A stretch of DNA of 63,175 nt, filler included, from Folioceros fuciformis (lineage: Eukaryota), in assembly GCA_049999805.1 (NCBI GenBank). It is 15 parts of 15 records of this genome, joined end to end, with 100 filler letters (N's around TTAATTAATTAA, not from the genome) between each part and the next. Parts side by side here need not be neighbours in the genome. Positions count along the whole stretch, not along the records: positions 23,222 to 28,487 come from JBNGIO010000589.1; 14 more parts are not named here. One strand, 5' to 3'. The notes under the pieces are model-generated. The model was not told the DNA's origin and did not search any database. It saw only the letters and a program-made list of their open reading frames with translations. This document shows, in pieces, positions 1-63,175 of this stretch. Numbering within the stretch: position 1 is the first letter of the stretch; each line of letters opens with the position of its first letter. The translations under genes were made by a program, and so were the position numbers.

Positions 1-164
1 TCTTGAAGGGAGGCAGAGTCTGAAGGTTGAGCCACTGGGCCCCCCTCTATTATTGGGATTCGTCTTCTTTTGGATCCACAAGCTTCCACTGTCCCTTCCT
101 CTGTGTGGATCTCTTGGGCTATCCCTTCACCACCACCTACAAGTTTGGTAGGGGAGGGTTCCCC

Positions 165-2426
165 TTATTCCTCAACTTGAGGCTCCTTCCCTACGTAGGG
201 TGGGAATGTTCCCTCCGTAGGTAGGGTACCTACCATTCCTACCCCTCCTCTCGTAGGTAGGTTCCCTACGGGAGTAGGTACCCCTTGTTGCGTGCTCTTC
301 CTAGCCCATAGCAGCTCCTCAGGTTCCCATTGCGAGCCCTCCAGGTCCATACTGTTGTCCTCTTGAAAGTTTGTTGGTAGAGGCACTATGTCCAGGGCCT
401 CACGGTTGTCATCATGTGGCCCAAGATACCTTCGCCTTGCCAATGCTGCCAGTTCCTTGTGATGAGCGAGTAGACGTTGGTGTAGGTGGAGGCTGCGATT
501 CTGTTGAGCTAGATCTATGGTATCCATGTCAACAACCCAATCCCCACCCTCGCATCTACTCTTGTAGATATCTCGTTCAGCCTCCATCGCCCCTACCTTC
601 AACTGTAGGTCAAGGTTTTCTTGATGAGTTGCATGAAGCTTGGTCATGCACCCCGTCAAGTAGGCATAGTCAACACGAAACCTACGAGCTTGAACCACCA
701 GCATCCTGTGAATCTTGGTCTGATCCTCAGCTTCTTGTTGTGCTTTCTCCTACTGAAGGTCTTCTAATTGGATGGTCAATTGTTCCCTCTCCACTCGCTC
801 TCGTTGCCCTGCTTCAAGTCGTTGCTAGAGTTCCTGGTTCGCTTTAGCATTCTGTGCCTCCAACTCATCTAGCTTGCCTTGTAAATCCTTTGCAACGTAG
901 ACTTGTTCCTGTTACTGTTCCTCCACCACCTTCCTAGTTTCCTCAGACTGGGTGAGGTCCCTTCGACATGCAATGATCTCATGTGATAAACCTTGTTGGG
1001 AAGTTTGCAACGTGGTCACCTGCTGGGTCAACTTCTCTAGTCCTTGCCTTTGCTCACCATCTTTGAGGAGATACTGTTCTCGCTCCTTTTCCAATTCCTG
1101 CACTTTGGATTCTAGTTGTGCCTGGTTTGCATCCCGACTTATGTCCTCCTGTAGTAGGGTTGCAATCATTGCACGGGCCTCTCCCCAATTGATGTGTTGT
1201 AGCTGTTGGCCACACTGAATGATGTTGCTCCACACTCCCAACGAAGTATCGTTACCTTGGCTTATGGCGTGTGCTCCTCGGGCTGCTTCCCAATTCACTG
1301 GGCTCCTTCTCCCCAAATCTGGTGCTCCACTATGTGCTTGCACTACTGGTGTCATCGCCAAATCCCCTACCTGGTACCTTACCTCAACTATTGGCTGGCT
1401 TGGTCCAGGATCCCTCACTGTCTCCATCTCAGCTGGGGCGGCGGGGGTGGTGACTGATGGTAGCCTTCTGTCCCTTTGCTGCTCCCTAGGTCTTCGTATC
1501 AACGGGGTGTCATCTTCATCAGACTCATCATAAGTTGCCATGGCTGATTCGGAATCAAGTGGGGACTCCTCATCCGTAAGAGGGGTCGACACTCCACCGG
1601 AAATAAAAGCCTCCCCCTGCAACGGGACAACTACAAAAGGTTGTTCCGCCTCCTCCAACTCCTCTTCTGTTAACAACCCTTCTGTCTTCCATAAGTGCAC
1701 CAAGTAAGTCGAGAGGTAGCAAGGACGTGCACTCCCCCCCTCCCTACCGTTCGGCTTGAGCAACTTCTCCCTGTGGTAGGTATACGCCTCATACATAATT
1801 AACCCCCAATCTGGCTTGGCTCCTTGAGTCACTCTCCAAAGGACGTGGAGGAAAGCACTGCTGAAATATGAGGTACGTTGATAGTTCACCAATCCAAGAA
1901 CCACCTTAGTGAACAACCGCCATTTGAGCTCCTTGATCCTCTCAGTCCTGCACCCGTTCTTGATTCTTGCTAGCTCTCCTCCCAACAGCAATTCTAGTGC
2001 CCAAAATGGTAGGGTGGTGTTGGGTGACCTCCGCCCATCTATGGTTTTATCCAGGATCCCAATACCATCGCTCTCCTCTTCCGACCTACCATACACATGT
2101 CGGATGCTCCGGACAGTCCAACACCGAGGGTCAGTCCTCGCGTTTCGTTCAAGTAGGGCTTCCAACTCCTCCTTCGATTGCTGTAGGTTGGTATAGCACT
2201 CCTTTACCAAGCCTTCATGAACATACGACCAGTGTCTGCCATATATCCAGTCAAGCTGGATGTTTGCATCACATGCCCAAGTCTGTAGGTCTATCAAATC
2301 CCTTGAGTTCAGTTGGCCTCCAAAGCAAGAAAAGGACGGAACATTGGTTTGGGGAGAGCTGGCTGCCCTCGTCGGTCGTCCCCTACTACCGGAACCCACC
2401 TGAGTATTGTTGGAGGTCCGCGCCAT
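165..2426 (-). mobile_element. Retrotransposon-type accessory ORF (~753 aa when reconstructed) with globular N-terminus, acidic/Pro linker and coiled-coil C-terminus; interrupted by three in-frame stops
   Basis: ORFs 912..2426 and 165..704 are in the same frame. The stops near 912, 827 and 751 are sense codons in the second copy at 41194-42110. Repeated in the window and intronless. Confidence 0.6.
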
Positions 2427-3060
2427 AGTTGATAGAAGAAAACCCCAAGAATGTCGGTTGCCCTCCTTTACGCAAGGTTATACCCCTACCTCCGTAGGCA
2501 ACTGCTCCCAGCTTCTGTGCAGCTGATTTCACGTCCCTTGCCCGTTTCTCCCTATGGCTCTCACCACAGCAAAGCCCTTTCTCTTTCTTTGAGTCCGCTT
2601 GGTCACAACAAGTAGGTCCCCGGCGTAGGTGTCTTGTCGCACAACTACTTCCTTATTCCCCGCTATGTAGGTAGATGTAGTTCCCTATGTGGAGGTGAGC
2701 ACCCTTTGTTGATGGGACACCTTAGGTAGGGACCCCTTTAAATACCCTCTTGTCGTAGGTATACTTCTATATGTAGTAAGTGCCCTTAATAGATACCCTA
2801 CATAGGTGTCCTCTTTTCTGTAGGTAGCTTGCCCTTCACAACTATATTTCTTATTTGGGTACTACCTCCCACAGAGATATCCTCCCTACGTGGGCATACC
2901 TCCCTATAGGTAGCCATCCCAAAGAAGGTAACTTCTTTATAATACTACCCCTTATTATCGCCACTCATGTAACCTACCAAACCAAGACCAAACAAAACTG
3001 AAAATGTTATTAGCCGCTCCCTACCTACTGCGGGTATTTGCCAAAAACCCGCATTCCACA

Positions 3061-4510
3061 TACGGATTGTGCTACCCCCTATCCATGGAGGACCTCCATC
3101 AAGGATTGTGATACAAGGAGTGCTGTTTGCCTCGGGACTCACTAAGAGCTTACTATCTGTGCGTAGGCTTAGCTGTAGGCTTGGAAGTCGCATTCAAGAG
3201 GTCAAGTTGTGTGATCAAGAACCCACGTAGTGATACGGTTGCTGAACCCACCCTTGGGGATGACAACCTATATCAGCTATCTTGCATCATTCCTAAGACC
3301 ATAAGCAAAAGCGAGGAGCAGCCTGCAAGAGTGAGGGCCAACCTAGCCGAAATCGAGGATGCAAATGAATCAATCTGATTGTGGCATGAGAGATTTGGGC
3401 ACCTAGGAGACTATGACTTGCGATTGTTGGCGAATCACACGATGGTCCATGCACTCATGCTCCGGGGCGACAGTGAGCTGAAGTTTTGCAAAGGGTGTGT
3501 GCTGAGGAAGCACCACAAGGCTCCCTTCGTATAGGGAGGAATTGCCTGAGTGCAAGCAGAGCACCACTTGGATCTAGTGCACAGCAACTTATGCGGATCC
3601 ATGAAGACCCAATCACTTGGAGGGGCACGGTTCTAACATTTGTCAACAACCAAACAACACGGACATGGGTATATTTCCTGAAGTTGAAAGATGAAACACT
3701 CGACTATTTCAAGAAATTCAAGGCGTTGGTTGAAAGGATTGCAAACGACTCATCAAAATCCTTCGGTCAGATGGTGGTGGAGAGTACATGTCGACAACAT
3801 TCAAAGGATACCTAGGAGAACACGGGATTTACCATCAAATTGCCACCCGATCGGAACAAAACTCTATTGTGGAGAGGTTGCATCGGACAATCATCGAGCA
3901 AGCTAGAAGCATCTTGCATGCTCTGAACCTACACAACCAATTTTGGACAGAAGCAGTGGCAACAACGACATACGTTCAGAATCGCAGCCCGACAAAAGCA
4001 TTGAAGGACCAAGGCATCACCCCAAAAGAAGTGTGGATATGGCACAAGCCATCCGTGAAGCATTTGAGGGTCATTTGCTGCAAGGCATACGTACACACCG
4101 AGAGATGAGTGGAGCAAGATGGATGCCAAGTCCATCGAATGTATCTTCCGCAGCTACTGCACAGGCAACATGGCATACAACCTTGTACAACCCACGCGCC
4201 AAGCAGATCATTTAGAGCAAAGATGTCATCTTCGATGAACAGAGAGCACAATCAGGAGAATTGCAGCCCCCATCACTCTAAGCAAGCGCGGAACTACCGC
4301 AAGTCATGCTTGGAGAGAACCCATCGGAGCATATCGACCCCATACCAACAGGAGATCAAGTAAGAGGAGTAAACTTGGTGAGCGAAGAAGAGCCGGACAC
4401 ACCAATCCCAAGTAACTACCAGAGTGATGACGAGGACCCTTGCGATGAGGATACCCACAGAGAAGTAGCACCTCACGCCAATAGAAGCACAAGAGAACAG
4501 CACGGTTAGG
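3061..4510 (+). mobile_element. Degenerate Ty1/Copia pol fragment (end of protease, GAG-pre-integrase, rve integrase)
   Basis: LWHERFGH..CKGC, RTWVYFLKLKDE, SEQNSIVERLHRTIIEQARS, FWTEAVATTTYVQNRSPT, KHLRVICCKAYVH; frameshifts present. Confidence 0.9.
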
Positions 4511-4629
4511 TTGTGGAGTGAAATCTTGTGTCTAGAGACACCGTGAGGTCCACATTCACCCTCTATGTCATTGTAGTCGTATGTCACCTTTGGGACATGT
4601 AGAACGCCCTTTAAAGTGATCTGGTGACC

Positions 4630-5420
4630 CTAGTTAAGTTGCAATCTAATGTCTCCTGTTCCATGGATAGCCAGTCCACTATCATCCCCTAGGAGGATGA
4701 ATTGATTGGTTGTTGTTGTGATATAAGTGATAAACATGTCACGGGACTGACAAATGTGATTAGTCGCCCCAGAATCCAGAAACCACATACGTTTATCCGC
4801 CCTGCTTAGTGAGAGGCAAACAGCTAATATGGCAAGTGCTTTGGAGTTGGTGTTATTTTGTCTAATAGCCACATTCGTGTATGCAGGGCGTCTTGGTTCC
4901 CTTGCCTGTTTCTTCCGGCACTCATTCTCAAAATGACCTGGAATTCGACACCAATTACAAGGGCCTTTCACCCTGCGTGGTGCTGCTGAGATATGGCCTG
5001 GCCCTGAATATGGACGTCGTAAATTAAAAAAAGGTTTGTATCCCCCACGGCCTCTGCCTCTACCTCTAGGGGTATATAACACTTGTTGTTGTGGGTGATT
5101 GGAGGACCGTCCCATATTCACCATGCTGGATTCTTCTTCAAGTAGAGCCTTAATAAGCTCAGATAAGGTATAATTTGGTAATTTCCTCATCAATGAAGCT
5201 TGTGTGCTTACAAAGCTCCGGTAGCTACCCGGTATAGAAGTCAACAGTATTGTTGCAACTGTTGATTGTAATGTCATGTCTTGCAGAGGATTTAGCACAG
5301 AGGGTGCGGAACTTGTTCACATAGTGTTCCACAATATCAGACTCCTTTATACGTAGGGTATAAAAGAGGCGTGTAGAGTTAACCAAGGACATCGGGTCCT
5401 TGGCGGCAAACATGTCAAGG
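4630..5420 (-). mobile_element. Ty1/Copia gag-protease fragment
   Basis: UBN2-type gag (LLTSIPGSYRSFV), zinc knuckle CNWCRIPGHFENEC, protease WFLDSGATNHIC. Confidence 0.9.
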
Positions 5421-5739
5421 AATAATGGTCAAGCGGCGCACTCGTTTTTTGCAAGTGTGCTATATGTGGGGTGGGCGAGTCATGTGTAGCGCTAGTGGCC
5501 TGCGAGAGGGTGAGGGGCGAGGAGAAAATACTTGGATCGCTGATTTCATGCATACGAGGCTGTCGGAGTGCAGCCACCATGGAGCTCTATTCACCCACAA
5601 AACGGGCGCGTAGGATGCTGTGCGAGTACCCACAGTCACGAACACCGAAGTAGTAGGCATCGGGGTGGATTCTAAGATTACGGAGCAGGGTATGCGCAAT
5701 GACTCACGGTAGGTCCCTCTGGAAGCTGGTTCAGGTGGC

Positions 5740-6799
5740 ATGCTGGAGTGGAAATGGGTGGTTCGTACTCTAGTCATGCCTGCCTTCAGAGCACCCTGTC
5801 CTACAAAACCAATCCCGCTGCTCCCACTAAGTACATTGGACATTTTACCCCGGGTTCTGGTCAAGCAGAAGGAGATCTCCTCAATCGCCGTCATGGGGAA
5901 AGTGGCGGGGACAAACCCCGTCAAGTCGGACATCAACGACTATGTGAAGCGGGTAACTGGACAATCACCGGTTTACATCCACATCAAGACATATGGTAGT
6001 TTTCAAGTCAAGATGGCCTCACACAAGCTAGCAAAGGTCCTTGTTAGCAGTGGCACTCATTTCGATGACAAATCTCCAGTCACACTAGAGCCGTGGACCA
6101 CAGGTACTCCACAGGAAAAAACAGACTTCAAACGCAGATTTTGTGGGTTGAGCTCCTAGGCCTTACCCCAGACCTTTTTGAGTTTGCGGAGAAGATGGTG
6201 GCGACGGTCTTCTCTCGGAGTGCATGGCTGCAAGATTTGTGGGAAGGAGCCACTGTTAGATTCGGTGTAAAAGTGAACATCGTAACTGAGGTCCCCGCTG
6301 GTGTCACCATTGAATCACCTGAGTTCCCTGACAGAACCATTGTGCAGTATTTCAACTATCTGGACTTACCTACATGCTGCAGAAAGTGTGGCCGCGCTGA
6401 CCATTTGCAAAGTGCTTGCCCTTTCATCTTGTGGCAATGTACTGGCCTTCCGCCATCAACCAATGTGACCACCATGCCAGGATATTCACTGCCACGCCAG
6501 CACAGGGTAGTTAACAACACAGATATCAATCAGACATGCCGCAGATGGGGTGCTCTGCTGTTTGACCAGCCGGTGGCGGACTTGACCACCATCAGAGTAT
6601 GTATGTTCCTCAAGAAAACTCAGAAGACCAGTGCATTTACTGGATACTGGACAGAGAGCGGTTCATAGCTATCCCATGTGCAATCTTCAAACCCGAAAAA
6701 AACATTGAGGTTGAAACGCAGAAGATGTGGGAAGCAGTGGAGAGCAAGCTTCAGTCTATCATTCAAAAGGAATGCCCTAACTTGGCCCTTGCGCAATAG
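5740..6799 (+). mobile_element. Degenerate L1-type LINE ORF1-like fragment
   Basis: RRM/DUF4283-like segment followed by YLDLPTCCRKCGRADHLQSAC (CX2CX4HX4C knuckle); frameshift near 6100. Confidence 0.65.
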
Positions 6800-7070
6800 G
6801 TTGACAAGGTGATCTCTCATCCAGCTTTTGTTTGAAAATGCCCCCTGGACACTTGGACTTCCCCTTAGGGTTTTATAGACGAAAAAATGTTTAGAAATCC
6901 CCTCGCCAAGTGCGAGACTTGGTGCTTTTTTGTTTTTTTGATAAGATGGATGCGAAAGCGGCTTAAGTTGGGAATGGGCCGGAGTATTTTTGCACAAGAC
7001 CTCCTTGGGTCTTGAAGTTTTAAGGTAGACCAATAACTAGTCTATGGATCAGGTAGGGGAGGGTGCTACT

Positions 7071-7170
7071 NNNNNNNNNNNNNNNNNNNNNNNNNNNNNN
7101 NNNNNNNNNNNNNNTTAATTAATTAANNNNNNNNNNNNNNNNNNNNNNNNNNNNNNNNNNNNNNNNNNNN
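7071..7170. other. Artificial gap linker, 44 N + TTAATTAATTAA + 44 N. Identical linkers start at 13312, 17310, 23122, 28488, 31986, 36067, 40616, 43985, 51051, 52440, 56694, 57898 and 60484.
   Basis: Same 100-nt structure 14 times; the 12-mer puts stop codons in all six frames. Confidence 0.99.
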
Positions 7171-8431
7171 GACTAAACACATTAGTCTAAGCACATTGGG
7201 CTTTAATAACCCTACAACCTCCCACTTAAAGGCCAATTTACCTTCATAGGAGAGTGGTCTACCTCATGCCCATGAGTGTCCGAGCTTGTGCGAATTGCTC
7301 CATAGAGAGCCCCTTGGTAAAAATATCTGTCGGGTTTTGCCTGGTGTGAACTTTGACAAGCTATACCCTCTTGTCTTCCAACACCTCTTGAATGAAGTGA
7401 TACTTCACTTCCACATGTTTGGTCTTCGTATGAAACACTGGATTCTTCGTAAAATGGATAGCACTTTAACTATCAGAATGCAACACTGGCAACTCAACCT
7501 TGATCCCCAAATCTCCCACTAAACGAGCAAGCCACATGGCTTCCTGGCAAGTCTCAGTCGCTGCAACATACTCGGCCTTTGTGGTAGATGGCATTATGCA
7601 AGATTGCAAATGAGACAACCATGAGAGTGCCCCTCCAATGCACATGAAGACATAACCTGATATGGACCTCCTTTTGTCCATATCCCCTGCATAATCAGCA
7701 TCCGTATATCCCATGATAGATGCATCTTCACTACCAAAACATATGCACAAAGCTTTTGTACCATGTAAGTACCTCATAACTCTTTTCACTGCCTCCCAAT
7801 GCTTCTTGCCAAGGTTTGGCATAAACCTGCTAACCACTCCCACTGGGCCCTGGCGCCTGCGCCCACCCGCGGTCCTGGTGCCCCCACGGGGCCTGTCGCC
7901 CTGGCGCCTCCTGCGCCCCCGGTGCCCCGCTTCTGGGGCAGGCACCCCGGGCGGCGCGGTGGCACCCTCCCGAGTGCATCGCGCTGCCGCTGCCCGAGCC
8001 TGAGCACGGCGGGGTTGGAGACCCTTGCACCCTGAAATGCCACACACGGGCTCCCGGATGTTGTCCTCACTTCCAAGCCTTCCTCACAACCTTGCAAACC
8101 TTGTCTACAGCACCCATAGACATGACCATCTTACTCCACAACTTGAGCTCTGATACCAATTGAAGGATTGCTAGAGGAGCCACATGGTGAAGGAGGAAAG
8201 GAGAGGAGAAAGAGGTCTCACTCTCTGTGTCTCAATTGCAAGGGAGCTCAAGGGGGTATTTATACCCTCTAGAAGAGCTCCCAAGGAAGCTTCACAAGAA
8301 GCGCACAGAAAGCTGTGCAAGAAGCTTCCTACAGAATAGCTTAAGCTAATCTAAACAAATGGTACTTAACTAGACACTAATCTTAGACTAAACACATTAG
8401 TCTAAGCACATTGGGCTTTAATAACCCTACA
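7171..8431 (-). mobile_element. Non-autonomous Copia family A element: 5' LTR 8431-8161, PBS, GC-rich leader joined directly to RT end/RNase H, PPT, 3' LTR cut by the gap
   Basis: LTR TGTAGGG...CCTTCA (271 bp); PBS TGGTATCAGAGC immediately downstream; GYTDADYAGDMDKRRS..STTKAEYVA; PPT AAGTGGGAGGT before the second LTR start at 7215. Confidence 0.92.
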
Positions 8432-8499
8432 ATCTCCCCCACTCCCCACCTGTTGCTGATCTCACCGTTCCTTGTGCACTTGTATTGTCATGCTAATAG

Positions 8500-10174
8500 T
8501 TTATCAGAGATAAAAGTTATTGCCTCTTTGCACATGTGGAAGCCGGTTAGAGAAGTCAAGTGGAAGCCGGAGGAGCTAAGGGAAGAAGTCGAATCGAGCA
8601 CCTAGGAATCAGGGGCCACGGGGAGTCAGAGGAGGAAGCAACGGCTAGCAGGAAGTGGAAGGTAGGAGCGGGGCGGAAGACCCCTGCGAAGAAGAGGAAG
8701 ATGGGTGGCCGTGCAGCCAAAATTACGGGAGAGTTGGCGCTGCAGGAGGTCGTTCAGAAGGTGGGCGACAGGCCACTGAATGCACCTCAAGAAACGGTGC
8801 CAGGAGAGGGAGCGGGCCTGGCTGAGGTGGTAGCAAGTTAGGGCAACCGTAGGAGGAAGAACCCTTCCCAGGATGAGAGGGGATTTTCAAGAACGTTCCT
8901 GTGGTGACCAAGCTACAGGAGGCGGATTTGGCCAGAGTGCGCACGCTGCTAGGAAGGCAGATTTTGGACAAAAGGATGGCTACCAAAGGTGCACCATAGC
9001 AGGTGGATTTACCAGGCTTGACTGTGGCCATGGTGCGGGCACAGGCAGATATGCTGGACCAAGTTGCAAGGGCGCTGACTTGGTTGAGCATGTAGGGGCA
9101 GAAGGAGGAAGAGACACAGGCCAAGCTGATTGAGGCCGAAGTGAGTCGACAGCAACTGGAGGAGATTTGACAGACCCTTAGTGCAACCAAGGAACAAGCG
9201 GAGGAAGAAGCACACCGAGCCCGAGAGGAGATGCGGATGTTGAATGAACAGCAGGAGCTGCTCCTGACTCAAGCTAGGGAGGCCCATGGAGCCAATCAGG
9301 AAATGCAACACGAATTGTTGAGGGCCCTGGAGCAGGAAGCGGCTGCAGTGGAAAAAGTGCAGAAATTGGCGGACAGGTATAAGCGGGAGCGGAACGAAGC
9401 TTGAAGTCGGGTGAAGGGAAAAGGAAAGGCTAGGCGAAGTAGCAGAACTGCGACGGAGGTAGCCGAAGAGGCTACTGATCAGAGAGAGACCACGCCGGTA
9501 GAGGATAGCCCAACCAAGGTGGAGGAGGCAGCAACCATCGAGGAGCCCGCAACTGGTAGAGCTGGAATGGCAACCTGCACTAGGAGGATGGGGCAGGGCG
9601 GAGCGGCAGCAAGGGGGATGGAAGATCTTCTAGTGCCATTAGAGAGCAGAAGACAGGCAGTTTGGGATAGCCACGGGAGGAGGGGGTAAGCACCTCATCC
9701 GTAGCAAAAGGCCAGATTGTATTGCAGCATCCGGATGAGGCCACTTATGTTCCTGGCCTCTATGTGGATGGAGACCGTGTGCTAAACTTAACTGTCCATG
9801 TGCGTGTGGAACTAGGAGGGACAAGGGCCTACTGCCTGCAACTGAAGACTTGCAGGGGATCCTTCTTCCACTGTTGTCGAGTGTGGGGATTGCCCCCTTA
9901 CTATTCGGAGGCAGTCCTAGAGGAGTTAACGGAGGAGGAAGCAAGAGCATGGGTGGAGCAAGAGCCTGTGATGGTCCTCAGCAACAGGCGACTAGAGGGA
10001 GGAAGGAGCACCCCTCGACGGGGCCCATCCACACCGCCGCTGGAAGGGTCAAGCAGTAGTGGTGAGGTAGAAATCTTGTGGGAGGATTTGTCTAACCAAA
10101 GGCGAGGGAGGAGGGCTCGAGGTTGGCGGGTAAGAGGAGCGCGACGACCGGACAGGAAGCGAGCGTGGCGATAA
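8500..10174 (+). mobile_element. Degenerate accessory ORF of a probable LTR retrotransposon (basic N-terminal region, coiled-coil, C-terminal 150-aa segment)
   Basis: Successive E/K/Q-rich reading segments broken by stops; runs into a repeat (10050-10400) that is duplicated at 11825-12300. Confidence 0.4.
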
Positions 10175-11788
10175 GATAGGCCATAGTTATTGCATCTTAG
10201 AATAGTAGACTGTAGGATCTGGAGAAGAGGCTTTCTTGGACCTAATGCCACTTATAATTAAGAGGTCCTGCCTGTCCGCAAACTAGAATTAATGGCGGTT
10301 GCGGACCCGCCATCATGTACAAGAGGCCTGTTGGTGCCTCACCGAAGTAGTGAGAAATTGGCATTCCAACCTGTGGAAGCTTGGCAACGGCCGCTGCCGG
10401 ATAGGGAGATCCGGGCAGGCGAGTGCGTGCGGCGTTTCTGGGAGAAGGCGTGGGTGATTTCTCTGCTCCATGACAGGTGGTATCGGGGACGAATCGGCGG
10501 AACTTCCCACCGAGTGGAAGGAAAACTTCCCTTATTCCCGGTAACCCACGTTGTGTGTCGCAGTGGAAGTGAAGGGGGACAAATCCGCCGACCCGCAGAG
10601 TGGAGGGAGAACGATCCTTCCCTTATCCCTGGATCGACTGAGCTATGGCTTGCGGTTGAGGTGAGGGGGACGAATCCGCCCATGAGCGGAGTGGAAGAAG
10701 GGGTGCTCGCTTCCCTTATTCCCTGACTCTTCAACTGCCCCTCAAATACAGTGTTGAGAAGTGAGTGGATGTGAAGACTGACTGTGAGCTATGGTTAAGG
10801 GAGGGCAACGAATCCGTCCACTATGCAAAGTGGACGGAGATTACCTCCTTCCCTTATTTCCCGACTGCCGATTGCAACACGATCTTAGTATTGGTGTGTG
10901 TGCGTGTCTCAAAAGTGAGCGTGGAAGAAGGCGAAGAGAGAAGTGAGCGAGATGAGAAGGAGTGGGTAAAGTTGTGCTGAGGTGAGGGGGACGAATCCGC
11001 CGACCCGCGGAGTGGAGGGGAAGTTTTCCTTCCCTTATTTCCTGAACTGTTGGTTGCAGACGAGTATGCTATGAGACTGAGTGTTTGAGAAGAGTGCTAA
11101 GGTTGAGATTGCTGGAGAATTCCTAGAGAGACCTCGGGCGCTGTGTAACGCTGTTAAACGGATGTGGTGTGAAGGATCACTAAGAAACCACTGGAGAATG
11201 GTGGACGTTGCTGAGGGTCGGAGACCTTCGGGCGCAAGGTTGTGAGGAGTAACTGTACGTTAAAGATTTGGCGTGTGCTGGAAACGCTGTGTGAGTGTGA
11301 GGTATGGCCGCTCCGCAGAACCAGTTTGTCTAAGTGTGTATCTGTGGGTGTGAGGAGTGTTCAATAAACCCCGACCCGCAACTCTGGGGGTTCTTGGCAG
11401 AAACCCGCGATGGTACCTGCGCCGACATATGTTAGTTAGGACTTTGGGTGGAACCCACCATGGTAGTGGAACCCGCTATCAGTTGTGGAAACCCCAACTG
11501 GTTGTGGAGGTGCTAGTGGTCGTGGAGACCACGACCATGGTCGTTGAGTAGGGACCAAAGTCGTAGAGTTGGGACCATGGTAGCTAGACTAACTGCGGGT
11601 TGTGGTAGTTGAACTGGTAGGTAGTAGGGCAGTAGTAGACAAGGCTTGTCCTAGACAAGAGTCAGTATTAGAAGAAACCTGTGTTACTTAGCACAAATCA
11701 TTCCCTTGGGACCGAATCCCATGGCTACAATGACATAGAGGGTTTGTGTGGGCCTCGTGGTGTCCTCGGACACAATATTTTCCTCCAC
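10050..11788 (+). repeat. Long LTR-like repeat, family C, ending ...CCTCCACA; contains the five-module array
   Basis: Terminal ~100 bp matches 57418-57520 and 4512-4580 in reverse orientation; 10050-10400 is repeated at 11825-12300; TATA-like CTTATAATTAAG near 10251. Confidence 0.55.
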
Positions 11789-12329
11789 AATGGGCCCCAC
11801 CCTTGCCCAGCCAGGATAGGTCAGCTAGTAGCAGGAGTGAGGTGGAGATTTTATGGGAGGATTTGCCTAAGCAGGAGCGTGGAAGGAGAGCCCAAGGGTT
11901 TGGTGGCCGAGAGAGGTACACGATGACTAGATAGGAGGCGAGCATGGCGATAGGATAGGCCAGAATTCATTGCATCTTATAATAGCATTTAGTAAGATTT
12001 GGTGAAGATGCTTTCTTGGAACTGATGTTGCTCATAATTAAGAGCGCTTGACTGCCTGAGACTGAACTTAATGGCAGCTACGATCCCGCCGGCGTGTGTA
12101 CAAAGAGGCGTGTTGGTGCCTCACTAATCAGCAAAAATTAGCGACTCATTCCTATAGAGGTTCCCACGCTGTCCATGGCTGGATTGGAGATGTCTGGGTG
12201 GGCAACGTGTGCTTGATGCTCCTAAGAGTGGTTGAGAGTTTTGCCCCGCAGCTGGTGCTAAGGGGGACGAATCAGCAAATTCTCTGATGAGTGGAAGGTC
12301 ACCTTTCTGTTGGAGAAACCACTAGAATT

Positions 12330-13110
12330 TTCTTATGGTTGAGTGGTAAAGTTTAAACATTGACATGATATCGAGGGCTATTGAAGCATAGAGAAGCTAT
12401 AAGTGTTGACACGTCATAGGTGGTCCAAGATAAAATGGAAGCCGTTAAAAGTATCATATGAGACTATGAGCCTCAATATATTTTTAACATGGATGAAACA
12501 TGGTTGTTCTATAGGTTGGAACCGAATAAAACATTGGTAACGAAGAGGCTGAGTGGGAAGAAAACTTCTAAGGAAAGGCTACCTGTTGATTTGACAACCA
12601 ATATGGATGGTAGTTGTAAATTACCACCTGTTGTGATCAACAAATTCTTGAGGCCAAGAGCTTTTACTAGTCACATCATTGGACAAGTGGAGAATCTGGG
12701 TATTCATTGGTCAGCAAACTCAAATGCTTGGATGCCAGTACCTTTATTTGAGCAATTTATTCTCTTTATGTGAACATGAGAGTTAGAGGTTGTACTAATG
12801 TCTTGCTTCTTTTGGATAATGCTCCTATTTATAAACTATTAACTAAGACACATAGTAGGCTTCGAATTACAAGGGTTGAATTTTTCCTTCTAATGTTACG
12901 ACTCGTTACTAACCCATGGATGCAAGCATTATACAGTCTTTTAAGGCTTGTTCGCCATCAAATCCAAGAGATTCAAAATGGTTATTCTCCTCTTTATTCA
13001 TGTATATCATGTTGTAACTATGTTGGAAAAAACTTGGTGTATCGATGTTAAAGGAAAAATCATTAGAAATTATTGGAAACACTCTAGGTTATGGCAAGAG
13101 AGAGCAAGTG
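12330..13110 (+). mobile_element. pogo/Tigger-like (Tc1/mariner superfamily, DDE_1) transposase pseudogene
   Basis: FNMDETWLFY, GKKTSKERL, NMDGSCKLP, NSNAWM, LLLLDNAP; frameshifts present. Confidence 0.9.
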
Positions 13111-13411
13111 GTAACGTGTTACATATAGACTTGAATCAATTTAGTTTTGAGACATGAAATGCTATCACGATAGTGATGATGAGCAACAGCAAGACAACCA
13201 AGCAACATGTGAAGATTTGTTCACTAAAGATTACGCAGAAATAGAAATGCTTCTTTGTCAACTAAGCGATTTGAGACTTGAAACAACAGATTGACCCTAT
13301 TATGTGTTACGNNNNNNNNNNNNNNNNNNNNNNNNNNNNNNNNNNNNNNNNNNNNTTAATTAATTAANNNNNNNNNNNNNNNNNNNNNNNNNNNNNNNNN
13401 NNNNNNNNNNN

Positions 13412-14202
13412 TGGCAACCGACTACTGCACACGCATGGTGGAGGCTCAAGCTTTGCCTGTGGACACAGCAAATGTGGTGGCCAGATTTTTGTTTGAGCAG
13501 ATCATCACGAGGTATGGGTGCCCGTTGGAGTTGGTGAGTGATAGGGGCACTCACTTCATCAATAAAGTAGTCAAGCACATGACTGAATATTTCAATATCA
13601 GTCATAGGAAGACCACTCCCTACAACCCTAAGGCCAATGGGCTCACGGAGAAGGCTAACGGGCTGTTGTGCAAGATCCTCAGCAAACTCACCGTCACCTA
13701 TGCTCATGACTGGGATAGGAAACTCCACTCAGCCTTGTGGGCATACAGGACTGCTGAGAAGGTTACTACCCAGCAGACCCCTTATTACCTCACCTATGGA
13801 CACTCACCGGTCATGCCCATCGAATTTGAGGTACCTACCTTGAGGATGCAGGAGAGCAACCGATTGACCGTGGAGGAGAGCCAACTGGAGAGGCTAACCA
13901 GTTTTGTGCAGCATGATGAGAATAGGGAACGGGCCTTGGCTGTTTTCCTTGATGTTCAGGAGAGGAGGAAGAAGTGGCACGACCATAAGTTGCGTAAATA
14001 AGAGTATGTTGTGCCTGGAGATTTAGCCTTGTTATATGACAATCGGTACATGCACTTTCCAGGTAAGCTGCACTTGAGATGGATGGGACCTTACAGGGTG
14101 CTGGAGGTGTATGAGAATGGGTCCATTCAATTGCAGCACCTCAACGGCCCCAACTTGCCAACCAGGGTTAATGGCTGGCGTGTGAAGAAGTATTATCAGT
14201 AG
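13412..14202 (+). mobile_element. Ty3/Gypsy integrase 3' part (non-chromovirus, Athila/Tat-like)
   Basis: RYGCPLELVSDRGTHF, YNPKANGLTEKAN, ALWAYRT, GPY/F motif LRWMGPYRV; one internal stop; no chromodomain. Confidence 0.93.
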
Positions 14203-15499
14203 TTGGCGAGGATGCCAACAAATGAGAAGGGGAGTATGTGGACTCCACATGCTGAACAGACCCTTGGGAAATGATAGGTTTTCCTTTTTTTTGGATTTGT
14301 GAGTGAGTGTTGTAGAGGAGAGGTTGAAAGGTTAGGTTAGAATAGTAGCTAGATTGATGGTGAGTCGATAGGGTAGATAGGTTGTGTGGTAGATAGGACA
14401 CAGGCTCTGGTTCCTCGGGGTAAGGTAACGGAGGAATAGGAAACCTGGGACGTAGTGGAAAGCGAGCTGGGGGTCCTCTGGCTGTTGCTGGTGGAAGTTG
14501 GGGACAGAGATGGAGGTGTCGGGACGCTGCCCTGGTGCATCGGGTGGATAGGGATCACCAGAGCACAGGTGGCCAAATTAGCAGACCGACAGGATGAGGG
14601 CGGTGGCCTAGATCTGGCCGGATTCAGAAGGCAGGAGCCAGGTTGCGGCCTCTGGGCAAGCGGCCGGCAATAGGCTGGCAGGAGGGTGGGCTGGCAGATC
14701 TAGCCGGCCAGGAGGCCAGATCGACAGACAGTCCTAGGTGGATCAGCGGGGCGGCTTGCCGACAGATCCGAACTTGCAGACTAGGTAGTCGGTGGGCTAG
14801 GCTGCTTGGATCCAGGCTGGCCGGCTGCAGCAGCAGACCAGCCAGATGCAGGCAGCCAGCTGCTGCAAGCAGCAGCCCCGACCAGCGGTTGAATCCAGCG
14901 GGCAGCCAGGTCGAGCAGGTTGGCTGCCTGGTTGGATCTGGAGGCTAGAGGTCGGCTAGTGGCCTCTGGCCAGTCGGTCAAGCTGTAGGCGAGGAAAGCG
15001 AGCTGGATCGCGGTCAGGGGCAGGGCACTTCGGCGGGCTGTGGTAGTGCCAGAGCCATGCAGCCAAGCGGCTGGCGAGTCGACATCTAAGTGGGAGGGTC
15101 CCGAACCAGCTTGGTAGCGGCAGCCGGATTCGGGATGTGGTCAGGCTTGGCATGCGGGAGGCCGGGGTGGATCTAAGCCAAGCCGATGCCTAGAGGAGGG
15201 CCGGGCCAGCAGCGGCCCGGCTACGGAGAGCAGGGGTTGCAGAGGAGCGCTTGCAAGGGCTGGGCAAGCAGCACGGACACCCGGCTACGGGGAGGCAGCC
15301 TAGCCTGGCTGCAAGCAGGCAACCTGGTAGCTGGCGGTGGGTGACCTAGCAGGCACGGCGTCGGGATCTAGGCAGCCAGGGCTGGCTGGCCAGGATCGCG
15401 AGGGGGCTAGCTAGGGGCTACAACAAGCGGCCCCGTGAGAGGGCTGCTTGGCCAGATCCAGGAGAGGAGGAATTGCTCGAAGAAGACCTGTCTGAAGAT

Positions 15500-17166
15500 C
15501 GCCTAGGTGTATATGGCCAGTTCCATTCCCAGGTCCACTTGTCTTTCCCTCTGTCTCCACCACCGATAGGCGTACCCTTCCAGCGACATTACATAGAACT
15601 GAATTCATTGTAAGTCATCCTTCACACTTGCTGTGAGGTATTTCTCCATTTTTTCAAGCCAGTCATACACTCCCTGTGCCTCCTTCACGACCCCGTCAAA
15701 GATCGTGGTTTTGATCTTCCTCAAAAGCTCCTTGTTGAGCTGAGGGCAAGGTTTGAAGGGCTGCTCCTCACTCTCCAGCAGGTCTGACTCTAATTTTGCC
15801 TTGGCCATCTCCCAGTTCTTGTAGCGCATCACCTGGAGTCGGCAGGCTAATGCTTTGATTTCCTTGTCGTCCTTCTCTCCAAGTAACAGGTCCCCACCAA
15901 CTTCTTCAAGTTCTCATCCATTCCCCCTGCTACGATCAAACGAGTGGTTGGGTGCTGGTGAGGTCCAGCCCTCCCTGCCCACTGCTCCCCACTGAGGGAC
16001 TGTTGGGTGTTCCGGTGGCCCGGCCTCTTTTGGGGTTCGGGGGATCAGTAGAGAGGAGTTAGGTTGGGTGGGTCTGGTTGTGTTGGGATCTGACCCTGTC
16101 GGACTTGCGTGTTCCAGCAACTAGAGGACCCCCGCCAGCTGACCTTCTAACCGATGTTGGTTGGCTCGACACAACTCATCCAGTGTTTTCAAACTGGCCT
16201 CCACACCACCTATCTTCACAACCTGGCTCGTGAGGGTGCCAGAATTTCTTCCCAAGGCGTCTTCCAGGTTAATCATTCGAGCCTCTAGGCCTTGGACTAC
16301 TTCGGGGTTGGTTGGGTTCTGAGCGTTCTCCGGGTGTGGGCCGTCGGTCTTGCAGGTGTCGGGTCTGTGGACGCCAATGGTTGCTTGTGCGGACGCAGGT
16401 TCACTAGCGTAGGCAGGATTCGGGACTTCCCCGCAGATGGGTAGTCCGGGTCCATCGCGTTCCGACTCTGAGCGTTTTGGGTCTTGCTGCTGGCCGACCA
16501 ACCTCTGGAGTCGACGGGCTTGGCTTTCTGAAGCTTCTGTTGGCGCGCATCCTAGGACGTGGATGCTAGTCAATCGGTCGTGGGTGGCGCTGGTTTCGGG
16601 CCTCCATCCCCACCCGCACACCTGTTCACTAGTGCTCTCCAGCAGCCTTCCCTTGTCGTTGCTACTGCTGGTAAGTTCCCTTTCCACCGCTTCTCGGGAT
16701 AGGTAGTCGCTCATGATTTCTCGTGCTCGGTCTAACTCTGGGGATGTCTGGATGTTGCGCCACAGGGTCGGATCCCTCACCGGTCGAGGCGTCGTCAGAT
16801 CTCCTACAGTTCCGAGATTACAACACTCGCAGCTAATGGGGAGCACCTCTTGAGTCTCTCGCAGCGGCCTACACTGGAGCCGCATCGTGGAAGCAAAACA
16901 GCACCCCCAATTCTCCTTTGAGATGAATCAAATCTGCACAGCAGCCAGGCGCGTGTAAGTTCACAAACTTCAGGGCTGGATTCTCAGGAATTCCCACTTT
17001 GGTTCCTGTTCCTTGATCTCGCCTCCCTGACCACTTGTGTTCCCTGCGCAGGTTCGCCTGGTAGACGGGCTTGGTCTCGCTGTGGAGTCCACGGCCGTCG
17101 TGCTCTCCCTTCTCTGCTCCGATTCCAATCCTTCGGGGTTTGCAGGATGGATAGGCTCTGATACCA
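15500..17166 (-). mobile_element. 5' internal region of a Gypsy-like element: PBS followed by degenerate gag-like ORFs
   Basis: PBS TGGTATCAGAGCC at 17166-17154; FDGVVKEAQGVYDWLEKMEKYL resembles Gypsy gag. Confidence 0.6.
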
Positions 17167-17409
17167 AGCATCACGGCAAGGATATGTGCCAAGCCCAGAT
17201 CGACTTCCAGGGCAGAGGCTTCTTATCGTGAGATGAGCCTTCAGCAATTGGCTGCGTTTTTCTTAGAGTTCATGGTATAAGAAGGGCTGGCCTGTGTCTT
17301 GCCAAGAAGNNNNNNNNNNNNNNNNNNNNNNNNNNNNNNNNNNNNNNNNNNNNTTAATTAATTAANNNNNNNNNNNNNNNNNNNNNNNNNNNNNNNNNNN
17401 NNNNNNNNN

Positions 17410-19277
17410 TCGTGATGTGCAGGAACAAGTTCCTCCACTTGTAGAAGAGGAGAGAGTGCAACCAGCTTCGGTCGAGTCGCCAGTGCTTCGTAGGTTAGGA
17501 AGGATTTCACGTCCTCTCGACAAGTATGTTGGATCTCTTGAGTATGTCATGCTGACGGATTGTGGGGAGCCCTCTTGTTATCAAGAGGCCACGTCAGTGA
17601 CTGACAAGGACAAGTGGGAGAAGGCGATGCAGTCGTAGATGGATTCACTCCGTAAGAACCAAACTTGGGAGTTGGTTCGGTTGCCTAGGGGCAAGAAGGC
17701 GTTGCCATGCAAATGGGTATAAAAGATCAAGGACATACCCCACTATGGCAAACCCAAGTACAAGGCACGATTGGTTGCTAAGGGTTTAAACAACAGCAAG
17801 GTATTGACTATGATGAGATTTTCTCACCAGTTGTCAAAATGACCACCTTGCGATGTGTTCTTGCTCTTGTTGCGAGGAACGACATGGAACTTGTCCAGAT
17901 GGATGTCAAGTCGGCATTTCTGCATGGTGATCTCCAGGAAGGCATATACATGTAGCAATCAGAGGGTTTCATTGAGAAGGGCAAAGAGAGTCTGGTGTGC
18001 AGGTTAAAGAAGAGCCTTTATGGTTTGAGCAGACACCTAGGGAGTGGTATTACAAGTTCCACTTGTTTATACTTTCTCAAGGCTACGAACGTAGCGATGA
18101 GGATCATTGCCTCTTCTATACGAAGCAAGCTAAGGATGGAATCTTGCTCATTCTGGTCCTTTATGTGGATGATATGCTAATTGCTGGGACTAACAGTGAT
18201 GAGATTTCAGCGGTGAAGTCAAAGTTGAATGCTCGCTTTGACATGATAGACTTGGGAGAGGCAAGCCATATTCTTGGCATGCATATTCATCGAGACAGAC
18301 AGAAGCATTTGCTTTACTTGTCTCAGATTGAATACATTAACAAGGTGCTTCAATGTTTCAATGTGGAGAAGGGGAAGGTATTGAGTACTCTGTTGCCTCC
18401 ATATGTGGAACTTTCAAGCAAAGATTGCCCAAGCTCTGCGGAGGACAAAGCTGAAATGGAAAAGGTTCCATACTCATCAGCTGTAGGGATTTTGATGTAT
18501 GCAATGATTGTTGCACGTCCTGACATTGCTTTTGCAGTGGGAGTGGTTAGCAGGTTTATGTCAAACCCTGGCAAGAAGCATTGGGAGGCAGTGAAAGGAG
18601 TTATGAGGTACTTGAATGGTACGAAAGCTTTGTGCTTATGTTTTGGTAGTGAAAATGCATCTATCGTGGGATATACAGATGCTGATTATTCAGGGGATAT
18701 GGACAAAAGGAGGTCCACATCAGGTTATGTCTTCATGTGCAGTGGAGGGACAGTCTCATGGCGATCTTGTTTGCAATCGTGCGTAACGCTATCTACCATA
18801 GAGGCCGAGTATGTTGCAGCGACTGAGGCGTGCAAGGAAGCCATGTGGCTTGCTCGTTTAGTGGGAGATTTGGGGATCAAGATTGAGCTGCCAGTGTTGC
18901 ATTGTGCACAAGCTCGGACACTCATGGGCATGAGGTAGACCACTTTCCTATGAAGGTAAATTGGCCTTTAAGTGGGAGGTTGTAGGGTTAATAAAGCCCA
19001 ATGTACTTAGACTAATGTGTATAGTCTAAGATTAGTGTCTAGTTAAGTATCATTAGTTTAGATTAGCTTAAGCTAATTTGTAGGAAGCTTCTTGCGCAGC
19101 TTCCTGTGCGCTTCTTGTGAAGCTTCCCAGGAAGCTCTTCTAAAGGGTATAAATACCCGCTTGAGCTCCCTTGCATATTGAGACTCTATTGTGAGAGTGT
19201 TACCTCTCTTTCTCCTCTCCTCCTTGCCTCCTCCTCTCCTCTCCTCTCCTTCACCATGCTCCTCTAGCGATCCTTCA
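17410..19277 (+). mobile_element. Copia family A (Tnt1-like) 3' half: RT, RNase H with deletion, PPT, 3' LTR 18981-19277
   Basis: [59 protein letters not shown]...CCTTCA. Confidence 0.96.
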
Positions 19278-19279
19278 TC

Positions 19280-19533
19280 CCCGGGTTGCTAATACTCGCG
19301 AAGTCGAATGCTCCCCATTGTTTACATCTTCTGCTCTTGCTGCCACCCATTCTGTTCTACTTGGGAGGAAAAACTTCTTCACTCTCTAAATGTGCTCCGT
19401 AGAAAGTTTATGCTCCTGTAGGCAAACAATATCCCAAGTGACCTCCTCTTCTAACAAGTGCTTCAGTCTCATGCACTTCGAGGCCATCTTTGACCAACCC
19501 CCCAAGCCTCTAACATTCCATGAAATGATTCCC
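19280..19533 (-). mobile_element. L1-type LINE ORF2 N-terminus (APE endonuclease), degenerate; 19600-20690 may be ORF1 remnant
   Basis: Minus-strand translation GIISWNVRGLG, the canonical APE start motif. Confidence 0.65.
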
Positions 19534-20694
19534 AGGTGAGGCCCCCTCTCATAGCTTTTAGGGTGTCAATACCCATTTAAATGGTCTTGCTTGAGAATCT
19601 CATGACCGCAGCAGGTTTGGGCACCCTATTCCCAGACATGAGCCTAGATCGAGGCAGTTGGTTATTAGCTTTAAGTTCAAGGGACATTCTTTGAAGTCGT
19701 TCAAATCTTTTACGATAGGTGCACTCTTTCTGCCCCTATCTCTTGTGAACCTATCAGGGTCTCCCTCTGCTATAGTTGGGGTCCAAGTCCCATTTTTCTC
19801 CCACGGCACGTCCAAGGACCACCTCCAGTCGAGAGTAAGCGGCATAGTTGGACCACATGCCTGTTTTAGATGGATATCAGCAAAATAATGCTCACTCGTC
19901 TAATAAACCCCACTGAAGAACTCCACCTCCTTGCCTTCCTTACTCGCAAGAACACCTCCAGATGACAATGCTGCAAAGATCTTTTCCTGCCCTGGTTGAA
20001 GCTGCTAAACTGGAATGAGGATAGGAAGCAGCTCCCCCTCGTATCCTAACTTAACCAAGTATGAGTAAGTAACCTGAATCTTCCTCGTAACCGTAAGGTG
20101 AACTAAGAAAGGTTTACCTTTCCGCTGGGTTACTTTTTCCGGCGTCCGACTTCCCTGTCCACTCCTCACTCTAGTATTCTCCTACCCAGACGTGTAGAAC
20201 CCTTGTTTCACCATCATAGCCTGATACCGACTCTTCTCCCATGAACGAATGGGAGAGTGACATCCTTCTTCCCTAGATCAAATAGCCTAAACCTCAAGTC
20301 AGACAGGCTCACCCTCTTCATCAACATCTGCATAGGGAGTTAAGAACAGGTCATCCTCAGAAGCATAAACTGCGTTCTCACGCATGATGGGGCTTCCGCC
20401 ATCAGACAACGCCTTTGTTAGACTGACTGAACCGTTTTCTACCTCCATGGCACTCTTTCTCTCTTCAGTACTGCGGTTCCCACCCCCTATCAAGGGCGCC
20501 ATCGTCTCACCATTTGTACCCTTCCCTTGTATTTGGTATCCAGCCCTCTGCTCTTCCACCACTTTGACCTTTTTTCCTTCCGGGACATTATGTCCATGGC
20601 CATCCGCTGAACCACCCTGTTCAGCACTTTCCTTGCTTTGGCCACAGCAATCTAGTCATGCCGCTTACACCCTGCTAACGGATCCTTCGAGGTC

Positions 20695-21568
20695 TGTAGG
20701 GTTAATAAAGCCCAATGTGCTTAGACTAATGTGTATAGTCTAAGACTAGTGTCCAGTTAAGCACCATTAGTTTAGATTAGCTTAAGCTAATCTGTAGGAA
20801 GCTTCTTGCGCAACTTTCTATGCGCTTCTTGTGAAGCTTCCTAGGGAGCTCTTTTAGAGGGTATAAATACCCGCTTAAGCTCCCTTGCATATTGAGACTC
20901 TGTGTGAGAGTTTGACCTCTCCTTTCTCCTCCTCCTTGCCTCTCTTCCTCTCCTTCTTCACCATGCAGCTCCTGGAGCGGTCCTACAAGTGGTATAAGAG
21001 CTTAGTGTGGAGCAAGATGGTGTTGGCTGCAAGTGATGCGGATAGATGCTCAAGGCCGTAAGGATGGGCATCTAGGTAGAGCGCCAGCGAGGTGCGGCAT
21101 TCGGGGTGCAAGGGCCTCTAGCCCGGAGAGGAAGCCAGGAGCTAGGAGCTTGTCAAAGTTCACATCAGTCAGAACCCTGCAAATGTTCTTACCAAGGGGC
21201 TCTCTACAGAGCAATTCGCACAAGCTCGGACATTCATGGGCATGAGGTAGACCTCTCTCCTATGAAGGTAAATTGGCCTTTAAGTGGGAGGTTGTAGGGT
21301 TAATAAAGCCCAATGTGCTTAGACTAACGTGTTTAGCCTAAGATTAATGTCTAATTATGTACCATTAGTTTATATTAGCTTAAGCTAATTTGTAGGAAGC
21401 TTCTTGCGCAGCTTTCTGTGCGCTTCTTGTGAAGCTTCCTAGGGAGCTCTTCTAGAGGGTATAAATACCCGTTTGAGCTCCCTTGCATATTGAGACTTTG
21501 TGTGAGAGTGTGACCTCTCCTTTCTGCTCCTCCTTGCCTCTCCTCCTCTCCTTCTTCACCATGTAGCT
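20695..21568 (+). mobile_element. TRIM (miniature non-autonomous LTR element) of Copia family A
   Basis: 5' LTR 20695-20987, PBS TGGTATAAGAGC, ~305-bp internal region, PPT AAGTGGGAGGT, 3' LTR from 21293 truncated near 21568. Confidence 0.92.
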
Positions 21569-22802
21569 GGTCCTGGTCCTCTGCCCACTAAGGCCTCCGT
21601 GTTTTTCTGCCTAGGTGGTATTCAACCAGGCATTGGCTCCGTTATCTCAGTTGGGGAAGCTAGAACCGATCTCACAACCGGATCCAAATCTCCAGCGGAG
21701 CTAGGGCCTGACCGTTGTTCCAGTGATTAGGAGGCCAGCGCCAACTCGCTGACTAGTGTTGAGTCCAACACCGAAGAGTCAAGACGCCTTTGCCCATGGA
21801 AATTCGAGGCAGAAACCTTCCCCACACCCTCACCCACTACCTCTACAAGAATCCCTGGCCCTTGCCCCTGGCTCAAGCCCGACGGTGACAACCACTCCGA
21901 GCCGTGCACCCATACTCCTTAAGAGGGCACAGCCATTGTTGCACCAATCTCGGTGTCGGAAAATGCGAATTTCCTAGTGGACTCCCTTTCTTCCTCCACA
22001 CTCCTGGAGATAAGGGACCCTTTTAACCCACTCCTGTAAGCAACCCCAAGGCTAGCCTGAATCTCCCAGCCCCTAAGGATTTGCTGGCGTCCAACCTCTG
22101 AAGGTTTTTCAGTTGTTTCACCCACCACCCTTACCAGCTTTCCAGGCCCTAGCTCCATGCTGGAGACTGAAGGAAGCTGCGTCTCCCAGCCTTTGAGGCC
22201 TAGGCTCTTGGGCAGAAGAACCCGACGGTGTTCCTGTACCGGTGACCACCTCTATCACAACACCTTTGTAGGTCCAATTCCCCACTTCATTCCTGGTGCC
22301 TGGGGGACGTTTTGCCTCTCCAATCTCCCGTCCACCTATGCATAGCTCGTCCTGCACTTCAGATGTTGATCCCTGTCCACAAATTTCTTCCTCCACTTGG
22401 TCTCCCACCTTGGCAGCTCCGAGAATTGTCCCAGAAGCCACCCTAGACAGGAAGGAAGCGCCATGCATGTTCACCCTTAGGGGTGCTCCGGTGATGGTGC
22501 CAGCGACCGAGGCACCGCCAAAGAGCGCACCATTCTCCTCCTCAAACCTGGATGCAAGATTTTTCAGCATCCCGTCCGCTTCGTGCCCACCTGTGGCTAG
22601 CACTTCCGTCGCATCAGCTTCCATCTCCTCATTTGCCAAGTGTGTGCTGGTGGAGCTTCCTGTCGAGGCCGTCACATCACCTTGAAAAGCCCCGACTTGG
22701 ACCCCGTTGGCACTGGGGACTAGCTACTCATCCTGGAGCCCCCGTTCAAATCGATGATTCCCTACACCAGGCTCTATAGGCGAGTTCTCTTCTCCCTCAG
22801 CT

Positions 22803-23121
22803 AGTAGCAAGATGTGTGTCGAAAGGGCCTTTGAAATGTTAAAGTGCAGGTTCCGGATTCTACTGAAAAGGTGTGACATGGCTTTGAAGAACATCCCTTC
22901 CGTGGTGTCTACTTGTCTTGTGCTACATAACATATGTTTGGTACATAAGCTCAAGTTTTGAGAAGAGTGGGTCTTGCAAGCCGAAGAGGCTTTGAATGAT
23001 GATGTTGGCATGGAGGACCTTGGGCAAAGTCTTTCCGAACAAAATGTAACACGAGAGGCAAGCAGAGATGTTCATCAAGCTTTACTTGAAGTTGGCCTAG
23101 CAAGTTCAAGTAAGAGTGGAC
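22803..23121 (+). mobile_element. PIF/Harbinger DDE transposase C-terminal fragment (HARBI1/ALP1-like); not in the supplied ORF track
   Basis: Manual translation SSKMCVERAFEMLKCRFRILLKRCDMALKNIPSVVSTCLVLHNICL matches the VERAFG.LK.RF...C..LHN signature. Confidence 0.85.
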
Positions 23122-24142
23122 NNNNNNNNNNNNNNNNNNNNNNNNNNNNNNNNNNNNNNNNNNNNTTAATTAATTAANNNNNNNNNNNNNNNNNNNNNNN
23201 NNNNNNNNNNNNNNNNNNNNNCGTATGTACAATGCATGAGCACCATGAGAGAGGGGAAGGCCGACCTCGTGTCCAAAAACTCAAGATATGACACTCAGAT
23301 TGCGCACCCCTACGCTATGGTAGCAGTAGGCTGCTAAGACCACTTAGACTTAAACCTCAAATTCGACCAAAGACCATAAGGGCTCACCTTCCCTAGGGAC
23401 ACGTGTGATTCCACTGCTCATCATTCCCAGGATCGAGAAAGCCCGCCTTCTTCCATTCTTTCCGCTTGAATTGTTTCTGATGGGACTGCCTCAAAGCTTT
23501 TGCTACAATCAGTACGTGTTCCCATATGCGCCATAATAAAGCCTTAGTTTTTATTATGGCACATATGGGAACAACAATTTGTTTTGACTCCCCATGATGG
23601 GAGACCAATCCCTATAGTCCACATGTGTGAATGCACTACAAGACGTTTACATACCCATACTAGCCATGCCTCCACAGTTCTACGGTACAGTTAGCCACGG
23701 CTACAAAAACTGCCTACTATTCAAAAATGCATGTTTTGCATGAACCCGCCGTACACACACCACTCGAGAAATCATCCAGACATAATCTTTATCATACAAC
23801 CGAGTGAAAGGCTCTACCGTGTGATGCGGGTCCGAACTTGCCACTCATTCATTGAGCCCCTTCCCGGTTTCTGAAAAGGCGTCATGCTAGTGGAATCGAT
23901 GAACAATACATGCCTTTAAAAGTTGGGCCCACAAGCGTAGGTCCACCTTTAGGACTAGGATTGAACTCTAGCACCAGGCCTACGCCCAAGGCAAAAAGTT
24001 AAGTATGAGGTCATTCTAACATTTTGTTTGTCAAACTTTTGCTCGGTTTGGGTGCTGAAGCAGTAGCGTAACAAACAGCCAGAGAATGTTACAAAATGGT
24101 GGAAGAATGTAACAAGAAAGCGTGACATAGGCCACATGTTTC

Positions 24143-24960
24143 TTGCTGTGCGATTTTCAAGCATTTCTATTAAAAGTGCACATTTGGAAAGGCCTGGAGG
24201 AGGAGCAACGTGCACTAGCAGATCTAGACATCAAAGAAGATTTGCAAAGCTTTACTGTGCCACAAACTGAAGAGGTTGTCCACTTCCAAGTTTTTGTAAG
24301 AGATGTTGCAGATATGCGGGGGTTCTTAAGAGTGCGGAACTACACAACTTTGGTTATGGACCTGCCACGAGTTTTCAAGAAGAGCACATATGACATTAAG
24401 ATGGAGTAAGCATAGCTGGCAACTATCTTTCAAGCTTTCAACGATATGACAACTTGCGAGGAGCCCCACATGATTGTCATGCGTGGAGTGGAGGAGATGT
24501 AGATTGTTCGAGAAACAATGTGAAAGTAGTGCACTTGTGGGGGAATGGTGTCATTCATATGGCACAAGACAAACATGCACAATGATCTTGGAGGGTTTGA
24601 CATTGTGTAGTACATCACTATTGGATGGGGTGCATCCACAGAAAGTAAGAAGACAAGATTCCCATGGTACGACACAATGTGCAGGGGCCCTTCAACAATG
24701 GGCGGGCTGTCATTTCACATGATACTGTTGTGAAGAAGCTGTTGTACATGTCCTTGGACAAACTTGTGGTTTACGCCTACCAACGTCCTCTGGGGCTTAT
24801 GATGAAGCTGATCAAGACCTTTTCCATGGAGGGTGATTGGATCCTTGATGCTTGCTTTGGAAGTGGGACAACTACCTTGGCAGCTTTGCTAAGTGGGCAG
24901 AATTGCACGCGATTGACATGGACAAGAGATGCACATAATTCATTCTGCAACAAATTCATG
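24143..24960 (+). pseudogene. Beta-class amino (N6-adenine/N4-cytosine) DNA methyltransferase, decayed
   Basis: Motifs in beta order: LVMDLP (motif IV-like), FIWHKTN, then YQRPLGLMMKLIKTFSMEGDWILDACFGSGTTTLAALLSG (motifs X-I, SAM binding); several stops and a frameshift. Confidence 0.75.
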
Positions 24961-25135
24961 GATATGAGGTCCTCCCAGATGCCATTGAGGAGCTTAATCA
25001 TGAGCCTCACCAGAGAGGCCCATTTCAATTTTGAGCTAAGGAGCTGAGCCTTTTAGGAAAGGACATTAGCCAGGCACAAACTGTGCCATTAGGAATGGCT
25101 AAATTGAAAGAGCAAAGGGGTGCCCTCGTTGAATA

Positions 25136-28100
25136 TGTTGAAATAGCACCACTAGCTTAGATGGACTCCACAGTACATTCCTTATGGTGCACAGGATGCT
25201 ACATATATAGCCTTTAGGCAGGGCAACCCTCGATAAGGTAAGCCTTAGTCTCGAGGGTGCAATATCCTGGTATATCCTAATATATCCTGATAACACTTAG
25301 GTGGTAGATAACTATGAGTTCAATATGGGATAATCTACACTATCCTAAGTGTTGTATGCTCTTAATAACAATTCAGTTAGAGCTTGATTTCTAACATTCC
25401 CCCTCAAGCTCAGACTATTTGTAACACTCCAAGTAGTTCATGAAAGTGTAAGAACTTATCTCTACCTAGCGACTTAGTACAGATATCTGCTATCTAGTCT
25501 TCGGTCTTTACGTGCCGAAGATCTATCTTCTCAGATAATACCACTTCCCTGATGAAATGATAATGTACTTCTATGTGCTTCAAACAAGCATGAAACACAA
25601 GATTAGTAGCTAGCCTCATGCTACTCATTTTGTCACAGTAGATTGTGACCTTGCTGTTCACTATATTTCCAAGATCATGTAGAAACTTCTGCAACCAAGC
25701 TGCTTCACAGGCTACCATTGCAGCTCCCCGATACTCTGCTTCTGTGCTTGACAAAGCAACTGTCGGTTGTTTCTTGCTTTGCCAGCCGATCATACTACTT
25801 CCCAGACTGAATGCACATCCATTGGTTGATCTTCTGTCACACGCACAACCAGCCTAATCAGCATTTGTATATCCTGTCAATTCAAGATGCTTTCTATGCT
25901 CATAGAGCAATCCAAACTCAGTAGTTCCTTTCACATATCTCATGATTCTTCTAGCTGCATCCAAGTGCGGTTTCCTTGGGTTTTACATGAATTGACTAAT
26001 CAGTCCTACTGCATGACTTAAGTCAGGACGTGTGATAGTCAAGTAGATCAAACTTCCGACCATCTATCGATACATGGTCACATTTTCCAGCTCAGTTCCT
26101 ACATCCATTTGCAGCTTGACGTTCTGCTCCAATGGTGTATCCATCGCTTTGCAATATGCGATGCCATACTTCTGCAGCATATCCTTAGCATATTGTTTTT
26201 GCATTAGCCAGATTCCTTGAGGTGTAGACACAACCTCAATTCCTAAGAAGTATCTGAGTTCACCAAGATCCTTCACCTTGAACTCTTTTTGCATATTTGC
26301 CTTGACATCTACAATACCATCCGCATCATCTCCTGTGATGATCAAGTCGTCAACATAAACAACAAGACATACTTGTCCTACCTTGGTCTGTTTTACAAAC
26401 AGACTGTGATCTGCGTCTCCAATCACAAACCCTCGTTCCTTCAAATAGCTTGTGATACGAGCATTCCATGCTCTAGGTGCCTGTTTGAGTCCATACAATG
26501 CCTTCTTCAGTTTGCATACGTACGTTGGAAACTTAGGATGAACATAGCCTTCAGGCTGTTCCACATACACTTCCTCCTTCAACTCACCATTCAAGAAAGC
26601 ATTCTTGACATCCATTTGCCATAAATTTCATCGTTTAGCTGCTGCTAATGCTATGACTGTTCTTACAGTTGTCATCTTGGCTACTGGACTAAAGGTTTCC
26701 TCATAATCAAGACCATACTGTTGTGCATATCCCTTTGCAGCCAACCTAGCCTTGTTACGCTCCAGCGTTCCATCTGACTTGAACTTCAGCTTGTACACCC
26801 ACTTAGAACGAATAGGAACCTTGTCATCAAGCAATTGAACCAAATCCCACGTTTCGTTCTCAACTAATGTTGAGTATTCTTCATCCATGGCTTGACACCA
26901 CTTATCATCTATCACTGCCTCAGCAAACTTGAATGGCTCCTTACAAGCTGTGACCCTTTTCATATATGCATAATGTTGCGCATTGTAGCTTGTATAGGTG
27001 TACCTGTCAATGGGTTTCCTAACCCTCTCAGATCTCCTTGGTCTTGGTTCAGTTTGAACCCGCCTTGCATATCGTTGTTCCTTAGCACCTGGCGTTTCCA
27101 CAGACGAAATGCCAAACTCATTGTCAATGCTCTTACTACTTGAGGATTCATATCCCTCATTTCCAGTTTTGCTGCTTTCTACTCTCCCCCTCACTGACAT
27201 GTCCAGGTCAGTGGTCTTGGGTTTACAATTCTGCAGTCTTTCAGACCATGGATTCACCGTTGGTGATCCACCATTGGTCACATCCTCACTCTTTACTAGA
27301 ATACTCTTGACAGTGCTCTCCCCGATGGGTGCATCATAGGGTAGTGCAAGTGAGTTGCTATACCAGGAGGCTAACTCATCAAATACGACATCCCTGCTTA
27401 TTAGGATCTTATGTGTGGATGACACATAGCACTTATATGCCTTCCTATTTCGTGCATACCCCAGAAAAACACTCTTTACTGCTTTAGGATCCAGCATCCT
27501 ACACCTCTCATGAGGTACATGCACATATGCAATGCACCCAAACACTTTCAAGTGCCTAATATTCGGCTTATAGCCATACAGTCTCTCAATTGGTGTAGCA
27601 TCATGAATTCTCGTCGTAGGAGTTCGATTTAGTACATACACTGCTATCATCATTGCTTCTGCCCAATAATCATTAGGTAAGCACTTCTCATTCAGCATTG
27701 CCCTTGCGGTTTCCATGACTACCCTAATCTTCCTCTTTGCAACACCATTCTGCTGTGGTGTGTATGTGCAAGTCAACTATCTTTGTTTACCATGATCTGC
27801 AAAATACCTGTCAAACTCATTTGAGACATATTCTCCCCCTCCATGTGATCTTAGACAAGAGATGGAGCAACTGAATTCATTTTCAGCATGCTCTTTGAAG
27901 TCCTTGAAAGACTCGAACACTTCATCCTTATGCTTCAATATGTACAACCACGTGTACCTGCTGAAATCATCATTGAAGGAGACATAGTAGTGGGCTCCTC
28001 CAAACGATGCATTCTGTGAAGGACCCTATACATCAGAGTGTATCAATTGCAAAGGTCTCGAGCTGTTCTGCACGTGTCGCACAAATGGAAACCATGATTG

Positions 28101-28359
28101 TTTTCCAAATTGACATGCATAACACACATGACCAAGATCAGCATACTTGAACTTGGGCAATCCTTCCACCACGCTTTTCTGTTGCATAGATTTTAGCTCC
28201 TCTATGTTCACATGCCCAATCCTCTTATGCCATATTTCAACATCACGTATGGCACCTGCATCATTTGTAAACATTGCTACATTTAGCTCTAGAATGGATG
28301 CATCCAGAGTGAACATTCGTCCATTCCTACTACCTTTAGCAATTAGTTTGCGCCCTCTG
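25136..28359 (-). mobile_element. Ty1/Copia element 3' two-thirds: GAG-pre-integrase, rve, RT, RNase H, PPT, 3' LTR ~25396-25136
   Basis: [72 protein letters not shown]...AACA. Confidence 0.95.
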
Positions 28360-28487
28360 TGTGGAGGCAAAACCCCGGGCACTGATTGCCGACGGGTCCC
28401 ACCTTTAGTGGCCACACTTATCCCACTGTCGTTGAGACATTGGGTTTCGTTCCCACGAAGGAGCGATGGGGTTCCTTGCTGCTGTGG
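28360..28487. repeat. Terminus of LTR-like repeat family B (TGTGGAGGCAAAACCCCGGG...) interrupting a Copia element
   Basis: Near-identical to 31083-31210 and to the reverse copies 28588-28735 and 52540-52661. Confidence 0.85.
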
Positions 28488-28587
28488 NNNNNNNNNNNNN
28501 NNNNNNNNNNNNNNNNNNNNNNNNNNNNNNNTTAATTAATTAANNNNNNNNNNNNNNNNNNNNNNNNNNNNNNNNNNNNNNNNNNNN

Positions 28588-28735
28588 GATCAAGTCCGAC
28601 CCTCCATCCACAGCAGCAAGGAACCCCATCGCTCCTTCGTGGGAACGAAACCCAATGTCTCAACGACAGTGGGATAAGTGTGGCCACTAAAGGTGGAACC
28701 CGTCGGCAATCAGTGCCCGGGGTTTTGCCTCCACA
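28588..28735. repeat. Terminus of LTR-like repeat family B, opposite orientation
   Basis: Reverse complement of 31083-31230; ends ...GCCTCCACA. Confidence 0.85.
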
Positions 28736-28803
28736 CACAGCTAGCCCAGGCATATGCTGTTGCACAAGCAGGAGCAGCACTCGCACACCAAGCTATAGGA
28801 AAC

Positions 28804-31082
28804 ATGGCATAGCAACCACCTCAGACTGTCACAAACAACACAACCACGGTCAATAATATAAAAATCGACTTTAAGGAGAGAGATAGATTTAATGGGACCC
28901 AGTTGGACATCTGGGCACTAAGGGTTCAAACCATTTTGAGAGAGCATGATCTCTAGGGCATCGTGACGGGCACAGTGCCCAAGCCTCCGCAACGAGCAGC
29001 TCAAGCGGACATAAATGCTTGGGCAAAGCTGGACCTTCGAGCTTTGGGCATCATTCAGTCAGCCCTGGACAGGTCTATGATGCACCATACTCAAGACGGA
29101 GACACAACCAAGGATGTGTGGGATTCCCTGAACCAGATTTATAGAGTGTCGAACGGGTCCTCGATGGTGAGTGCTACTCGTGCCTTCTACAACTGCAAGA
29201 TGAAGGAGCACGAGTTAGTAGAGCAACACGTAATCAAATTCAGGATGCTAAGGTCGAAACTCACCTCTAGTGGGACTGCAACAACGGAGATGCAGGCTAC
29301 AATAGCCCTGCTCCTCTCCCTGCCGGACAGCAATCGAGTATTTGTGAGCAACCACTACACGCACATGCGAAATGTGGCCCAGGCCACACTTGCAAGACAT
29401 ACACCTGCAATCTCCCTCTCTGACCTGATTGGAGCCCTCTTGGAGGAAGAATCCACGAGGATCGCAAGCAGGGGTGGTACCTCCTCTAGAGGAGAGACCT
29501 CAAACAAAGTTCTCTACACTAATAGAGGCTCAAAGAGGCAGCCACCACGTTAGGGTGGACAGTACCACAATGCTGGAGGCAGTGGGAGTTTCAAGCGTCA
29601 CCCACCAACAACTGCTAACAAGAAAAAGGGCCCCTGCAATTGGTGCCTCATCCCAAGGCACTAGGAGGCAGAGTGCAGGAAAAAGAAGGCAGGAGATCCC
29701 TGCCGTACAGTCCCACCAGAAGCTAACATGGCATTCAGAAAGCCTAGCACAGTTCTAGCAGTCTATATGGTTTCTACACCACAGTACAGGCATGCGTGGT
29801 ACCTTGACTCGGGTGCGTCATCACACATCTGCCACACACAGTCTGCATTTTTTGAGTATAGAAAAGTCCCAAAGGGTCAGGTCGTACTGCTTGGTGACGA
29901 TCGTGGCCTGCCAATTGTAGGAATAGGCAAGGTCCCTATCCTGTCGACGAGTGGAAGGGTTGAAACCTTGCTAGAGGTCCTGCACGTATCAGCCCTGGTT
30001 AAAAACCTGGTGTCAGTCTACCTGCTAGACACACAGCACAAGCTAAGCACCATGTTTGCAAATAGCCAGTGCCACGTAGTTGACCGGGGAAACAAAGGAG
30101 AAATGTTTGCAATAGGGACTCCAATACACAACCTATACAAGGTGGACATCCACCGTGCTCCCTACAAAGACACCAATCCTACTCGTGCTACCAAGCTCTT
30201 GGAGCTGGTACACACAGACCTGTGTGGACCCATGTCCACAACATCACTTGGCGGAGCAAGGTACTTTCTGTCTTTCATAGATGACTGGAGCTGATACATT
30301 GTTGTGTACCCTATCAAACAGAAGAGCCAAACTCTGGAATGCTTCATGGAGTTTGTGACGTTTGCACAAAGGCAAACAGGTGAGTTGCTGAAAACCTTGA
30401 GGAATGATAACGGGGGCGAGTACACCACGGATGCCTTCGCCAGCTTCTGCAAGGGATAAGGCATAGCCAGGCAGCTGACTACCCCATATACGTCTGCACA
30501 GAATCCCATAGCAGAAAGCAGTTTTCGGCACACACAAGAATCAGCAAAAACGATGCTCCAGCAAGCATGTCTTCCACGAGGATACTGGGCTGAAGCAGTA
30601 TGTACGGCAGTGTACATCAGGAACAGAGTTCCTACCAGTGTGTTCACAGGAGCAACTCCATATGAGCGCTGGACAACCCACAAGCCACGTATCAATCACC
30701 TCAGGATTTTCGGTGCACCAGCATATGCACACATGTCTGAGGACCAGAGAGTCAAGCTCGACTATAAGGCACGAAAGTACGTGTTTGTGGGTTACACCGA
30801 AGGAATTAAGGGGTACAAATTGATGGACCCGAGCACCAGAAGTATCACTCATTGCCAAAGTGTGGTGTTCGATGAGCTTTCCCTGCTCACACCCCAACCT
30901 GACCTCCCAGAGCTGGTCCCTGAACAAGAAGCATCAACAAATGAGACTTCTGAAGGGGAAAGTAGTGAGGAAACATATCAACAAACAAGTACTACAACAC
31001 ACTATGCTCATGTGCTTGCAGTTACAATCGACCAAACAGGAAGTGTCTTTCCAAATGACGAGGATGGGGAAACCATAGGTGA
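28804..31082 (+). mobile_element. Ty1/Copia 5' half: gag, zinc knuckle, protease, integrase lacking its HHCC domain
   Basis: LLLSLPDS, GPCNWC, WYLDSGASSHIC, LVHTDLCGPM, YWAEAVCTAVYIRNR, VFVGYTEGIKGY; similar to the element at 4630-5420. Confidence 0.95.
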
Positions 31083-31985
31083 TGTGGAGGCAAAACCCCG
31101 GGCACTGATTGCTGACGGGTTCCACCTTTAGTGGCCACACTAGTCCCACTGTCGTTGAGACATTGGGTTCCGTTCCCACGAAGGAGCGATGGGGTTCCTT
31201 GCTGCTATGGATGGAGGGTCGGACTCAATCGACTCGATGATGCATTCGAGGGCTCCCCTCCAGCTCCGATCAGGCGTAGGACAGGCCTCGCTGTCCAGTG
31301 GTCAGCTGCACCTCTCTCGGTGCCCACAAACTCACTCCAATCACTACAACGACCCTAACCTTTCAGATCTGCGACTTCCCTCACTCACTTCACTCGCTTC
31401 ACTCGCTCTCTCACTCCAGCACCAACACCAGCAACTAACAACGACAACACTACCTTCTACACTTCCCTACTGACTCCTCCTACTCGGCAAGAGTCACTAG
31501 ACTAACCCCAAAGAAAAGAAAGAAGGGAACACACTCCCCTCTCGGATATCTCCTCCCCACAACCTTACCAGACGCCATGAAACATGGCCGGCCTACAGCA
31601 CTTGTCCAAACAGGGAACAAGAGTGGACAGGTCGAGAGAAAGACACATCCTTTACAATCAAGAGCTAGGAGCAAGCTCCTTCACCCTGGTCATTACACCT
31701 TGTGATCCTACTAGACACCGTACAACCGACAACACACAGCTTGCGATCCTACCATACGTTGCATAGCCAGCAACACACTGCAGGTCCTAAACCAAGCAGG
31801 GACAGACCACAAGAGCTCATGAAGAGAGTACCTCCAAGAGCTCACGAAGTGACAGTCTGACTCCCAAAGTGAATGACTGCCTCCTCCTATAGGCTCACCT
31901 GATCTTATAGGAGCCTCTCTCTCTCTGACTTCATCTCTCTCTAACTTGACAAATATTATTTTAATAGGACCACTAGCCTAGCCGG
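31083..31985 (-). repeat. Longest copy (>900 bp) of LTR-like family B, inserted in the Copia element; a diverged relative lies at ~42130-42470 (+)
   Basis: Sharp junction inside Copia pol; TATA-like CTATAAGAT on the minus strand near 31905; ends ...CCTCCACA on the minus strand. Confidence 0.75.
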
Positions 31986-32085
31986 NNNNNNNNNNNNNNN
32001 NNNNNNNNNNNNNNNNNNNNNNNNNNNNNTTAATTAATTAANNNNNNNNNNNNNNNNNNNNNNNNNNNNNNNNNNNNNNNNNNNN

Positions 32086-33617
32086 GTTGACTGTAATTTG
32101 GTGGTGTCCAGATGGACACCGAGTGCATACCTGGTGAATTTGGTGAAGTTGGGAGTTCCTTCAGAGTCAGTAGATGTGTGGGAAGACAAGAATACATTGG
32201 AGAGGGTGATGACGGGTGGCAATCATGAGACGTTAACGGTGAGGGAGAATGATAGAGTGACAAAACGAAGTAGGAGATATGTATGGGTTGACAATAAGTT
32301 ATTGTTTAAGGATAACATGACAGTGGTACCAAGACCGGAAGAAAGAATGAATTTGGCAAAAAAGATTCATGTAGAGTTAGACATTTTGGTACAAAAAGAA
32401 CATTGAGTATACTCATGAATAGTTATTATTGGTAAGGAATGATAGAGGTAGTTGAGAAGGTGGTGTCTACTTGTGAGGTTTGTGATAGGGTGAAAGCAAG
32501 TTTTTCAGGCAAAACTTCTTAGCTTCATCCAATGCCTATTAGGGGATGTTTTATAGGTGGAGTTTGGATTTGGCTGGAGAGTTACCAGTCACGCGTAGAG
32601 GTTTTAAGTATGTGTTGGTAATGATAGAACATTTCTCTAAGTGGATAGGTTTGGTGCCTTTGAGAGAGAAGAAGTCACATGACATTAAGGAAGCATTTCT
32701 TAATCCTGTGTTAAGTGTTTTTGGGGCTTGTGCAAAAGTTTTGACAGATCAGGGTACTGAATTTATGGGAGATTTTGATGAATTTTTAAATGAGTATCTT
32801 ATTGATCATAGGGTAACTTCAAGGAATCACCCGGAGGCTGATGGTTTGGCAGAAAGAATGGTACAGACATGTAAGAGTGCTTTAAGGAAATATTGTTTGG
32901 TAATGGACAAGAGTGAGTGGGATAGGATGTTGCCATTTCTTGCGATGGGTTATAGGATGAGTAGGCAAGCATCACTAGGAAAGTTTTCACCATACATGTT
33001 GTTGTTTGGGCGTAGACCACAGTTATCCGCGATGTTAGAGGACAAGGTGAATACTATAGTGGATTTGGATGATCCTAATAAGTGGTTAAAGATAGTCACA
33101 TATAGAGCGGAGTTGTTTAGGAGAATAATGCCTATGGCAATAGATAATCTATGAATAGCTCAACATAGAGATGAGTTGAGGTACAGGAAAACAAGGAGTG
33201 GGCATTTCAGGCCTAAGGTGAAGAAGTTTGAAGTTGGAGATTATATATATTTGCAAAGGAAGACAATGACAACAATTGATACAAGTGCAAGTAGAATAAT
33301 ATTAAGGGTGAGAAGTGTGAAGTTGAATGGAATTTTGGAGTTGGAGGGAAAGGATGGTACAACTTGTTTGGAACACATGAAAAATTGAGCACCATGTCAT
33401 TTACCTCACTTGAACCCAATAATTGATGTGCAAGCTTTTGTGCCGAGGAAGGGATTTGCTTTGTACAGGTTGTGGAGAGTCTAGAGGTGATCATTACATG
33501 TTGTTGTGCGATAGGTGCAATGATGGGTGGTATACTTTTTGTTTAGAGCCTCCACTAGAAGCAATGCCTGATGGGCAATGGTTTTGTCCAATGTGTGTAG
33601 CTGTTAATACATCGTGA
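32086..33617 (+). mobile_element. Ty3/Gypsy integrase (H2C2 zinc finger, rve, SH3-like region) with C-terminal PHD finger; pseudogenised
   Basis: CEVC, WSLDLAG, VLTDQGTEF, HPEADGLAERMV, then CTGC...LLCDRCNDGWYTFCLEPPLEAMPDGQWFCPMC. Confidence 0.92.
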
Positions 33618-33708
33618 GGGGCAGTGTGGTCAGCATGTATGAATTTTGATGTAAAGTTTGTTAATTTATCTTACCAACGAAAGATGGTCAGCAGATTAAG
33701 GGGGGGAG

Positions 33709-34171
33709 TGATGGTATCATAGCAAGGGAGGAGGAGTAGAGAAAAGTTACTCTTTTGTCGATCTTGTGTGCAGTAAACCACCAAAGAGTGGTAGGATGAC
33801 CAATAGCCTTGGTGTGCACGACGGGGAAGAAGCACCCAAGGGGAGGCATCCAAGAATCATAAGCGTGATCAGTGTACTCACATCGAGGGAGGAGGAGTAG
33901 AGGAAAGCTACTCCTTTCGTCGATCTCGTGTGTAGTAAACCACTAGAGAGTGGTAGGATGACCAGTAGCCTTGGTGTGCACAATGGAGAGGAAGCACTCA
34001 AGGGGAGGCATCTGTGTGCACTGTTGCAAGAATATACGCGTATATCATATAGGGGCTGGCCACCCCATATATACATGAATGCATGCTAAATATATATAGA
34101 ATATATATGTGTTTAAAGATGTCTAGGGTTATGTTCAGATGTTGAAGGGCAAGACTTCTTGAAGCACGACA
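33709..34171 (+). repeat. 3' LTR of the PHD-Gypsy element, with an internal ~125-bp direct duplication
   Basis: PPT AAGGGGGGGAG directly before TG at 33709; ends GCACGACA; homologous to 51600-51936 (minus). Confidence 0.8.
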
Positions 34172-34541
34172 GCGTTCACTACTGTGCTTGACGCATCAAG
34201 AGTCCACTCACCATTTGTGGTATAGGAAGTCACATGTGCACATTCTTCCACACTCTTTAGTAATCACATAGAATGACAAAGACACTGACAATAATTTGAG
34301 TTTGCAAGCGGCAATTGGTGGAGCCTGGATTGCAACACACTAAGTGGTGTAGGCAAACTCACTTGTGGCCCAGCGGCATCTTCATGGATGTCATTTAGAG
34401 AGCAAGAAAAGCTGTCAAAATCTTCAAGTTTTGGTGAAGGTAGATCGATGCGATCCAGGTTGGACATTTGCACTCGCTATTGCTTTTGCTTTTAGAAGTA
34501 ATTGGACAGAGCACAATGGTTCAAACGACTTTTGTAGAAAC

Positions 34542-34587
34542 CAATCGGGAAGGGGGGGATTTCACAAAATCCCCCCCTTCCTGATTG
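34542..34587. repeat. Inverted repeat with 21-bp arms and 4-nt loop
   Basis: CAATCGGGAAGGGGGGGATTT-CACA-AAATCCCCCCCTTCCTGATTG, one G-T mismatch. Confidence 0.9.
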
Positions 34588-34975
34588 CAATGAGAATGGC
34601 TGGAACCACTTGTGATGTGTGTGCTGGAACCATGCTTCCTAGTGACTGTCCCCGTGCTCGGTGCAAAAACCAGGCGTGCATGTAAGGTGCTACTGGCGGG
34701 TTGCTGTCCTACATCTGAGCCGTGGTCTGCATTTCCCTTATTGCCCCTCATTTGCGTGACATTAAGATAGTGGCAACTTCAAGCATGCTGAATTCCCGCT
34801 CATTTGAGAAGATTCAGTAGTCACAGCACCAAATTGCCAGCTAGTGGCACCGTTTAATGTTGGGCTAGACACTTGCTGCCATTATTGTCTAGTTTTCAAA
34901 CTCAAGGCAAGTCCCTTAGTGTATGGAACAAATGGCAAATGGAATGGAGGTTCAATGCTATTGTGATCGAGTGTT

Positions 34976-35062
34976 AACAGAACCTGGGGGGCACACATGC
35001 CCCATTGTGACAGCCCTTAAGGGCTGTCACAACAAGGCAGGTGTGCCCCTAGGTTTGTGTTG
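34976..35062. repeat. Palindrome: perfect 28-bp core (35005-35032) with imperfect extended arms
   Basis: TTGTGACAGCCCTTAAGGGCTGTCACAA flanked by GGGGCACAC and GTGTGCCCC. Confidence 0.9.
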
Positions 35063-37787
35063 TCCACAAGATGTAGCGGCATGCGGTGTGAATGCGAGAC
35101 GCACTCCATTACCTGCAATCGAGTAAAGCTCCATCCATTACACAATTGTGACTGAGGCCGTGTGTGGTTGTGCAAAAGTTGCATTTCTCTAGATTTGCCA
35201 CTTGATCCTCGTTGAGACTAGTAAATGTAAACATCCCGCTTTGCTTCAAGGTGTGAGTCCTTAGCCTGCTACACGTCCTCGAAGTCAAAAGGAATGCCGA
35301 CGGTGGGGGGCTAGAGACAGAGCCTCCAACTGAGCTGAGTCTGCCATGGGCTTGAGGTGGGCGGCCAGAGAAGTGAGACGACTCGCTTGAGCTGCATTTG
35401 AGGTCGGCGTGGGAATGAACTACCATGGCCCAACCTTGCAAGACATGACCCACCGCACATTCTTCAAGCAAATGTGGACATTGCGCGGATTTTGCCAAAC
35501 GGCTCCAAGCAGGAAGCCCTGTCTATCTGCAGGCAGGCAACCGTTGCAAGCAGGCGGACACGGCCAAGCGGCAGGCGAGGCGGATTCAGGAGGTCGGGAC
35601 CAGATTCCGTGGGCAGAACGGTCCATCCTGGAGCGTTCCTGCCCAAGGAATGGAGGGAAGGAGTCCGCGGTGTGGCGAGATGAGCAAGGAGCATTGGGAT
35701 TCTCAAATTGTAGGGGTGGTGTTGGTGGCTGCCCCGTTCATGTGGGAAAAGGGTGCCTGGTAGCAGCACTCAGGTGCGGACGGTGAGCTGGAATCGCTGC
35801 GGGGGTTTGTAGATTGAGGTGGATCGGGGAGTCGGCACCTCTGCCAAGCATCACGTGAGCCTGTGCTTGCAGTGCCGATGCCTTTGCTCCGGGCTGGCTT
35901 CGGTTCTACATCAGCAACAACAGCAGACGGGGCCTGGCGAGGGCCTTGTCTTGGTTAGGCCGGATGGGCAAGGGGGCGGCGTTGCGTCCAGGGAGCGTCC
36001 AGGCTGGCTGGCTAGCAAGCTCCAGGCGGCCTGGTCGGATCAGGCAGGCTGTCTGGCAGGCAGTCANNNNNNNNNNNNNNNNNNNNNNNNNNNNNNNNNN
36101 NNNNNNNNNNTTAATTAATTAANNNNNNNNNNNNNNNNNNNNNNNNNNNNNNNNNNNNNNNNNNNNTGACGTCTGCAAAACGCTTTCCTGCGCCTGCACC
36201 ACATGCCCTGAGACCCCAGCAACTTCATCCCTCGCCCACAATGTGGTGATCAGTAAGTGCTATCTGACATGATGGCCTTCATCCACTGCACCACGACTTC
36301 GAAATTACCTTCTCCTCTCGCATACGACAAGTGTACAAGGAACAGGAATCTCACAATCATATACAATGCATTGCAGGTTCCATGAATCTACATACAAGAT
36401 TGGGTGGAAAACAAATGGTTATGACACCTAGTGCTGGCACCACCTTCCTTGCAGCAGAACAATGCATAATATTATATACAAAGACGTCAGTCAACATCTG
36501 GGGTGACAGTCATGCACTGACATCATGCATATGCATGTCATCTCAGCAGTCTTGCCAACCTTCCGGCCCTGCGTGAAGCTCATTGCAGACAGAAACATGG
36601 AGAGTCAACGTGGTTCATCAGAGAGCCTTGTGTATGCAAGCCCAAGGGGGTTTCTCATTCACGACTCATGTCACGACTCAGTGAAACAACGGAATCATGT
36701 GGATGTGTTAACGATTCTACACTACAAGCATGATCGGCAAGCATCGTGTTACAGAGACAGGGCACCCTGCAGCTTCGAATTCTCAAGCATACACCACCGT
36801 CTGCATGCTACCTCGATTGGGACCCATGCACACACATGGAGAGGGAGTTCTGGGTGAGCTGTGGAAATGAGGGTGAGCCACAGACGGACGTGAGGTGCTT
36901 CTACACGTGTCCGGAATCCATCCCACACCTCCAGTGTAATCTGTCCCACACTCTTTCCAAACCAACGGGAACCAGAAATGCTCTGCCTACGACTTGAACC
37001 TGAACCACCTTACCACATCCGAGACTGAAGGTTTCGCCTCCTGCAACAGGCTGTGCTTGCCAGACACGTCATCTTGGAACACTCGCATCCTGCTGTGTAA
37101 GAAACGTATAGGTGCAGACACTCACCTTGTTTTGCATTGCTTTAGCCGTGCAATCAAATGTCTCCTCACCGGTGTCTGCGTTCGTGGCTCAGGATTGCTG
37201 TCACCTCAGGCCGTCACTCAAAGCAAGAACGCATTTGTCGCTTGTGCTTTTAGAGAGCTGGAAATTACCCAGTTCATCACAATCTCTCACTCGCGCCCAC
37301 ACACGGACCTCAAGATTTGTGCCCTGCATCTATTTGCTGTCGTCCTGCCACGAGAACAGTAACTGCTGTACAGTGTACGATGAAGCAACACGCAATCGAC
37401 TACCACTCATCCCATCATTTGCCTACACTTTGCTCCTGGGACAAATAAATAACAGGTGGAAATAGCAGGGGTCACCCTCTGAGCCTACCTCTAATTGAGC
37501 ATTTCTAAGCGTCGGCGAGTGGGGGACAGGCAGATGTGAGTTTACACTCCTGGCCCGTCCAACTAATGCTCTCTGCTAACATAATTCGTGTTTGTTTGTG
37601 GTGGAGATGGTTTCATTTGCCTGTAAGAAAGTAGGTCTTCACCTGTGAAACCTCTGGAATCGACTGAGCTCAGCGACAGTGCTTTGCGCGAGCACGAGTG
37701 GGCTTCCTCTTGTTTCCTCTTCTGTTCCTACCGATAGCTGCTGCCGAACAGTCGTGAAAAGCGATTTCTTGCTTGGACGGCTGCAGA

Positions 37788-38990
37788 ATGCCACGGCTAA
37801 GCTCATTTCCACGACTTATGATCGTGCCAGAACTTGATCACACCATGCGTGTTTGGACTTGGATGTGGGATTTTGTTGTGGAGTCTGGCATCAAGAGTGC
37901 CAGGTGTGGAACGCTTAAATTGCTGTTGCAGGGTGATCATCATGATGAGGATGAGACCTGTGTACTTAGGTTCAATGCGCCCTAGCAATGTGTGGTGTTT
38001 TCGATCGGAAGGTCTCCGACGTTGTGCAAGGACCTCCCTCACATCAGGAGTGCCAAGCGCTTGGCTACACCACACATTTTGAATGCTGGTTGGGACTGAA
38101 ATCATGGACGGGGAGGCCACGACTCCTGAGTCACCTTGCGAGGAGGTGCTCACTGGAGGGCGGGATGGGAGTGTTGTGGTGGAAGCGGCGGAAAAGTCCT
38201 CCCAGCTGAGCATTCAGGTGTGTTGCCTTAGGGCCTTTGATCTGTTATGGAGGCGTGGATCTTGAAGTCCTCGTCAAGATGCTTATCCACGTTCCGAATC
38301 CAGTCCATCTTTCGTCATGACCGAAGTATGCTTGTGCTTTGCAGGCAGACAAAAAACAAGGACCTAACTAAGATACCTCTAGTTGGCGGAAGGCAGATGC
38401 CGAAGAAGTTGTGGCGTGTTCGTCAGAGACATTGCGAGACGGTGGGGTGAGCACAACCAAAACGAGGCTCCGTATGGGCCTTTGCTGTCTTCCTTCTGTG
38501 CTTAGCGGAGGTTGGCTTCTGACCTTGATGCACCTGCGATTGTGAACAGTTGGAAGCTAAAATCATCTACAGTAGGAGCGGTAATCTGGAAGTGTTGCCA
38601 GCAGCAGCGGTGAAAGGAGAGGCTCTGGTTTACCTTGTGCGCAGGTACGAGGCGGAGGGAATTTCTCCACGGATTACATTCCCTTCGTGTGTGGTGATTC
38701 TCGAAGTGATTCGGAACTTTTCAGTGTGCCAGGCGTTCATGGGGTCATAGTAAGACTGATCAAAATATGCATGAGAAGCTTCAAACATTCTTTGTCCAAA
38801 TGGTGCGGCTCACGGTAGTCTCTTGGCAACACTCTAGGAGGAGTTGCTGCAATGGCATGACCTGAAGCCAAAAACAATTGCAAAACTTTTTGCAACGGAA
38901 ACTTGTGCAGCTGGGATTCTACAAAAGCATTGTGGCGCTTCATACTTGAACCCTCTCTTTCTCCCTGGGATGTTGATCCAATCCGGAGTC
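37788..38990 (+). pseudogene. SPP: Sucrose-phosphate phosphatase pseudogene retaining introns
   Basis: PRLMIVPELDHTM, DHHDEDETCVLRFNA*, FSIGRSPTL, VGTEI, AKIIYS..LEVLP..KGEAL, CGDS..D.ELFSVPGVHGV, ATETCAAGI; stops, frameshifts and catalytic DLDHT changed to ELDHT. Confidence 0.88.
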
Positions 38991-39870
38991 TTCTCACAAT
39001 TGAATCTGGAAGTCATACAGCCCCGGCACATGTTTCTCTCGAGGAACTTTTAGTTTATGAACACTACATTGACTGAGACGTTGAAGGCGGGGAGATGCAG
39101 TCTTTGATTCCTTCAACAGTCTCCTGGTAAATGACTGAGCTGTCTTGTCCAGAATGTGTTGGGGTGTTGCAAACTTCTACTGCACGTTTACTGACCACTG
39201 TTCCGCAGAGGTCAGCGATCCGATTCACTGCGATGTCGTGTACAGGCGTATTCAACATGCCTCCCTTCTCATTTGGCAGGCGGAGGAGGTGGACACACAC
39301 TCGGGAAGCAACATCCTGGACTTCCAGGAAACCAGCAACGTGCTCCATATCTACAGGCGAGAAGCCGCCGCTTGTGGAAGGGATTCCACTTTCCGACATG
39401 CCATCCATGGCGCTGGCAAGAGCCACAAGCTGCAGGCACACAATCATGAACGTGATGAGTAACACCACAACAGCTCCTAGGATTCGGATTTGTATCCACA
39501 GTTCAAACGGCCGGTTGGAAGGTAATCGATCTTCGATTGGCATGAAGGAGGACTCACCTGCCATACGTGTACTAATTCATTGGGGGCGTTCCACAGCTTT
39601 CAAAATATGGTTATCTCTCACCAACGTTGCATCCCAGATTGATTGTTTTTCTCCCGCAGTTACAAGGGAAAATGTGCATGGATATCTCAGTCCTACCACT
39701 TCTTACAAACGGGTTCAGTATTATTTAACTTCAATGACTAACACACATCAGAAACGTAGTTACATTACCTTACCTTCAATGAAAGAGAAAATAAAAACAT
39801 GTTGTGACTACAGAACAGTATGTGCAAACAATCTATTAGCTTATATCAAAAAGGAGTTAGGTTTTAAGGA

Positions 39871-40332
39871 TTATCTTGTGGGGTGAGAGCTTGATGTAGC
39901 CTCTTTAGTTGTTGTTGTTTTGTCTTGTGGAACTTTTGTAGCCTCATATGAAGCTTTTGTCGACTTACTTGCAATGTTTGTGCTGGGAGACTTTGTTAAC
40001 AAGGGTTTCTTGTTCACTAAGGTGCCGCCCATTTTAGCCGCTGCTTCCACATATTCAGAGAACAAGTCTCTTTTGTGGAAGAAAGTACGATCAGTTTTCT
40101 CAATTAAGTGTTCATTATATTTGAAGTCTGCAGCTGTCTGACTTTCGATTTTCCTAGTGGGAATAACGTATCCTGCATTCAACCTCTTCCACATTTTCAT
40201 TGAAAGATCATTCATTCTTTTTGTTTCCGCTGTTTGTGTATATCTCATTGGGTCTATAGGAATTGCGTTACAAAGAACACGGTTTGTCTTCTCATCTTCA
40301 TCCCCATTGGAGACAAATATATTCTTTGACAT
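39871..40332 (-). CDS. Hypothetical 153-aa basic protein, intronless
   Basis: ATG-to-stop ORF in an AT-rich segment where long chance ORFs are less likely; T/K/S-rich tail; no family recognised. Confidence 0.4.
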   Translation of the reverse strand: MSKNIFVSNGDEDEKTNRVLCNAIPIDPMRYTQTAETKRMNDLSMKMWKRLNAGYVIPTRKIESQTAADFKYNEHLIEKTDRTFFHKRDLFSEYVEAAAKMGGTLVNKKPLLTKSPSTNIASKSTKASYEATKVPQDKTTTTKEATSSSHPTR

Positions 40333-41029
40333 TTTAAAATTTTATATCACATATACTTTATGACAAGACTCAAAATTATGTAGTCATGATCTTTCTTTTG
40401 ATTTTGTTTCTTGGAGGGTAATTCATTTCTTCTTCCTAGTATTTCCAAAATATTTTTCTCTAGTAATAAATAATTTCTTTTAGCCTTATAGTGCCGTAAA
40501 GATAAAGATACAGCAAGCATGCATTGTTGATTTCTTGCACAACTTATGTAAAATCAAGGAACCTAGAGAACTTAGCAAATATTGCGGTACATTAGGTTTC
40601 TACATTAGGTTATAANNNNNNNNNNNNNNNNNNNNNNNNNNNNNNNNNNNNNNNNNNNNTTAATTAATTAANNNNNNNNNNNNNNNNNNNNNNNNNNNNN
40701 NNNNNNNNNNNNNNNGGGCACTCGCAGCTCCCCCTCCTGCTAGGATGTCCACGCAGGCTTACTAAAATTGGTTCTTTATTTGTCACGAAACACTTACAAT
40801 CAAAGAACGGGGGCCCCTGGCTCAAGTTCTTTGTTCTACTTAAATAGGATGGCAGACGGCTTCCTACCTACCACTAGCCGCGGCCAGCTTTAACTACGCA
40901 CACCTACCAAGAGGCTAAGACCTACCAATAGTTGCTAAGGCAGTGCGCGCCAATGAAGATTAGGGCTGTCGGTGCCGCCATAGAAGATTCGTTGACCTCC
41001 TTTTTCAGAAAGGTATGGCTAGGATGGCT

Positions 41030-42110
41030 CCTGAAGGGAGGCAGAGTCTGAGGGCTAAGCCACTGGGCCCCCCTCCATTATTAGGATTCGTCTTCTTTTG
41101 GATCCACGAGCTTCCACCGTACCTTCCTCTGTGTGGATCTCTTGGGCTATCCCTTCACCACCACCTACAAGTTTGGTAGGGGGAGGGTTCCCCTTATTCC
41201 TCAACTTGAGGCTCCTTCCCTACGTAGGGTGGGAATGTTCCTTTCGTAGGTAGGTTACCTGTTGCTTCCTCTGTAGGTAGGGTCCCTACCCCTCCTCTCG
41301 TAGGTAGGTTCCCTACGGGAGTAGGTACCCCTTGTTGCGTGCTCTCCAGGTCCATAATGTTGTCCTCTTGAAAGTCTGTTGGTAGGGGCAGTGTCTCCAG
41401 GGCCTCACGGTTGTCATCATGTGGCCCAAGATACCTTCGCCTTGCCAATGCTGCCACTTCCTTGTGATGAGCGAGTAGACATTGGTGTAGGTGGAGGTTG
41501 CGATTCTGTTGAGCTAGATCTATGGTATCCATATCAACAACCCAATCCCCACCCTTGCATCTACTCTTGTAGATATCCCGTTCAGCCTCCATTGCCCTTA
41601 CCTTCAACTGTAGGTCAAGGTTTTCTTGATAAGTTGCATGAAGCTTGGTCATGCACCCCATCAAGTAGGCATAGTCAGCACGAAACCTACGAGCTCGAAC
41701 CACCAGCATCCTGTGAATCTTGGTCTGGTGCTCAGCTTCTTGTTGTGCTTTCTCTTGCCGAAGATCTTCTAATTGGATGGCCAATTGTTCCCTCTCCACT
41801 CTCTCTCGTTGCCCTGCTTCAAAGCGTTGCTGGAGTTCTTGGTTCGCTTTAGCATTCTATGCCTTCGACTCATCTAGCTTGCCTTGTAAATCCTTTGCAA
41901 GGTAGACTTGTTCCCGTAGCTGTTCCTCCACCACCTTCCTAGTTTCCTCAGATTGGGTGAGGTCCCTTCGACATGCAATGATCTCATGGAATAAACCTTG
42001 TTAGGAAGTTTGCAACGTGGTCACCTGCTGGGTCAATTTCTCTAGTCCTTACCTTTGCTCACCATCCTTGAGGAGATACTGTTCTCGCTCCTTTTCCAAT
42101 TCCTGCACTT
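41030..42110 (-). repeat. Second copy of the element at 1-1110 (3' part of the accessory ORF)
   Basis: Collinear high similarity to 1-1110 with small indels. Confidence 0.95.
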
Positions 42111-43875
42111 TAATCCAATTCCTGCACAAACCCTTTAATCATTATCAGCATTATTTATCATTAGTGTGGTGGCCAGGGTTAAGGGGAGTGTCCTCAACTC
42201 TTGGTTGTAAGGCATGTCATGTCTTGTTGTCCTAATCCGTGCTTGGCTTTAGGACAAATGGTGGTGCCAACTGTGTGTTTACATAGCGCCTGGTAGGATT
42301 AGGAGGTGCAGTGGCTAGGGTTGAGGGGCTTGTCCTTAGCTCTTAATTGTAAGGGTGCATCTTTCTCGTGACATGTCCGCTATTGTCCTTGGTTAGAAAA
42401 GGGTTTGGTGCTGGCCGTGTCATGTAGTGTTTGGTAAGGTCGAGGGGTGGAGGTATCCAAGGGGGAGTGTGCTGACGTTGTTGCGGTAGCTGGAGGTGTT
42501 GGAGGCAAGTGTGCGGCACCACTCACTGGTGGGTGGGCAACCTATGCAGAGGCCTCTAAACATTGTTCAGTCGCAAGAGACACAGTTGAAAGGGGAGGCG
42601 GGCCGCAATGTGGAGTCGGCTCCGACCAAGAGGGGCACCCTAAAGCGGCTCTAGGAGCCATCATCTTTGGAGGTGGCCTCGTCGGGCGAGGATGAGGGGA
42701 AGGTAGCAGCGGGACGCCTGTGGGCTGTTGTGGTCAGGGGTATTGCTAGACGGCGGTCGGTTAGAGGGGCAGCCGACCATGAGGCTGTTGTGAGAGAAGT
42801 GATGTGAGGGCTGCAGGCCATGGAGGGTGCTGTGGAGAGCTTGGAAGGAGGGCTGCTGGTCGGACTGGATTCCCTAAAGGCTAGCATGTAGTCTAGGCTG
42901 GGCAACTTGAAGGAGAGGTTGCGACAACTCACAATGAAGGTGGAGGATGTGAAGCAGGTTGTGGAGTTGCTAGAGTACGCTAGGCATAGGCTATGCGAGG
43001 GAGGGCTAGGTGTAGGCTAGGTAGGCTATGCTAGGGAGAGGGAGTGAGATTGGGTAGCAGATGCTGAGGGAGGAAGACACGTTTGTGCTTGGCTTTTTTT
43101 TGGGTGAAACCTTGCATCTCGGAGTTTGTGGTGTTATGGTATTTGCTGTGCCTTTGTGTAGGATGGATTGTTTGAAGACTTGCATAACGATGGTTGGAGG
43201 ATAGGTTTTTGTTAGGGTTGTATTTATGGTGGATGCAGGTTCAAGTGCAGCTGGCCGAAAGCTACGAATTGGAAGCCAAACGTAGTGTTGGTGGGTGTGG
43301 GCGCAGGTGGGATGTTTTCCAGAGCAAATGCGTGGCACCGAGGCCTTGGTGAAAGGCCACGGGCCATGAGGGACCTAATTACTAGACGCGATGGCCAAGG
43401 CCAATTTTTATAAGTAGGATGCTTGATGCGTAGGGGCTGAGGCCCATTCTAGTAGGTGGACCCTAAGGAGTAGCTGGGGAGAGGCTAAGGCTGCAGGAAT
43501 AGGTAGTGGAGGGCCGAACCCACAAATTGTAGGCTAGTAGTGCACTCGATGGGTGTAGGTGAGATGTTTTCTAGAGCAAATGCATGGAGGCGAGGCCTCG
43601 GTGAAGTGCAAGGGGTTGTGAGGGACCTGATTAGTGGACGTGGAGCCATGACCATAGGAAAGGTGATGCTTCAACCTTGTTTGATTTTTGTAGTTATTGT
43701 GATTCATGTAGTGACCCTTTGTTGTAGCTAGCAGAATTAAGGCTTGAAAGGTGAGGCCCATTCCCGGATATAGTGTACTAGATGCACGTGGGCTAAGGCC
43801 AATTACTGAAGGTATTGTGCATGATGCACACAGGTTGAGACCCATTCCAGTAGTTATCTTGCTTGATGCGCACGG

Positions 43876-43970
43876 GCTAAGGGCCATTTTGGTGTGCTGG
43901 AAGAATGCTAAGGGCCATTTTGGTGTGCTAGAAGAATGCTAAGGGCCATTTTGGTGTGCTGGAAGAATGC
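43876..43970 (+). repeat. 31-bp tandem repeat, 3 copies
   Basis: GCTAAGGGCCATTTTGGTGTGCTGGAAGAAT. Confidence 0.95.
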
Positions 43971-44084
43971 AGCACCTAGCCGTGNNNNNNNNNNNNNNNN
44001 NNNNNNNNNNNNNNNNNNNNNNNNNNNNTTAATTAATTAANNNNNNNNNNNNNNNNNNNNNNNNNNNNNNNNNNNNNNNNNNNN

Positions 44085-44927
44085 CTGGATTACCCGTGGG
44101 AGGTCCATCTGCCCAACATTCTGGCCGACCATTGGCAGAAACACGACCAGGAAATGCAAGCGCACAATCCAGCCCATGTCGCCAGGAAGGCCTACGACCT
44201 TATCGAGATCTCGGAGCAGGAGATGAGGGACATTTTCGACCCCGTGGTGAACCAGATCATCGGGCTCATCGAAGGCCAGATGTCTCCTCAAGTGGAAGTC
44301 ATCCTCATGGTTGGTGGCTTCTCCGGATCTCCCTACCTGCTCAACAGGGTGAAAGAGGCGTTTGGGAAGCGTGTGAGGGGCCGCATCATCTGCCCGTCTG
44401 ACCCGGGGAGTGCCATCTGCCAGGGCGCAGTCTTTCTGGGGACGTCGCAGGATGTGATCGTGTCTAGGGTTGCGCGCAAGACCTACGGTATCAGCGAGTG
44501 CAGGGACTTCCAGCGCGGCGATCCACGTCACTTGCTTGACGTCGTGAATGGCAAGCGGAAATGCAAGGATGCTTTTTGTGTGTTCGTCCGAATTGGTCAG
44601 GAAATCGGAATCGATGAATGCGTCCAGAAAGAGCGATACCCGGTGTATGCTGGACAGAAGGCCGTTCGGCTCCTCCTCTACAGCTCCACCCAAACCAATC
44701 CCAGGTACATATGTGATGCCGACGTGAAGCTGGAAGGGACTTTGACCATGGACATCTCTGAGGACATCGCCCATCTCGACATCAAAAGGTGCATTCTTGT
44801 GTCGTTTTACTTCGGAAGGTCTTACCTCCAGGTGAAAGCGCAGCGGAAGAACTTCGGAAACACACAAGAGGTGTTGGAGATGTCCGAGTACATCGAGTTC
44901 AGTGGCCAAGAAGCCACCTCCTCTTAG
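44085..44927 (+). CDS. 3' part of an HSPA12-like Hsp70 / actin-fold ATPase; 5' end lost in the gap
   Basis: IFDPVVNQII.LI, ILMVGGFSGSPYL, AICQGAV, SRVARKTYGI; open to the stop at 44927; lacks the canonical substrate-binding domain and EEVD. Confidence 0.88.
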   Translation: MDYPWEVHLPNILADHWQKHDQEMQAHNPAHVARKAYDLIEISEQEMRDIFDPVVNQIIGLIEGQMSPQVEVILMVGGFSGSPYLLNRVKEAFGKRVRGRIICPSDPGSAICQGAVFLGTSQDVIVSRVARKTYGISECRDFQRGDPRHLLDVVNGKRKCKDAFCVFVRIGQEIGIDECVQKERYPVYAGQKAVRLLLYSSTQTNPRYICDADVKLEGTLTMDISEDIAHLDIKRCILVSFYFGRSYLQVKAQRKNFGNTQEVLEMSEYIEFSGQEATSS

Positions 44928-46257
44928 TTAGATACTTTACCAGGTACAGTACAGCAAATCATGGCCTCCTTCTCACGCCCTCTCATCAGGTGCAGCTCGT
45001 GCCTGCTGCAAGCAAACTTGCAGGGGCACCGACATGACACATCAACCCATTCCATTTGTTGTGACAAGTTTGTGGGATCTGACACACATCCCAGCCGCTG
45101 CCTACTGTAGTTGGGTTCCAGCTTTGTTTGGCCCTAAACGCTGTCCTCTTCAGGGGAACGTGAACGGACACTGTGCTTCGCTGTCCCCACAGACCTAATT
45201 GAAATCCCACAGCCATGGATATGGTGGTGGCAAGGTACAGCCATCCATTTGGTGGCAAGGTGTACACTTGCATACGTGTAGCTACATGATTCCCCTGAGT
45301 GTATCTTAACGCTGTGACCCGAATCGCAACCCCACCAGCGCAGGGCTGCAGAAATGTTGGAGGAATCTCACGAGTGGTTTCCCCTCCAGAGTGATGGAAC
45401 TGCCCTGGGTCTAGGTACAGAGCCTTCATATGGTATACCATACATGTCCTGTGCTACTATGTGTCTACCCACGCACAAACATATGTTAACGCCCTGAACC
45501 CAGAGCGCACTCCTCCACACCTGTGAGAGAGACGAAGTCTTGGCACATCCCTCGGACTCCTTCCTCTTCCAGGCGATGTCGATGGACCAGCAGTAGAAGC
45601 AGTTTCCTGGAAGCAGGGTCGTTTTACGATGCCTGTGGGTAAATCACGAATGTAGTTGGCTTCCCTTTGCTCGTGGTTTTTTAAAACGGCGACCCGCTCC
45701 TCGCATTTCACGACGCTGTCAGCGGCAGTCCTCAGCTGGTTGAAGCTTTACGCTTTTACGGAGCGGTGGGGTCTGGCCTCAGGCCTTCCTCGCGGTTCCA
45801 CGCGGTTCCTTATCGACGCTCTCCTCTCGAGTCTACGCGCTTCGTGAGGTCCTGTCTCCCGGCCGTGTATCCAGAGTGGGTGCAGATGCGATTTCCTCGC
45901 CTCAGCGGAGCCGAGCGCTGCACTTCTTGGGAGACAGATCCCGGGGTGCTGAGTTGGGCACTCTGTGCGCCTGTGCAGCTGACGGTGTGGGATTTTTATG
46001 TTTTGGGTGGATCCTAGTTGTGACAATCTTGGAGTGCTTGGAGGCACAAGTTTGCTTTTGCGGTGTAAACTAGGTCAGGATGGCGGAAAAATATGGCTGA
46101 ATGGGAGGTTTGTGACTTGGGGTGGTGCAGTGCTGCTGCTGCTGGCTGCAGATTTTGTGTGAGGGTCTGGTTGAGGGAATTATGTGCTTGGGATGTGCTT
46201 TAGCCGTTGAAGCCGTTCGCCAGGGCCCGGCACATTTCTCCATGCTCGTTGTGAGCG

Positions 46258-48717
46258 ATGGATTGTAGGTCGATCGGCCTCTTACGAGGCCTGCTTGTGT
46301 TGTTTTTGGCTTTAGTGGTTGCAGATTTAGGCCCACTCGTGGAGGGGAAAGGTGTCGGTGGGTGTGAGCGTCTGTCCTTGTGTGAAGTATCTGAGGGAAA
46401 TGTGGGAGGCATAGTAAAGGAGTGCTGTCGTGTGTTGGTGGCTGCGAATGACAGAGGCTGCTTTTGTGCTGCTCCTCCTCAACACTGGCTTCTGTCAGCA
46501 CTGGAAGTTTGCAATGTGACACTTAGCACCTTCGGCAGCCTGGAGTGTGCATCTATCGAGGGTACGACTTCTGGTGCAATGGTATTATTTACAAGCTTTG
46601 TCTGGACAATGTGTGATTCCGATGGGTGTTGTGTCTTGAAGTCTTTCTTCCTCTGGCCCCACGTGCAGCTTCCAGTCGATCAGCAATGCGGAAGCTCGGC
46701 CGGCATTATGCCAGGAGTGCAATTCATCCGGAATCTGAATTTTCAGGGCTGCCAGACCATGTAACAGAGCATGAAGTTGGAAAAGAGCATGTTGAGGGAT
46801 CAGGACTTGAAGATGGTGAACTATCTGATGGTTCAGGGGAGATTATGTTCGGAATTGGCGGTTGCGTTATGTTCTCATGTGCACTTGTATGCCCATGTTT
46901 TTTTAAGAAGCGCAATGAAAGCATCAAGGATAGTGATTCTGTGAATATACTGTCCTCAAAGGGTAAGGACCAGGCGACGTCAGGCCAAAGGAACAATTTC
47001 TTTCCTGTGGTTTATGTTCCCGAGCCATGTGCCGGCAATGGAGTTTTTGTCTTGTTTGGCTTCCCCGTAAATCACCTGACGGATGCTGCTTCATGGTTTG
47101 CACCAGGTGGCTCAAATCCCCCGAGTACGAACTTTACCATGTCTCCTGCCCGTTTTGTCACCTCTCCAACTCAACCGGATGTTGTTGCGGGAAGACCCTT
47201 CACAATGGCCGACATTATGAAAGCCACTGACAATTTCTCTCCATCTCGGAAGATAGGACAAGGTGGATTTGGACTGGTCTACCAAGGAAGGCTGCCTGAT
47301 GATCAGATAGTGGCAATCAAGCGGGCCAAAAGAGTATGATAGTTGCATTTGTGTGACATCTACATCAAGACTGTCTTTTGCTGGGCATAACGTTACCGGG
47401 TGTTGTCCAAGCAGGATGCATTTGAACCACGGTTATCGGTGGAGTTCCAGACGGAGGTTGATGCCCTTTCGCATGTCGAGCATTTAAATCTTGTGAAGTT
47501 GATCGGATATCTTGAGGAAAATCAGGAGCGTATTCTTGTTGTGGAATATGTTAGTAATGGCAATCTGCGGGAGCATCTTGACGGTGAGCACGATTGCAAC
47601 CTGCCTCGTGTTTTAGTTCCAAGTTTCTTGCGCTCTTGTCCGGCTTGGTGCATTCCATTCACTGCTCGGGGAAGGGGGAGGGAGGAGGGAGTCACTGCTT
47701 TCTTCGTCTGTTCCTGTTGGTACGTTCCATCTTCTTACTTGCTACCTGTTTCTGTAGCAAGTGCTGGAGGAATATTGGACATTGGCAAGCGGCTGGACAT
47801 CGCTATTGATGTGGCACATGCTTTAACTTATCTTCACACCTACTCTGGTACGACTAGGTTGTCAACAAACAATCTATTTCTATTCACTTCCGACTACATT
47901 TGTCAAAGTCATCTTACGTGACAGCATTTCCTGTGCAGACCGACCCATTATTCACCGAGATGTGAAGGCTTCAAATATTCTTCTTACAGACACATACAGG
48001 GCTAAAGTAGCAGATTTTGGGTTTTCGAGGGCTGGGCCTGAGGATGGTGGGGCAACTCATGTTTCCACGCAGGTTAAGGGCACAGCTGGTTACTTGGACC
48101 CTGAGTACTTGAACTCGTACCAGCTTACTCAAAAGAGTGATGTATACTCGTATGGAATCTTGCTTATTGAGATCTTTACCGGGAGGCGACCTATCGAGCT
48201 AAAGAGACCTAGTGATGAGCGAGTGACCGTGAGATGGGTGAGTAAGCGTCGCATGCTTGGAAATATTTTCCATGTTCAGATTGATCCTGCCTGTTTTAGT
48301 CAGTCTGAACGACTTGAGGGGAGCGCTGTTTGCTTGGTGACTTGGAGGTTGGAAACAGTCCTGAGTGCTTGCGTTGATATTCAGGCATGGAAGAAAGTGA
48401 GCGATGGAATGGTGGCGGACATTCTTGACCCGAAGCTTGAGCGAACCCAACCAGCAATCATGATGGTCGAGAAGGTTGCGGAGCTTGCATTTGCATGCTC
48501 AGCTCCATCAAGGAACGATAGGCCCTTGATGGGTGACGCCGTAAAAGAGTTGTGGACTATACGATCTCAGTATCAGGCTGCGATGAAGGAAATGGGGTTT
48601 GCCAAAAGTGCATCGAACGTCTCCACAGCCTCCACCCTCTCATTGAGCAGTAAGAAGGCAGGTTCGGATTATCAGTATGACCTCCCTAGACGAGGGAGCT
48701 GGCAAGCCGGAAGATAG
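46258..48717 (+). CDS. Receptor-like kinase of CRCK/RLCK-IV type with signal peptide, 8-Cys domain and TM helix. Exons 46258-46561, 46669-46962, 47107-47333, 47415-47583, 47758-47847, 47939-48237, 48385-48717.
   Basis: GT-AG introns with consistent phases; GQGGFG, VAIKRAK, HRDVKASN, DFGFSR, THVSTQVKGTAGYLDPEY, KSDVYSYG; CALVCPCF juxtamembrane motif. Confidence 0.92.
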
Positions 48718-49396
48718 TAACCCCTTGAGGAAAGAGTTAATTCTTGTAACGATAGGATCTGTAGGTGTCTTTTGAATGCTGCTTGATCTGCCCTTCCATT
48801 CCAGACAATGTGCTTGCCAGACGTATGGTGTTCAGTGCTTGCGAACCCCCCAAATTCTTTGTCGTATCCATGGCCACAGAATCCTGGAGACTTCCTGAAT
48901 AATCAGGTGATGAAGGCTGATGTACTGTGTATTCTAATTCTCCGTGTCGAGTTTATGAGTTGGGTCAAGTCACATTTTTCTTGTCCTATTTGCCTGGTCA
49001 CTATGGCAGATCTTCAAAGGCACATCACTTCGGGACTCCTCCATCTGGCGGCCTCACTTCAAATGTCAGCGCTTCATATCCTTGTATCTTTCCTTTATTC
49101 TTTTGCGCTCTCTTGATTCAGTATGAACCATGATATTGAAATGGAGAAGAGACAATAGAGTAACCATAACGCATTCTACACCGGCCACTAGACTAGTGCA
49201 ACTTTTCTGGCTAGTGCCCATCTCCAATGCTACAGGATGTGTTGAATCACTATAATATATATGTTTTTATTTGTATTAGATATGATCATTTTCTCAAGCG
49301 TACTGAATATGAATATAAGTATGAAAGACGTACTAAAGTGAGCAGCGTTGCAAGGTAGGCATATATGGGAGGCATAGATCTAGCACTATAATCCTG

Positions 49397-49529
49397 ACAA
49401 TAAAAGGGGCTCAGGAAAGTCTACAATAAAAGGGGCTCAGGAAGGTCTACAATAAAAGGGGCTCAGGAAGGTCTACAATAAAAGGGGCTCAGGAAGGTCT
49501 ACAATAAAAAGGGCTTAGGAAGGTCTACA
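49397..49529 (+). repeat. 26-bp tandem repeat, 5 copies
   Basis: ACAATAAAAGGGGCTCAGGAAGGTCT. Confidence 0.95.
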
Positions 49530-49764
49530 GAGGGTTCATTGCATTGCATTGAGAACAATTTGCGGACTCTAAGACTTGGAGAATTCAACAAAGCCTATGA
49601 TTTAGCCTTTGGAGTTTGGGATTGGAGCCCAAACCTTAGGTGCCTATAGGCTTTGGGGGCCTAAGTGGGAGCTTGTTGGAGGAGATCACTTGGGCCACAC
49701 TCATGAAGGTAGACAAGGGTCCCTATAAGATAAGTAAGTCTAGATTGTGTGATTTCCGAAAGAT

Positions 49765-50060
49765 GTGTAACGTCTAAGAGAACATAGGTTGTGGGAGCTT
49801 AGAGTGTGTATGCTTCTGTGTAATGTCTAAGAGAACATAGGTTGTGGGAGCTTAGAGTGTGTATGCTTCGAGACAACATAGGCTATGAGACCCAAATTGT
49901 GTGTGCTCTAAGAGAACACAAGTCGAGGGAGCCTGAAGAGAACCTTCGAGAGTGTGTGCTCTAAGAGAGCATAAGCCATGGGAGCCCAAAGAGAAGCTTC
50001 AGGAGTGCGTGGTCTAAGAGAGCATAAATCGTGGGAGCCCGAAGAGAACCTTCGAGCGCT
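49765..50060 (+). repeat. Degenerate ~40-55-bp tandem repeat, about 6 copies
   Basis: Recurring TCTAAGAGA(A/G)CATA...GTGGGAGC. Confidence 0.75.
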
Positions 50061-50423
50061 TCCAAGAAAAGGTCTCCATAGGAAGAGCTAAGCAAGATAG
50101 CTTACACAAAGATGGGGGATTCTCTCTAACCTCTTCTCTATCATTCTTTACCCGTTATGGATAAAGAGCAATATGAAGGGTGTTGATTGCAAGTTGTTAG
50201 AAGAGGGACTAACTATTTGGAGGCCTAATGTGGTGTTAGGTCTTGCTTTTGCTTCCTAATACTTGTATGTTCTATTCCACTTGTTCAACGTATTACTAAT
50301 ATATTGATTCCTAAGTTGAGAAAAAAAAAGTGATTTATTTATTTGAGAAAACAAGACGGAAAAACTCATCTACGCCTAAAGAGGGAGATAAACCATGATG
50401 GGAACACTAGGGGCCAACCTCTT

Positions 50424-50563
50424 GAAGCCTCATGACTACCAATAGCACCTAAAACCCCCGAAGCCTCATGACTACCAATAGCACCTAAAACCCCCAAGCC
50501 TCGTGACTACCAATAGCACCTAAAAACCCTTGAAGCCTCATAACTACCAATAGCACATAAAAC
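50424..50563 (+). repeat. ~36-bp tandem repeat, 4 copies
   Basis: AAGCCTCATGACTACCAATAGCACCTAAAACCCCC. Confidence 0.93.
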
Positions 50564-51599
50564 TTCATGGTTTGGGAAGAAAAAGAGTCTACCTACTACA
50601 AAACAAAAACAAAAGAACATTGTGGCCATCTGGATACCTCAACCAAAGTGGTTATTCCACAATAAATTCCACAATATTCCACAATAAAGCACAAAATAAA
50701 ATATAACTTCCATTACCTATGCACACGGCAAATGCCACATGGAGTTTAACTTTGCAAATCACTTTATATTGCACTGAAAGGATTTACATAGGTTTTCCAT
50801 CTTATTTTTCAATGGAGTTCCCCTTCCCTTCACATTGCACTGAAAGGATTCACTCCTTCTATCCGAATGGGTGTGAATCTGCCGCCCTTGGCATCCAAGA
50901 TGCCCTCAAGCTACATCCTTTCAGGTAGCTTTGTAGATTGATATCGAGAATGCTTTCAACATCGTCTCCAAGTTTGTCATCTTCTTGATCGTTAAGAGTG
51001 CAGGAGGTCAATTGAGAAGTCTCATCCCTTTTGCTCGCTCCTTCTATGGCNNNNNNNNNNNNNNNNNNNNNNNNNNNNNNNNNNNNNNNNNNNNTTAATT
51101 AATTAANNNNNNNNNNNNNNNNNNNNNNNNNNNNNNNNNNNNNNNNNNNNGAGGGTATTAGGGCTTGCTCTCGATGGTACCTCAAACCAAGGCCCGCAAA
51201 TCAACGATAGCCAAAGCAGCTTCTGGTTGCCAGCTGTGGATGAAGGTCAATGTTCCAACGTTGACCATTTGACGAACGTGTTGGAAGAGTTGCAGGCAGA
51301 TCATCAACTTATGGTTCAAACACTTGAAGGAATGCAACAGCATGAGCGGGAGCAAGAGGAGCAAGTTGCAGGAGTAGGAGCGAGAGCAAGAGGATTGCAA
51401 GTTCAGCAATTCTAGAATTATGGGTCCAAACATGCACATAGATCATAGCACTCATTCAAAGCAAGCTTAGTACTGTAGTGTAGTGTATTATATATTTAGA
51501 AAGTCAAGGCCCAAGGCTCACAAATGTGCATGTGGTCATCATGACGCATTTGCATACCCAAGTGGGTAGGGACAATGCCCTACTACCAACCTAGGGGGG

Positions 51600-51936
51600 T
51601 GTCGTGCTTCAAACGATCTTGCCTTTCAAATGTACCTAAGACTGAGACTAAGATGGAGTAAACTTAATATGGTTTGTTTATTGATTGATTTATTTGTTCT
51701 TACATTCATATGTATATGGGGGTGGCCGGCTCTAGTATTACACGTATATTCTTGCAATAGTGCACACACGGTGCCTCCCCTTGGGTGCTTCCTCCTCGTC
51801 GTACACACCAAGGCTACTGGTGATATTTCCACTCTTTGGTGGGTCACTTCACACGAGATCGGCCAAGGGAGTAGCTTTGCCTATCCCTTCTACCTCCATA
51901 TGAGTGGAACAAAATACATACATTCTAGGGTCATCA
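51600..51936 (-). repeat. Diverged isolated LTR related to the PHD-Gypsy LTR
   Basis: Shares TAGCCTTGGTGT..ACGA..GAAGCACCCAAGGGGAGGCA and the GAAGCACGACA end with 33709-34171; left boundary approximate. Confidence 0.75.
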
Positions 51937-52539
51937 CCTTATACAAACCCTTATATATTCGCATCACAATTCTCAACTACGTGGTCGAGCATTCCATATC
52001 GGTACCAACCGTTTCGCAAAGTTAACTTCCAAAATTGTTAAGAGATATTGTTGATAATATCTCGCTATTAAAGGCACATATATAGTGGCATATAGGGGTA
52101 CATAGAATAAAATCATTATTAAGTACTTGTTCGTTAGGGTTGCGACTTGTAGCGAATAGCTATGTCGTTTAAGTTAGAACAATAGTGTCTTTTCAACCTA
52201 TGCTTTTATGTCCTTCTTGACACACAACATAAAAAAAGTTTAGAGGGGAACTCGTTATAAGATGCCATGCCGTGGGCTTGTTGGGGGAGATAGATTATTA
52301 GAAGATTGCATAGAGGAAGTCGAAGCAAGAAAACAAAGTCTTGAACCATTAAAATATCCCCCGAGGCAAACAATATTTGAGATCCTCGAGGAGGTCCTCA
52401 AAAGTTGTAGTAGGATGCCCTCTATCGTGGGAAGAACCCNNNNNNNNNNNNNNNNNNNNNNNNNNNNNNNNNNNNNNNNNNNNTTAATTAATTAANNNNN
52501 NNNNNNNNNNNNNNNNNNNNNNNNNNNNNNNNNNNNNNN

Positions 52540-52661
52540 CAGCAAGGAACCCCATCGCTCCTTCGTGGGAACGAAACCCAATGTCTCAACGACAGTGGGA
52601 TAAGTGTGGCCACTAAAGGTGGAACCCATTGGCAATCAGTGCCCGGGGTTTTGCCTCCACA
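52540..52661. repeat. Terminus of LTR-like repeat family B
   Basis: Near-identical to 28615-28735. Confidence 0.85.
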
Positions 52662-52889
52662 CTCACTTAAGAGGGAGTGTTAAGAATAGGGTTCGATTAA
52701 GTAACCCATAACCCTAGTCATCGATCAATTGAGTTAGGTTAATCTAGGAGTCACCTCGAACAGACACATCCCTAGCGAAGTGGTGCGACTAGCACCTATA
52801 TAAGAGACACCCATCTTGTATTTCATTATTATGCTAAATAAAGTAACATAGCTTAAGAACAGTATGTTTACTCTGCTTCCTACTAATAG

Positions 52890-55800
52890 GAACTCATCAA
52901 TGTCCCACCTGAATCAGCCAACGTTATTAATGTGAGTCCGAAGTCTGGCAGCACAAGCAATGCATTTAAGTGGCATTGCCGCCTAGGACATCCAAATATA
53001 CAAGCTATCAGGAGACTTCTTAAAGAGAAGATGGTCACTGGTTTCAGTGTGCAAGAGCTCCCTAGTCTTGATTTGTGTGTGGCCTGTGTACATGGTAAGC
53101 AATTTAAATCACACTTTGGCAGTGGTAAGCCCAGGAAAGCCACAGAACTGTTGGACCTGGTTCACACTGATATCTGTGGGCCGATGTCTGTGAACTCTTG
53201 GGGAGGAGCTCGATATTTTGTCGTGTTTGAAGATGACAAGTCACACTTCACAGTGATAGAGCTGCTTCACCATAAGAGTGAGGTGTTTGGAAGCTTCAAG
53301 CGGTACCTCGCATATGCAGAGAGGCAAACAGGCTATAAGTTAAAGTGCATTCGTTCAGACAATGGAAAAGAGTATCTATCTACAGCGTTTCAGGAGTATT
53401 GCCAGGAGAGGGGGATAGCCAGACAACTCACCATTCCTTATCATTCTGATATGAATGGTCGAGCTGAGAGAAGACATAGGACAATTCAAGACGCTGCCAA
53501 AGCTCTCCTCTATCAAGGAGACTTTCAGTTAAATTTTGGGCAGAAGCAGTGCAAGTTGCAACATACCTTCAAAATCGTTTAGTTGTTTCTTCTCTTCGTG
53601 GCAGTACACCCTTTGAAGTTTGGACGGGTAGCAAACCAGATTTGTCTCATCTCAGAGTTTTTGGCAGCACAGCTTATGCACATATACCAGACAAGCTTCG
53701 CCATAAGATAGCATTCAAGTCTAAGCGTCATATTTTCATAGGATACATAGCAGGGATACATGGATATAAGCTGTTTGATCCAGCTACCCGTCGAGTGTCT
53801 CATGCTAGGACAGTTGCCTTTGATGAAAGTTCTGTCCTTGAGTCTTCGGTTCATCCTCCAGATGTTCCCCTTGATATTGACAGTGCGGAAGTAGCAGACC
53901 ATTCTCTAGAAACAAAGGTAGAGGTCAGTGATGATGATTTTGTTACATTTCCTGCTATCGATCCATCATTTGTAGACCCATTGTCAGTTGTGCCAAACCA
54001 ACAGCCTTCACAGCGAGCAGTGTTTGATTGGCAATCAGCCTAGTCTTGTGACAGATGATGATGATCCAGTAGGTCATGTGACATCCGATGATGAAGCACC
54101 AAAAGACTCTGCACCTGCAGTTCCTCAACCTAACATTGCACAGAACACAGATATGCCTGTCGATGATCCTATGGAGTATGTGCTGCTTGATTCTCAGACT
54201 GTTCCCCTCATGAGGTCTTCTCAAGTACACAGAAGTCATGAAAACTAAACAGAACCACCTTATCGTAGTGACGACTTCAAGAAGGCTCCTCAACCTCATG
54301 GCTCAGCACTGGACCTCAATCTGGTCTTTGAACCTGGCTACGAACCACATACATATCAAGAGGTAGTTCATGGTCCAGATCCTAAGCATTGGCAAGCAGC
54401 TATTCATTCTGAATATAACTCATTAATACATAATCATACCTGGAAGCTAGTTCCTCCACCTGAGGGGAGAAAGATTATCACCTCTAAATGGGTATTTAAG
54501 CTGAAATATAAGGCGGATGGATCTATCTCCAGATATAAGGCCAGGTTAGTCGCTCGTGGCTTCTCACAGGTTCCTGGCTTAGACTACCATGGCACGTTTA
54601 GCCCTGTTGTTAAATCTCAGTCTCTTAGGGTTCTATTCTCTATGTCTGCATTCTTTGGCTTGTACATCCATCAGATGGATGTCAAGACCGCCTTCCTTCA
54701 TGGTGAGTTAGAGGAAGACATTTTCATGCAACAGCTTGAGGGATTTGAGGTAGCAGGGAAAGAGCACTGGGTCTGTCAATTGCTAAAAACTATCTATGGA
54801 CTAAAACAGAGTCCTTGTGCATGGTATGAGTGCATTGATGAGTTTCTCTTAGGTCTAGGCTTCCTCAAGAGCACAACTGATACTAATGTCTACCTTCTGC
54901 AAGAGCAAACAGGCTTTGTCATATTAGCCCGGTATGTTGACGATTGCATACTGTTAGGTACAGACTTAGATGGGATTACCCGAGTGAAAACCTTGTTGTC
55001 TGGTCGTTTTGAGATGGTAGACGTTGGGGAGTTGTCCTACTGTCTTGGCACACAGCTGTATAGAGACCTTGCAAGTGGCACACTTGTTATACATCAGCAA
55101 AAGTATATATTGGATATGCTTTTCAAGTACAAGGTTGAAGAGGCAAAGACTGCTGCTACACCTCTTGAGACTGGATGCAAGTTGACGATAGCACAGTCTC
55201 TAGTGATTGATTCCGACAAGCTTGAGATGGCTGCAGTCTCGTATGCTCAAGCAATTGGTTCCCTCATCTAGTGCTCCAATAGTAGTCGACCTTATGTATC
55301 CCTGCCAGAGAGCATGGTCTCACAACATTTGAAGAATCTAGGAAGGGCACACTGGTCAGCAGCTAAGAGGATTCTGAGATACCTGAAAGGTACAAGTGAT
55401 CATGGCATACACTATAACAAATAGAGGTCAAAAGGAGAGGAGCTTACCCTTGTCGGAAACTGTGATGTTGACTGGGCTGCAGACCCAGACACAAGGAGGT
55501 CGGTGTCTGCCTATGCTTTCTTACTTGCAGGTGGAGCTATTACTTGGTCATCCAAAAAGTAGACTACTGTCTCCCTCTCTTCAACATAGGCAGAGTATTC
55601 AGCACTCACACAAGCATCTAAGGAGGCCATATGGTCACGAAGGCTATTGGCAGACATGGGTCAACCACAAAAGGACCCGACAATTATATTCTGCGATAAT
55701 CAATCAGCACTAGCACTAGCCCAAATCCTATTCCATGCTCGTAATAAACATATATAAGTACATCATCATTTTATCAGGCATGCAATGGAAACTGGAGAGG

Positions 55801-56312
55801 TCAAGCTAGAATACTTACCAACAGAAGCTAATGCAGCAGGCTTATTAACCAAGGCCTTACCTAAGTTGAAGCATCATCAATTCAAAGAAGCCTTGGGTGT
55901 CTTAGGACCACTCCACACATCGAACGTGTCTAGCAGAGTGTAAGATAGAATGTCTGAGAAGTCAAAAGGTGGGCATGTAGAAGTTCACCTATTATTGAAT
56001 CCCAGCTAACTTAGCATTTCAAAGTATGGTTAGAAATCCTGAGAGCCATCAGAGTTAGAGCCAACAAAATTTGAGTCAATGTTAGGATTGTCTTCTTCAG
56101 ATGTGTCTTCGTCCTCGTCCATCCACTCCACTCCAGACTCTTCAGCCATTTGTTGAGGGTTTTATAGTTAAATCCAACCTGGTTTAAGTTACTTAGGTTT
56201 ATCAACCTTAACTCAAGAGACACAAATTTTGTTCATATACTCTCTTTTGTTTTATCAATTCATTGTATTGTTTGTACAACAAGCTTCCGCTAGTTTAACA
56301 TGGTATCAAAGC
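52890..56312 (+). mobile_element. Ty1/Copia pol remnant (GAG-pre-integrase, rve, RT, RNase H) with LTR 55976-56300, followed by a PBS
   Basis: WHCRLGH, LVHTDICGPM, IRSDNGKEY, QMDVKTAFLHG, YVDDC; LTR TGTAG...TAACA then TGGTATCAAAGC. Confidence 0.93.
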
Positions 56313-57997
56313 ATATCATTTATGACCACTAGATCAAATACAGCCTATCTACTCAAGCACACAATGTACATCTGTCAACCCTGACATTTGCACAATTATG
56401 TGCCGGAGCAAATAGTCTAAATCTGCATTCTAGAGTTTATGTTTGTAGCTTTGTCATACGAAATTCCTCAAGGGAAAATGTCTATGCTATTCTACAAATG
56501 ATCCTGAAGGTTGATTGCTATGGCACGAAGGGGCTCCAGGCGCCCTGATGGGTTTTCCTCTCAGCTGGGAAACCAATTGAACAGGGGCTTTCAATCTCGG
56601 TCTCAAAGAAGACCTCCTCCATCAACTGGCTGGATCGAAGGCCCTGCTTGCTTGTGTCACTGCAATCACAACAACACACAAAGAAGTTTCAGANNNNNNN
56701 NNNNNNNNNNNNNNNNNNNNNNNNNNNNNNNNNNNNNTTAATTAATTAANNNNNNNNNNNNNNNNNNNNNNNNNNNNNNNNNNNNNNNNNNNNGAGCTAG
56801 AGGTTGAACCGGGGGTAGAGTGTCCTAGTCTGTGTGTGGACTTAGTCGTTGAAGAGAGGTAGTCGAAACCCGATGGTGGTCGTGCAAGGGAGAAAGTGGT
56901 CGCAAAAGGAGCAATCGGTATTGGAAGTCGGTAGTGGTTGTGGAAACAAGAACGACTTCCGGAAAATGAAAACCCTAAGAGGAAGTCCAAGTGTCCGAGG
57001 TGCATTTTCGAAGTGGAGCGCAACCACGATTGAAGCGATGTCGGGGAGCGGACTCTGGGCAAACGAAAGCGCAGGCATACAGGTTGAACAGGGTGAACGT
57101 GATGACCAAGGAGGAGGCAGCAGGCGTGGCAACAGCGACCATCTCCTAACAGGCTTGAGGGAATGCGAGGCTGCGAGGAGCAGGCTTAGGCGGTGGAGGT
57201 GGTGCGCAAGCAAACCTTGGAGCGGCAGCGGATGGTGGAACTGGTGGATGAGCTAACGGCGGTTGATTCTTGCAGGAACGTCACATCCGGACCCTTGGCG
57301 CAGGTTGAGATTGCCCTCTGGCCCAACATGGACCATTGGAGGGTCTGGGCAGGTTATTTGGTGGAGAAGCTGGGTCTCGGTTTCGTTGCAAAACGTTGGA
57401 ACTACGTGAACCCACGTGTGGAGTAAAATGTTGTGTCCGGGGACACTGCGAGGGCCACACAAACCCTCTATGTCGTTGTAGCCATAGGATTCGCTCCCAA
57501 GGGAACGATTTGTGCCAAGTAATAGAGGTTTCTTCTACGACTCACCAGCCCTCCATCCCTGGCCTTCCAATGGTCCATGTTAGGCGAGAGGGCTACCTCC
57601 ACCTGAGGCAACGGCTCCAGCGCGGTGTCCCTAGACGACTCCGCTGGCGCCAAGTTCGTGATCACCCCCTCCATTAGTCTCCGCTCCACAGTCGCCCTGG
57701 GCGCCGCCGCCTCTCTTGCTAACAGTGCGCTCCACTCCCGTTCTGGCCTATCCAGGCAATCGTCGCGCTCAGGCTCCACTTGCATACCGTGCGCTCGCCT
57801 GCACCTTATGTCCTATCCGCCACGTTTGCTCCCTGACACCGCTCCCACAGTAGTTGCACTCCACTTCGAAAATACCCTGGGACCCTTAGGTCCCTACNNN
57901 NNNNNNNNNNNNNNNNNNNNNNNNNNNNNNNNNNNNNNNNNTTAATTAATTAANNNNNNNNNNNNNNNNNNNNNNNNNNNNNNNNNNNNNNNNNNNN

Positions 57998-59277
57998 GGT
58001 ATGTTCCCTGTGAAGTTGTTCTGGTACAAGTCAAGACTCACTAGTGCACTTAGGTTTCCAATCTGTGCTGGAATCTCTCCCGATAAATTATTGCTGTACA
58101 GCTCCCTGAAGGAGGCGAGGAGGAAAGCAGGGAATGAAATAGGTTCAGAGGCTGTCAGAGTGACATGGCCCTTCCTTTCAGAGCAAGGGAAAACATAATG
58201 CAGGTCAGAATTTCAACTAGGGAAGGGGTTCTTACAGGTACTGCAGATTAGGAAGATTGCCGATGTCGGGCACAAGCTGCCCAGTAAGGGCAGCATTTCC
58301 TAAATCACTGCAGCCAAAGCAAACGTGTGTAAAGCATGATTAGCAGGCAGAGAGATGATGTTAGGCGCACAAGGCGTGACAACAGGTTTCCTATGCCAGG
58401 AAGCAGAGCAGCAGATGTGCAGGAGGTGGCTCTTGAGAAGGGGTTCAGGCAGCAACTTACACCCTTATGACACTATTGTCATTGTTGCACGTGACGTGAA
58501 ACCATGTGCAGGGGTTGACAAGAGTGGGATCCCAGCTCTGGAGCACATTGCTGGGATCTTGAAGATTATTCCTCAAAGCGTACAAAGCGTCACCTGGAAA
58601 GACGTGACAGAGGAGAATTAGAGGTAGACAAAGTAACTAGTAGCCCCAACAGGATTGAAGAGAGAGCAGCAGGAGCGGAGAGGCCAGGATCATACGCATA
58701 GATCCATTCTGCAACACCAGCATTGCATTGATGCATTCTACAGTGAAGCAGAGAATGGAAGCAGGGGTGCAGCATAGGGCGCCTACTGAGAGCCGTCAGC
58801 GTATAGGTGACAGGTGGCCACACTGGAAATGCAGCTACGCAATTGGGAGTGAGCCAGCGGACAAAGCAGGAGGGGTAATCCTAGGCCGCAGAGAAAGTTG
58901 CGGGAGCAGAAGGAGGAGGAACAGGAAAAGCAACACGACATGACTGGGAAGAAAGACAGCGAACAGCGATCCGAAGCAGGATTCGCCGGTGCAGAGAGGA
59001 GCATTGCGGTAGGGAGAGGAGACGCCTAAGCGCAACGACGGAGGCTACGGCTAAAGGCTGCAGCTGCAGCTGCAGCTGCGGCTGCGGCTGCGGCAGCGGC
59101 AGCGGGTGGAGGAGATCAAGATCTCGGGGTCACACATTAGCACACAGTCCTGCAGAGAGGGCAAGAGATCCGACCTTCAGGATTAGCTAGCACTCGCAAT
59201 GGACGATGGAGAAAGAGCAGGAGGAGAAGCCACGGGAGCATGACTCCCTCCTTGTGCTTCCCTTTCCCTGCTCGCAT
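57998..59277 (-). CDS. SERK: SERK/BAK1-type LRR-II receptor kinase or LRR1-type protein, 5' part. Exons 59277-59175, 58593-58461, 58307-58236, 58105 to gap.
   Basis: Signal peptide ..[69 protein letters not shown]; 133-bp and 72-bp exons with GT-AG junctions; kinase domain not visible. Confidence 0.9.
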
Positions 59278-59329
59278 GTGATCCCTACAGATCCAGGACT
59301 GTGAGGGAGGCAGCCTGCTGGCTCGGCCC

Positions 59330-60280
59330 TGCACTTGCACTTGGACTTGCACTTGGACTTGCACTTGGACTTGCACTACCCTGGCCTGCCCTGCGGTACG
59401 CTGTGGTGCGGTACGCGATCCCTGAAAACAGCAGATGGCGGTCAAGGACGCGCCAGGGCTGCGGCATCACCAGCCGGGTTGCCTCGCCTACGCTTCCTCA
59501 TACCATCCGTGCGCGGAGTACAGGCTGCAGGAGCTCGCATTCTGGTGGAAAGGAAGCTGATCGGATGACGATGGTCCGGGCCCCCCGCTCGTGCGCAGCG
59601 GTTGCAGTTGAGTCCGCGCCCGTGGCCAGATGATGCCTCCTGCTGCTGATGCTGCTGCTGTTGTTGCTGTTGCTGTAGATGCTACAGCTGCTGCTACAGC
59701 TTCTTACTAAGGGAGCAACAAGCGAGAAGGTGGAATCGTGGTTCGCATTTCCTTGTGCTGCGGGGTGGGCTGGCCCGGCTTGGCCCTTCCCTGCCCTGCC
59801 CTGCCCTGCCCTGCTCGTATCGTCTCTTCTCCTCTCGTCTCGTCTCTTCTTCCTCTCGTTGGCCCGTCTCGCCTCGCCTCGTCTCGTCTCGTCTCGTCTC
59901 GTCTCGCCCGAGCTATGGCTGTGGCCCTTGGCTCTGTCTGGGCCCGTGCTTGTGCTTGTGCTCGTGTTGAGCTTGTGCTTGTGCCTGTGGCTCTAGCTCC
60001 TCCAGTCCCGTTTCCCGACCCCGCCCCCGGCCACGGCCACGGCCCCCGGTCCCCCGTCGCGCTCTTTGACTGGGACGCCGGTATGCACCCGGTCAACTTG
60101 TCGGATTCGGGCCACTACCGCCTCCTGCCCCTCCCTCGCTCCCTCGCTCCCTCGCTCCCTAAACAGGAGCAAACAGTTACATGGCACCATCTCCTCTACA
60201 TCCGGAGGGACTCCAAAAACAAACAAAACAAAACAAAGAGGAGCAAAATAAGCAAGCAAAGCAAAGCAGGCTCAATCAAT
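59330..60280. repeat. Cluster of simple sequence repeats upstream of the SERK-like gene
   Basis: (G(C/G)ACTT)n, (GCT/GTT)n, (CCCTG)n, (CGTCT)n, (GTGCTT)n, (CTCCCTCG)n, (AAAAC)n. Confidence 0.9.
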
Positions 60281-60583
60281 CAAATCATCTCCATTAACAC
60301 CCGCCTTGAGGCCTTGACTTATTCTATCATCACAATGATGTTGTACATAGAATATGTTGGTAAGCTTGATTGAGCCTTTTGTCTAAAAAAACTGATAGCA
60401 CATCTCGCCTTTGTTAGGGTTTCATTTTCCAACATAATCCTTTCTCTTTCTTTCTTTCTTTCCTTCTTTCTTTTTTTCCTTCANNNNNNNNNNNNNNNNN
60501 NNNNNNNNNNNNNNNNNNNNNNNNNNNTTAATTAATTAANNNNNNNNNNNNNNNNNNNNNNNNNNNNNNNNNNNNNNNNNNNN

Positions 60584-61052
60584 CGAGAGGTGTTGGAAGA
60601 CAAGAGGGTACAACTTGTCAAAGTTCACACCAGTCAGAACCCTGCAGATGTTTTTACCAAGGGGCTCTCTTCGGAGCAATTCGCACAAGCTCGGACACTC
60701 ATGGGCATGAGGTAGGCCACTCTCCTATGAAGGTAAATTGGCCTTTAAGGGGGAGGTTGTAGGGTTATTAAAGCCTAATGTGCTTAGACTAATGTGTTTA
60801 GTCTGAGATTAGTGTCTAGTTAAGTATCATTAGTTTAGTTTAGCTTAAGCTAATCTATAGGAAGCTTCTTGTGCAGCTTCCTGTGGGCTTCTTGTGAAGC
60901 TTCCTAGGGAGCTCTTCTAGAGGGTATAAATACCCCCTTGAGCTCCCTTGTATTGTGTGACTCTATTGTGAGAGTGTGACCTCTCTTTCTCCTCTACTCC
61001 TTGCCTCCTCCTCTCTTCTCCTTCACCATGTAGCTCCTAGAGCGTTCCTTCA
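60584..61052 (+). mobile_element. Copia family A 3' end, PPT and LTR (60758-61052), inserted into another Copia
   Basis: KVHTSQNPADVFTKGL; PPT AAGGGGGAGGT; LTR TGTAGGG...CCTTCA. Confidence 0.93.
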
Positions 61053-63175
61053 CTCCTAGTGTGTCTTGTCTCTGCATTGGTCAACCCTTCAATGACCTAT
61101 ACAGGATAGATCTGTCCCCAACACCAGTTACCAACGTTGCCAATTTAACAAAGCCTAAGCAATCCGTGCTATGGCACCATAGGCTAGCACATGTTAACTC
61201 ACGCAAGTTAGTAACTCTCAGCCAAAGCAACCTGTACTCAGAATCCCTACCTCAGTTGTCTCCTTTGCCATTCTGTGAATCATGTGTGTATGCCAAGAGC
61301 CGTGTAGCCCCCTATCCTGTTGGTCCTGTAGCACAAGCAACCTGTCCATTAGAACTGATCCACGCAGACCTATGTGGTCCTATGCCAGTTGCTTCTTTTA
61401 ATCAATCCCTTTATTTCATGCCCATTGTGGACGATGCCACCAGAATGACTCACACATATTTTCTGCGGCATAAGTTAGAAGCTGCGAGCAGATTTCTTGA
61501 GTACATCAACATGGCTGAATGACAACTTAATGTCAAGATGAAAGCTGTGCGTACCGATGGTGGAGGGGAGTTTGTGGCTGCTGCCTTTGCACATCTGTGC
61601 AATTCCCAAGGCATAATCATGCAGAGAAGTGTACCTTATTCTCAAGCTCAAAACGGTGTGGCCGGGCGCTGTCATCAATGGCTTGTTGAAGCCGTTCGAG
61701 CCATGTTGAACAGTTTTGGACTGTCTCACAAATATTGGGCAGAAGCTTGACGACAAGGCCAGCAAGATGTTGTTGTGGGATATACCGAAGGAATTAAGGG
61801 ATATAAGGTGGTGAACCCCGAGACTCAGCGGATCACTTATTCAAGGAGTGTGATTATTGATGAGCAATTTCTGCTGGACAGCCGCAGAGGAAGAGAAATG
61901 GAGTGCCATCCTGCAGCGTCTGAACCAGCAGATCCAGGCAAGGTTGCAATTCCTTTGGATTCTGACCTTGCAGATGTGAGTGGGAGCGATGATGACCAGC
62001 AGTTGTCTAAGTGGGAGTCCAAGGATTCTGGAAGCGCACAACCTGCACACACTGCACAAGGGCCATCACCCATTCAGGTACTCACTCCACATGCACAGCC
62101 TGCACCCTCCTAAGATCCCCAGACCTCCCAGCTAGCAGTCCCTCTTCAATCAGCACCTCAGCGCCTACAATCCGCCCCTGCACCTGTAGCGCTTAATCCC
62201 ACACATCCGCAGCGGCCTGATCCTCACAATCTAGCTAGTACATCAGGGAATTCAACTGTTGGTCAGATGCACGAGCATCATCTTCCTGACCCGCCTGCAG
62301 CGCCTGTCGCACGTCGATCCACAAGGACGCGTAGACCACCAGCTTGGCTTGAGCCGTATCACCTTGAAGGTGTGCACACAACACCTAGGGAGGGAAGCGC
62401 GTGCTGCACCTGGGTGCACATCTAGTCACGAGACCCCCTCCTTGCACACTGAATCAGCATCCCAAGCTGCATCCTCAGAGCCCGTTTCGGCTCCCGTTTT
62501 TGCACCACCCATTTCAAACACTCAAAATAATAATTCTTTAGTTGGGCCTTTACCAAATTCGGAAAATGAAATTAATTTAGACTCTAACACTTTAACTTCT
62601 GCACATGCCTCTTTAGTCCAAGCTTACATAGCAACCATAGATCTCATTGAACGTGCTTCACGTGTAGAGGCTTTGTCAGGATCTGATAAGGCGAAGTGGG
62701 AGGCAGCTATTATGTCCAAGTATAATAGTTTAATAAAAAATAAAAAAGGGAATTAGTTAAGCTTCCTTATGGTAGAAAGCCTATATAATGGAAGTGGGTG
62801 TTTCGTATTAAATTGAAAGCAGATGGTAGTGTAGAATGTTAAAAGGCACGTTTGTGTGCTAAGGGGTATAGCCAAGTTCCGGGTGTTGATTATCATGAGA
62901 CATTTTAACCTGTAGTTAAGTTGCAGACTATAAGATAGTTGTTAGCCTTAGCAGTTGAGTTAGATTTAGACTTACAACAAATGGATGTTACAACTGTTTT
63001 TCTATATGGTAAATTAGAGGAGCTGATTTACATGGAACAACCTGAAGGGTTTATAGATCCTAAAACAAAGGACTTAGTTTGTAGACTCTTAAGGTGTATT
63101 TATGGACCTAAGCAATCTCCTTTGAAGCGGTATGTTGATATTGATGGTACTCTTGTCGAGATTGGCTTTGTTTGT
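61053..63175 (+). mobile_element. Degenerate Ty1/Copia pol (GAG-pre-integrase, rve with deletion, start of RT)
   Basis: WHHRLAH, CESC, IHADLCGPM, VRTDGGGEF, QNGVA, QMDVTTVFLYG. Confidence 0.92.

Follow-up and report, generated by a model that had tools for sequence, protein, structure and literature searches.

A probable dead copy of a eukaryote-type beta-class amino-methyltransferase gene beside a Copia element in Folioceros fuciformis

A relic methyltransferase gene and its contig

The window analysed here, a 63,175-nt stretch of Folioceros fuciformis DNA (assembly GCA_049999805.1), is a chain of 15 contigs with 14 identical linkers (N44-TTAATTAATTAA-N44) between them. One 5.3-kb contig (JBNGIO010000589.1) carries the remains of a methyltransferase (MTase) gene and part of a Copia element; true contiguity around the relic extends only over 23222-28487, with just ~930 nt of contig upstream of the gene. 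The sequence-only reading had placed a decayed MTase at 24143-24960. That extent was roughly right and is here revised to slightly wider limits, from 24155 to ~25031 on the plus strand, and the peptide strings it quoted are all present on that strand. The features are listed below, where P followed by four digits denotes homologous proteins and, in the later text, L followed by three digits denotes metagenome loci.

23122..23221, no strand: artificial linker (N44-TTAATTAATTAA-N44), left boundary of the relic-bearing contig
24155..24658, plus: N-terminal half of the relic (lead-in, motif IV strand, FIWHKTN and YITIGWG blocks), frame 2, six in-frame stops
24353-24376, plus: VMDLPRVF, motif IV region, frame 2; aligns with the family D-[LI]-P-[YHR]-G, with Arg at the aromatic position
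24554-24574, plus: FIWHKTN, frame 2
24611-24631, plus: YITIGWG, frame 2, immediately 3' of a stop
24653..24663, plus: frame break; homology moves from frame 2 (last ...ESKK, 24652) to frame 1 (MVRHN from 24664)
24664..24906, plus: C-terminal half of the relic (YQRP block and motif I), frame 1, stop-free; matched by PF01555 and by P0003 in tblastn
24664-24687, plus: MVRHNVQG, frame 1
24778-24798, plus: YQRPLGL, frame 1
24832-24873, plus: GDWILDACFGSGTT, SAM-binding motif I, frame 1
24907..24908, plus: one-base deletion, frame 1 to frame 0; a second copy has an extra T behind 24907 and would read ...GQNCIAIDMDKRC like the family
24909..25031, plus: relic tail (AIDMDKRC..., LPDAIEEL), frame 0; stop at 24936, frame closing at 25032
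25136..25397, minus: Copia 3' LTR (TGTTGAAAT...ATTTCTAACA), whose insertion truncates the downstream part of the relic
25398..28487, minus: Copia internal region to the contig end, with RVT_2, integrase SH3-like and gag-pre-integrase domains
28488-28587: linker to the right of the relic-bearing contig

The peptide and domain matches are well above chance level. The predicted PF01555 match was recovered by HMMER from a 132-aa ORF at 24649-25047 (E 9.2e-9; 36 bits against a Pfam gathering threshold of 26.7), spanning only profile positions 161-206 of 221, and it persists at E 3.1e-7 within a 2100-aa stop-masked frame. An exhaustive HMMER protein search with the relic returned 282 matches at E<=1e-3; word-index protein searches with the 132-aa ORF gave no match in the 'longer' and 'near' length ranges. 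The N half was matched independently by tblastn, with residues 70-164 of P0004 (E 1e-6) and residues 47-156 of P0017 (E 2e-7), and the matches of P0004, P0017, P0018 and P0151 to this half span 24272-24595; the BLASTP alignment of P0013 starts at 24155 (E 4e-8). In the C half the tblastn match to P0003 reaches E 4e-18, while the tail matches residues 297-318 of P0004 by tblastn and, judged by eye, is similar to the end of P0013 and P0011 (...LP.E.EEIG). The beta-class motif order proposed from the translation is upheld: DLPRV (24359-24373) lies upstream of FGSGTT (24856-24873), and both halves align with full-length family proteins. The SAM loop FxGxG(T/S) is present within DACFGSGTT (24847-24873).

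LTR junctions and Copia domains on the same contig corroborate the earlier view that the relic lies in plant DNA and is contiguous with a Copia element. The ends of the LTR show up in other contigs, which have loose ends at 25135/25136 and at 25397, and in a 262-nt piece (25136-25397) that occurs with foreign flanks; the complement of a polypurine tract (25398-25412) sits at the edge of the internal region, which yields Pfam matches to RVT_2 (8e-49 and 9e-17), SH3_retrovirus (2e-29) and gag_pre-integrs (5e-12). Independent contigs continue beyond the MTase tail and include 29 nt of the LTR, slightly less than the 31 nt of the bridging rule. In runs X1/X2, summed word depth rises from 13-41 on the relic to 484-2626 in the Copia body and 6700-10900 in the LTR; this measure is not a copy number and was used solely to call the relic not highly repeated. 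Separately, no RNA run was listed as containing 24131-25047, and one run guessed to be RNA (X4) matched only the LTR and a contig-end repeat, which has no bearing on expression.

A Harbinger DDE_Tnp_4 fragment (22797-22931) lies 1.3 kb upstream of the relic across the artificial linker. A single element comprising this fragment and the MTase was considered and rejected, since the linker at 23122-23221 separates two contigs. Since the contigs joined in the window are unrelated to one another, neighbourhood arguments that span linkers are void in this assembly, which is a practical lesson for its further use.

Decay of the gene and its support in reads

The gene had been described as decayed, and with seven internal stops and at least two frameshifts it plainly is. 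Six stops fall in the N half (24407, 24413, 24500, 24521, 24527 and 24608), while 24688-24906 in the C half has none in 73 codons. The assembly is based on small runs, with contigs totalling 290 and 323 million letters, as would suit a gene that is intact and merely misread, its stops being sequencing errors. Against this stand the number of lesions, seven internal stops and two frame breaks, and the Copia part of the contig, whose ORFs (382 and 187 aa) are clean. Moreover, contigs assembled independently by Logan from two sequencing runs of what is probably the source sample (word depth 9-12) show no differences from the window over 24310-24607 and 24711-25164. This letter-for-letter agreement, although from the same sample, indicates that the breaks are not errors of this assembly, and we regard an intact gene here as extremely improbable.

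The same sample's reads contain a second, diverged copy (at least one such), 88-92% identical to the relic and without the Copia insertion. It lacks 7 nt at the frame break (24656-24662), and its sequence departs from the window after 25133; it may be an allele or homeologue instead of a paralogue. No intact copy was found within the stretch. The relic itself is functionless today, ordinary junk.

A eukaryote-type clade of relatives

The gene had also been called prokaryote-style, a description that is misleading: its nearest relatives form a eukaryote-type clade, some of whose members carry GT-AG introns, and the listed prokaryotic matches cover little beyond motif I. A tree of 71 rows (quick search, without bootstrap) recovered a clade of 28 at SH-aLRT 99, made up of all 20 rows pre-labelled as eukaryote-type and 8 overlooked by the signature pattern. 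Within this clade the relic groups with P0004, P0013, P0003 and P0011 in a five-row subgroup at SH-aLRT 94. Because the closest relatives are just 41-48% identical to the relic (branch length 1.04), its placement rests on a long branch and on that SH-aLRT of 94 without bootstrap. The YQKP...GDW[VI]LD signature occurs in 19 of the 150 matches listed, and the YQ(K/R)P...GDW[VI]LD block of the eukaryote-type clade is present in the relic as YQRPLGLMMKLIKTFSMEGDWILD. Of 30 proteins looked up, five carry organism names: two are from Riccia sorocarpa and one each from Ginkgo biloba, Adiantum nelumboides and the sea cucumber Apostichopus japonicus. Intact relatives, whose existence elsewhere had been anticipated, are thus represented by clade members in a liverwort, a fern and ginkgo.

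At 19 of the 25 metagenome loci read, the MTase exon lies in separate ORFs. The plant-like copies also have an N-terminal exon that is long and conserved. In L004, splicing of GT-AG introns restores W-I-K-T-N and G-T-G-T-T-S, and the conserved intron positions of L004-type genes fall after ...W and after ...SGTG. Median dN/dS among plant-like metagenome copies is 0.04, 0.031 and 0.018, with synonymous sites between copies mostly saturated; these relatives are under strong purifying selection.

All 80 prokaryotic genome matches listed cover only approximately residues 229-323 of P0004 (158-312 in one), and the N half of the relic family is covered by none of these 80. For a viral origin, an IMG/VR search gave only two weak C-terminal matches, and the fold matches in BFVD (phage, Pandoravirus and Megaviridae MTases; 29 full-length matches, 6-20% identity) are no nearer than bacterial structures. 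PF01555 is overwhelmingly prokaryotic and phage-borne, and the assembly consists of short contigs in a chain, both of which favor contamination by bacterial DNA or a horizontal transfer in recent times, with a bacterium or phage as donor. However, the clade is eukaryotic, the N half goes uncovered among the prokaryotic genome matches listed, and the contig carries a plant Copia LTR into which independent contigs reach by 29 nt; a recent bacterial or phage source is accordingly very improbable.

With a probability of roughly 80%, we interpret 24155-25031 as a defunct pseudogene from a family of beta-class PF01555 amino-MTases that is resident in eukaryotes and goes back, in the remote past, to bacteria or phages (enzymes of the CcrM/DpnA/M.MboIIA kind). 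This copy has seven internal stops and at least two frameshifts, and the insertion of the Copia LTR has removed its downstream part. The family seems to be undescribed in the searchable literature: apart from Marchantia DN4MT1, no paper on a land-plant PF01555 family was found among the openly accessible articles searched.

Introns, N-terminal module and the route of the copy

The relic was proposed to be intronless, and both conserved intron positions of its relatives are indeed uninterrupted in it. Such a structure would be expected if an intron-bearing host gene of the same family had given rise to the relic by retrotransposition, as a processed pseudogene. In addition, the part common to the second copy seems to start near the start of coding homology, and summed depth is 9-12 at 23574-24101 (0 in one X1 bin) against 13-41 from 24102, although this argument is weak, depth being no copy number. 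The 3' end, where a poly(A) tract would be expected, has been removed by the Copia LTR, and P0004 and P0013, the nearest relatives, each consist of one ORF (from a DNA or RNA source); the subgroup as a whole may lack introns. Retrotransposition is a possible but rather unlikely origin for this copy.

In long-form relatives, namely the Ginkgo protein and the L004-type genes, the MTase is preceded by a conserved module of ~290 aa at the N-terminus. No such module was found upstream of the relic, where ~930 nt are available: when the six translated frames of the window were searched with an HMM of eight N-terminal sequences, the best match had E 0.8 and was located elsewhere, and a ParB_N (PF02195) domain is likewise absent from the window. 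Pfam at its cut-offs found nothing in the module, a ParB domain was detected in none of nine N-terminal sequences, and a PDB profile search of the long-form proteins matched the MTase part only. The Ginkgo N-terminus has a weak match (E 0.019) to DUF6551, which we take to be ParB-like. An Atlas language-model feature search placed the module nearest DUF3723 (0.95), with ParB_N at 0.91, these scores serving as leads only. The AF2 model of the module is poor (mean pLDDT 53, residues 1-138 below 50).

The distribution of the clade is patchy (liverwort, fern, ginkgo, sea cucumber), with multiple copies per metagenome sample, a pattern that would suit a mobile carrier and vertical descent with losses equally. 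The gene could then have been cargo or an accessory of a DNA transposon or other mobile element, and the relic a dead copy of that element. Consistent with this are the absence from the relic of both introns found in relatives, the presence of at least two copies in the sample, and the taxa themselves, one animal included. Metagenome samples contain several distinct copies apiece, in more distant pairs the homology at the DNA level is limited to ~3.1-3.4 kb around the gene, and DUF3723, the nearest feature match of the N-terminal module, is mentioned in the accessible portions of papers on fungal Starship giant transposons. However, 23222-28487 contains no transposase, recombinase, TIR or LTR of the gene's own, a search limited by short contigs; the Harbinger fragment belongs to another contig; and the relic, at a depth of 13-41 that is no copy number, is not highly repeated. 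No TIRs or LTRs were found around L004, L010 and L011, only local tandem and palindromic repeats. Closer pairs have longer flanks in common, so the ends of the unit are not sharp, and the saturated synonymous sites and very low dN/dS fit old conserved genes. We consider a mobile carrier unlikely.

Motif IV and catalysis

Motif IV of beta-class enzymes takes the form (D/N/S)-P-P-(Y/F/W), with an aromatic last residue. The relic's motif had been read as DPPY-like; it reads DLPR, and the aromatic residue is missing. Both of the nearest relatives covering motif IV, P0004 and P0013, read DLPRG. Among the 14 clade members with this region, the last residue is Y in eight, R in three, and H, S and Q in one each (e.g. 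DIPHG in Ginkgo, DVPYG in Riccia, DAPYG in Adiantum). With the aromatic residue absent, the DLPR subgroup may not comprise active enzymes at all. The first residue is D in the relic and in all 14 of these members, none having the Ser of N4-cytosine enzymes (SPPY/TSPPY; Marchantia DN4MT1, M.PvuII type), a residue associated with N4C in section 8 of a review (PMC4738411, as far as accessible).

The AF2 model of P0004 (core pLDDT ~90 or more) has its best Foldseek match in CcrM (6pbd, E 7e-12), and matches by sequence profile in the PDB include CcrM (1.5e-13) and DpnA (1.3e-12); in fold, the model is almost as close to two N4C enzymes, those of A. vaga and PvuII. Taken together, the motif IV Asp and the best structural matches suggest a target (6mA or 4mC; DNA or RNA) and make the family a candidate 6mA writer. 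Intact D-x-P-Y-G members would methylate N6 of adenine in DNA, the target base being flipped into the motif IV pocket and the methyl group supplied by SAM at motif I. The DLPR subgroup would have lost or changed such chemistry before the relic copy died.

Wider meaning

The relic has no effect on its host, and its value is as a pointer to its family, a PF01555 clade with introns and very low dN/dS whose named members come from one echinoderm and, among plants, from a liverwort, a fern and ginkgo. Should any of them be active, they would be candidate sources of disputed 6mA (or 4mC) signals in plant DNA. The plants named so far all have swimming sperm. More speculatively, and on a reading that we hold to be doubtful as a whole, the relic may be the tip of an undescribed eukaryotic beta-class amino-MTase clade with a conserved N-terminal module (possibly ParB- or DUF3723-like), maintained in non-flowering land plants by strong purifying selection. 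In such a clade, N6-methyladenine or a different amino mark would be placed on DNA by the D-x-P-Y members in some special setting, for example the male germ line or the life cycle of a mobile element, which would make this a second system beside the Marchantia 4mC enzymes. Members of the DLPR branch would serve as catalytically dead partners or as readers.

Comparison with known systems

The bacterial beta-class N6-adenine DNA MTases CcrM, M1.HpyAVI (DpnA-type), M.MboIIA and M.RsrI (PDB 6pbd, 5hek/5hfj, 1g60 and 1eg2) share PF01555, motif IV before motif I, and the FxGxG SAM loop with the relic's family, and give its best profile and fold matches. Identity in the fold alignments is only 14-19%, however, and the relic's clade differs in being eukaryotic, in its YQKP...GDW[VI]LD signature, in long N- and C-terminal extensions and, in some members, in its introns; the relic itself is broken, and at motif IV it and its subgroup have DLPR. 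In the word-index search, the best named prokaryote-type matches to the family profile are ParB-methylase fusions of phages and prophages (PF02195 with PF01555; P0152-P0156), but hhalign aligned the motif I stretch only, and their position in the tree is far from the eukaryote clade.

Two further PF01555 enzymes are resident in eukaryotes. Bdelloid rotifer N4CMT (PDB 8s9m/n/o) is alike in domain, in having introns and in fold (P0004 match at E 1e-10); in the accessible portions of its description it is a eukaryote-domesticated enzyme with introns, a C-terminal chromodomain fusion and an N4C assignment, the latter two being N4CMT features, and its authors regard it as having no eukaryotic homologues (PMC8885841). 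The Marchantia sperm enzymes had been cited as a co-opted example. MpDN4MT1a/b of Marchantia polymorpha are, in the accessible text of their report, sperm 4mC writers of prokaryotic amino-MTase ancestry and beta-class motif order, with a TSPPY motif typical of N4-cytosine enzymes (bioRxiv 10.1101/2021.02.12.428880). By that account they are of a different kind, because they carry TSPPY where the present clade has D; they were set apart by this described motif, the 71-row tree having been built without MpDN4MT1a/b and without rotifer N4CMT. As far as the accessible parts of the sources go, the rotifer and Marchantia enzymes are viewed as isolated acquisitions (PMC8885841, PMC12344493), and N6A methyltransferases are few in land plants (PMC4738411).

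A further comparison is with uncharacterised plant proteins: Ginkgo biloba Gb_37443 (P0006), Riccia sorocarpa KAL3685543 and KAL3699649, and Adiantum nelumboides MCO5579754 fall in the same 28-row clade and share its motif I signature, the Riccia proteins bearing the UniRef label 'DNA methylase N-4/N-6 domain-containing protein'. None of these proteins belongs to the five-row subgroup of the relic, Ginkgo P0006 grouping with L004, P0007 and P0014, and the Riccia and Adiantum proteins branching without resolution within the clade.

A dead methyltransferase gene

The plus strand of the window carries a decayed gene copy of a beta-class amino-methyltransferase (MTase), and all of the peptide strings quoted in the sequence-only reading were found on this strand.

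24353-24376, plus strand, frame 2: VMDLPRVF
24554-24574, plus strand, frame 2: FIWHKTN
24611-24631, plus strand, frame 2: YITIGWG
24664-24687, plus strand, frame 1: MVRHNVQG
24778-24798, plus strand, frame 1: YQRPLGL
24832-24873, plus strand, frame 1: GDWILDACFGSGTT

A stop-to-stop ORF at 24649-25047 (132 aa) matches PF01555 (N6_N4_Mtase) in Pfam at E 9.2e-9, scoring 36 bits (curated cut-off 26.7) and covering profile positions 161-206 of 221; the proposed assignment to this family also holds in the stop-masked translation, where a 2100-residue frame keeps a significant match (E 3.1e-7). The N-terminal half is invisible to Pfam. It is aligned in tblastn by two full-length relatives from our HMMER search (P0004 residues 70-164 at 24302-24577, E 1e-6; P0017 residues 47-156 at 24272-24595, E 2e-7), and in BLASTP a third, P0013, aligns to the frame-2 ORF from 24155 (E 4e-8). 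The MTase placed at 24143-24960 by the sequence-only reading is thus real and slightly longer, extending from 24155 to about 25031. No further copy was found in the 63-kb window by tblastn with family proteins.

The decay claimed for this copy is borne out. Its N-terminal half contains six in-frame stops (24407, 24413, 24500, 24521, 24527 and 24608), homology leaves frame 2 at 24652 and resumes in frame 1 at 24664, and 73 stop-free codons (24688-24906) end in a second frame shift at 24907, behind which AIDMDKRC... is read in frame 0; the tail has another stop at 24936 and its frame closes at 25032. Logan contigs of two runs, which probably come from the assembly's own sample and are not independent of it, equal the window over 24310-24607 and 24711-25164 with 0 differences; as this match crosses the broken stretches, errors in this assembly do not explain the lesions. 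The relic itself is an unremarkable dead gene.

In addition to the exact contigs, each of the two runs has diverged ones over the relic, about 88-92% identical to the window (49 differences and one gap in 424 at 24711-25133; 21 differences in 256 at 24338-24593). One lacks 24656-24662, and one has an extra T behind 24907 that would restore the family reading ...GQNCIAIDMDKRC. The diverged contig of 24711-25133 departs from the window beyond 25133, over its remaining 150 nt or so, and therefore represents a second copy without the Copia insertion, which may be paralogous, homeologous or allelic. Summed word depth in runs X1 and X2, which is not equivalent to copy number, is 9-12 over 23574-24101 (0 in one X1 bin), 13-41 over the relic, 484-2626 in the Copia body and 6700-10900 in its LTR; by this depth alone, the relic is not highly repeated. 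A further run, X3, differs from the relic's contig almost exclusively by C>T (136) and G>A (120). This pattern suggests a library of the same sample after bisulfite or enzymatic conversion, from which the 5mC state of relic and Copia could be read.

Contig context

An identical 100-nt block, N44-TTAATTAATTAA-N44, which contains a six-frame-stop linker, occurs in 14 copies (7071-7170, 13312-13411, 17310-17409, 23122-23221, 28488-28587 and nine more). We infer that the window is a series of 15 separate contigs, each 1.1-7.1 kb long, joined end to end, and gene neighbourhoods spanning the linkers are therefore artificial. The contig carrying the relic is 23222-28487. On its minus strand lies a Copia element with RVT_2 (8e-49 and 9e-17), integrase SH3-like (2e-29) and gag-pre-integrase (5e-12) domains, whose 3' LTR is read as 25136-25397 (TGTTGAAAT...ATTTCTAACA), followed by the polypurine tract complement. 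Both LTR ends are backed by reads: contigs turn into foreign flanking sequence at 25135/25136 and at 25397, and a single 262-nt piece spans exactly 25136-25397. Domains and LTR all fall within 23222-28487, in agreement with the earlier view that Copia and MTase are contiguous, and the LTR insertion truncates the relic's downstream region approximately 100 nt past the last recognisable homology.

A PIF/Harbinger DDE_Tnp_4 C-terminal fragment of 45 residues (22797-22931, plus strand, E 1.1e-5; the remainder of the domain was undetected around it) sits on the preceding contig, so its adjacency to the relic is artificial and it is ruled out as a neighbour. A receptor-like Pkinase domain fragment (47827-48714, plus strand, 7e-22) is among the window's few non-transposon coding pieces. 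Like the Copia and Harbinger sequences, this kinase fragment is consistent with a plant. Upstream of the relic, 23222-23573 shows raised depth (71-139 in X1/X2) and includes a 57-nt palindrome (88%, 23517-23573); a small repeat or MITE may lie here. At the other end, 28326-28487 reaches a summed word depth of 115,000-182,000 in X1/X2, and the arms 28355-28487 and 28608-28740, the latter at the next contig's start, are 98% reverse-complementary. This contig-end repeat is very abundant, and the assembly broke there.

A eukaryote-type family

An exhaustive HMMER search returned 282 matches at E<=1e-3. Among the 150 listed, 19 contain the block YQKP..L......FS..GDW[VI]LD, which is absent from the bacterial ones, and these 19 proteins look eukaryotic by sequence. 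Our tree has 71 rows: the window with X at breaks, the exon-join of metagenome locus L004, 18 signature proteins and 51 others, the latter being the 200-480 aa members of the 134 remaining stored proteins; matches outside that length range are excluded, as are P0001, P0002, P0029 and P0031. All 20 eukaryote-type rows form one clade (SH-aLRT 99) with 8 rows missed by the sequence pattern, which read as eukaryotic on inspection; the remaining 43 rows form the opposite side, likewise with SH-aLRT 99. The window groups with P0004, P0013, P0003 and P0011 (SH-aLRT 94), in a quick search without bootstrap where its branch is long (1.04) and two long branches are flagged as meeting.

Of 30 proteins queried, five have organism names: Ginkgo biloba Gb_37443, two from Riccia sorocarpa (on contigs of 47 and 52 Mb), one from Adiantum nelumboides, and P0052 (PIK34159) from Apostichopus japonicus. 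The Riccia and sea cucumber proteins are automatically annotated as 'DNA methylase N-4/N-6 domain-containing'. P0052, together with P0104, places an echinoderm protein in an otherwise plant-named clade; P0052 has a long branch and DKPQ at motif IV, and suggests an older eukaryotic origin or eukaryote-to-eukaryote transfer. The best single match to the ORF, P0001 (1598 aa), is prokaryote-type; in it, a long N-terminal region precedes three PF01555-like domains in tandem.

The literature searched yielded no published description of this clade. In the accessible portions of two papers, land plants have few N6A-MTases and the clade list is without such a family (PMC4738411), and the rotifer enzyme is said to have no eukaryotic homologues (PMC8885841). 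The family to which the relic points merits a directed test.

Gene structure and origin of the copy

A metagenome contig scan gave 198 relatives in 253 pattern matches, of which 80 were kept and 25 read. The motif IV strand exon is a separate ORF in 19 of these 25; the others comprise two loci with the last exon only, two with no ORF of 130 aa, and two bacterial ParB-type genes. G+C is 35-43% in the ten eukaryote-type loci measured, versus 50% and 57% in two bacterial loci, and in L010 a plant-like short-chain dehydrogenase gene adjoins the MTase. The two ORF breaks in L004 read as canonical GT...AG introns, and removal of these putative introns restores ...NLAW-IKTNV... and ...SGTG-TTSAC.... 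The window is continuous at both sites (FIWHKTN, FGSGTTT), and the relic is therefore intronless, as first proposed. This absence of introns would suit a retrocopy, as would the start of the repeat unit, which seems to coincide with the start of coding homology.

Alternatively, the copy may derive from a mobile carrier, an origin that would fit the scattered distribution across taxa and the presence of several copies. However, no transposase, TIR or own LTR was found on the relic's short contig, nor around L004, L010 and L011 (also short contigs), and the transposon-borne origin first suggested gains nothing from these flanks. The family may be one of old resident genes, with shared flanks that lengthen with relatedness, saturated synonymous sites and low dN/dS. 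L004-type genes open with a long exon of approximately 555 aa, whose last 290 residues are highly conserved and common to the Ginkgo, Adiantum and Riccia proteins. Among copies, synonymous sites are mostly saturated and proteins nearly unchanged: median dN/dS is 0.04 (3 computable of 21 pairs), 0.031 (9 of 55; 45 saturated) and 0.018 (33 of 45; 11 saturated) in three sets, and median differences at codon positions 1+2 versus 3 are 0.105 versus 0.549 and 0.041 versus 0.454. Several samples contributed these copies, whose relationship may be paralogy, or orthology between species; in either case, their proteins are strongly constrained.

L004 has about ten 41-nt palindromic tandem units (599-1032) upstream of the intact relative and three 41-nt units of different sequence (4814-4958) downstream. 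L010 4739-7895 and L011 1743-4900 are 99% identical over 3.16 kb; in L010 the long exon is missing its first 1.2 kb, and the locus lies instead at a distance of 2.7 kb from the short-chain dehydrogenase gene. It is a haplotype, or else a duplicate that recently arose with a 5' truncation.

Prokaryotic and viral counterparts

When 185,579 prokaryotic species were searched, each represented by a single genome, all 80 matches listed were limited to the motif I stretch (approximately P0004 residues 229-323), one of them reaching residues 158-312 at 26% identity. IMG/VR gave two weak C-terminal matches. In a word-index search, the best named outsiders to the family profile are phage-type ParB+MTase fusions at 18-23% coverage, and the nearest Atlas clusters to P0013 are phage PF01555 clusters. 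The family thus goes back to bacteria or phages, but has been apart for a long time from every donor sampled: the prokaryote-style character first proposed stands as ancestry, and these searches gave no close prokaryotic or viral counterpart.

The N-terminal module of the relatives matched no Pfam family at cut-offs in nine sequences (DUF6551 reached E 0.019 in one), and hhalign against ParB-MTase fusions aligned motif I only. Its AF2 model is poor in the relevant part. A feature search with the module gave DUF3723 (0.95) and ParB_N (0.91), leads rather than results; search listings of papers on fungal Starship transposons mention DUF3723. The module's HMM had no match in the window (best E 0.8, away from the relic).

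Structural matches and likely chemistry

The AF2 model of P0004, built from family alignment A1 (mean pLDDT 71.9, core at about 90 or more), best matches the fold of CcrM (6pbd, E 7e-12), followed by rotifer N4CMT, M.MboIIA, M1.HpyAVI, M.BceJIV, M.RsrI and M.PvuII; the sequence profile first matches CcrM (1.5e-13), then DpnA-type M1.HpyAVI (1.3e-12). All 14 clade members covering motif IV have Asp there, whereas Ser at this place is a sign of N4-cytosine enzymes (PMC4738411) and the Marchantia enzymes, in the available account, carry TSPPY. From this difference we infer N6-adenine as the likely target of intact clade members, within a domain where, in the accessible part of PMC8885841, specificity has switched repeatedly.

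The last motif IV residue among the 14 is Y in eight, R in three, and H (Ginkgo), S and Q in one each. The DPPY-like motif first claimed for the window keeps its D and P and loses its aromatic end, reading DLPRV, with DLPRG in the two nearest relatives covering the region. The aromatic residue of motif IV stacks on the flipped base. If it does so here, these sequences suggest that the relic's subgroup probably lost or changed catalysis before the copy decayed, in likeness to METTL14, where a comparable loss or change is described (PMC4738411).

Follow-up and report, generated by a model that had tools for sequence, protein, structure and literature searches.

A degenerate Ty3/Gypsy-type retrotransposon fragment of Folioceros fuciformis with a PHD finger at the end of its integrase

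The window, meaning the whole stretch of DNA analysed here (63,175 nucleotides, filler included, from Folioceros fuciformis assembly GCA_049999805.1), consists of 15 separate contigs joined by N44-TTAATTAATTAA-N44 spacers. One of these contigs, of 3981 bp and from a fragmented assembly, occupies positions 32086-36066 (JBNGIO010000591.1). Its first part, 32086-34171, holds the 3′ part of a degenerate LTR retrotransposon of Ty3/Gypsy type, and the host is a bryophyte-like land plant; because the contig ends at 32086, the 5′ side of the element is missing, and the 5′ LTR and target-site duplication fall beyond what the contig covers. A first-pass annotation had described a Gypsy integrase ending in a PHD finger instead of a chromodomain. 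Matches to PF17921, PF00665 and PF00628 confirmed this description, and no chromodomain family was matched in the window pieces (Pfam, E ≤ 1). The H2C2, rve, linker, finger, stop, polypurine tract and LTR that had been annotated are all present where they had been placed, and the order along the contig is H2C2, rve core, C-terminal region, N*APCHLP linker, PHD finger, stop codon, polypurine tract and LTR. The features are as follows.

32086-32385, plus strand: N-terminal extension of the integrase (RNase H-integrase interval), aligned column for column with eight relatives upstream of their H2C2
32382-32543, plus strand: integrase H2C2 zinc-binding domain (PF17921, E 1e-11, piece 32358-32543; PF09337, E 6.8e-8)
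near 32384 and near 32541, plus strand: frameshifts flanking H2C2
32433-32435 and 32520-32522, plus strand: in-frame stops within H2C2
32543-33154, plus strand: integrase catalytic core (rve) and following helical part (PF00665, E 4.4e-12)
33152-33154, plus strand: in-frame stop ending the rve part
33155-33388, plus strand: integrase C-terminal region, probably SH3-like (alignment with relatives; model of relative P0241)
33386-33388, plus strand: in-frame stop in place of the Cys of the relatives' NCAPCH motif
33389-33461, plus strand: linker APCHLPHLNP..., aligned with relatives
between about 33444 and 33460, plus strand: frameshift inside the linker
33462-33596, plus strand: PHD finger (C4HC3; PF00628, E 1.4e-10 on 33423-33614; solved-structure matches; spacing)
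33615-33617, plus strand: stop codon ending the finger frame
33698-33708, plus strand: polypurine tract AAGGGGGGGAG, abutting the LTR (read from the sequence)
33709-34171, plus strand: 3′ LTR, 463 bp, TG...CA ends (termini read; contig depth; flanks of other copies)
34172-36066, no strand: flank outside the element, apparently single-copy in the organism's DNA runs
51600-51936, minus strand: related LTR, 337 bp, no internal duplication, on a separate contig (blastn and termini)

The window copy thus begins after the position of the reverse transcriptase (RT), and its first segment, 32086-32385, matched no Pfam family. The PF00665 match covers residues 4-97 of the translated piece 32543-33388, and the rve part is 57-62% identical to its best relatives in the protein search. 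The frame over the linker reads N*APCHLPHLNP and matches the NCAPCHLP of relatives; 629 nt separate rve from the PHD finger. The region between rve and linker had been annotated as SH3-like. No Pfam family was matched there (33155-33388), and the assignment, which survives as probable, comes from a modest model of P0241, in which five strands are predicted in the matching part (pLDDT about 80) and which Foldseek aligns with the core and C-terminal domain of retroviral and Ty3 integrases.

This copy carries four in-frame stops, three frameshifts and a Tyr at a zinc-binding His position, and with these lesions it is unable to work. It is a dead, ordinary transposon fragment and therefore has no present activity. 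The two stops and one frameshift reported by the first-pass annotation are indeed located between rve core and finger, but two more stops and two more frameshifts are found in and around H2C2. The coding strand contains only 11.2% C, with a GC skew of +0.42, and its closest relatives are likewise skewed towards G over C (+0.13 to +0.25). One-strand C-to-T hypermutation was considered as the source of the C-poor coding strand and rejected: single-step changes at conserved residues comprised eight G>A and three C>T, the rest being mixed.

Downstream of the finger, the polypurine tract and LTR place the finger within the element, as had been proposed. The 3′ LTR holds an internal tandem duplication (33717-33850 and 33878-34012, 87% identical), the first unit of which is skipped by other copies represented among contigs of the same organism's DNA runs. 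Four contigs of other copies, with flanks diverging beyond this point (agreement 0.54), back the LTR end at 34171, past which the summed contig depth falls from hundreds to about 14. Each run yielded one contig for the flank (34142-36066 or 34142-35944), with zero differences and depths of 13.9 and 9.4. No family was found by Pfam in the two longest frames of the flank (34172-36066), and a search of the whole window against Rfam returned 0 matches at the gathering score. A third run, X3, whose RNA nature is a guess, covers parts of the LTR and positions 35306-36049 of the flank, and nothing over the integrase-PHD part. The second LTR that had been annotated at 51600-51936 is confirmed and lies on the minus strand; it is 80% identical to the 3′ LTR over 208 bp (blastn) and shares its TGATG... 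start and ...GAAGCACGACA end, but it lies on an unlinked contig. Elsewhere in the window, a host kinase exon (47391-47918) has its best matches in bryophytes, first in Sphagnum (83%) and further in Riccia, Marchantia and Calypogeia.

Many related copies exist in the same organism. From two DNA runs, 635 and 564 contigs map onto the stretch, and the summed contig depth, which is not a copy number, is 240-1317 over the element versus 13.9 in the flank. At 33531, every contig that spans the position (9 and 11 in the two runs) reads C, which gives a His codon, and contigs differ from the window at three of the four stops and at all three frameshift places. These contigs are short, mostly 150-360 nt, and the integrase-PHD frame of this organism is known from such pieces alone.

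A search for relatives recovered 213 proteins at E ≤ 1e-5 among 1428 candidates, and 120 of these were listed. The precomputed Pfam column records PF00628 in 103 of the 120, nearly always together with rve. In all eight relatives that we scanned, the PHD finger sits at the extreme C-terminus in one ORF with rve, about 210 residues separating the two. Copies devoid of the finger, or never carrying it in frame, had been named as the outcome that would undo the original reading; the uninterrupted ORF in these eight and the differences at the lesions among same-organism copies speak against it. Six of the eight show the order RT, RNase H, H2C2, rve, and the other two are shorter proteins beginning at the integrase. 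The window aligns colinearly with all eight, linker included. The view that the element represents a family is thus upheld, both by the architecture that its relatives share and by the contigs of other copies in the organism.

Hosts named among the relatives belong to Klebsormidium, Haematococcus, Pleodorina, Chromochloris, Calypogeia, Marchantia and Sphagnum. For the C-terminal module, the land-plant members named come from Calypogeia fissa, Sphagnum magellanicum and Marchantia polymorpha, and no vascular-plant member was found among the named matches. Since the architecture is common to chlorophyte and streptophyte algae, liverworts and mosses, it is older than land plants, and the earlier suggestion of a land-plant lineage as such has to be given up. 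In a tree that took in this lineage only, and in which the window row has an odd letter make-up, Calypogeia P0003 is the nearest named row (grouping support 89, SH-like, not starred). The Protein Atlas places PHD clusters of Chlorophyta and Streptophyta nearest; it also gave a cluster from molluscs with rve+PHD (score 0.77), which is a lead only.

Metagenome contigs were scanned with a four-protein alignment; out of 599 candidate stretches, 531 code for a relative. Among the 80 loci kept, the alignment of 71 reaches residue 483 or further in the 504-residue query and so enters or passes through the finger. As 78 of the 80 hold between 1 and 11 in-frame stops, most known DNA copies are also decayed. 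LTRs were sought in 31 hand-picked loci of the 80, of which 29 were testable: direct repeats on both sides were clean in seven, odd in two and absent in 20. The clean repeats measure 280-342 bp, and at these seven loci the 3′ repeat lies 230-290 bp past the finger. Repeats of the type found at locus L035 showed no purine tract and no TG..CA ends at their BLAST borders. One LTR-flanked locus, L008, also has the order RT, RNase H, H2C2, rve. Taken together, these data leave us all but certain of the identity of the element and of its membership in an old lineage that spans green and streptophyte algae as well as liverworts and mosses. As predicted from protein sequences, the Pol of this lineage has the order RT, RNase H, H2C2, rve, C-terminal domain, NCAPCH linker and terminal PHD finger.

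The PHD match in the window scores 41.4 bits against PF00628, for which the Pfam cut-off is 24. The first-pass annotation had read a C4HC3-spaced finger with Tyr in place of His. The spacing fits (C-x2-C-x11-C-x2-C-x4-Y-x2-C-x14-C-x2-C, or 2-11-2-4-2-14-2, the commonest among relatives, 73/100), and the Tyr codon is found at 33531-33533, so that not all eight zinc ligands are kept in the window copy. A full C4HC3 signature is present in 100 of the 120 relatives listed, every one of them with His. Of these 100, 90 have a CAPCH-like motif no more than 60 residues upstream of the finger, and 89 have Gly instead of Trp at the second residue ahead of the zinc-binding His. Trp at that position is typical of K4me3 readers.

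Among solved structures (PDB), the finger has its best match at E 9.5e-14, and the top matches are KDM5, Lid, ATXR5 and BAZ2A/B (E 1e-13 to 3e-12). The nearest solved PHDs comprise Lid, PHD1 of KDM5A and KDM5B, ATXR5, BAZ2A/B, KMT2D, WSTF, PHF21A, UHRF1, DPF3, CHD4 and AIRE, which are known as binders of the unmodified H3 tail. In alignments, the host fingers of KDM5 PHD1, ATXR5 and BAZ2A/B have the pattern ...LLCD.C...(Y/W)H..CL.PPL...P.G.W.CP.C in common with it. The finger of a relative, taken from a modest structure model (mean pLDDT 61.4, pTM 0.30), superposes on the BAZ2B and DPF3 PHDs at 0.7-1.6 Å over 48-52 columns, and on BAZ2B at 1.4-1.6 Å. By likeness, these comparisons point to the class of unmodified-H3-tail (K4me0-type) binders, and the reading of H3K4 state proposed by the first-pass annotation is putative.

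What the finger might do is best considered in working copies, where it would remain joined to the integrase. There it would anchor the integration complex on nucleosomes in the manner of the chromovirus chromodomain, and insertion would be biased to chromatin that lacks H3K4 methylation, at a distance from active promoters. The identity of the nearest solved PHDs (KDM5 PHD1, ATXR5, BAZ2A/B) makes tethering to K4-unmethylated H3 tails plausible, and likeness to K4me0-type PHDs combined with the absent Trp makes a bias to H3K4-unmethylated chromatin the likeliest reading. We place the explanation as a whole, a lineage element with a chromatin-tethering finger, at a probability of roughly 60%. 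Taken singly, the tethering role, argued by analogy, has slightly better than even odds, and the putative K4me0 specificity, suggested by sequence likeness, slightly worse than even.

A different use of the finger would lie in dealings with DNA methylation and not in target choice. The ADD domain guides or licenses host DNMT3, and in relatives with a Dnmt3-like methyltransferase in the same polyprotein an H3K4me0-type finger could in the same manner guide or license that enzyme, or else recruit or deflect host silencing factors. Methylase domains do occur in the lineage: PF00145 accompanies rve and PHD in five of the 120 relatives listed, with a sixth in which no PHD is recorded; P0034 has a methylase (residues 82-140) and the PHD finger (1470-1513) in the same ORF, and at L008 a methylase is weakly matched (E 9.2e-5) upstream of RT. 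The presence of PF00145 in one ORF with the finger in some relatives leaves room for a role other than targeting. In addition, KnitGypsy-Dnmt3 of Klebsormidium nitens, a genus with proteins among the relatives, is described as a Gypsy with a Dnmt3-type methyltransferase inside Pol in the portion of de Mendoza et al. (2018) that we drew on. However, 114 of the 120 relatives listed have no methylase domain and most of these keep the finger, which is always fused to the end of the integrase and lies some 1300 residues away from the methylase. PF00145 was not found in Sphagnum and Marchantia gene models at E ≤ 0.1. The window contig starts downstream of any methylase position and speaks for neither side. 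We regard the methylation role as unlikely, though it is the strongest of the competing explanations. Slightly less likely again is a finger that reads no mark and acts as a structural zinc module for multimerisation or nucleic-acid binding, or as a binder of a non-H3 host protein. Some PHD-like fingers bind non-histone partners, and the Cys/His linker NCAPCH seen in 90 of 100 relatives could extend the zinc-binding unit together with the finger. Against this, the closest solved sequences are all histone-tail-binding PHDs (E 1e-13 to 1e-8), the modelled fold is close to the BAZ2B and DPF3 fingers, and the finger occupies the position of the chromodomain in chromoviruses, where targeting has been shown (Gao 2008, as cited in later papers).

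That the fusion is an accident (a host PHD exon captured a single time by one element, a chimera in the contig, or a domesticated host gene) might be suspected from the shortness of the 3981 bp contig, the fragmented assembly and the frame broken between integrase and finger, and from the annotation of the Marchantia and Sphagnum relatives as ordinary PHD-type proteins. Such an origin is very hard to reconcile with the PHD domain recorded in 103 of the 120 relatives listed, with colinear architecture in independent assemblies from at least seven named genera, with the 71 of 80 metagenome loci that extend into or through the finger, with the polypurine tract and LTR downstream of it, or with the multi-copy state of the element in the organism's own DNA runs; we consider it negligible.

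Tethering by a terminal PHD finger stays our preferred reading, and a broader version of it can be formulated. The elements may form a distinct, ancient green-lineage Ty3/Gypsy clade, extending from prasinophyte-like algae to mosses and liverworts and seemingly not to vascular plants, with an H3K4me0-type PHD for 'safe landing' and, in many members, a Dnmt3-like methyltransferase; in this full form we find the proposal doubtful. If true, plants would possess a second system of integration guided by chromatin reading, independent of the first, which plant LTR-retrotransposon classifications lack and which is still numerous in bryophytes. The textbook example of chromatin reading by a retrotransposon is integration guided by a chromodomain, and a second reader domain at the same place, from algae to bryophytes, would mean that the green lineage came to this strategy more than once. 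Avoidance of H3K4-methylated chromatin by insertions is directly testable in Marchantia, Sphagnum and Calypogeia, for which good assemblies and chromatin maps exist. For annotation, the family accounts for bryophyte gene models listed as hypothetical proteins with a 'PHD-type domain'.

REM1 is a PHD-bearing retrotransposon of Chlamydomonas, and chlorophyte relatives of the window integrase come from Haematococcus, Pleodorina and Chromochloris, whereas the window element itself is from a land plant. In the available part of Craig et al. (2022), the Chlamydomonas LTR/Gypsy element Gypsy-7a_cRei is reported to encode a polyprotein with a PHD finger, which the authors suggest influences insertion sites; its legend puts PHD before INT, and, in a comparison by description alone, the position of the finger may differ from that in the window. 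Klebsormidium proteins are 57% identical to the window integrase, KnitGypsy-Dnmt3 itself being compared by description alone, and the main text of de Mendoza et al. (2018) nowhere contains the word 'PHD'. Across 823 gene models from 172 genomes, PHD and Chromo are the readers most often found with reverse transcriptase or integrase domains (Grau-Bove et al., bioRxiv 2022, text seen in part); that part of the text names cnidarian PYGO-like PHD fusions and Chromo fusions in Chara, and mentions no Viridiplantae integrase-PHD lineage. A literature search covering main texts found no paper on a land-plant Gypsy lineage with an integrase-C-terminal PHD. The first-pass annotation had nonetheless overstated the novelty, since Chlamydomonas Gypsy PHDs and PHD/Chromo retrotransposon fusions are in print, to judge from the parts of these sources consulted. 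PHD-retrotransposon fusions as a kind are already published, and the lineage described here is only modestly new.

A close parallel is with the chromoviruses (REXdb clades Chlamyvir, Tcn1, Galadriel, Tekay, Reina and CRM), whose pol order, like that of the relatives, is RT, RNase H, integrase, with a small histone reader at the integrase end. The main text of the REXdb paper does not contain the word 'PHD', and the family appears to be missing from that text. Tethering and targeting by the chromodomain have been shown in chromoviruses (Gao 2008, through the papers citing it), and no chromodomain family was matched in any of the eight relatives scanned (E ≤ 0.001). Chromoviruses end their integrase in a chromodomain, whereas the relatives of the window element end theirs in a PHD finger; and while the fingers of KDM5 PHD1, ATXR5 and BAZ2A/B are parts of host chromatin enzymes, here the finger closes a retrotransposon polyprotein.

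The window (63,175 bases) consists of 15 contigs of 1.1-7.1 kb separated by N44-TTAATTAATTAA-N44 spacers (7071-7170, 13312-13411, 17310-17409, 23122-23221, 28488-28587, 31986-32085, 36067-36166 and seven more). It therefore represents more than one locus, and features on separate contigs are without linkage. The element under study occupies the contig at 32086-36066 (3981 bp), whose end cuts its 5′ side. The three forward frames were read and scanned against Pfam, giving the following parts.

32086 to about 32385, plus strand: upstream integrase extension, no Pfam family
Within 32358-32543, plus strand: integrase H2C2 domain (PF17921, E 1e-11)
Within 32543-33388, plus strand: rve core (PF00665, E 4.4e-12)
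After the rve core, plus strand: integrase C-terminal region, ending ...HMKN*APCHLPHLNP
Within 33423-33614, plus strand: PHD finger (PF00628, E 1.4e-10, 41.4 bits against a cut-off of 24)
33615-33617, plus strand: stop ending the finger frame
33698-33708, plus strand: purine run directly 5′ of the LTR
33709 (TG) to 34171 (CA), plus strand: LTR
51936 down to 51600, minus strand: second LTR

Pfam and sequence reading thus confirmed what the first-pass annotation had observed, a Gypsy integrase with a terminal PHD finger followed by a purine run and an LTR; its interpretation was partly supported. The LTR contains a tandem duplication (33717-33850 and 33878-34012, 87% identical). The second LTR, previously proposed as related, lacks this duplication; it does share both ends of the first (start TGATG..., end ...GAAGCACGACA) and 80% identity over 208 aligned bp, but lies on an unlinked contig.

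The window copy is dead. Two stops (33152-33154, 33386-33388) and a frameshift (about 33444-33460) separate the rve core from the finger, as had been reported, but that count missed, in the neighbourhood of H2C2, two further stops (32433-32435, 32520-32522) and two further frameshifts (near 32384 and near 32541). Finger spacing is C-x2-C-x11-C-x2-C-x4-Y-x2-C-x14-C-x2-C, a Tyr codon (33531-33533) standing at the zinc-binding His position, so that one zinc ligand is lost in addition to the four stops and three frameshifts. The coding strand of 32086-33617 is also very C-poor (A 30.7, C 11.2, G 28.5, T 29.6%), with a GC skew of +0.42; the closest relatives range from +0.13 to +0.25 and another subfamily is at about -0.04. 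No C>T excess was found at conserved residues of this stretch (G>A 8, C>T 3).

Other copies in the same organism were sought in two DNA runs, which contain 64-65% of the sampled words of the stretch. Run contigs placed on it at 85% likeness or more numbered 635 and 564. In the flank 34214-35277 the summed depth, which does not equal copy number, was 13.9 and 9.4; it rose to 240-600 in the integrase-PHD part and to 845-1317 in the LTR, and many related copies must exist in the organism. Beyond 34171, contigs of other copies diverge (agreement 0.54 among 4 contigs), and in some the first repeat unit of the LTR is missing; both are consistent with the LTR borders as called. All contigs covering 33531 (9 and 11; depth 581/581 and 503/503) carry C, so that the codon reads His. 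Among the rows listed, other-copy contigs differ from the window at three of the four stop codons, and at all three frameshift places most of the depth has a different length. The contigs are short, and none in either run showed a single whole open frame. In a third run, X3, which is RNA only by guess, contigs were identical to 35420-35831 and 35828-36049, within the flank 35306-36049; none fell on the integrase-PHD part.

Of 1428 candidates among longer proteins, 213 matched a 282-residue integrase piece of the window at E ≤ 1e-5. Precomputed Pfam annotation gives PF00628 for 103 of the 120 relatives listed, nearly always with rve and H2C2; several of the 17 without it are short or cut models. 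In all eight relatives scanned directly, one ORF ends in the PHD finger, some 210 residues past the rve core (629 nt in the window), and six have RT and RNase H upstream. Alignment of eight relatives with the window showed a colinear order of upstream extension, H2C2, rve, C-terminal region, NCAPCHLP linker and finger, with His in every relative at the window's Tyr position. The full C4HC3 pattern was found in 100 of the 120 listed, with His in 100/100; 73 of these have the window's 11/14 spacing, and 90 a CAPCH-like motif just N-terminal of the finger. Six chlorophyte proteins (P0051, P0060, P0065, P0077, P0093, P0105) have 150-400 further residues C-terminal of the finger.

Metagenome contigs provided 531 relatives among 599 candidate stretches, from which 80 loci were kept (L001-L080) and searched by tblastn with an intact relative of 504 residues. 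Alignments reached residue 483 or beyond, into or through the finger, in 71 loci, and at least four of the other nine end at a contig end. A single aligned piece without frameshift was obtained for 75/80. Only two loci (L001, L066) are free of in-frame stops, the other 78 having 1-11; decay in this set consists almost only of point changes. Direct repeats were tested in 31 loci picked for long flanks (29 testable): seven had clean repeats on both sides (280-342 bp, 80-92% identical), the 3′ repeat lying 230-290 bp downstream of the finger, two gave odd matches and 20 none. In one locus with clean repeats, L008, a weak C5-methylase match precedes RT, RNase H, H2C2, rve and PHD, in that order. 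At the BLAST borders of L035, L037, L060, L061, L033 and L072, neither a purine tract before the 3′ repeat nor TG..CA ends were found. A DIRS-like repeat structure is remarked for KnitGypsy-Dnmt3 in de Mendoza 2018.

This architecture, common to protein relatives and metagenome loci, establishes the finger as an inherited part of the element. It is neither a one-off capture of a host exon, all eight scanned relatives carrying the finger in one ORF, nor an assembly chimera.

Named integrase relatives are algal (Klebsormidium nitens, Haematococcus lacustris, Pleodorina starrii, Chromochloris, Pseudoscourfieldia, Closterium) and, among liverworts, Calypogeia fissa. Searching with the C-terminal module of a Calypogeia protein (145 matches at E ≤ 1e-10 among 241 candidates) added proteins with the annotation "hypothetical" or "PHD-type" from Sphagnum magellanicum (70-73% identity) and Marchantia polymorpha (53-55%). 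Three of these (P0255 from Sphagnum; P0275 and P0265 from Marchantia) comprise partial integrase, linker and finger, and look like gene models assembled from decayed element copies. The N-terminal part of P0275 looks similar by eye to the methylase-like part of L008, but a Pfam scan of the three models gave no PF00145. A FastTree tree was built on 81 rows of at least 380 residues; of the unnamed proteins with numbers above 60, it included only those whose number is divisible by 5. Nearest to the window in this tree were Calypogeia P0003 and P0005 together with the metagenome loci L023 and L035 (unstarred SH-like support of 89), and chlorophyte proteins fell in another large group. The proposal of a land-plant Gypsy lineage holds in that the lineage reaches bryophytes, but, judged by its algal members, it is older than land plants and survives in bryophytes. 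No vascular-plant names occurred among the named relatives of these protein searches, which is weak evidence of absence since masking often removes transposon proteins from gene sets. A protein Atlas cluster commonest in Mollusca (n=80; PHD 99%, rve 94%, H2C2 66%) ranked 6 against the Calypogeia C-terminal module (score 0.77), and is only a lead to integrase-PHD fusions in animals. Taken together, these results identify the element as a dead copy from a real and widespread Gypsy lineage with a PHD tail, extending through the green lineage into bryophytes.

Features on other contigs include the following.

47391-48714, plus strand: host RLCK-IV / calmodulin-binding receptor-like cytoplasmic kinase exons
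4633-5316, minus strand: Ty1/Copia fragment
17976-18935, plus strand: Ty1/Copia fragment
26064-28025, minus strand: Ty1/Copia fragment
28957-31131, plus strand: Ty1/Copia fragment
52890-55268, plus strand: Ty1/Copia fragment

Sphagnum gives the best named match to the kinase exon 47391-47918 (83%); Riccia, Marchantia, Ceratodon and Calypogeia follow, and matches to ferns and seed plants are lower than those to bryophytes. On this evidence the source of the window is a land plant, most probably a bryophyte. Four Ty1/Copia fragments have Pfam support (RVT_2, gag_pre-integrs, rve, copia-type gag), the other being called from frames. Two similar E/Q/R-rich open frames of about 200 residues on two contigs (168-749 and 41197-41856, both minus strand) share ...KAQQEAE.QTKIHRMLVV.ARRFR... 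and are probably another repeat family; the one scanned matched no Pfam family.

By sequence, the finger comes closest among solved structures to PHD1 of Lid, KDM5A and KDM5B (E about 1e-13), followed by ATXR5, BAZ2A/B, KMT2D, WSTF, PHF21A, UHRF1, DPF3, CHD4 and AIRE. Such fingers recognise the H3 N-terminus in its unmodified form, and methylation of K4 repels them. In K4me3 readers, Trp typically lies two positions ahead of the zinc-binding His; this residue is Gly in 89 of the 100 C4HC3-matching relatives. The Calypogeia relative P0241, modelled with AlphaFold from a 34-row alignment, gave a model of modest overall quality (mean pLDDT 61.4), with five strands before the linker at about 80 and the finger at 80-88. 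Foldseek matched about 260-270 columns of the model to the core and C-terminal domain of retroviral and Ty3 integrases, and its finger to those of BAZ2B and DPF3 (0.7-1.6 Å).

The finger occupies the position that the chromodomain holds at the integrase end of chromoviruses, which makes tethering the likeliest mechanism: the finger would bring the integration complex to nucleosomes with H3 tails unmethylated at K4. A rival is that its role is tied to the Dnmt3-like methyltransferase encoded by some relatives. A C5 methyltransferase domain is present in the same polyprotein in 6 of the 120 relatives listed (P0034, P0039, P0054, P0060, P0110, P0114), upstream of RT (residues 82-140 of P0034; weak match in L008:2018-10349). 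These relatives recall the methyltransferase-carrying Gypsy KnitGypsy-Dnmt3 of Klebsormidium and link the lineage to it.

Full-text searches of the literature turned up no land-plant Gypsy lineage with a PHD finger at the integrase C-terminus, though supplementary files may list one; "PHD" is absent from the main text of the REXdb classification paper, of Novikova's chromodomain survey and of de Mendoza 2018. In the text searched, the bryophyte members and their conserved architecture seem not to have been described. The kind of element, with a chromatin-reader domain on a retrotransposon integrase or a PHD finger in an algal Gypsy element, is already known: PHD fingers are encoded by many retrotransposons (de Mendoza et al. 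2019), among reader domains it is PHD and Chromo that most often accompany RT and integrase domains (Grau-Bove et al. 2022), and a PHD finger is present in algal Gypsy elements (Craig et al. 2022).
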